Of a DNA stretch of 35,430 bases, positions 1 to 35,430 are shown in pieces. Source of the DNA: Jimgerdemannia flammicorona (taxonomy: Eukaryota). The stretch lies in the NCBI GenBank assembly GCA_003990765.1, contig RBNJ01000251.1, positions 1 through 35,430 on the forward strand. The letters are read 5' to 3'. The notes below the pieces were generated by a model. That model worked only from the letters and a program-made list of their open reading frames with translations. It was not told the origin of the DNA and did not search any database. A program made the position numbers and the translations under genes. Each line of letters starts with the position of its first letter. Within the stretch, counting starts at the first letter, position 1.

Positions 1-1
1 C

Positions 2-27
2 AATAAAAATCCATAGAGACTTGCTTT

Positions 28-68
<41 letters not shown>
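2..68 (+). repeat. AATAAA signal (2-7) plus 37-nt poly(A) tail (32-68); probable 3' end of a retroposed element lying upstream of the window
   Basis: AATAAA about 25 nt before a pure A37 run that abuts LINE ORF1-like sequence. Confidence 0.7.
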
Positions 69-71
<3 letters not shown>

Positions 72-3050
72 ACCAGGTCTTTAGAGGAGATCTTAAAGTC
101 TGGACTGATAGTTGGAGAGATAGCAGTCCTAATAATATGGTACTTATGATGGAACTCAAGAGTGGTTCAGCTTTTGAAAAAAGGGATATCTATGATAACT
201 ACTATTGAGATAAGGAGAAGAGTAGAGGAGATTATGGCAGAGTATAGCAATATAGTAAATATTAAATTTTGGGTCTAGGAGGGGACCTTCTTCTGAACTA
301 ATAATGTAGATATCCAGATTAGGCTTGCTGGGAGAGAGACTATCAGAAAGACTCAGAACTGGTCTTTAGTAATAATGTAGGATACCTTTATCTATAAGAT
401 AATGAGAATAAAAAAGAGTGAGAAGTAAAAGGAGGAGGAGGATCTGTTGGTGACACCAGAGGATCTCAGTGAGATAATAGAGTATTGAGTAGTAGTGTGG
501 AGGATATATGTGGCTTTAATATATTTGAAGATATTCAATGGAAAGTATATTTGAGTAGATAAGCTTATTGTAAGAGAAAGCTCAGAGGAGGAAGTAGTAA
601 AGAGATCTGCTAGCAGAGTTGATAGTAAAGCTAATAACTGGATCTGAGGAGGGCTTGGGGGGGGGGGTACTGATAAGTATTTGGACTGCTGCTGGAGTAG
701 AGAGGAAGGTGGAGAGTACTGAGGAGAGCAGAGAGGTAAGGGATAAAAGACTCTATGATGATGGTATGCTAGAAGTCTGGAAGGAAGAGGAGGAATATAG
801 AGTAAGGATCAATACTTCAGTACTGGGAGCTGGTAAGGATATAGAGATGAGGAGTACTTACAGGATTTGGTTTAGGATATCTAATATGGCAAAGAGAGAA
901 CAAGTGGTTGACATTGAGAAGGGTTGAAGAAGAGGAGGCTATTGTAGAATATAGACTAGACTTGGTATAAGAGAAGATGAGAATAGAGCTATAAAGAGAT
1001 TGAGACTACTATAATATTATTTATTATAAACAGTATAACTAATATTTTCTTACTGAATGTAAATAGTTTATAGGGTTCAATGAGATATTAAAAACATTTT
1101 GCTTGACTGAGATAAGTGGACACTGATATTTTCTTATTATAGAATATATACTATAAAGGAGATAGAGATAGATAGATATGGATATAGAAATAGAGAGATA
1201 TGGTAGGATAGAAGAGTAAGGTTGGAATTTTAGTATGAAATACTAGGAGTGAGCTTTGTGAGGTTAGAGGTTAGGATGACCAATTGGTTTGGAGTGAGTG
1301 ATAGAGGTCAGAGTAGGAGCTGGTGGTTGTTAGCTCTTATTATTGTCTTACAGTTAGAGACAACTATATTGAGTAAATGGAGGGCCTTCATGAGAGTACT
1401 TGCTGAGGCTAGTGTAGATATACTTAGTGGAGACTTTAATATGATATAAAATATGCTATTGAATAGAACTAATAGAGAGAGGAGTACTGGGGGCTATAGT
1501 AGTAGTCTGAATATCTGAAAGAAGATAGAGTATCTGAGCTCTTTGGTGAATACTAGTAGAGTACTATAGAGTGAGAGTAGGGTTTATACCTATTGAGTGA
1601 ATGGACTTGAGACAAGGATTGACTGACTGCTGACTGCTGACTACTGGTGTATAGATGTTTGGAGAGATCTGGAGATTGAGTAGTGTCTATAGTCTGATCA
1701 TTGTGAACTACTGGAGTGTAGTCAGTTTGGAGAGAGTGGGGATGGACATGGATATTAGTGTCTCAATACTTTCTTACTAACTGATAAGGAGCTATAGGAG
1801 ACTTTGGTAGAGTACATTGGTTGAAGATTGGCTACTGAAACTGTGAGAGGTCCTAAGTAAGAGTCTACTGAATTAAATTAAAAGTGATAACAAGGATATA
1901 TTGGAGTAAGGCTGAAAAGTTTTGAGAGATACAGTGGTGGTGATAGGTGCAATAGTTCAGTAGATTGAAGAGACTATAGTTAGAATGTATAAGTATGTTG
2001 GGACAGATGACAGTAGATAACTGATGACCAAAAAGAGTTCAGAGAGAGATAAAGGAGTTGTGGAGGTCATTAAGAGAAAAAGAGGAGGCTCTGGTACAGA
2101 GAATAGTGGCTTGACTATAGAAGTAGAGACTTGAGAAGAGAGAGTGACCTACTAAGTATCTGATTAGACAATTTCAGATGAGAAGGCTGAGATAGTAGTG
2201 GGAGGGAGAGCTTGATGAGAAGGATACTCTAGTGAATAAGATACAGCAGATTTTGGATTCTCTGAAGGATAGATGGAGTGGTCTGTAAAGTAAGAAGAAA
2301 GAGAATATAGATATGAGACTATTGGACACTTTCTGGAGATTTGGCACCCCCTGGTTATAGAGGGTCTTGGGGACCTGGTTTTGCTGGTTTAAGAGGAGAT
2401 TATGAGGGTCCTATCAGTAATGAAGCTGGGTATGGTCTCTGTTGAGGATGACCTGACATGGGACTTCTAGACGAAGATATTAGAGGTACCAGAGGTATTA
2501 GAGGAGATAGCTGCACTTTGTGACTTTATTCTCTTAACTAGAGAGTGAGTTGGGGGTCAGAATCTTGGCCAGATAGTGCTTGTTTATTAGAACTAGGGTA
2601 GGAGGGAGGATTGGAAAAACTGGTGACTGATTATACTCCTGGATATAGATAGGAAGTTGATCATAAAGATAATAGTTGTGAGACTGCAAAGAGTAGCTCA
2701 GCAAGTACTGGACACTGAGCAGAGGGAATTTGTTACTGAAAGACTCATCAGAGATAAGACTGCCTGAGTCTATAGTATTATTAAAGAGGTCAGGACTTAT
2801 GGGCTAGATGGACAGTTGGTCATTTTGGATCAGAAAAAGGCTTATAACTATATTTTGTATATCTAACTAGAGAAGGTATTAGAGAGGATTGATGTCTCTA
2901 ACCATTTCTAAGTATCTATAATTAGATTATTAAAGGAGAGTCAGGTGGCTATTATATGTAATAAATATTATAGTATCTCATTTATATTGAGTAAAGGGGT
3001 TCCTGCTATCTCTAATTCTGTATACTTTATCATTAAAGTCTTTGATAGAG
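69..3050 (+). mobile_element. Degenerate L1-clade non-LTR retrotransposon (LINE copy 1), incomplete at both ends
   Basis: ORF1 remnant homologous to copies 2 and 3, ending ...KMRIEL* at 994. ORF2 has APE endonuclease motifs (IFLLNVN at ~1043, SGDFN at ~1426-1440) and RT motifs (KNW*LIILLDIDRKLIIKI at ~2614, LDQKKAY at ~2825). Purine-rich and almost CpG-free. Confidence 0.85.
1026..3050 (+). pseudogene. LINE ORF2 remnant (APE endonuclease + N-terminal half of reverse transcriptase)
   Basis: Motifs GDFN, SDH, NWxxIxLLDxDxKL and DQKKAY, with many in-frame stops; breaks off at the degenerate LSPILY-equivalent motif. Confidence 0.8.
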
Positions 3051-3699
3051 GTAATGTAAAGAACAGTAGCATACAAATGAATATTACTATATTGCAGAGA
3101 ACCAGATATATCAGATTGACCCTTTTAACAATTATATTCAGAATAAACTAGAAGTACAAGCAATACAAGATAGTACAGAGCAATCTATATATACATATTT
3201 ATATCTTTTAAGGGTTCAAACAAAAACTGGTACTGCAATGATCTGGCCAAAAAGGATAATGAATACTGCTCAAGATATGCAACATATCAGCAAAACAAAA
3301 CAGCAGCTCTCTCTTCTGACAGAGAAAGAAAATGTCAAAAGTGATATGATCTGATGAATCACACTTATGAACAAAATACAGCTCATTGTGCTGGAGCTTA
3401 ACAGAATCAGGAGTATCATATAGCTGAGCAAGTGACAGACACTGCATATCATGCTAAAGTTTGACAGAACCCAGGATATTATACAGCTGAGCAGGTGATA
3501 AATACTATGCAAAAAATAGTAGTATATATGAATAAATATTACCATCTTTTAGAGAACCAGATGTGACAGATTAGCTATTTCAATATTCATATTCAGAACA
3601 AACTTAATGCACAAGCAATATAAGATGAGGCATAATATACCTATCCACTAAGTATTACAGATCAGTTTAATGAACAAGACTGTATCTGTATTTATAACT

Positions 3700-6444
3700 A
3701 TTAGAAAAAAGTCCTAAATTTTCTAGATAAAGATGATGTCACTTATGCTGTCTGTGGGCAGCTATCATCTTAAGAATTGTGCAATGATTGAAAAGTAGAA
3801 CAACTTGTGAATTATAAACATTTACTGAAGCATTATATAGTACTTCAATATATATCTTATATATATTTCAACTATAGTGAAGGAGCAGATAAACTGGACC
3901 AGGCAGTGTTTGATAATGAAGGATTTATCAGAAACAGAAATAATATTATAACAGATATATATATATATTTGCAAACCCTGCACTTCTGCCCTCTATAGAA
4001 ATACCACACCTAGACTGATACTTGTAAATGGGCTCTGGGTTAGACATATGCCTGAGGAGTTTTGTGATTTGACATAGGCTGAGGAAAAGCTCATTGCTCT
4101 TACACATATATCAATCAAGATTTTCAAATACTATTCTCACTCTATTGCCAATGATGAAGCTATTTAGTGAGCAATCTACAGCAACATCATTATATTTCCA
4201 GCTGATACACATATTGTCAAGATACTACCACTCTCAGTTTAAAAGCTTTATGATCTCATCAAGGTGATCTTCATTGAAAAAAATAAATCATCCAAAGCAA
4301 TCATTGGAAAGATTTTTCTTGTACAAAAACAACATATGATTGATGCTCTAAAATGGCTTATTATGAACAATTTACTTTATAGAGAGATAGAACCAAATAA
4401 TGACAATATCAATACTCTACCAGACAATAGTATCTCCAATATACTCTATGATACTATCTCTGTTGGTGAAGACAAACAAGTCCATGATGCTGAGCATACA
4501 AGTTATGCAGTACTAGATTTGTTTAATATTGAGATAAATAATAATGAACTTGGATTTAATACTGAAAATAATGATGACATTAGACTGCACCTTCTATATA
4601 AGCAAAACCTAGGAAGTATGAGTACTTTCTTGGACCAGCAGCAGCCTGTTTCCAATGTTAACTGTGATGAAGATATATACATCATTGAAGGTGAAGCCAG
4701 TGGAATGACAGATACTAATGGCTCAGAAGTTATAATTGCTGAATGTTACCTCAATATCTTTTGTGCTCTATTCAATCGAGATAATGTAAACATCACATAT
4801 AAAGACCCAAACCTTATAGGTGAAGTAGAAACAGATGCATCACTTCAAGTTGGCTATGGACCAATATCTTTACTAAAGTACAATAATCTGAAACTGTTAA
4901 TGATGGCTTTTCCAACACTTTTCCCATATGGTGTTGGTAGCTTTGAAGAATTAGATTATACCTTCAAGGTATCATATCAGGCTCAGACTAAACATACTTT
5001 ATGTCAAGCATTACAGACCTTTACTAGACACTTATCTTTCTTCTTTGTTGTGCTTAATATTCTTCAGTGTTAGAGCATCTGTCATGAGGCCTACATTATG
5101 GTACAAAATGAAGATCTCTAAAGCAAATAGGCTATACTAACTAGTCTCATATTGAATGAGATGAGAATTGCATTATGTGCTGCTGGCAATTACCCACAAC
5201 AGTATATGGATGATCTATATATTGCTGAACTGCTCAGGGAGGTTAACATAGTAGGAAACTCTGTATCTAGTTCATAAGAAGAGCTCAGTATTTAAAGAAA
5301 TGAGATCTGGGCTCTAATGATCCAGAATGGTGCATCTCAATTCTTCATTACTATCAATCCTGCAGATATCCATAGTTCCATTATGCTGAAATTTGCAGAT
5401 AAACATTTCAATATAACAAGACTTGTATTTTCTGATGTTATCTATCATACTTAAGTAGTTGTCCGAGATTCTATTGCCTAAGCTCATTTCTTTAATTTCA
5501 TTATCAGAATATTTGTTAAGGATATTTAAGGATATGGCAATGGAGGGGGTGTCTTTGGTACTATAAAAGATTACTTTGGAATTGTTGAGACACAAGGGTG
5601 ATGTTCATTGCATATTCATATGATGGTGTAGATGGTAGGTGGCATCAATCCTACCACTATACATGAGTGAATACAAGATGATCTCATATTCCAATGATGT
5701 GTTCTTGACTATCTACAATATGTCATTCTATCTGATTTCGAATTTCCCATTATTGGAGCTCTTAGTGAACCTTCTGCAACTACTGTAAATAACCATCAAC
5801 TGCATAATAACATAGATATTAATTATGAGGATATTTTAGATGATTCAAAACAGTATGGTCTACCAGAGGAGATATATCTACTATACAAGATCCCAGACTA
5901 TCTTGAGGAATATATTCTGTATATATGGGATTTGCAGATGTGGACTGATGTAGTTAATGTTATAAGTCATATAAACATTTATTTCTACAGCCAGACCTGC
6001 AGAAAGAAAGAGACTCAATTTCACTTTCATATACTCTGAGAGAAGCTACCTTCAATCTAGAGATAGGTATAATCATAAACAAGTATCTTCATCTATGGGT
6101 TATTAACTTCAACTCATTCTATACTGTATTTTGCCAGTGTAATCATAATGTGAAGGCCTTATTCACATCAGGATTCAAGTGCCTGTCCTGCCTCTACTAT
6201 GTTATAATGTATCTGACAAAAGGTGGCTTGAAATGTTCAAATAAGTATGCAGTAAATACTGCCATACATGATCTTACCAAGTAAGGATTATATACTAGTT
6301 CAGATCTCTCAAATTAATTCTGGTGCCTACTCACTTGAATTTTGAGTATCAAAAACAGTATGCAGGAGTTCTCAGGTACACATACTGCTAACATCCACCT
6401 ACATTATAGAAACCAAGAAACACATTATATATCTATAATGTTTG
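3700..6444 (+). mobile_element. Helitron Rep region, degenerate, 5' part (left boundary uncertain, may extend to ~3055)
   Basis: (C)AVCG at ~3745; CKPCTSAL..P...NGLW...PEEF.DLT.AEEKLIA at 3970-4100 (DUF6570-like); AFPTLFPYGVG at ~4905; HUH Rep motifs FFITINPAD (5341), VETQG..SLHIHMMV (5584-5630) and YYVIMYLTK (~6195-6221). Confidence 0.85.
4264..5073 (+). pseudogene. Longest open segment of the Helitron Rep/helicase polyprotein
   Basis: ALKWLIMNNLLY and MAFPTLFPYGVG motifs typical of fungal Helitron proteins; flanked by stop-interrupted continuations. Confidence 0.75.
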
Positions 6445-6679
6445 TCAATGTTTTTGCCATAATGTCGATCTACGCTAGGGAGGCATAACTATACTACGTT
6501 TTTCGTAATGTCAACTATGCTATGCTCACGTGATGTCAATCTTCATGATAAAAACACCAATAACCCTGTGTCACCGAAATGACCATGCATCACCCCGAAA
6601 TCCTAGGAAAGAAACCTCAAATAAATGATCGATTGTTCTGTATTTGGGTGGAAACACACGGTATAAAAGACTGGCCCAA
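6445..6679 (-). repeat. Split direct repeat B2 (235 bp), copy of 6962-7196
   Basis: Direct alignment by eye; about a dozen differences, all transitions. Confidence 0.95.
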
Positions 6680-6713
6680 CCACTATGTATATATATGTAG
6701 GATGAGGTGGGTG

Positions 6714-6962
6714 GTAATGAAATGCATACGAATGTACGGAAGCGCAAAAGCGTAAGTGTAAAGCGCGTACAAAGTAATGTTGGGTGAATGGTAGAATTAC
6801 ATATAGAAGTAATGCGCCTACCGCGCTAGTACCAAAAAAGGAAAGACTACACCTGATTTAGAAACGCCTTAGACAAACAACGGCATTGAAACATTTTGGG
6901 TGCTATACGCCTAAGACCTTCCTGCATTCATTAACCTGTGGTCTCGAGCGAGCCCCCTCATT
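6714..6962 (-). repeat. Split direct repeat A2 (249 bp), copy of 11907-12155
   Basis: gtaatgaaatgc...ccccctcatt is present at both positions. Confidence 0.95.
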
Positions 6963-7196
6963 CAATGTTTTTGCCGTAATGTCGATCTACGCTAGGGAGG
7001 TGTAACTATACTACGTTTTTCGTAATATCAACTACGCTACGCTCACGTGATATCAATCTTCGTGATAAAAACACCAATAACCCCATATCACCGAAATGAC
7101 CATGCATCACCCCGAAATCCTAGGAAAGAAACCTCAAATAAATGATCGATTGTTCTGTATTTGGGTGGAAACACACGGTATAAAAGACCGGCCCAA
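6962..7196 (-). repeat. Split direct repeat B1 (235 bp), abutting A2
   Basis: tcaatgtttttgcc...ggcccaa, matches 6445-6679. Confidence 0.95.
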
Positions 7197-7376
7197 ATGT
7201 TATATATAAAATGTTTGGGATGATGATGTGTGGCAGTGTGAGTTGGCAGCGCCGAAAGAAAGAACTCGGCCCAAATGAAGTAAAAAGGGGGTTATGGATG
7301 TGGAAATGTGAGCAGAGTAGATGATAGAAAGGCGCTGAAGGCTTAATAGAAAGGCCACGCCCAATGTCAATGATAT

Positions 7377-7741
7377 GGCTGGTGTCGTGAGCCGCGCAGT
7401 TAAAACCGAGGGCAGGTGTCACGAATCGTGCGACAGCCAAGGAGCTGATTTTAATGAACCCAGCGATCGAGGGATAGAACTGGTGTCGTGAGTTACGTGG
7501 GGGTCCGAGTAGGCTAGTGTCGCGAGCTGCGCAATAACGAAAAGAAGGAGGGCTGGTGTCGCGAGCCGCGCAATGTCGGAAAAGGTTGGTATTGCGAACT
7601 GCATGGTGGCAAGAGGCTGAGGTGGGTGGATTAAAGGCTGGTGTCGCGAGCCGCGCGGTGATGTAAGGCCGATGAGGAGAGATAAAGGCTGGTGTCGCAC
7701 GCTGCACGGGACCCGGAATAAGCTGGTGTCGCGGGCTATGC
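7377..7741. repeat. Array of nine 21-bp repeats (consensus GGCTGGTGTCGCGAGCCGCGC) separated by unrelated 12-46-bp spacers
   Basis: Copies start at 7377, 7411, 7478, 7512, 7551, 7584, 7636, 7687 and 7721. Confidence 0.9.
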
Positions 7742-7767
7742 GGTAGAAAAAAAGGAACGGGAAATCG

Positions 7768-8775
7768 TTAACCACAAGTAATATGAGTAACAGAACAAGT
7801 ATTATGAGTTAACGAAGCCCGAAGGTGGAGAATATGAGAAATAGGCATGTGAATATAGCCTTTAAATGCCATGCTCTCCCACCGACCCAATATCTGAATC
7901 TCGTAATCAGATAAACCGGCCGCAGCGGCATCGGATGTTGCACCAATCCGAAAACTATGCCTGGCGTAAAGAAGCGGATTCAGACCAATCCGTGGAAGTA
8001 ACACGTGAAGACGACTAATGAGATAGGCCCGAGAGAATGATCGATTCGTGGAATGCCAGAACAGAGGGGTGTCGGGTGGGGCTGGGTGCGCCAGGTAAAG
8101 AAGGCGAAGTAAGGATACAACGCATGGCGCGGCAGGATCCGTTTTGGCAATAAAAAGTGTTGCACCCTGGCGAAACGGGTCTGTTTTAGAGGCTGGCAGG
8201 GTGAGCGTAATATGGGTGGGGTCAGCAATGCTAGGTTGAAAGACCACAGAGCCGCGGGACAGCTGGGAAATGGGATCGAAAGACCCGTCCCACGTAAATT
8301 CGCCGGAGCGAAGAAAGCTGATGTATGCAAGCGACATCGTGGTCGCAAGATGCAGATTGTCATAATCAGATAGCCGAAGCAAACTGATAAGACTGCGAAG
8401 AATACCGAGCGTGATAGGAAGCCGAGGTCGAGTTGGGCATATGCCTAGCCACCGCTTCACGCCACGCATCACTCGGGGAAGTTGGTGAAGACCGATGAAC
8501 GGATCGGCAAAACCGGAGTTGATGTGTAGAGAACGAACGGCTGAGAGGTAACGTTTGATTGTGGATAGTTGAAGCCGTTGCAAGGCCAAGCTACAGACCC
8601 ACCACATTAGCACCAGTTCGGATGCGGGCAAAGGCCCGCCGGAGGCATGATTACTGCCGTGGAGATTGCAGAATTGGAAGAAGCTGTGTTGTCCCGAAGA
8701 GTATGAGCAGCGCGTTGATTTTGCCAGTCCGAACCACAAAAAGAAGGCAACAACGGGTGGAAGTGCGGAATGCAA
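7768..8775 (-). CDS. Tyrosine recombinase of the Ngaro element (335 aa, uninterrupted)
   Basis: STIKRYLSAVRSLH (N-terminal binding domain), FLRSGE (R), SKTDPF (K), HSFRIGA (HxxR), LGRW (W), FKGYI (Y). Confidence 0.92.
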   Translation of the reverse strand: MHSALPPVVAFFLWFGLAKSTRCSYSSGQHSFFQFCNLHGSNHASGGPLPASELVLMWWVCSLALQRLQLSTIKRYLSAVRSLHINSGFADPFIGLHQLPRVMRGVKRWLGICPTRPRLPITLGILRSLISLLRLSDYDNLHLATTMSLAYISFLRSGEFTWDGSFDPISQLSRGSVVFQPSIADPTHITLTLPASKTDPFRQGATLFIAKTDPAAPCVVSLLRLLYLAHPAPPDTPLFWHSTNRSFSRAYLISRLHVLLPRIGLNPLLYARHSFRIGATSDAAAAGLSDYEIQILGRWESMAFKGYIHMPISHILHLRASLTHNTCSVTHITCG

Positions 8776-10448
8776 ACGATACCAATCGCGGTCAGGAGCG
8801 TCTGAGGGTAAGGGGCAAGACGACGGAAATGAGGAAGATCAGCATGGGATAAAGCATCAGCAATGCCGTTATCAGATGTTAAGATGAATATGGCGTGAAG
8901 TTGAAAAGCGTGATGTGCCATTTGAAAATAGAGTTGGCAGAGAAGTTCCAGCAGAAGAGGGTTGCGTGAAGAGCCTGAGTTGATAATAGCAATGACCACC
9001 TGATTATCAGAATGAAGCAATATACGGTGAAAACGCTATTGAGCGCCCCAGGTAGCAGCGGCAGCGACCATGACATAAAGTTCCTTGAACTGAATGTCGC
9101 GTGAGGCTATATCGGGAGGCCAGGGAGCGGAAAACCATTTGCTATTGAAATGTGCACCAAAGTCTTGGATCCCGCTGGTGTCCGTCCATAAATGTGCATC
9201 AGGCTCGTGGAACCATGCCACCGGATGTATAATGGAAATACCATTCGAGTGGGGTAGGAATTCGAGCCACTAACGAATGTCGGCGTAGAATTCCTCATTC
9301 AGTGAGATATGGAATGAGGCGTTGCCGGAAAGAAGGTCGATAAACCGCCGCAGGAATGGGCAGCCCGGCGGAATGATTTTACAGGCAAATGCCAAGGAAC
9401 CAATAAGAGACTGCAGTTGAGGGTGTGTACATAACGTGTGCGATAGCCACTGCTGAAGGGTGGTGAGCAATGTGTCAAGCTTGCCAAGAGGCAGGCGGGC
9501 TTCCATAGCCATTGTATCCAATTCAATGCCCAGAAAGATGAGTGACATTGTCGGGCCTTCGACCTTGCGCTCTTGAATCGACCAGCCAAGATGACGACAG
9601 ATGTCAAGAAGTAAACGTAGGTCGGAGAGGGCAAACGGCCGGAGCGGTGGCGAAACGAGGAGAAAATCGTCGATGTAGTGGATGAGCGCGCATATGTCGT
9701 GATGGTGGGCGATCCATGCGAGAAGTTCCGCGAAAAGGTTGAAAAGAAATGGTGATGAGGATGCACCAAAAGGAGCGAACCGATCGAAATAAAACTGCCC
9801 CAACCACTCGAAACCCAGCAACTCCCAATCCGTAGGATGGATGAGAATATGACAATATACATCGGCGAGGTTGACCTTTGATAGAAGACATCCCTGGCCA
9901 AAATGATGAACCAAGTCCAAGGCCTCGTCGAACTTAATGTAAGAGAGCCGGAAGGCATCAGTATCTATGCCGGCATTTACCGAATCGCCGTGACGGGGCC
10001 AAGAAAGGTCGTGAATACGATGCCATGCGCTATTAGAATTCTTTTTCGCGACGGCACCGAGAGGAGATGAGCGAAAGCATTCGAACAGAGGGGATGAGAA
10101 CGGGCCACAAATTCTACCGGCGGCGACTTCCCGCTCAATGTCAGATGTGATCGCTTCCGGGTGGTCAAGAGCTGAGTGATGATTATAGGACAGCAGGCAC
10201 CGACGAGGCCCATCAAAGCCGAGAAGAGCACCTTAAGTAATAGCGGCGATGGCAGCCTGAGCTACCTGTGGGGCAGGATACAACTGGAGCTCACGCGCCC
10301 ACGCGACAGGGCGAAGAGCAGAAGAAGGAAGAGGAAAATGACGTAGAATGTCTTGAGCAGCTTCGTTGAGAGGGGCGGTAAATGGGCGACAGAGTAGGGT
10401 ATTTGGGGCGGCCGGGGGTATGTTTAAAGAATAAATGGGGGCGAGTTC
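8607..10448 (-). pseudogene. pol: Ngaro reverse transcriptase + RNase H
   Basis: One frame: LRPVAWARELQLYP, SSPLGAVAKK, RIHDLSWP, APFGASSSPFLF, HYIDDF, FLGIELD, WTDTSG, IQFKEL, SDNQ, NGIADALS. In-frame stops at 10233, 9270 and 9036. Confidence 0.9.
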
Positions 10449-11900
10449 CTAGGGGCGAGACGATGGATTGTGGGAGCATCGATACCATGGATGATCACCA
10501 TTGCAGTGAGAGCAGGAATGCACATAAGGGCATCCTTTTCTATTGCACCCAGGATCCTTCATGGGTGATCCATCGAATAGAATGCTGTTGTATGCCCGAC
10601 AAGTAGACCGTTGAGAGGCTTTCTTGGTAGATGGAGCGGAGGAGCCATCAGTAAGACGTAGCCCCCATGGTATGTTGCGAGACTTGAAGGGCTTAAGTGG
10701 ATTAGATGTAGAGGTCGGAGTTCGCGGACGTTGATGTAGACTAAGGATCATAAAGAGGTCGGGGTCGCGCCGGGCCCAGTGCTCGCACCATACCAAAGAA
10801 ACACCATTGTTCGCGATCTCCGCCAGTCATTTTGTGTGAAAGGAGACATGATAATCGAGAAGCGCGGACCAATATGATGACGTTGATAGTAAAATAAAAT
10901 CCACGGCGTATGAAAAGAATGGAGTAGGATCGGTGAGGCCCGGGTACGCGTCATGAAGAACACTGAAATACGTAAGCAGGGCAGCGAGGAAAGCAGGGAC
11001 ATCCGGAAGATCTTTGATAAGGGATGGCGGCTTTCGAAGAATGATCCGGGCACCCGATTCGTCAAACGTTTCGATGAATTGAGCGTCAGGAAGACCACCA
11101 ATAGAAACGACGTTTCGCTCCAAGAAACGGCTGAGCGACATGGCGGTGAACGAATTGTCGACGACCGCGGCCAACAGCCGTTGATTAACGTGGGCGTATT
11201 TTAACGAGAGATTGATGCCTTGGACAATGGTATGGGCAGAGACGACAGAAGGAGGTATAGGGATAGACTCACCCTGGGGATTACCGGCAGGGCCGTGAAT
11301 GCCGGTGGACCGAACCGAAGGGATAGTCAGTAAGGGCTGAGATAAGGATGGGGATGCGAGAACCGCCGAAAGAGAGGCAGTAGTGCAATCGATAAAGGCT
11401 TGATCGATGATGGGAGACGCGTCCTGACCAGAAATGGCAGGAACTGCACTAGCCGGTGCCGCCGAAGTTACGATGTTGGGGTGAGAGCGTAAGAGCTGAA
11501 AAAGTTTGTCGAACTGATGGTCTTGCACGGATGTATGCTCTTGGAGCTGAGCAACACTGGCTTCGATGAAAACATCAGAGGCCGGTATGCTGAAGAAAGC
11601 TGGTCCGGCCGCCGTAGTGCTAGCAGGAGCCTTGGATGCGGCATGCACCAATAGATGCATGATTCGGCGGGGTGCGGAAGTAGAGTGATTAGGGAGGGTG
11701 GCGAGATAATCCACGAGGATAGCAACATCGGGGTTCTCGCTATCAGATTCCAGGTCGTCTTGCAGAAAACGGAGCACATGCTCGATGAAATTAACGTCCG
11801 AGCGGAAAGGGCAGGTGGTGGAGCCCAGGTCATATTGGCCCTTCGACATATGGGAAGGGTCATATCGATACAAAAGGCAGGAATTTGCGGAGAGGACCAT
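10449..11900 (-). pseudogene. gag: Ngaro gag-like ORF with C-terminal Cys/His zinc finger
   Basis: ORFs 10827-11900 and 10449-10796 are in frame, split by one TGA (probably ex-CGA). Ends in CRAYN..C....C.Y.H.C..C...H....C. Confidence 0.85.
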
Positions 11901-11906
11901 AGTAAT

Positions 11907-12155
11907 GTAATGAAATGCGTACGAATGTACGGAAGCGCAAAAGCATAAGTGTAAAGCGCATATGAAGTAATGTTGGGTGAATGGTAGAATTACATATAGA
12001 AGTAATGCGCCTACTGCGCTAGTACCAAAAAAGGAAAGACTATGCCTGATTTAGAAATGCCTTAGACAAACAACGGCGTTGAAACATTTTGGGCGCTATA
12101 CGCCCAAGACCTTCCTGCATTCATTGACCTGTGGTCTCAAGCGAACCCCCTCATT
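11907..12155 (-). repeat. Split direct repeat A1 (5' end of the Ngaro element)
   Basis: Matches 6714-6962; ends 7 nt upstream of the gag ATG. Confidence 0.95.
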
Positions 12156-12167
12156 GCGTTTGTCAAT

Positions 12168-12545
12168 TGTACCATTCATTCAATATATACTCCCTAAAAC
12201 AATTATATCAGAGCAAGCATATGCCCAGCTTTACAAATGAGCTCACATCTCTTTGGAATAGAAATAATGATGAACTAGTATATAATGAGTATAATGAACC
12301 TCTAATAGTTCAAGACTATTGACTATGTAGAGCTGATCTAGAGAAAATGTGTCTATATTTATATTATAGATGGATGATTAAGAAATATATTGAAGTGTCC
12401 AATATATCTCATCAACAGATATATAATTATCACTCTAATACATATAGTAATTTTCTGTCTGATCACCCTCAATATGGAAGATACCATATATGGTAATATG
12501 ATATTATGTTGATACTTATAGTATGAGGACCTACTATTTCTCACA
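12168..12545 (+). mobile_element. Helitron Rep region, continuation after the Ngaro insertion
   Basis: QDY*LCRADLEKMCLY at ~12311 and HPQYGRYH...GPTI at ~12463-12540. These motifs follow the HY.S..FVN motif (6423-6449) in fungal Helitrons. Confidence 0.7.
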
Positions 12546-13649
12546 GTGGCATAATTAATAGATAATATTACTTTGTAATAGGTGCTACTTATTTACTTCA
12601 ATATAGCCTATCTTTGCTTGATAACAGCACCAGATATATATCTGGTAGTATTACCAGAGGTAAGTCAGGTAGGATCTAAGTTATGTAATTTCTATATAAT
12701 ACATTTCTTATATAGTATTTCTAGAAAGTCTTTGAGCTGACATTTGTATTTCTTTTCCTAGAGCTCAGATACTGTCAACCTCTTCCACTCTCTACCACTC
12801 TCTCTAGTATCATTTAGGTCAGCATAGTAATTTATGTTCAGGACAATCATCTTTAGTATCATATCACAGAAAAAAGATGAAATATCTCAATATTAGTCCA
12901 ATTGACATCATCAGAGAGGACTATGCAATATGGGAGAATTGGGGTAGTGTGTATAAGGTGAGAGAAGTCAGAAATAGCAGGAATGTCCAGAATGGCAAAA
13001 ATATCAGAAACAGGAGGAGAAATATTATTGTTATCATTATCTGAAACTGTAGGAATAGTAGCAGGTATAGTCTTTTTGATTGCTTTAGGTCAGAATGGTG
13101 GAATCTCAATTATGATATTTTCTTTGCCCATATCTGTTTATCAGCAATAATGATCAATAACCACTTCATTTTATTTTATTTGTATATACTCACTTGATAT
13201 GGTTGTTATAAGTTAGATTTGGATATGTTAGAAATGGTAATAATGAGTTTAGATAGTAATAGCAATGATGAGTTAACAATGACAATGATGAGTTAAGATG
13301 GCAATAGCAAGGATGAGTTAGATACTAACAGTGATATTAGTTATATTAGCAATAGATGATCAAATTGAGTAATGCATTTATATAATGTTTTAGATATAAT
13401 GTGTAACTTAGGGGCTTGCTTGCTTGTATGTAGGTTTTATGTTAATGTTTTAAATACATATATAACTTGCATATAGATACAGTAATGCTTTAGATACATA
13501 TATAACTTGTATGCTAAGTCTGGCTCCATTATGATTTCCAGTTATTTTTCAGGCTCTCATAGTTAGTCTATAATGCTTTTCTCCTACCAATTGCATCCAT
13601 CCAGTGCTATAATTTTCATTGAGTGACAAAGGGCAGTGGTCATGAAGAA

Positions 13650-13706
13650 TGTGTGTGGCCATGAAGTGTGTGGCAGTAAAAGGTGTGGCAGTGAAAGGTG
13701 TGGCTA
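13650..13706. repeat. Tandem repeat, 15-bp period, ~4 copies (GTGTGGCAGTGAAAG)
   Basis: gtgtggccatgaagt gtgtggcagtaaaag gtgtggcagtgaaag gtgtggc. Confidence 0.8.
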
Positions 13707-14658
13707 TAGTATCAGAGTTCCTAGTTGAGCAGGACTCAGCACCAGAATATTTCTCAGTTGAGCAAGATTCAATCAAATCAATTCTTAGTTCCCAGTTGAG
13801 TAAATTACAGAAAGACCCATGCACCAGAATTCCCAGTCAGAATGACCCTAGCAAAGATTTATATACCAAATTCAGTAAACATTCCAGTCCCAGTTGACCC
13901 CAATTCAGTAGCCCAGTAAAATCAAGTCAAAACTGGAGACTGGTTCCCATGCTTTGATCAAATCGTTGGAGCTCAATTCGAATACCATGGATCTTCCCTT
14001 TGGAGCAGACCTTGCCAAGATCTTTGAAAACATTCTCACTGAGATTAACGAGATTATGACCCCTCTTCATGGAGATAAACACCAAAACGTCCAGGAGATA
14101 CCTCAAAATATGCTACCATGAGAAACTAGCCTATATCTGGAGAACCACCAAGGATCCCAGAGAGCCAATATCTCCCAAAAATCGCCAAAGATATCAGCAA
14201 TAACTTATCCAAAGCTGAAGACCATTTCCCAATCCATTGATAAGTTATTCTAGTTCTTCCAAAACTTTGATCAAAACTTCAAGTCCAAATATCTTCACAA
14301 CCAAGAGATATTTAAAGAAACAGAGATCAGGATAATTTTCTAGCAATTTGAGGCTATCTCTACACCAAGTTTCAAGAAAATAGCTCTATTTCTTAGAAAT
14401 TTCATGCTGCCTCTTTTTCTAATAAGGAAATCAGAGTATAGAGAAATTTGTATTTGGTTTGCCACCAAATCAAGCTGTCCAAGCCATCCAAAAAGCAGTT
14501 CAAGCCTATCTGGAGCAGTTAACTTACATCTGCATAAATATTCAAATTATAGTGACATAGATATAGGAAACTACCAGTATCCTGATATGATGATTTAGGA
14601 TTCAATAACTAAGTTGAAAGAATTATTGAACTGCTCAGACTTCTGTATGTTATTGTAA

Positions 14659-14812
14659 GATACTGGAGATGGCTGGAGACTACTGGATAACATTAGAGAT
14701 ACTGGAGATAGAGATATTAGAGATAGATATATATGGAGATACTAAAGATAGAGATGTTGGAGATAGATATACATAGAGATACTGGAGATAGAGACATTGA
14801 AGATAGAGATGC
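14659..14812. repeat. Degenerate GAGATA/CTGGAGATA minisatellite
   Basis: Repeated gagatactggagatagagat units. Confidence 0.75.
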
Positions 14813-15309
14813 ATGGGAGATTATATATCAATTTTGTAATGCAGGACTGCAAAGGTGCATTTATTAACTTTACTTTACTGTAAAGATGTATCATTTAACT
14901 GATTTCTCAGATATCATTGAGCTGTTTTAGACTCTGCTTTTTTAAGCTATTCAAATTGAGATATATTTATATATACAAGTTAGATTATTACAGCTAAACT
15001 ATGTTGGGGATAATTATAGAAATGGGATACAATATGAAGGCTACTTGTTTTGGAGGTGAACGGAGTATTTGGGGGCCATAAATGATATAATATTTGGTAC
15101 AAAGGTCACTTGTCCAGAGTCAAACAGAGTGTTTAGAGTAGTATGTATGGTGGGATAAACAAGGCAGAAACTAGCTAATAGTATAACTTAGATAGGGTGG
15201 ATAATCAGCTAGTGCTAAACTAATAATCATTTGTTTCAGATATATAGATTTCAGATGTGTGGATTTTGTTCACTCATTACAATATGCTAGATGTAAGAGA
15301 GTGCCATCT

Positions 15310-15960
15310 TTTGGTTTCTTTGGCCAGGGCTTCAAGGCTGTCTTCTAGGATAAGCAAATCTGAGTCCTGTGGATTGTTCAGGATGCTGTAGTCAAAAGAA
15401 AACAGAATTGTGAGATTCTGAAATTTTTTGACATAGGATAGAAGGACATAAGAACTTTATATATTACAGTAACCAGTTGGAGACTTGGTGAGGTCCACTA
15501 TCAATCCATCTTTATACATCTTTCTCTGTACTTTGAAATTTATAATAACATAGGCCAGGATAAAAGGAAGTTGAGTCCAAGCAAAGCTACTTATTCTAGT
15601 AAGGAAAACATTATAAGTGATAGGAAAGATAGAGCCAACATCTGATTCAAAACCATGCAGCTAGTTATGATACATCTCACCATAAAGGAGATGGACAAGC
15701 ACACATTCTGAAGGCTGGCATAATCAAATTAGATGATATGCACCAGCTAATATCTCAACATCAAGATTGTCATCAGAGTGTTGAATAATGGCAATATTGT
15801 GGGCCATAGTCTCATTGACAAGACCCAGTTCAGTAGCAATATTAGCAGTGATAACAATGAGCTGATACTTTACCAGAGGAGAAGAAATCAAGGTCAAGAT
15901 TTGGAAAATCTATCCTGATACAGTCCTATCAGAATACAAGTACTGAAATAGATATTGCTA
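15310..15960 (-). pseudogene. PIF1-family helicase C-terminal part, Helitron type, degenerate
   Basis: Manual minus-strand translation: ITANIATELGLVNE...WTQLPFILAYVIINFKVQRKMY..LIVDL....SYVLLSYVK....LTILFSF, a decayed form of R.QLPL..AYA.T..K.QG.T and YV.LSRV. Confidence 0.8.
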
Positions 15961-16099
15961 TAGTAGAGGAAACTATACTAGAGCCCCATATAAGGCAGCC
16001 CTCTTCCTGATATACCTCATGTTATACAAACAAATATCACCTACTTTTACAGTATTCTTTAGAGAAATATCCTAAGAATATATTCTTGAATTGAAGTCC

Positions 16100-19000
16100 T
16101 AAGGAGTACTGGGCAGGATGGCCCCAGAGCATTCAGCTGGCAATATGTGGAGAGGAGTCAGAGAGTAGGGTTGGAGATGCTGAGTACTTTAATAGGAGGA
16201 AGGGGGTTGGTGAGATTGGAGGAAGAGGTATAGTGTGGCCAGGAGGGAATCAGATGAGCTTTGCTGAGAAGCTCAAGCAGAGAGAGCTGATGACTAGATT
16301 GAATAGATAGTTGCAGGGTGGCAAGGGGAAGGCTGCTGCTGGGGGACCAGGTGGGGCTCCCTTGGGGGTACTGAGTAAAAGAACTGGTGGTTTAGTGACT
16401 AGGGGTGTGACTACTGATGAGGCAGTAACTGGCAATCTGGAAAAAAATCCAGATATAACTACTGATAGTGGGGCTGTGAAGATGGGGCCCAGATGGTTGT
16501 GGGATCTGGCAGATAGTGTAATGGGCCTAGCAGTGGCTCTGTTACTCAAGAAGTTGATCTTGGAGTTTATAGTTACTTTGTGCTTCTGGGGCTTAGTAGT
16601 GATAGCAAAAATAGTATTGGGGCTAATTGCTAAGCAGGTGGCTGGTGCAGTATCTGTGAAGTTCCTGAGGGAATTGGAAGAAGTAGAGGTGGGCTTTGAG
16701 GAGGCTGGACTATTGGAGGATATGCTGAAGACTGGGCTGAATATTGGGAAGGTGTGTGTCTGATGGCATACTGCTTGAGGTGGGTCCCCAGGGTGGTACA
16801 ACTTCTGGTGAAAGAGTATCTATGATGACTGCTGTAGAGACAAGAAGAGAGTCAAGGAAGTCATAACTGAGTATGGGGAGGTGGTTGATGTTGGGTTTTG
16901 TGTCTGAGAAGAGACCTCATTCAGGACTAGAGATGTTGATATCCAGATTCAGTTGGCCAGGAGAGAGACTACTGGGAAGACTTAGGATTGGCCTTTAGTG
17001 ATAATATGGTGGGCCTTTTTATATAAGGTGATCGGAGTAAAGAGGAGTGAGAAGGAGGAAGAAAATTTGTTTGAGGCACTAGAAGAGCTGAGTAGTATAG
17101 TAGAGTGGAGGGTGAAGGCTTGGAAGGTATATGTGAAGTTGATGCATTTGGAGATAGTGGATGGAAAGTGAGTCTATATTGATAAGGGGCTATGGAAGAG
17201 GTCTCAAGAATACAAGAGACAGAGAGAGTTACTAGCTGATCTGGAGGAAAAGATGAAGAGGATTACTGGTAGAATTGAGGATACTGGGAGAGCCAAAGTG
17301 AGTGTCTGGACTAGTGAAGGCAGAGGGAATAGAGAGGAGGGTCTGGAGGAGACCAGGAAGGTGCCAAGCAACAATCTATAAAAAGATAGTATGTTTGAGG
17401 TCTGGAAGAATACTCCTCCTCTTATCAGGTAGAGTTCAGTCTTGAGGGGCTGGGCAGCAGAGGATGTACCTATGTGAGATACCCAGTAAGTATACTTTGG
17501 AGTTTTTGAGATAGCAAAAGGGGGACAAGTAGTAGTGGCTAGTGAGAATGAATTGGTGGATGTCTCAGAAGATGAGTGAGATGAGACTATAAGTACAGGG
17601 ATTGATACCTCAATGCTGGAAGAAGGGAGGCCAGTAACTCAAGATGGGAAGAAGGTGGAAAACCTATAATAGATGTGCCAGATAATGAATAACTTAGCAG
17701 CTTGGAAGTTGGGAGAAGTGGACCTAAGAGTGCTTAGTGATAATTATTGGGTATAGATCCTATATAGAGATAGAGTAGTAGAGGTCCTGAAGGTGGAGGT
17801 GCTTGCAGTTTTCTTAGAAGAGGAAGGATATAAGGTTGATAAGACAAGAGAGGCAGAGCTAGTGATTACTGCTGGTGAGCAGGCTACCCACTAGTGGGTG
17901 GAGAGATATGGATTACAGCTCTGGCAGGAGGCCTGCTTGGAGTATTATGAGGACTTTGAGAAAAAGGAGAATGGAGAGCTAGCTAACCTACTGGTTGAAT
18001 TGGAGGTGAAGAGGGTTAAAGAGAAGGAGGTGGCTATTGAACATAACTTGGACTTAGCTCAGGAGGAGATAAATATGGAGTTATAAAAGATATACTTGAC
18101 TTTTAACATTACTTTTTATAAATAGTATAATAAATATTTTTTCTTTGAATATGAATGGACTATAGGGATCAGTTCAATATTTGAATATTTTTATTTAGCT
18201 AAAGAGATTGAAAGCTGATCTCTTTCTTTTGCAGGATATTAGATGTAAAGATAACTTGAATAGACTGGAATAGACTGGAATAGATGAAGGAATAAAGAGG
18301 TAAGGTAATTTGGAAGGACAAGGTTGGGATCCTGGTCCAGAGAGATGGAGGGAAGATATAAGATGTGAGGAGCTGAGGAGATAGACTGGTTTAGAGAGAG
18401 TGAATTTGACCAGGTTGAGAGCTGGTTACAGTAGATTTCTGCTACTACTTACTGTGTAGAGTAAATGAGTAGAATGGGTGAAGAGACTCCAGAAGAGTGG
18501 GGCCCTTGCAGAGACTGGTGTGGATATTCTTGGAGAGGACTTTAATATGGTCTAGGATATGCTGGTAGATAGAACTGACAGAGGGTGGAGGGCTGAGGAT
18601 AGGAGCAGGGGTCTGGAGATGTGGGAGGAAGTAGAAAGGCTGAGCTCTCTGGTGGATGCTGGCAGGGAGTTCTGGGGAGATAGGAGGGTATATATGTACT
18701 GGAAAAATGGCCTGGGGACAAGAATTGACTGGATGCTGATGGTGGACTTCTGAGGTATAGATGTTTGGAAGTCACTAGAAGCTGAGTGGTGTCTATGGTC
18801 TAATCATTTAGAGCTATTGAGACAGGTCATTTCAGGGGGAGTGTGGATGGGTCTGGACATTGGCACCTCAATTCCTCTTTATTGGCTGAGAAGGTATTGT
18901 GAGACAAGTGGGCTGAGAACATTTGGCAGTGAGTAGAGGATTGGATATAAGAGGGTATCTCAGTTGGTGTCCAATGAAGAAGGCTACTAGGGATTACTGG

Positions 19001-19400
19001 AGTGAGGCTGGCAAGGTGGCAGAAAGGTAGAGGAGAAGGAGGGTGACCTGGGCTTCTGCTAGATTGGCTCAGCTTCTGGAAAATTGGGTATATCTTTTAG
19101 CCCTGGAGGGAGTGGAGAACTGGAGGTTGATGTAGGTCAAGCTAGAGGTTGCTGAATTACAACAGATATTGAGAGAGAAAAAGGAGATGTAGGTGAGCTG
19201 CACAGTTATGCTAACAGAAGCTGAAGGAGGGGGAGAGGTTCTCTAAGTACCTTTCAAGGATCCTTCAGACAAAGAGAGTGAGGTAGAGATGAGAGAGAGT
19301 ACTAGATTCTAATAGTCTGCTGGTGCATAGCCCATAAGACATTCTAGGCTTATTAAAGGAGAGGTATAGAGATTTGTAAAGTGAGGAGGAGGGTGGGCAA
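16100..19400 (+). mobile_element. Degenerate L1-clade LINE copy 2 (ORF1 + endonuclease), cut off before RT
   Basis: ORF1 with KKNPDI..., EYGEVVDVGF..., ending EINMEL* at 18086. ORF2 from 18118 (IFSLNMNG; EDFN at ~18535; TRIDW at ~18718). Boundaries approximate. Confidence 0.8.
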
Positions 19401-21617
19401 TACACCTTTCACTGATAATATTAGGTGATACAAAACTCAGACAATACTTTCTGCAACGTTTTTGGTAAAAGGAGACTATCAATATAGACAGCAATGACTG
19501 TACTAGTGAGTATGTCAGCCAGGGGAGCAGCAGTGCCTTTGACTGGCAGCATGTCAGGAGGAGATGGAGGGATGGTTTGGGGATACTGGAGCCTTCTATG
19601 GTTGGTCATGGTGTTGGTGGTGGAGGGAGGGATGGATAGAGACAATAAGGAGGGGGGAGGACAACCTTTGCTGACAAGGTCAAGATGGAGAGAATGGTAT
19701 CTGGTCTAGGTAGTTGATTGGGACTAGAGAATGTGTTGATGACTGCAGTTGGGAGATAGGGAGGGGCCCACATGGGAGAGTTGGACAGTAGGGGGGGGGG
19801 GAGAGAGTAGGGGCTGGATATGTGACTACTGATGGAGCTGCAACTGGAGATCTGGAAAAAAAAATCCAGATATGATAGTTGTGGGCAGATTAGGACAGAG
19901 GGAGGGTATGAGGCCTGGAGACCTGGCAGATGGTATAACTGGTATGGTATCAGTACCATTACTCAAAAAGTCAAGGTTAGAATTTGCTGTCACATTATAC
20001 TTCTGAGACTTAACAGTGACTATGAGGATAATTTTGGGGTTAGTGGTATAGGAGGTAAAGGGGGTGGCTTCAGTGAAGTTCTTGAAGGGGAAAGAAGGAG
20101 TCAAGGTTGGATTTGAGGAAGAGATGTCATTGTTGGAGGCCTTGGAGAAGGGGGTAGTAGTGGGTGGAGTAGTGGTTTCTATGGCCAGATGCATACACTG
20201 GAACCCTCAAGTGGTGTAGTTGACATTGTTAGATCTTCCTATGATGTTGAGGGAGAGGGCCAGGGAGCTGATTGTGGAGGTAGTCAAGGAGTATGGGGAG
20301 ATCATGGATATCAGGTTCAGTGTCTGGGAGGATACTGAACTCTGGATCAGAGACATTGACATCAGGGTGAGGCTGGCTGAAAGAGAGAATATAGGGAAGA
20401 TAAGGGACTGGCCTGCAACTCTTAAGTGAGAACAAGTTGAGTGCAAAGTCTCATGGATAAAAGGAATGCCAGAGAAAGAGAAGGACTTGCTGGAGACTCT
20501 TGAGAATTTGGCAGAAGCAGTTGAGAGGAGGAGACTGGCTTGAAAGGAGTATGAAGCCAAGACAGTGGTGGAGATTGTAGATAGAAAGAGGATCAGGATG
20601 GACAAGGTGGCCTGGGAGAAGATATAGGGGAGGTGAATCCAGAAAGAGTTGTTAGAGAAGCTAGAAGGAGGTGTGGCAGATAGTGGGGCAGGAGAAGGTG
20701 GTACTGGACTGAGGGAGAGCACCTGGGCTGGGGAGTGTAGGATGGCTCAGGATGCGGCCCAGGGCAGATCAAGTGAGGAGGGACTAGGCAGCATAGTGGA
20801 GGATGCAGAAATGGGAGAGGAAGTATACCCTCAGTATGGTGACCTGGGTGGTGCAGGGGGGGAGGAGAAAATACTGGATGTACTGGAGAAGGAGTGGGAT
20901 GAGTCAGGAAGGAGGAGTGCTTTGGTGGACCCTGTGGTGGGGGTCAAAGGAGTTGCTCAGGGTGTTGCCAAGGCAGTGGATGAAGAGAAGTAGCTATGGG
21001 AGACTCTGGAGGGAGTGGCAGCTGAGGAGCTGGGGAGAGAGAACTTCTGGATACTAAGCAATAGGCATTGGGAGGAGATTTTGCATGGTGAGGAGGTACC
21101 AAGAAAGATTAGGAATGAGATTTTGGTAGTGCTCTTGGAGTCAGTGGAATATCAAGTTGATGATCAGAGGGAGGAGGCCCTCTGAGGGATGGTAAATAAC
21201 TGGGCAGAGTACTTGTGGGGTTCAAGAAAGGGGTTAGAGAAGTGGAGAGTAGTATGCATGGATTATTAGGCAGAAATAGAGGTTGTGGATGGGGTGGAGT
21301 GTTAGGAAATCCTAGAAGCACTGGATGTTCAGACTGTAGTAGAGGATGAGTTGGAGGCAGAGTGGTACTTGGAACTGACTAATGATAAGATGAGTATGGA
21401 ATACTAGACTAGGCTCTCACTATAAAACATTATTCAATATAAACAGTATAACTAAAATCTTTTCTTTAAATGTGAATGGATTGAGAGGAGTAGTACAGTG
21501 AAGGGCTGACTAAAGAGACTGGATGTGGATCTCTTCTTACTGCAGAATGTACAGTATGAGATAGATGTGGACTTATAGAACTGGACTAGAGAATGGGGTG
21601 GGGCAGCTTGTGGACTG
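19400..21617 (+). mobile_element. Degenerate L1-clade LINE copy 3, 5' part (ORF1 and start of ORF2)
   Basis: ORF1 homologous to copy 2 (KEYGEIMDIRFSVWEDTELWIRDIDIRVRLAERE), stop at 21407. ORF2 ITKIFSLNVNGLRG from 21439; interrupted by the LTR element. Confidence 0.82.
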
Positions 21618-23735
21618 TGTAATAGAGTTGCTTTTTAAGGTAACCATTATGTAGTTCTGGAAAGGTTTTCTGGAGGTTCTGGATATTCTGGAAGACCGTT
21701 TTCTTATGGTCAAGATCAATTTCATATGGAGTACATCCTCTATACTTTTTGATTTCAAGTTTGGGTTGACGTCTCAACCAAAGTCCTTTTTCAGACTAAT
21801 TCTGGATGTTCAGGATTTTCCATGTTTCAGGAAGTTCAAAAAACTAAGACCAGCTTAGTTGAATTGGCATATCACTGCAGACAATACCCAATTAGGAAAT
21901 TTCATAACAGGGTTAGGAGTGGGACCTAATGGGGAGCGGATTTACTTAAGAGTGGTTTGTGGGTTATTGAATAGGTTTATTCGCTATTCATGATATTGCT
22001 ATACTAGGAGTAGTTGTGTGAAGGGATATTGTGGGGAAGTGCTCAGGAGTTGTATTCAGATTGTTCAGGTCTGAGATTCTGAGATCTGGGGGAGGGGGTA
22101 TTTATACTAGTGAGGGGCTATCTGGACTATGCTAGATATGGATATAGCACTAAGTGCCTTGCTGAGTCGGAATGCAGTCACGTAGTACAAGTGTGATCTG
22201 ACATGTCAAGAGATTGTCTGACTGCTGAGTTAGTTCACAGTCATGTCGTATAAGGCTAATCTAACTATACTATGACTGCTAGGCTATTTATGGTTTAGGC
22301 ACTGTCTGGGTAGTCCTTGATGACATCACCATCAATTGCATCATCTCTGATGAAGTAGTTGTCTAGGAAGAGTGGTTTGTGGATTACTTCTCCTTATTCA
22401 CTAAGGTAATAATACATTGGAACTTCATCTCCATCCCACAAGATAGCATCATCTGTCTCATATGCTGGATAAGATGTTGGTGGGCAAAGAAGGGGTGCAT
22501 CATCTTCACTTTCATCAGATTCGCTGTCTGCATATCTTCTGTAGGTTACAGCACTATGAGTCATGGGGTTGTAGTAAGCTGGTGGCTGTAGTTAATGTCA
22601 CTCATACTTGGGTGGTGGAATGGTTGGTTCGATCTCGAGGGTTGTCTGGAGGTACAGGTTGTGTTCTCCGGTCTCTTCATTGTAGTTGAAGTAATCGGGG
22701 GTGAATGCAGGTTAGTATTCATGCCAGTGGTCATTTTCCCAATAAGTCTCAATTTTTTTTTTTCAAGTGTCAGCGGTCCCAAAGGACTTGACTCCCAATA
22801 AGTCTTGTATGCTATCATAAATTGTTGTAAGTTCATTGGCAAGGTTGGCAGTGTGATCAGGGTTGGCAGAGATCCTTGGCTAGAGGTCATGTCAGTGTCA
22901 GAGAGATCATTGTCTTCTGCTTTGTCTTCATCGAAGTAGATTATATCATAGATGTCCTTCCTGGCATATCCAACTTGGGGCATTTGCAGAATATGATCAT
23001 TGGGGTATAGGAAGGTTCTGTCTGTGGTTTTGATGTACTTGAGGTACTTATGGTTGAGTTCTTATATTATGTCATCGATTTGGCCATAGGACAGGGTAGC
23101 AACCATTTCAGCTATGGTAACTCAGAGGCGGGGAATAACAGTGCTATACTTGTAGAAGAGTTCTCGATGTTTGTAGGTGATGAGCTTCTGGTGTTGAGAC
23201 ATCTGGGTAATGTCTGTATCATAGTGGTGTTCGATCATGTCTTCCAGAAGGCGGCTGATCTGATAGTAGCTTGAGATTTGTCTGATTCGGTGGGCCTTGC
23301 TAAGCATGTTCAGAGCATTCCATCAGGCTTCCATAAAGTAGAGGGGTGCTAGACTATGGATATTCATGAGGGGCAGAGGGGGTGTGGCTCGGTTGACAAT
23401 GGCATTCCAAATGTCAGCGCGGATATGGGTATAGATCTCAGTGGTCATGTTTGTGTGTTTGGAAGTTGTGGTTGCTGTTTGTTTTGGTTCTCTGATTCAT
23501 ACATCTTGGTGCTCAGTATATATGCATTTGGTCCTGATTGGTAAGATTCCATTTGTGTGAATCTTGTATTCTGTGACTTCATATTGACTCAGCATTGTGC
23601 ACTGTGACTTTGGTTTGACTCAGCTTCATGATCAAGCAGGTGATTTCCAGATTTGTTCAGAGGTCATGTGTGATTTCAGTGGCTTGTTCAGAGGGTGACA
23701 TGTAATTTTAGTGGCTTGGGGGTTGTACACTTACA
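21618..23735 (-). repeat. 3' LTR (2118 bp)
   Basis: Direct repeat of 30263-32322; preceded on the minus strand by the PPT. Confidence 0.95.
22295..23448 (-). pseudogene. LTR-embedded ORF of unknown function (~385 codons), 3' LTR copy
   Basis: MTTEIYTHIRADIWNAIVNR...DYPDSA*; interrupted by transition-type stops (TGA/TAA) and one slip in an A-run. Confidence 0.7.
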
Positions 23736-23746
23736 ACTCTCCCCTT
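23736..23746 (-). other. Polypurine tract (AAGGGGAGAGT)
   Basis: Immediately 5' of the 3' LTR on the minus strand. Confidence 0.85.
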
Positions 23747-24157
23747 CTTAGCTTTTGACATTCTCATCGGGACCTTCTAATTTTGTTTTAGTGTTGTTAC
23801 ACCATTTGGGAGGTCAAAAGTCTGGTGAAGTCCATTTTTCTCAGAAAGTGGCATGCTCATAGTACAGTTGCCTAACATGTTGGATTCACATGTAAAAGGG
23901 TCATATGTTCAATGCCATGCACCAGAAGTGATTCTGACATCATTCACTGCTGGAGAATTTCCTCTAAGAAATCTTCTTAAATATCTATGCCTTGTTTCCC
24001 ACTAGTGGTATGTGGAGAATAGGCTTGCTTTCAGTTTTGCTATTTTTCCAAAGGGTCAGTATTCTTGTCTTATTTTGCTGAGTTCTTGATTTTCAATAAT
24101 TATAGTGTTCAGGAGGATAATATATAGTATGTATGGATAGGTGCAGAGTATTTGGTT

Positions 24158-24361
24158 TTAGTTGTTCAAGGAATCATATTCTTGAACTAGGTCAGTAGCA
24201 TTCTGGAGGTTGGTCTTGGGTTCCCAGGTTGCATCATGGATTAGGTAACCTTTCCATTTGACAAGGTACTCTGGGTGGTTCTTGTGGCCATGTTTGTTGA
24301 GGATTTGTTCAACTTCGTACTCTTCTTGGTCATTAATAATGACAGGTGCAGGTGGTTTCAT
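24158..24361 (-). pseudogene. Chromodomain at the integrase C-terminus
   Basis: EEYEVEQILNK...EYLVKWKGY..HDATWEP..NL. Confidence 0.92.
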
Positions 24362-27300
24362 GGTTTGGTTAGGGAATAGTTCATCATCATTCTCATTATA
24401 TCACTTGAGGCATTGAACATTAAAGACTGGGTGAATCTTAATAGTGTCTGGTAGCACCAATTTGTAGGAGGTAGGAGAGACTTGTGCAATGACTTCAAAT
24501 GGTCCAATGAACTTGCTGTTTAGCTTTATAGATGGTCTGTACTTGAGGTTGTCAACTCAGTATCCCCAGATGTCTAGTAGAACTTTCTCTCCAATATCGA
24601 AGGTTTCTTCTTGGCAGTGTTGGTTAACATACTGTGAATGTTGTTCTTGAGCTCACGATAAATTCTCGATTGCGATCTGGCTTAGATTATGCATTTGGAG
24701 CAGGAATTCTTCAACAGCTTTGACTGTAGAGGGTTCTTCAGTAGTTCGGATAAGTGTCAAAGGGATATTTGGGTTTTGTCCAGTATTGGTGAAGAATGAG
24801 GTCATTCCAAGAGTGGCTTGCTTGCTATTGTTATAGGCAAACTCAACTGCAGTGAGGTGTTCATGCCAGTCATCTTGTCTGTAGGAAACATAGTTCCTTA
24901 GCATTTATTCTAGAGTTCAGTTCATTCTTTCAGTTTGGCCATCAGTTTCAGGGTGAAAGGCTGTGGATAGTGCAAGTTTTGTTCCAAGGTGTGTATGAAG
25001 GGCTTTCCAAAAATGGCTGGTGAATTTCAGGTCTCGGTCACTAACAATGATCTTAGGAAGACCATAATAGCAGAAAATATTATTAAACAAGAGTGTAGCT
25101 ATATCTGGTGCTGTTGTGGTAGTGGTGGTAGGCACAAAGTGGGCTTGTTTGCTGAGGTAATCCACAAAGACAACAATTGCATCTTTCCCATTCTTGGTTC
25201 GGGTAGTTGTATAATGAAGTCTATTGAGATTTGTTCCCAATTCGCAGATAGTACTGGGATAGGGTGAAGTAAGCTGGGTTTTGCTAGTGTTGAGGACTTA
25301 TTTCGTTAGTAGGCATCATAAGAAGTGATGTAGGTTTTGAGCTGATCTGCCATGTGGGGCTAATAGAAGTTTTAGGAGATAACTTTATAGCATTTGTCGA
25401 ATCCTAAATGTCCAGCTGTAGGGGCATTATGACATTTGAATAAGATAGTCCTTCAGAGGTCTCAGTTGTTTGGGACATATAGTCTGTCTTTGTAGTAGAT
25501 AGCATTGTCCTTCAGTTGGTATTGATGATACTGTGTATACTTGTCAGCATCATCACTGTTCAGGATTTCTTGAAGTGCTTGAGCTTCCTTATCATCAACA
25601 CATGCTGTGATAATTTGTTCCATGATAGAGTTTGTAACCAAGGTGAGAGTTTGGATAACTTCTTCGATTGGTGGTCTGGAGATTACATCAGCAACAATAT
25701 TTCCCTTGCCAGGGCAGTACTGGATTTCATAGTCAAAGTGGTGAGGACTTTCATCCATCTGGCTTGCTTTTGAGAAAGGGTAGCCTGTATCTTGATATTG
25801 ACTAATGACTTATAGTCAGTCAATACAGTGAAGTGTACTTCTTCTAGGTATGGTCACCATTTAATCAGAGTGTCTATAATGGCTAGCATTTCCTTCTCAT
25901 GGGTTGCATAGTTAATTTCAGCATCATTGAACTTGTGGGAGTGATAGGCCACAGGGTGTCCTTCTTTCATGAGCACTGCTCTAAGAGCTAGGTCAGAGGC
26001 ATCAGTAGTAACTTCATATGGTAGGATAGGATTTGCTGCTTGAAGTACTGGAGTGGTTATCAGGGCATCTTTCAGTGCTTGAAAAGCTGTATCTTGCTCA
26101 GATCCCCAAGTTACAAGATTGTTGAAGTCTTTCTCTTGTTTTATGGTCCAGGGTTGTTCTTATTTCTTGCTGTACTTGGTCATTTGAGTGAGGGCAGTAG
26201 CAATTTTAGCAAAGTTGACAACAAATCGCCTATAATAGTTTGCTAATCCCAGGAATGACTGGAGGTCTTTCAGCTTCTTAGGTCTGGGCCAATCTTTGAT
26301 TGTGGAGATTTTGCTGGGGTCCACCTTAATTCCATTTGGCGTGACAATATATCCAAGGAATTGGATTTCTTTCAGGAGAAATTCGCACTTGCTGAGTTTT
26401 GCAAAAAGTCAGTTTTCTCAGAGTTTCAGTAGTACTAGTTCAAGGTGTTCAAGATGTTCCTCCAGGGTTTTGCTGAAGACTAGGATGTCAACAATGTAGA
26501 CAACAAATTTGTCCAGGTATGGGTGCAGGATAGTATTCATCAGGGTCTGGAAGATTGCAGGAGCATTAGTTAAGCCAAAGGGCATAACAGGAACTCGAAG
26601 TGTCCATAGCGAGTTTGGAAAGCTGTCTTGTAGATGTCTTCTTCTTTCATGGCAATTTGCCAGTAACCATTTTGCAGGTCAAAGGAGCTCATGAATTGTA
26701 GATTGGTGAGCCTATCAAATATTTCATCAATTCTGGGTAGTGGGCAACAATTCTTGATGGTCTGTTCATTGAGGTCATGGTAGTTAATGCACATTCGCAG
26801 GTCTCCTCCTTTCTTGACAACAAATAGGACTAGTGCACCATAAGGTGATACACTGGGTCTGATGAATCCTTGTTCTAGGAGTTCATCAATTTCTTTCTTG
26901 AGTGCATCGATTTCTCTTGGAGATATGTGGTAGATTGACTTGAAGGCTGGTTTGACATCATGGTCTACTGCTCGTTTAGGAGGTAGGCCTTTCAGGAGCT
27001 TCTTTGGAAATATGTCTCGAAATTTCTGGAGTAGTGTCTGACACAGCTGTCAACTTTGGAAAAATCTTCTTCAGAGTTCTCGGGTTCTCCTTTGGATGGA
27101 TGGATGGAGATGGCAAAGAGAGGGCATTTCTTGGCCAATTTCTTGAGTTGTAGCTTATTGATGTGGGTAATCTTTGGTCCAGGGTCACTAGAATTAAGTG
27201 GGTCCTTTTCACCTTGCAGTTTGAAGTTGTGGTGTCCTTTCTTGATGGTCAGAGAATGGTTTACCCAATCAATCATGGGGTTCTCTTGTTTTAACCATGG

Positions 27301-27690
27301 AGTCTCAAGGATGATTTCATTGTCAGGAAGTGGTACAATTTGGAGAGTAACATGTACTCGGTAATCACCAATTTGGAAGGGCAGATTGCAGACTTCTTTG
27401 CTAATAACATGTGAGGTTCCATCAGCTGTAGCAACTGCTTGAGTTTGCTGTACTGGAGAGGTGAAGACCTTAAGTCTGTTGGCTGTTTCTTCACTGATGA
27501 AGTTGCCTGAGGCACTACTGTCTATCATAATCTTAACAGGTGCTCGGTTGACAAAAGCCTTAAGTGTGAGCAGTTTGTCTGATCCAATGGTGGTGATTTC
27601 AGTTATAGGGGCTTTCCTTCTGTTGGCTTTTCTTTGTGCCAGTTCATTGACACAAGAGAAGCAATCATCAATCATTTGGGAAGAGTACAT
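24158..27690 (-). pseudogene. pol: Gypsy pol: protease, RT, RNase H, integrase, chromodomain (degenerate)
   Basis: IMIDSSASGNFI (PR); [16 protein letters not shown] and KTAF (RT); TDASD and NYATHEKEMLAI (RH); H...AGHLG, IVSDRD and HPETDGQTERMN (IN). Confidence 0.92.
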
Positions 27691-27789
27691 CCCAATGCCA
27701 TGAGGGCATCAGCCACTTGGTACATATCTATCTTCGATCTTCTTGTAGAATTGTTCTTCTTTGCTCATGGTAGGTTGGGCTGGGGCCTT

Positions 27790-28200
27790 GTTTGATGAGC
27801 CAAATCCTTTGGATCCTCGGATGGTAGGTCGTAGTTCAGGGACTTCCTTGACTGTCAGGGTTGACTTGATTTTTTCAAATAAGATCTGGGCAATGCAGAA
27901 ACCTATAGGGATCTTGAAGGGTGTCCAACTATGGTTTTGGATTAGGATAATAATTTCACCTGTATAATCCTCATCAATGACTCCTCCTTTTACTGAGAGT
28001 CCTTTCAATGCTAGGCTGCTGCGACAGCATATTCTTCCAACATGTCCTTCAGGGATTTGGATGCTGATTCCTGTGTAGACTTGTTTGACTTCTTGGTTGG
28101 AAACTGTAGCTTCTTCGGCTGCATATAGGTCATATCCAGCTGCTTTTTGATTCCTTTGGCTGGGGCCTTAGCAGTTTGTCTTAACTTGACAAAGTCTAGT
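27790..28200 (-). pseudogene. dut: dUTPase domain
   Basis: All five trimeric dUTPase motifs: AGYDL, RSSLA, GVIDEDYTG, IAQI, RGSKGFGSS; one frameshift near 28150. Confidence 0.92.
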
Positions 28201-28229
28201 GTTCTGGTGGTCAGATTGTTGAGGTGGTG

Positions 28230-29034
28230 CAGAGTGGTAACTGTTGCTTGTGTTGCTGTTCGGGGTTTTCAGTTAGGGCAGGCACTGGCCATGTGTCCTG
28301 TCTTTTGGCAATAGAAGCATGCTCTGCTTCTTTGCAGTTCATTCCTTTCGCCTTCAGTAAGTTTCTTGAAGGTACTTGGCTGGGTGGGTTTATGATTTCT
28401 AGGTGTCTAAGATGTGGATGTGGAGGGAGCTTGGGATGCTTCATGCTTGGGTTCTTCTTTCTTAGTCCAAGTCCTTTCCTTGTTGTTAAATTGCCTTCAG
28501 GGCAGAATTGGTCTGGCTGTTAGGATTCGCTTGACCATAGTCTTGATTCTTGCCTGGTACCATTGTTGGTGATCACAACCAACTGGGTGGCCTTGTTCTT
28601 GGATTTTTCTAGTAAGCCATTCAGGCAGGGCATCGAATAAATGGTCTGCTCTTGTACCATTTTGTGCTTCATCGTTGGCAATATATCCTAGGCCAACAGT
28701 ATTCAGGAGTGATTCGAGTTTTGTACAGAAGGTTTCGAATTCTTCTTTGCCATGTATATTGAATTTGAGATTGCAGAGTTTTACTCGGGATTCAGCAATC
28801 ATAGTTTCACTGCGGTATTGTACAATCATGAGTTATTTGAGTCCAGGGGCTGCAGGATGGGCTCCATATCCTGGGTCATTGTTTACTGCATTCTGAGCAA
28901 CTACTGCAGGTTGGGTATCCCATGTTAGGGGGTTTTCAGGAAGGGTTCGCCACCATTCTTCAGCAGGTCCTCAGAAGAATGTAACAAATTGGCAGACATA
29001 GGCTGTAGTGGTAGCAAAGAGTTGTTCCAGAATA

Positions 29035-29065
<31 letters not shown>

Positions 29066-29900
29066 AGAGTGTGGTCTTGATTGTTTGTCAAAACACAGTC
29101 AGCAACTCGCTCATTGGTCCATTGATTGGCTTCGAAGTTGGTGTCAACTATGCTAATGAAGCTTTGGACTTCTTGTGCAGTACCATTGAAGGTAGGTAGG
29201 CTCAGATTTTTGGTAGGTCGGGTATGTTCAGCTAAGGTAATAATGGTTGCTGCCATTATGGCTATCTGGGCTATAAGGTCTAGAATCTGTAGGTTCACCA
29301 TGTTGTTTACTGGAGGCAGTTGGACTACTGGTAGTGGTATTACTGGTACTACTTGAGGTACTGGTGCAGAGTGTGATGGGGTTCTTTGGGTCTGTGTAAG
29401 TTGCTGAAGTAATAGTTGTGGATCTGGGGTGAGGGCTTGATAGATAGCTGTTTGTTGCTGTGTAGGTGTATTCTGTCCTGATGGAGGTGCTTCTCCTTCA
29501 GTGGTGTATCTAGGATCGAATTCACTGAGATACTCCTCCTCTTCTTCGGTTTGGTCCTCATGTAATTGGGTTTGCTCACTGTCAAAGTAGACAGAATCAG
29601 TTGTATATCTGATTTCAGATGGACCTAATTCAAAGTCAAGTTCAGGTTCGGTATTGGTTTCAGATTCAGGTAGAGCTGTAGCAGGGCCTGCTTCAGGTTC
29701 AGGGTCAGGTAGTTGATGAAGGGTTTCTCTTGCTTCTTCTTTAAGGATATAGCAGATCTTGTTGTTCTGGAATTGATAGTATAAGGCAGTCTTGGTCCTG
29801 GTGTGGTGAAAGTTGGTAGAGTTGAGCCACTTGGCTACAGAGGCTTGGGCTTTGTAAGGAACTAAGGCTAGAAAGACTACTGCTGTTGTCCTAGGTCACT
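28230..29900 (-). pseudogene. gag: Gypsy gag with acidic/Pro-Gln-rich N-terminal extension and CCHC zinc knuckle
   Basis: LPTFNG capsid-start motif; CFYCQKTGHMASAC at ~28277-28320; reading frame restored when the 37-bp poly(A) insertion is removed. Confidence 0.8.
29016..29068 (+). mobile_element. Solo poly(A) insertion with 16-bp target-site duplication
   Basis: AAAGAGTTGTTCCAGA (29016-29031), AT, A-run, AAAGAGTTATTCCAGA (29053-29068). Confidence 0.85.
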
Positions 29901-30244
29901 TGGATTTGTGGTGCTGACAAAACTCTTGTTAAGAAGAGTAAAGAAGACTTCAATAAGACCTTCTTCATCGTGACTTACTAGGTATAGTGCAAGGAGTTTG
30001 GTGAATAGGGTTTCGCCTATTTGCTGGTTTAACTGGAGTACTTCTTTCTTTGAATGAAGTTTGTCCCACTTGTTGCAGGTGTGGAGGTCAAATTGGCCTT
30101 GTATGTCAGGTTCAATTCACTACAGATTGTCAGATAGTTCAGGATAAATTCCAGTTCAGAGGTTGGGCTTTATATGAACTTGTAGGAATTCTCAGAAGGG
30201 GTTGTAGCAGGATGAGGAAGTATCTTGAAGTGGAATTGGATTGT

Positions 30245-30259
30245 AAACCACTGCTACCA
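30245..30259 (-). other. Primer-binding site TGGTAGCAGTGGTTT, initiator-Met-tRNA-like
   Basis: Starts with TGG 3 nt after the 5' LTR; TGGTAGC matches 3' ends of known eukaryotic tRNAiMet. Confidence 0.7.
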
Positions 30260-30262
30260 AGT

Positions 30263-32322
30263 TGTAATAGAGTTGCTTTTTAAGGTAATCATTACATAGT
30301 TCTGGAAAGGTTTTCTGGAGGTTCTGGATATTCTGAAAGACTGTTTTCTTATGGTTAAGATCAATTTCATATGGAGTACATCCTCTATGCTTTTTGATTT
30401 TAAGTTTGGGTTGACATCTCAACCAAAGTCCTTTTTTAGCCTAGTTCTGGATGTTCAGGATTTTCCATGTTTCAGGAAGTTCAAGAAACTAAGACAAGCT
30501 TAGTTGAATTGGCATTTTGCTACAGACAATACCCAATTAGGAACTTTCATGACAGGGTTAGGAGTGGGACTTAATGGGGAGCAGATTTACTTAAGAGTGG
30601 TTTGTGGGTTATTGAATAGATTTATTCACTATTCATGATATTGCTATACTAAAAGTAGTTGTGTGAAGAGATATTGTGGGGAAGTGCTCAGGAGTTGTGT
30701 TCAGATTGTTCAGGTCTGAGATTCTGAGGTCTGGGGGAGGGGGTATTTATACTAGTGAGGGGCTATCTGGACTATGCTAGATATGGATGTAGTACTAAGT
30801 ACCTTGCTGAGTCGGAATGCAGTCACATAGTATAAGTGTGATCTGACATGTCAAGAGATTGTCTGACTGCTGAGTCAGTTCACAGTCATGTCATATAAGA
30901 CTAATCTAACTATACTATGACTGCTAGGCTATTTATGGTTTAGGTACTGTCTGGGTAGTCCTTGATGACATCACCATCAATTGCATCATCTCTGATGAAG
31001 TAGTTGTCTAGGAAGAGTGGTTCGCAGATTACTTCTCCTTGTTCACTAAGGTAATAATACATTGGAACTTCGTCTCCATCCCACAAGATGGCATCATCTG
31101 TCTCATATGCTGGATAAGGTATTGGTGGGCGAAGGAGGGGTGCATCATCTTCACTTTCATCAGATTTGCTGTCTGCATACCTTCTGTAGATTACAGCACT
31201 ATGAGTCATGGAGTTGTAGTAAGCTGGTGGCTGTGGTTCATGTTGCTCATACTTGGGTGGTAGAGTGGTTGGTTCGATCTCGAGAGTTGTCTGGAGGTAC
31301 AGGTTGTGTTCTCCAGTCTCTTCATTATAGTTGAAGTAATCAGGGGTGAATGCAGGTTGGTATTCATGCCAGTGGTCATTGTCCCAATAAGTCTTATATG
31401 CTGTTATGAATTGTTGTATGTTCATTGGCAAGGTTGGTGGTATGATCAGGGTTGGCAGAGATTCTTGACTAGAGATCATGTCGGTGTCAGAGGGATCATT
31501 GTCTTCTGCTTCATCTTCATTGAAGTGGATTATATTGTAGATGTCCTTCATGGTATATCCCACTTTGGGCATTTGCAGAATATGATCATTGGGGTGTAGG
31601 AAGGTTCTGTCTGTGGTTTCAATGTACTCAAGATACTTGTGGTTGAGTTCTTGTATCATGTCGTCGATTTGGCCATAGGATAGGGTAGCAACCATTTCAG
31701 CTGTGGTAACTCAGAGATAGGGAATAACAGTGCTATACTCATAGAAGAGTTCTCGATGTTTGTGGGTGATGAGCTTCTGGTGTTGAGACATCTGGGTAAT
31801 GTCTGTATCATGGTGGTGTTTGATCATGTCTTCCAGGAGGTGGCCGATCTGATAGTAGCTTGAGATTTGTCTGATTCAGTGGGCCTCACTAAGCATGTTC
31901 AGAGTATTCCATCAGGCTTCCACAAAGTAGAGGGGTGCTAGACTATGGATATTCATGAGGGGCAGAGGGGGTGTGGCTCGGTTGACAATGGCATTCCAAA
32001 TGTGCACAGATATGGGTATAGATCTCAGTGGTCATGTTTGTGTGTTTGGAAGTTGTGGTTGTTGTTTGTTTTGGTTCTCTGATTCACGCGTCTCAGTGCT
32101 CAGTATATATGCATTTGGTCCTGATTGGTAAGATTCTGTTTGTATGAATCTTGTGTTCTGTGACTTCATATTGTCTCAGCTTTGTGCACTGTGACTTCAG
32201 TTTGACTCAGCTTTGTGATCAAGCAGGTGATTTCCAGATTTATTCAGAGGTCACATGTGATTTCAGTGGTTTATTCAGAGGGTGATATGTAATTTCAGTA
32301 GCTTGGGGGTTGTGTGCTTACA
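30263..32322 (-). repeat. 5' LTR (2060 bp)
   Basis: Direct repeat of 21618-23735, lacking 56+2 bp. Confidence 0.95.
30940..32035 (-). pseudogene. LTR-embedded ORF of unknown function, 5' LTR copy (251 aa still open, 30940-31695)
   Basis: Same protein as 22295-23448; 2-bp deletion near the start and two shared TGA stops. Confidence 0.7.
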
Positions 32323-35300
32323 GACTGGGTGGGTGGGCATTCTGGTTCAAAAGGGGATAGAGGACATTGGGGATATTGGACATTGGGGGAGTAGATTGGT
32401 GTGGGGAGTATGGAAGAGGCCTGGGTGGAACCCTTTGACTATTGGATCATATTATTGCCTGGCTGAGAGGGGGGAACACATAAATTGGATCAGAAACTTG
32501 AGGAAGACTAGTGTTATGGGTGAGGTAGGGATTAATTGCCTGGGGGGTAATTTCAACATGGTATATGATAATAGGTAGGATAGGACTGATGGTGGAAGAG
32601 GAATGAGAGGCAGAAGTGGTAGGTTGGATGATTGGATGGAGATTGAGAGGTTGAGCTCCTTGGTTGACTCAGGGTGACAGTTTTGGGTAGATCACTGAAT
32701 TTATACCCACTGAGTGGCAGGGCTGGGCTCCAGGATTGACTAGGTGTTGACAGTGGAGTACTGGGGAGTAGATGTCTGAAACATGCTGGAGGTGGTTTGG
32801 TGCCCATACTTGGATCACTGGGGTCTGATAGAGAGTGGGAGATTTGGGAGAAGTGGGGATAGGCCTGGACATTGACAACTGAATTCTTCTTTGTTGGAGG
32901 ATGGTTCCTTATGGATAGACTGAGAGGTGGAAGTTATTGAGAAGATTGGTAGGTGGCAGGAGCAGGGATTGGTAATTGGGGATCACTGATAGTGACTGAA
33001 ATTGAGTGCTCAGAGGTACTGGAGGGAGGCAGGGAAAGGAAGGAGTGCTCAGTAGTGGCAGCAAGTGCAATGGGCTTTACAGAGATTGGCAGTGCTTCTG
33101 GGGAGGTGGGCAGAGTCGCTGGAGGATTGGGGGTGGCTGATTGGTGAATTCTGTAGATACAAAAGAAAGTAGATGAGCTAAAGGAAGTATTAGGAATGGA
33201 GAAAGAGGTTTAGCTGAAGGGGATGGTGGCAAGGTTGCAGTAGCAGGGGTTGGAGGAGGGGGAGAGGCCCACTAGATTTCTTTCATAGTTGCTCCAAGCT
33301 CAGAGAACTAGACAGCAGTGGGATGGTATTTTGGATGAGGATGGAAATTTATAGAGTGAAGAAGAAGGGGGTGAGAATGTCTGGAATATTGAACAGCATT
33401 TGGAGGATTGGTATCTGGACCCAGTATTGGGCCTGGGGATACTAGGCAATCCAGTGTAGGGGGAGGAAGTATGTAAGGTCTTGGCTTCAACAAGTAAGGG
33501 GACAGCTCCAGGAGAGAATGGGCTTCTCTGGGATTTTTGGAAGAAGATAGTTGGGGTGGAGATGGTATTGGAGGAGATGATAGTGATGTATAGTGAGGTC
33601 CTTCAGTCTGGAACTTAGATTGAGAGCCAGCACCTAGGGCTGGTCTCCTTGCTCTATAAGGATAAGGGGAGAAGAGAAGATTGGAAGAACTGACAACTGA
33701 TCATGCTCCTTGACATGGACTGCAAGCTGGTGACAAAGATCTTAATAACTAGACTGTAAGGGATCACTCAGCAGATGCAAGGAGTGGAGCAGAGGAGATT
33801 TGTTAGTGGTCAGTTGATCCAAGATGGAACTGCCTGAGTTCATGGGGTGATTAAAGAGGCTCAGACAGCTGGGGTTGATGGCCAGTTAGTATTTCTAGAT
33901 CAGGAGAAGGTATATGACAGGGTGAGGAGGGTCTGGCTAGAGAGAGTGCTGAAATATGTGGGAGTTCTCCCAGAGTTCAGGAGGTCATTAATCAGCCTAT
34001 TGGAGAACAGTCAAGCAGGATTAATAGTGAATGGGCACAGGGGTGTGACTTTTCCACTAGGTTGCAGGGTGCTGCAAGGGGATCCTTTATTACCTATCCT
34101 ATATGCCCTTTCCTTGGAGCCCCTATTGGACAGGATTTGGCATTGAATTGGGGTTTTGGACATTTTGGAGATTAACTGGAAGGTTGGGGCTTTTGTAGAT
34201 AATATGGTGGTTGAACTGAGTTATTAGCAGATGTAGAGGAATTAAGAATGACTGTGGAATGGTATGATAGGAGCTCAGGTGCTTGACTCAACTGGCACAA
34301 ATGTGAGACTCTGGTGCTAGGTGGCAGAATAGTTGGTGGTGATATGATTGGAACAGTGGTTCTAGCAGGAGAACTGGTCTGGTACTTGAGAATATACTTT
34401 TCAGTATATAGGTCCCTCTTGCTCCATATATGGTGGGAACAGCAGCTACTAGTATGGAGGAATGTTCTCTTGAGGTGGGGTGGTTGGTATATATTCTTGA
34501 CAGGAAGGATGATAGTGCTGAATGTGTAATGGCTGCCAAAGCTGTGGTATATAGGGTATTATCTGACTTCTCAGCATGGGTGATCAGGTAACTTCTGAAG
34601 ATGACAAGATCGTGGATTTGGGCTAGATAGTAAAGTCAGATAGGCTGGAAGGTTCTGACTCTGCCTGTTGATAGAGGCAGACTGGGCTTAGTAGACTTTA
34701 CCAAGTGCCTATATTGCCTGAGAGTATGGTGGCTGAAGAGAGTGAGTGAGTTGAGAGGCTGGGAGTAGGTACTACTCATACAGAGGGTGTGGGAGGTCTG
34801 GTATTCCCCTCATGGAGCAACTGGTGATCTGCTTGCAATGGTGGCCATGGATGGGAGTAAGAGGATATATTATAATGGTTTTTGGTAGGGAGTGGTGGAT
34901 AGTGTAAGAAGAATTGAACTTCAGTAGAGGAGTGATGAGGGGGTAGAGGACTGGGGACCACAGATGTGGAGATGAAACTGGCTACTGCTGGGAGGTATAT
35001 TGAAGGAGGACTTTCAGCTTGGTGATGGAATGGAATATATGAGGGGACTCAGGGGGGATGTGTGGCCTAAAGCATGGCAAAGGGTGGGGATTGGTGAGAA
35101 GTGGGACTGGAATAGTATTTGGCCTTAGAGTGAGCAAGTGATGTGATGGCTTCTCCTCAATTTCTGGGTGGTATGGTGGAGGTTCCTAAGGTGGAATGTA
35201 ATGCTGAAATATCAGTCAGGGCACTTGGGGGCAGACAGCATGTTTGAGTATAAGGAATACATGGACATTGGCCAGGAGGGAGGAGTGGTACAGATGTCTG

Positions 35301-35430
35301 AACATTGGCTAGAGGAGTGTAAAGTTTTGGGGAAGGTTTGGTACAGTATTTCTAGTAGACTAGAATTGTAGCCCCTGATGGGGGGGGGAAGGAGGGAGAT
35401 GGGGGGACCTCTAGTGAAGGTTAGTAGGTA
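32323..35430 (+). mobile_element. LINE copy 3, 3' part (ORF2 endonuclease and RT), runs off the window
   Basis: GGNFN, APGENG, KN*QLIMLLDMDCKL, FLDQEKVYDRV, LQGDPLLPILY, AFVDN (ex-FADD), GRMIVLN...LPKLWY; typical of the L1 clade. Confidence 0.9.

Follow-up and report, generated by a model that had tools for sequence, protein, structure and literature searches.

What function, if any, is served by a row of short conserved repeats, separated by unlike spacers, directly behind the last coding frame of a retrotransposon? Such a row occupies positions 7377–7741 of the window (the whole stretch of DNA analysed here, 35,430 nucleotides). The initial annotation had proposed three readings: a set of recombinase or Gag binding sites, a multi-hairpin RNA signal, and a cassette array built by the recombinase.

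The element carrying the array

The array is located on the minus strand, between the stop codon of the tyrosine recombinase (YR) and the split direct repeat B1 of a dead Ngaro retrotransposon of 5.7 kb. In the sense direction, which is the minus strand, the element runs from repeat A1 (12155–11907) through a Gag-like ORF, the reverse transcriptase (RT), RNase H (RH), the YR (8838–7768) and the array (7741–7377) to B1, A2, and B2, which ends at 6445. The split direct repeats follow the order A1-ORFs-B1-A2-B2, and RT/RH is followed by an overlapping tyrosine recombinase, both of which are features of Ngaro elements.

11907–12155, minus strand: split direct repeat A1, 94% identical to A2
10449–11900, minus strand: Gag-like ORF1 (assigned by position), broken by a stop, with a Cys/His-rich C-terminus
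9270–10232, minus strand: reverse transcriptase (PF00078, E=1.2e-9), frame broken by stops at both ends
8607–9035, minus strand: RNase H-like part, in another frame than the YR and overlapping it (PF13456, E=0.03, below the cut-off)
7768–8838, minus strand: tyrosine recombinase frame, 356 aa from stop to stop, with the stop codon at 7768–7770
7377–7741, minus strand: array of ten 21-bp units and spacers that are pyrimidine-rich in the sense direction, in the 3' non-coding region
6962–7208, minus strand: split direct repeat B1, 93% identical to B2
6714–6962, minus strand: split direct repeat A2
6445–6691, minus strand: split direct repeat B2

PF00589 was matched by 14 of the 28 aligned YR members, the copy in the window itself being without a match. 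The Gag-like ORF1 had no Pfam match, and no homologue was found for 10830–11900. A Dam methyltransferase after RH gave no match in the frames scanned, which were fewer than all six; the YR overlaps the end of RH. A1 and A2 differ at 15 of 249 positions and B1 and B2 at 17 of 247, nearly all of the differences being transitions. These differences, together with the stops in gag and RT, led us to conclude that the window copy is dead; it has decayed neutrally since its insertion. The flanks are nearly CpG-free (CpG observed/expected, 0.03–0.05).

An identical 10-mer, resembling a short target duplication, is present at both ends of the window copy (12166–12157 and 6447–6438, minus strand). Among the loci L001–L030, the B end is nearly constant with varied flanks beyond it, and L003, L019, and L020 have a single B end. 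The 3' end of the element adjoins an ORF region (about 4243–6440) that is decayed and depleted in CpG and has a DUF6570 match; it resembles a remnant of a Helitron Rep. The window also holds two copies of another repeat (21400–24000 and 30000–32500), about 90% alike and 8.6 kb apart, and the stretches near 1000, 18100, and 21400 are related to this repeat.

Structure of the array

All nine 21-bp units of the initial annotation were recovered, starting at 7377, 7411, 7478, 7512, 7551, 7584, 7636, 7687, and 7721 and separated by spacers of 13, 46, 13, 18, 12, 31, 30, and 13 bp. They show 0–7 mismatches to the unit at 7551, to which the unit at 7636 proved identical, as had been reported, and 26 nt indeed lie between the YR stop codon (7768–7770, minus strand) and the array. 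Alignment of the genomic copies revealed that the 46-bp spacer contains a tenth unit in decayed form (7444–7465), which had been overlooked. Numbered from the YR, all on the minus strand, the units are as follows.

7721–7741, minus strand: unit 1, nearest the YR, with a slot-specific variant common to family B
7687–7707, minus strand: unit 2
7636–7656, minus strand: unit 3, canonical
7584–7604, minus strand: unit 4, diverged in family A only
7551–7571, minus strand: unit 5, canonical
7512–7532, minus strand: unit 6
7478–7498, minus strand: unit 7, arms AACT/AGTT, the source of most of the co-variation signal
7444–7465, minus strand: unit 8, decayed
7411–7431, minus strand: unit 9, arms largely unpaired
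7377–7397, minus strand: unit 10

Since the tenth unit lies inside the 46-bp spacer, the basic period is 32–39 bp. The 30- and 31-bp spacers each contain the 3' end of a unit (1–3 mismatches in 9 nt). The decayed tenth unit and these unit ends in two long spacers indicate that the array descended from a tandem monomer of about 34 bp. The short spacers of family A (the family of the window copy) show no resemblance to each other (p=0.71). The possibility that the initial annotation had named as refuting, that the spacers are decayed parts of one longer tandem unit, was partly realised, through the unit fragments in the long spacers and through the short spacers of the sister family B, which are related to each other (p=0.009).

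As the sense strand of the element is the minus strand, the transcript would carry GCGCGGCUCGCGACACCAGCC. The core motif on this strand is about RYY-CGCG-DYA, and the spacers are pyrimidine-rich. The units share one orientation, are clustered, and are conserved above the spacers, as expected of an array of docking motifs. Outside the array, the plus strand of the window contains a single further 21-mer at 7 mismatches (11346) and none closer. Genome-wide, a decay-tolerant 16-nt pattern of the unit found 181 matches, versus 1 for the backwards control. The array was not reported by TRF, and a search of 6300–12300 against Rfam returned no match at E<=5. A coding reading of the array was rejected: the units start in different frames, and the 215-aa frame past the YR stop has no Pfam match. 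In the last codons of the YR (7825–7773, minus strand), there are two near-tandem 21-bp pieces with unit-profile scores of 10.6 and 2.1 bits, which may be older decayed units.

Copies and related families

A genome search with positions 7200–7900 gave 40 matches for the 40 scored of 48 candidates, and the best 30 were aligned as family A. The spacers are identical in kind across all 30 aligned copies, and the array is thus a fixed trait of the family. G>A and C>T account for 1219 of the 1410 differences among these copies. Within the family, units (0.017) and spacers (0.018) have undergone equal non-CpG change; dead copies would be expected to show this equality, and it has no bearing on constraint. 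In 2 of the 30 copies, precisely one unit has been lost along with its spacer (34 and 51 bp).

The YR search of the genome returned 151 matches, of which 40 of the more distant ones (44–66% identity) were examined and sorted into families. Family B shares this array but has 11 units, the additional one being a local duplication; among its 7 copies, one gained a unit and two lost one. Locus L144 has one unit fewer than the majority of its family. The spacers are orthologous between families A and B. Their lengths are unequal in 6 of 9 orthologous slots, and the units remain 21 bp; only the spacer lengths are quoted here, because the MAFFT alignment of A and B placed two indels at unit edges.

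The related motif extends to two further families. Family C carries up to three related units behind the YR, and the A/B unit profile gave 20 matches in all 11 family-C loci; the reverse strand and YR coding DNA gave 0 each, and shuffles gave 0.2. In family F, related units occur in a module of about 135 bp, of which L148 has one copy, L227 two, and L229 and L232 three each; this module was amplified separately from the A/B array. In both families the sequence between the units no longer aligns to family A by blastn, and the motif persists. A tree built without named reference elements from the YR fragments of 43 chosen loci and of the window (44 in all, none dropped) unites families A, B, C, and F on a single branch with support 100/99. 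The placement of the array in 3' non-coding sequence of a Ngaro element, and its presence in relatives, bear out that part of the initial annotation.

None of the loci of families D (14), E (5), and G (1) matched the A/B unit profile; the motif is therefore not required by all Ngaro elements. These families carry different repeated units at the same place behind the YR, and repeats were flagged in 15 of the 40 other YR loci of the genome. Higher-order arrays of their own were seen behind the YR in L143–L179 (family D), L163–L178 (family E), and L180, and, when CpG decay is taken into account, the family-E units resemble short inverted repeats. Short tandem arrays with the unit end ACACCAGCC occur in L356 (990–1170) and in L357 (minus strand); these arrays have no YR in the vicinity and do not match the element by blastn.

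Beyond this genome, 80 metagenome YR loci were collected, of which 75 had enough downstream DNA. Repeats were flagged in 3 of the 75, by a scan that needs near-identical 11-mers and in loci chosen as YR, whether Ngaro or not; the unit profile gave 2 isolated matches in the 80. In the metagenome locus L103 (3985–4266), six hairpin units about 50 nt apart lie directly behind the YR, in an array that reaches the contig end. Their sequence is unrelated to that of the window units. Viral contigs contained no YR relative and no exact unit. Prokaryote genomes contributed at least 120 stretches, and the 80 loci listed have one 17-mer match each; these were taken as chance matches.

Apparent constraint on the units

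Transversions were used to compare the units with their surroundings, because they are unaffected by C-to-T decay. Family A (15 rows) was set against family B (8 rows), which provides one family pair and small counts, with site classes chosen when the array was already in view. The nine good units had no fixed transversion (0/187), and the decayed unit had 2/21. The corresponding counts were 6/150 in the spacers, 7/161 at four-fold sites and 7/553 at first and second positions of the YR, 4/29 between the stop codon and the array, 8/158 between the array and B1, and 15/231 in B1. Taken together, the ten units showed 2/208 versus 25/498 at the pooled neutral-like sites (p=0.009), where 9.9 would be expected in the units given their GC/AT make-up. 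Against the spacers alone, with the decayed unit included, the p value was 0.07.

A deficit of this kind could also result if the units had been homogenised among themselves, but four units have slot-specific variants retained in both families. The survival of these private variants indicates that the four units were not homogenised, and they also lack fixed transversions (0/84, p=0.04). When all non-CpG substitutions between A and B were counted, units (20/134) and spacers (26/135) did not differ (p=0.42), in a comparison in which the family-B calls are noisy owing to heavy C-to-T decay. Several units are degenerate in family A. The 9-nt "loop" within the unit is conserved as well as the arms.

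On the transversion counts, the units are more conserved than neutral-like sites and under apparent constraint. The array is real and not CRISPR-like, and it was probably functional in the active lineage.

Putative docking sites read by sequence

The motif is kept more faithfully than the DNA between its copies, which suggests that the array is probably a row of putative protein docking sites. With a confidence that stops just short of even, we favour the following explanation. The unit would be an old cis-acting motif of one Ngaro clade; tandem duplication of the unit with its spacer would have raised it to 10–11 copies in the A/B lineage, where selection would have retained the units while the spacers drifted. 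The result would be a one-way row of candidate docking sites, read by sequence and not by fold, and several sites would raise avidity. The likeliest reader may be the element's own Gag-like protein acting on the transcript, in packaging or template choice, or else a CGCG-binding protein on DNA. The Gag-like ORF ends in a Cys/His-rich stretch, and fingers of this type bind RNA. A host DNA-binding protein is an equally good candidate for the CGCG core, and such binding would be methylation-sensitive. The binding-site array proposed at the outset fits units that are conserved above both spacers and neutral sites. The data establish where the array lies, that it is passed on as a fixed block, that it grew by duplicating neighbouring units, that the units diverge less than neutral sites, and that the motif spans the clade with separate amplifications; the docking step itself we infer.

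Alternatively, the array may be a neutral by-product, that is, a hypervariable 3' array generated by template switching or slippage during reverse transcription, with the units kept alike by repeated recombination. We regard this as possible but doubtful. The losses of a unit plus spacer in 2 of 30 family-A copies, like the unit changes in family B (a gain in one and losses in two of its 7 copies), are of the kind that this process would produce, as are the unit ends inside the long spacers and the related short spacers of family B. Families D, E, and G have unrelated arrays at this position, repeats were flagged in 15 of 40 other YR loci, and among the distant YR loci only 3 of 75 were flagged. 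Such arrays are described for Ogre/Tat LTR elements in the available text of PMC7004042. As in those elements, the array lies between the last ORF and a terminal repeat, the unit number is variable, and the monomer is family-specific. A purely neutral array, however, should leave the whole monomer without selective constraint, whereas the units show a deficit of transversions (p of about 0.01, in one family pair), including in slots where private variants survive in both families. In addition, the motif survives in families C and F although the sequence between the units no longer aligns to family A. If the neutral reading holds, the finding does no more than add YR retrotransposons to the elements known to carry Ogre-type 3' arrays.

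Structure-based and recombination-based alternatives

The units might instead act as small hairpins, with GGCT/AGCC arms and a 9-nt loop, whose structure is read on RNA or on first-strand cDNA. This is unlikely, although the dyad in the units is suggestive. Five compensatory double changes were found in family A in the register first described, compared with at most 2 in any other, and arm permutation gave p=0.024 (family A) and p=0.025 (family B) for Watson-Crick pairs. One family-B unit shows a T-A to C-G change, and the six hairpin units behind the YR of L103 have weak co-variation (39 of 500 shuffles were as high). On the other side, the p value of arm co-variation was 0.09 for the transcript strand (0.04 for the opposite one), and it was 0.19–0.33 when the unit at 7478 was left out. 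In sense RNA, 34 of 40 arm pairs are able to form. Folding of the whole array is at shuffle level (z=+0.28 sense, +0.73 antisense), and single units folded as DNA are likewise at shuffle level, with the proposed fold in 1 of 9. In the window copy, another register co-varies equally well, which we attribute to CpG decay. A CGCG/CGCG hairpin was scored in the window copy but not at the family level, in a comparison whose base calls were partly wrong through a loose CpG-restoring rule and in which A/B orthologues counted twice.

The compensatory arm changes are transitions only, as the initial annotation had pointed out. Its statement that variants keep the pairing applies to the unit at 7478 (AACT/AGTT), which carries most of the co-variation, but less well to those at 7584 and 7721, which need G-T wobble on the plus strand and have A-C mismatches on the transcript strand. 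The multi-hairpin signal that it suggested is weakly supported: Watson-Crick co-variation is found at p=0.02, but the value is 0.09 on the transcript strand and 0.19 without 7478, and folding is no better than that of shuffles.

A second alternative is that the units are accessory (arm-type) sites for the YR on a circular DNA intermediate, by analogy with the arm-type sites of lambda integrase. Where repeat A starts, some 13 nt away from the B|A junction, the minus strand matches the unit core at 11 of 14 positions (6949–6936) and 10 of 14 (12142–12129), the former being the best such match outside the array in the 5.7-kb element. Nevertheless, the profile score of this match is just 4.9 bits, and 10 of 14 positions are also matched at two antisense coding sites. 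The array is 415–780 bp away from the junction, and its spacer lengths vary by 1–4 bp and so keep no strict helical phase. We therefore consider this role very unlikely.

A CRISPR- or integron-like cassette array, with spacers added by the recombinase, is scarcely credible: the look of conserved repeats and unlike spacers in a single copy, and nothing else, speaks for it, but no new spacer appeared in 30 copies, which share their spacers with each other and, as orthologues, with the sister family; the unit number shifts by local duplication and deletion, the extra family-B unit being a local duplication; and the spacers have no exact match elsewhere in the window.

Comparison with known systems and implications

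Motif arrays in non-coding regions of transposable elements are already known from Ogre/Tat, gypsy, and VANDAL elements. TOC1 and kangaroo-1 also contain internal tandem repeats. Like the present element, members of the Ngaro superfamily have the A1-ORFs-B1-A2-B2 arrangement, a gag-like ORF, and RT/RH with an overlapping YR, and unlike it they are described without an array behind the YR in the available text of PMC3783388, PMC9210276, and PMC8547959. The word "tandem" occurs 0 times in the main texts of these three papers as available, and "minisatellite" 0 times in two of them. In the literature covered by title and abstract opening, with the founding Ngaro papers and Repbase outside its scope, no array behind a Ngaro YR was described. 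In amphibian Ngaro elements, an SGNH hydrolase ORF occupies the place behind the YR, according to the available part of PMC9210276.

The 3'UTR repeats of Ogre/Tat elements resemble the present array in lying behind the last ORF, in having family-specific monomers, and in gaining and losing units, as far as the text of PMC7004042 at hand describes them. In the present array, by contrast, one portion of the monomer shows apparent constraint throughout a clade and the remainder drifts, and the host is a YR element, not an LTR element. The gypsy insulator, with 12 Su(Hw) sites in 340 bp, is likewise a UTR of similar length with about a dozen short conserved motifs and unlike spacers, but it is a 5' UTR with AT-rich spacers and a known host protein (excerpts of PMC2374998). 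Our array is 3', has pyrimidine-rich spacers and a CpG-rich motif, and would have a binder that is still putative. The VANC target motifs of VANDAL elements share the single orientation, the tandem build-up in non-coding regions, the family specificity, and a genome that methylates transposable elements; VANDALs are, however, DNA transposons with a dedicated anti-silencing gene in the accessible part of PMC5735166, and no such gene was seen here, where binding is putative. The likeness to CRISPR and integron attC arrays is superficial, as the present array shows no spacer acquisition and no polarity and grew by local duplication. The integron integrase is a tyrosine recombinase too.

To our knowledge, the way in which Ngaro/DIRS elements choose and prime their RNA is unsolved. 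A bolder generalisation, which we consider rather unlikely at present, is that the stretch from the YR to B1 serves Ngaro elements in general as a signal platform, in which a clade-specific multivalent motif or hairpin array, co-evolving with Gag or the YR, would be the packaging or priming determinant of split-repeat retrotransposons. Repeated units occur behind the YR in all families of the genome with an intact region (A–G), and the L103 array fits such a platform, but the 3 of 75 distant loci do not favour it.

The available text of PMC3783388 reports that no Ngaro element was found in early-branching fungi. If the host is an early-branching fungus, the Ngaro families described here widen the known range. 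With regard to the array itself, a short motif under apparent constraint, in a natural series of 1–3, 10, and 11 copies and with clade-specific replacements, would offer a concrete handle for binding and mutagenesis tests.

Follow-up and report, generated by a model that had tools for sequence, protein, structure and literature searches.

A probable protein-coding gene within the long terminal repeats of a decayed chromovirus from Jimgerdemannia flammicorona

A few complex retroviruses are known to carry accessory genes inside their long terminal repeats (LTRs). MMTV, a vertebrate retrovirus, encodes a type II membrane glycoprotein in sag, and nef of HIV/SIV and bet/bel2 of foamy viruses are 3'-end accessory genes that overlap U3 and act against host defences. 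To our knowledge, LTR retrotransposons have been described with extra open reading frames (ORFs) only between the LTRs. According to the available parts of the sources, Ogre ORF1, the aORFs of Tat/Athila and other plant elements, and the ORF3s of bdelloid elements are extra, often orphan ORFs kept by lineages (PMC7264820, PMC6431247, PMC5408684). Fungal chromoviruses that carry a dUTPase include PosPlaTy3 of Postia placenta, elements of Phanerochaete chrysosporium and Tmt1 of Tuber (available portion of PMC2864245). For LTR retrotransposons we found no description of a gene inside the LTR, the closest analogue being MMTV sag, and the phrases "in the LTR," "within the LTR" and "inside the LTR" have zero occurrences in the review PMC7264820. 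As a phrase, "LTR ORF" occurs mostly in MMTV papers in the portion of the literature available.

The window analyzed here is a stretch of 35,430 nt from J. flammicorona (contig RBNJ01000251.1). Its minus strand holds, at 21618-32322, a complete but decayed Ty3/gypsy chromovirus, flanked by a 5-nt target-site duplication (GACTG on the plus strand), which in element orientation precedes the 5' LTR at 32323-32327 and follows the 3' LTR at 21613-21617. The 5' LTR (copy B; 30263-32322, 2060 nt) and the 3' LTR (copy A; 21618-23735, 2118 nt) both have TG..CA ends and lie on the minus strand, as do all features described below. They are identical at 1916 of 2060 aligned positions (93.0%) and differ by 132 transitions and 12 transversions, a mutation spectrum that we take to be RIP-like. 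The primer-binding site TGGTAGCAGTGG (30248-30259), which presumably resembles initiator tRNA-Met, begins 3 nt past the 5' LTR, and the polypurine tract AAGAAGGGGAGAG (23737-23749) adjoins the 3' LTR.

Between the LTRs, Pfam matches were found in 6 of 12 internal ORF pieces. The gag region (28200-29895) has a CX2CX4HX4C zinc knuckle and is interrupted by stops and a T22 run (29034-29055); its pieces gave zero Pfam matches. A dUTPase domain (27709-28167; PF00692, E 8e-35) lies between gag and the aspartic protease (26992-27708; RVP_2, E 4e-11), followed by reverse transcriptase and RNase H in pieces (25854-27049; RVT_1, 8.8e-08; RT_RNaseH_2, 3.5e-26). The integrase core (24917-25297; rve, E 5.2e-06) scored 27.1 bits, under Pfam's cut-off of 32.6 for that fragment, and a chromodomain (24158-24400; PF00385 Chromo, E 2.7e-16) forms the C-terminal end of pol/integrase. 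Pfam thus confirmed the order PR-RT-RNase H-IN on the minus strand. By its LTR pair, target-site duplication, primer-binding site, polypurine tract, domain order and chromodomain, the element is a Ty3/gypsy chromovirus, and the first-pass annotation, which had described a chromovirus with LTRs of about 2.1 kb, was right on both points. A fungal origin of the element is plausible from the dUTPase domain, which described fungal chromoviruses also have (PMC2864245), from the RIP-like mutation spectrum and from the occurrence of matching sequence in soil metagenomes.

Read in element orientation, each LTR contains the same succession of motifs: repeats, CCAAT, TATATA, ATG, ORF, TATAAATA and AATAAA. 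A 32-nt tandem repeat of about two copies stands at the start of the LTR (32239-32299 in copy B; 23653-23718 in copy A). It is followed by a 31-nt tandem repeat, of 2.2 copies in copy B (32151-32217), a possible enhancer carrying TGAGTCA (32203-32209), which we take to be an AP-1/Gcn4-type site; in copy A this motif occurs twice (23616-23622 and 23585-23591). On the basis of motifs, a first putative promoter is formed by CCAAT and TATATA (32104-32128, with CCAAT at 32124-32128 and TATATA at 32104-32109; in copy A, 23537-23541 and 23517-23522, respectively). The ATG of the ORF lies 74 nt downstream of TATATA. About 190 nt past the ORF, TATAAATA (30744-30751 in copy B, 22099-22106 in copy A) is a candidate second promoter for the genomic RNA, and 125 nt after it comes AATAAA (30621-30626 and 21976-21981), a putative polyadenylation signal; both assignments are again motif based. 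That these elements are retained in the other LTR, as had been proposed, was confirmed. CCAAT occurs five to six times per LTR, and TATA, CCAAT and AATAAA are short motifs in A-rich sequence.

The sense-strand ORF was found in both LTRs at the positions given by the first-pass annotation, 30940-32035 in copy B and 22295-23448 in copy A. Its length had been put at about 385 aa; removal of the indels private to one LTR gives 365 codons. In copy B, the frame is disabled by TGA at codons 42, 54 and 109 and by a 2-nt deletion after codon 11, which leaves a stop-free part of 256 codons (30943-31710). In copy A, the same frame has seven stops (codons 42, 109, 129, 227, 265, 267 and 333) and a 56-nt insertion (22752-22807). 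The further claim that only transition stops and small indels break the ORF holds for most stops, which are transitions relative to the other copy or to the homologue P0004 (see below), but fails at codon 267, where GAA versus TAA is a transversion, and at codon 265, where two positions differ. Eight of the 10 disabling lesions are private to one LTR. The two stops common to both are CGA-to-TGA changes at CpG sites, and the chance of a given CpG being lost in both LTRs was estimated at 0.42. Since both window copies share these two stops, the transposing parent may already have been defective; a defective parent able to transpose would mean that the gene is dispensable in cis. Within the ORF, the LTR-LTR differences look neutral: 24 codons differ synonymously and 51 nonsynonymously, and codon positions 1, 2 and 3 carry 33, 18 and 29 changes.

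We next consider whether the ORF is coding. The 256-codon open run of copy B exceeds those of all 1000 dinucleotide shuffles of the copy B LTR (mean 95.6, maximum 250 codons), and the same reading frame is retained in both LTRs. Within the ORF, the frequency of G is 0.26 at codon position 1 versus 0.10 at position 2 and 0.13 at position 3; position 3 is C-rich and G-poor, like that of the gag, PR, dUTPase and RT pieces of the element.

A homologue search did return relatives. Exhaustive HMMER searching of 1.84 billion representatives (E<=0.001) gave three hits, two of which are true relatives, both of them metagenome proteins. Their sources differ, their contigs are 998 and 1180 bp long, and neither shares its cluster with another protein. 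P0004 (128 aa, 85% identity) shares the start Met and covers the N terminus; it reads Arg where TGA stands in the window copies. P0003 (247 aa, E 6e-100) matches the C-terminal 247 residues; aligned with the window ORF protein (P0002), it is identical at 158 of 250 positions (63%) and positive at 205 of 250 (82%), with only four gap columns, gaps in frame and no stop. P0003 begins at an internal Met, and its N-terminal half may be broken or off its contig. When the window ORF was evolved neutrally to 63% aa identity, it stayed stop free in 4 of 1000 simulations at kappa 2 and in 15 of 1000 at kappa 10; gene callers output open frames only, which biases the homologues that are seen. The conservative share of replacements relative to P0003 was 0.53, versus 0.30 to 0.32 in neutral runs (maximum, 0.47 in 2000 runs). 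Judged by such comparisons, the ORF is shown to have been held by purifying selection during diversification of the LTR family. Because of its codon-position composition, its metagenome relatives and the rarity of stop-free neutral simulations, we consider it very probably a real gene, present family-wide in the LTRs. The LTRs would then be longer than usual because they contain a true 365-codon protein-coding gene.

The family-wide presence of the ORF was also seen in public data. Four public runs contributed 3504, 410, 481 and 279 short contigs, respectively, that mapped on the stretch at 80 to 100% identity; these contigs span the whole LTR, ORF included, and no ORF bin is without depth in the three DNA-type runs. 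The contigs skip only 55 to 144 nt, and none of the skips takes out the ORF. Other copies have CGA in place of TGA at codon 109 (site 31713; depth 35/60.2 in run X1, 18.8/18.8 in X2 and 14.5/30.4 in X4); in two runs, TGA accounts for about half of the depth at this site. Similarly, the 2 nt absent from copy B are present in other copies (9, 5, 3 and 2 contigs in the four runs). The first-pass annotation had raised the prospect of an unrelated nested insertion absent from most LTRs. Since the public-run contigs cover the whole LTR including the ORF, a private nested insertion was ruled out.

The ORF product is acidic and soluble (pI about 4.1 to 4.4). About 125 N-terminal residues form a helical domain, and the C-terminal half is rich in Tyr, Pro, Asp and Glu. 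The protein lacks hydrophobic segments (hydropathy over 19 residues reaches at most 1.02). The product has no Pfam family, no PDB sequence match below E 0.5 and, at a poor predicted structure (mean pLDDT 31 overall and 57 in the N-domain), no fold match at E<=0.001. By these searches, it is an orphan outside known families. The homologue searches brought up no cellular, longer or fused protein (near search, 1 hit among 456 candidates; shorter, 1 of 32; longer, 0 of 984), and they gave no sign of a host origin for the ORF.

Taken as a whole, the best explanation, to which we give an even chance, is a dead chromovirus with an LTR-borne gene in U3, a separate mRNA and a trans-acting product. On motif evidence, placement of the gene in U3, under a promoter of its own, is about as likely as not. 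The upstream repeats, CCAAT and TATATA would drive a monocistronic mRNA of about 1.4 to 1.5 kb ending at the LTR's own AATAAA, and TATAAATA would start the genomic RNA. Each LTR, solo LTRs too, would be a self-contained gene nested in the control region of the element. From its conservation, the protein might act in trans for the element, as a replication accessory or as a counter to host genome defence; we propose an accessory function serving the element only tentatively. After insertion, C-to-T mutation and small indels disabled this copy, and the element is now dead.

Two other readings keep the gene and change its expression. The ORF could lie in R and not in U3, with TATATA as the sole genomic promoter, R extending over about 1.4 kb, the ORF as first cistron that is repeated at the 3' end of the RNA, and gag-pol translated via reinitiation or internal entry. 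Repeats, CCAAT and TATATA at the very start of the LTR, with the ATG 74 nt on, indeed resemble a normal U3 promoter, and plant Ogre elements have an extra ORF upstream of gag (PMC6431247, available parts). We nevertheless consider an ORF in R unlikely, as a consensus TATAAATA and then the only well-placed AATAAA stand 3' of the ORF, the usual layout of the U3 end and R. Furthermore, for an LTR element it would be unusual to have an R this long, about 1.4 kb, and to have to skip its polyadenylation signal in the 5' LTR. Alternatively, an ORF in U3 could do without its own promoter if splicing of the 5' leader to an acceptor that precedes the ORF in the 3' LTR produced a subgenomic RNA. MMTV sag and HIV nef are mainly expressed in this way, and every genomic RNA would carry the U3 ORF once, at its 3' end. 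Such splicing seems quite improbable to us given CCAAT and TATATA at canonical distance from the ATG in both LTRs, but this is a weak point because both LTRs come from one template.

The remaining readings question the use of the ORF or its existence as a gene. It could be a passenger, a captured host or foreign gene of no benefit to the element, conserved because it was captured recently or is selected for a role in the host. Extra ORFs do get captured by LTR retrotransposons (PMC6431247 and PMC5408684, in the parts available), and the two stops present in both LTRs would permit transposition of a copy with a broken ORF. Against this stand the lack of a cellular, longer or fused homologue in the above searches (1/456, 1/32 and 0/984; two true relatives in 1.84 billion), a codon-position composition like that of gag-pol, and 37% aa divergence with the frame intact, which argues for long residence under selection; we therefore think there is little chance of a mere passenger. 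Finally, the frame could be open by chance in A/C-rich sequence, or reflect a cis-acting constraint on LTR DNA or RNA. LTR composition does favour open frames, since open runs in the shuffles were long, averaging 95.6 and reaching 250 codons, and family, fold and structure searches gave no support for a protein. However, the 256-codon run exceeded 1000 of 1000 shuffles, the frame runs for 365 codons through CpG-derived stops, gaps relative to P0003 are in frame, conservative replacements reach 0.53 (neutral maximum 0.47 in 2000 runs), and the G1/C3 pattern across codon positions matches coding sequence. That the ORF is no gene at all is thus hardly credible.

If the putative promoter of the LTR gene is used, solo LTRs would together form a large, dispersed family of genes, and two transcription units would be nested in one repeat. 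A gene in the LTR is copied twice per insertion and survives LTR-LTR recombination that deletes gag-pol; therefore, its dosage and evolutionary fate are unlike those of an internal gene. As a conserved orphan confined to this lineage, the protein offers a tractable candidate for a new factor of retrotransposon-host interaction in a soil organism rich in transposable elements. More speculatively, and with some doubt on our part, every LTR of this abundant family could be an autonomous gene with enhancer-promoter, orphan ORF and terminator, so that full-length copies and thousands of solo LTRs spread a trans-acting protein, a retrotransposon counterpart of sag/nef, perhaps directed against host genome defence.

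How does the locus compare with described systems? As far as the available parts of the sources go, plant aORFs, Ogre ORF1 and bdelloid ORF3s lie between the LTRs, 5' of gag or 3' of pol, unlike the window ORF. By domain content, PosPlaTy3, the P. chrysosporium elements and Tmt1 are similar to our element, being chromodomain Ty3/gypsy elements with a dUTPase in pol; the available portion of the source mentions an "add. ORF" in a figure legend only and describes no ORF inside the LTRs (PMC2864245). The window LTR has two putative promoters. Similarly, barley BARE reportedly has two TATA boxes in a single LTR for different RNA classes, as Chang and Schulman are said to have described in 2008; both BARE promoters drive element RNA, and no gene is known to lie between them. 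Searches of Pfam, PDB sequences (E 0.5) and folds (E<=0.001) gave no homology of the window ORF to sag, nef or bet, and retroviral U3 genes of the sag/nef type are analogues at most. The nef and bet/bel2 genes, which are not homologous to the window gene, only overlap the LTR and start internally, whereas the window gene with its candidate promoter and terminator lies wholly in the LTR. MMTV sag has no sequence similarity to the window ORF, whose product differs from the sag glycoprotein in having no hydrophobic segment and whose host element is a retrotransposon without env; like the window ORF, sag is a complete gene in the LTR (U3), at both provirus ends and in every LTR.

The window contains one complete LTR retrotransposon, which occupies positions 21618-32322 on the minus strand and is flanked by a 5-nt target-site duplication, GACTG (21613-21617 and 32323-32327). 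Its 3' LTR (copy A; 21618-23735, minus strand) has 2118 nt and its 5' LTR (copy B; 30263-32322, minus strand) 2060 nt. Both start with TG and end with CA, and a search of the window for further LTR copies returned only these two. Of 2060 aligned positions, 1916 are identical between them; the remainder comprises 132 transitions and 12 transversions. TGGTAGCAGTGG begins 3 nt past the 5' LTR, and the purine run AAGAAGGGGAGAG lies directly ahead of the 3' LTR. The internal region carries many stops. Pfam matches were obtained for 6 of 12 internal ORF pieces, in the order dUTPase (PF00692; 27709-28167, minus strand; E 8e-35), retroviral protease, RVT_1, RT-RNase H, integrase core, and chromodomain (2.7e-16). 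Based on this domain order and on a readable CCHC knuckle in gag, the element is a chromovirus in which a dUTPase separates gag from protease. Passages of PMC2864245 describe such a dUTPase-bearing chromovirus variant from fungal elements (Postia, Phanerochaete, and Tuber). The gag frame of the present copy is broken by an A22 run at 29034-29055 (T22 on the sense strand).

The chromovirus flanks (1-3000, 16000-21617, and 32323-35430) show an extreme G-over-C skew on the plus strand (0.4-0.55), and no Pfam match was found in them among the scanned open frames of at least 70 aa (scanned frames numbered 43, out of 88 lying outside the element). A 16-nt tandem repeat is present at 32353-32388. It seems that the chromovirus integrated into the repeat formed by these G-skewed flanks. 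A second retroelement at 6445-12155 (minus strand) has a higher G+C content (approximately 0.5) and an RT domain (RVT_1) at 9273-10232. Direct repeats of 249 nt (6714-6962 and 11907-12155) form its boundaries, and it has an additional repeat pair of 247 nt (6445-6691 and 6962-7208). Its 356-aa ORF (7771-8838) had no Pfam match; by eye, we take it to resemble a tyrosine recombinase. This element looks DIRS/Ngaro-like. Furthermore, a 276-aa open frame in an AT-rich stretch (4243-5070, plus strand) matched DUF6570 (E 2e-08), a domain that occurs N-terminally in helicase proteins of Helitron type.

Each LTR of the chromovirus contains an ORF in the sense frame (minus strand), with ATG at 23448 and TAA at 22295-22297 in copy A, and with ATG at 32035 and TAA at 30940-30942 in copy B. 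The first-pass annotation had reported such a frame of about 385 codons in both LTRs. This observation was confirmed with small corrections: the frame is common to both LTRs at these positions, and its length is 365 codons once private indels are taken out, so the earlier figure was slightly too high. In copy B, three TGA stops (codons 42, 54, and 109) and a 2-nt deletion following codon 11 interrupt the frame, and the final 256 codons are open. In copy A, the frame contains seven stops along with an insertion of 56 nt. When the A/C-rich LTR was shuffled with its dinucleotides preserved (n = 1000), the longest open run had a mean of 95.6 and a maximum of 250 codons, and 256 codons were reached in none of the shuffles. 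The fraction of G in the ORF is 0.26 at codon position 1, 0.10 at position 2, and 0.13 at position 3. Position 3 is rich in C and poor in G, and the same applies to the gag, protease, dUTPase, and RT pieces. The codon-position composition of the ORF is thus that of a coding region and matches that of the element's own genes. An upstream ATG in copy A was rejected as a decay product, because it coincides with TG sites derived from CpG (copy B reads ACGCG at this place).

The ORF codons of the two LTRs differ by 24 synonymous and 51 nonsynonymous changes, and changes at codon positions 1, 2, and 3 number 33, 18, and 29. These differences are what postinsertion decay predicts and look neutral, as expected. 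Since both LTRs were copied from one template at insertion, dN/dS between them is uninformative. CpA/TpG contexts account for 79 of the 132 inter-LTR transitions and CpG contexts for 26, and CpG is strongly depleted in the two LTRs (23 and 14 observed versus 88 and 82 expected). This mutation spectrum resembles RIP or methylation-driven deamination, and the 7% LTR divergence should therefore not be taken as a neutral-clock age. The stops at codons 42 and 109 are common to both LTRs, and both are CpG sites. With 6 CpGs present in both LTRs, 16 in A only, and 8 in B only, we estimated approximately 51 ancestral CpGs and a probability of 0.42 for the loss of any given one from both LTRs. Parallel decay therefore suffices to explain the two shared stops, which may alternatively have been inherited from a defective transposing parent. 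Copy A's ORF is broken by the 56-nt insertion at 22752-22807 (minus strand), which consists of approximately 43 nt ending in A11, with the 13-nt direct target duplication AGACTTATTGGGA on either side. It looks like a tiny retroposed piece and may be a severely 5'-truncated non-LTR insertion.

For a view of the LTR family beyond this copy, contigs of four public sequencing runs, three of DNA type (two of them from one coded organism) and one of uncertain type, were aligned to positions 29800-32500 of the window at 80% likeness. This yielded 3504, 410, 481, and 279 short contigs. All three DNA-type runs (X1, X2, and X4) had depth in every ORF bin; in X1, this depth was roughly a fifth to two thirds of that in the best-covered LTR bins. 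The reported joints skip just 55-144 nt, and none of them removes the ORF. At position 31713, other copies have a G, which gives CGA (Arg) instead of a stop at codon 109 (depth 35 of 60.2 in X1, 18.8 of 18.8 in X2, and 14.5 of 30.4 in X4). Two letters absent from copy B at 32003 were also found in other copies (9, 5, 3, and 2 contigs). The coverage and these variants show that the ORF segment is part of a highly repeated LTR family and that the window copy has some private lesions. The possibility of an unrelated nested insertion, raised in the first-pass annotation as an objection to its own proposal, does not agree with the depth throughout the ORF and the lack of an ORF-removing joint, as seen with contigs of approximately 150-400 nt, which are shorter than the LTR.

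Relatives of the predicted protein were sought by word-indexed searches of 5.8 billion clusters, which gave a single match in the near length class, another in the shorter one, and none in the longer one (984 candidates). When 1.84 billion representatives were scanned exhaustively with HMMER, three matches reached E<=0.001, of which two, the metagenome proteins P0003 and P0004, are true relatives. The third (P0005; E 1.3e-05) was rejected as a repetitive chance match, its six repeats all matching one 38-residue stretch. P0003 and P0004 are each alone in their cluster and originate from short contigs of two different sources. P0004 (128 aa) begins at the same start Met as the window ORF and is 85% identical to it. 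At each of the three TGA positions of copy B it has Arg, which identifies these stops as CGA-to-TGA changes. P0003 (247 aa) spans the C-terminal two thirds of the ORF; its first residue is an internal Met. Compared with the open part of copy B, it shows 158/250 identities and 205/250 positives, no stop, and two in-frame gaps that together take up four columns, the N-half of P0003 being outside this comparison. Pattern searches for the DNA of the relatives gave 55 and 257 matches in metagenome contigs, 41 in viral contigs, and 58 in prokaryote genome contigs, none of which was confirmed.

We then evolved the 256 open codons of the window neutrally down to 63% amino acid identity (1000 runs per kappa). 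Only 4/1000 runs at kappa 2 and 15/1000 at kappa 10 were stop free, figures to be read with the fact that gene callers output open frames only. The fraction of conservative replacements was 0.53 in the P0003 comparison versus 0.30-0.32 in the neutral runs (maximum, 0.47). Protein comparison and simulation, rather than dN/dS, thus indicate purifying selection at the level of the protein between two gene lineages. Altogether, we consider it highly probable that the ORF is a real gene belonging to the LTR family at large.

How this gene might be expressed was considered from the motifs of the LTR, given here in element orientation for copy B. Two copies of a 32-nt repeat (LTR positions 24-84) and 2.2 copies of a 31-nt repeat with TGAGTCA (106-172) are followed by CCAAT (195), TATATA (214), the ATG (288) and stop (1381-1383) of the ORF, TATAAATA (1572), AATAAA (1697), and the LTR end (2060). 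The order from the repeats to AATAAA is the same in copy A. In the simplest reading, TATAAATA and AATAAA mark the usual U3 end and the R region, and the gene thereby falls into U3. The repeats, CCAAT, and TATATA upstream of it would then start a separate mRNA of approximately 1.4-1.5 kb, which would end at the same polyadenylation signal. We regard a U3 location with a putative promoter of its own as plausible and give it about an even chance. Alternatively, the ORF may lie within a very long R and act as the first cistron of the genomic RNA, or it may be expressed from a spliced subgenomic RNA in the style of sag or nef. Of 17 public runs that contain this sequence, none was listed as an RNA run. 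In run X16, whose type is uncertain (its label as RNA is a guess), contig depth ranged from 158 to 1331 in the interval immediately downstream of TATAAATA (30346-30709), compared with 0-23 in the ORF and 0 at the PBS and gag start (29982-30254), whereas the three DNA-type runs were far more even. This pattern would be compatible with a main start lying 3' of the ORF and, if the run is RNA, a dominance of short R/U5 transcripts; contig depth reveals neither RNA level nor transcript starts and ends, and we did not count it as evidence.

The predicted protein is acidic (pI 4.1-4.4) and rich in both Tyr (8-9%) and Pro (8-10%), and it has no hydrophobic segment. AlphaFold2 predicted five helices for residues 1-121 (N-domain; mean pLDDT, 57), and the model of the whole ORF was unusable (mean pLDDT, 31). 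Pfam gave no family for the query P0001 and two families, both subthreshold, for P0002, the open part of copy B; the best E value in a PDB sequence search was 0.53. In the ESM Atlas, P0002 had no usable match and P0004 retrieved a heterogeneous set sharing <=155 features, and Foldseek gave no PDB match at E<=0.001 for the N-domain model of mean pLDDT 57. PPxY motifs, present at two places in the window copy, were rejected as a conserved feature because P0003 has none. Its conservation within a mobile family suggests that the protein may act in trans, as an accessory factor of the retrotransposon.

Where LTR retrotransposons carry extra ORFs, PMC7264820, PMC6431247, and PMC5408684 place these between the LTRs. 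Searches of openly available full texts and the portions consulted of PMC7264820, PMC6431247, PMC2864245, PMC4139406, and PMC6875170 contained no retrotransposon with an LTR-internal gene, and the term "LTR ORF" led mostly to MMTV papers. In Tca5 of Candida, the gag-pol ORF merely begins inside the LTR, unlike the whole LTR-internal gene described here. The protein has no homology to sag, nef, or bet, and the LTR ORF is therefore an analogue of these retroviral accessory genes and not a member of their families. While nef and bet merely overlap U3, the MMTV sag gene lies entirely within the U3 of its LTR and is the nearest analogue of the LTR ORF with its putative U3 placement.
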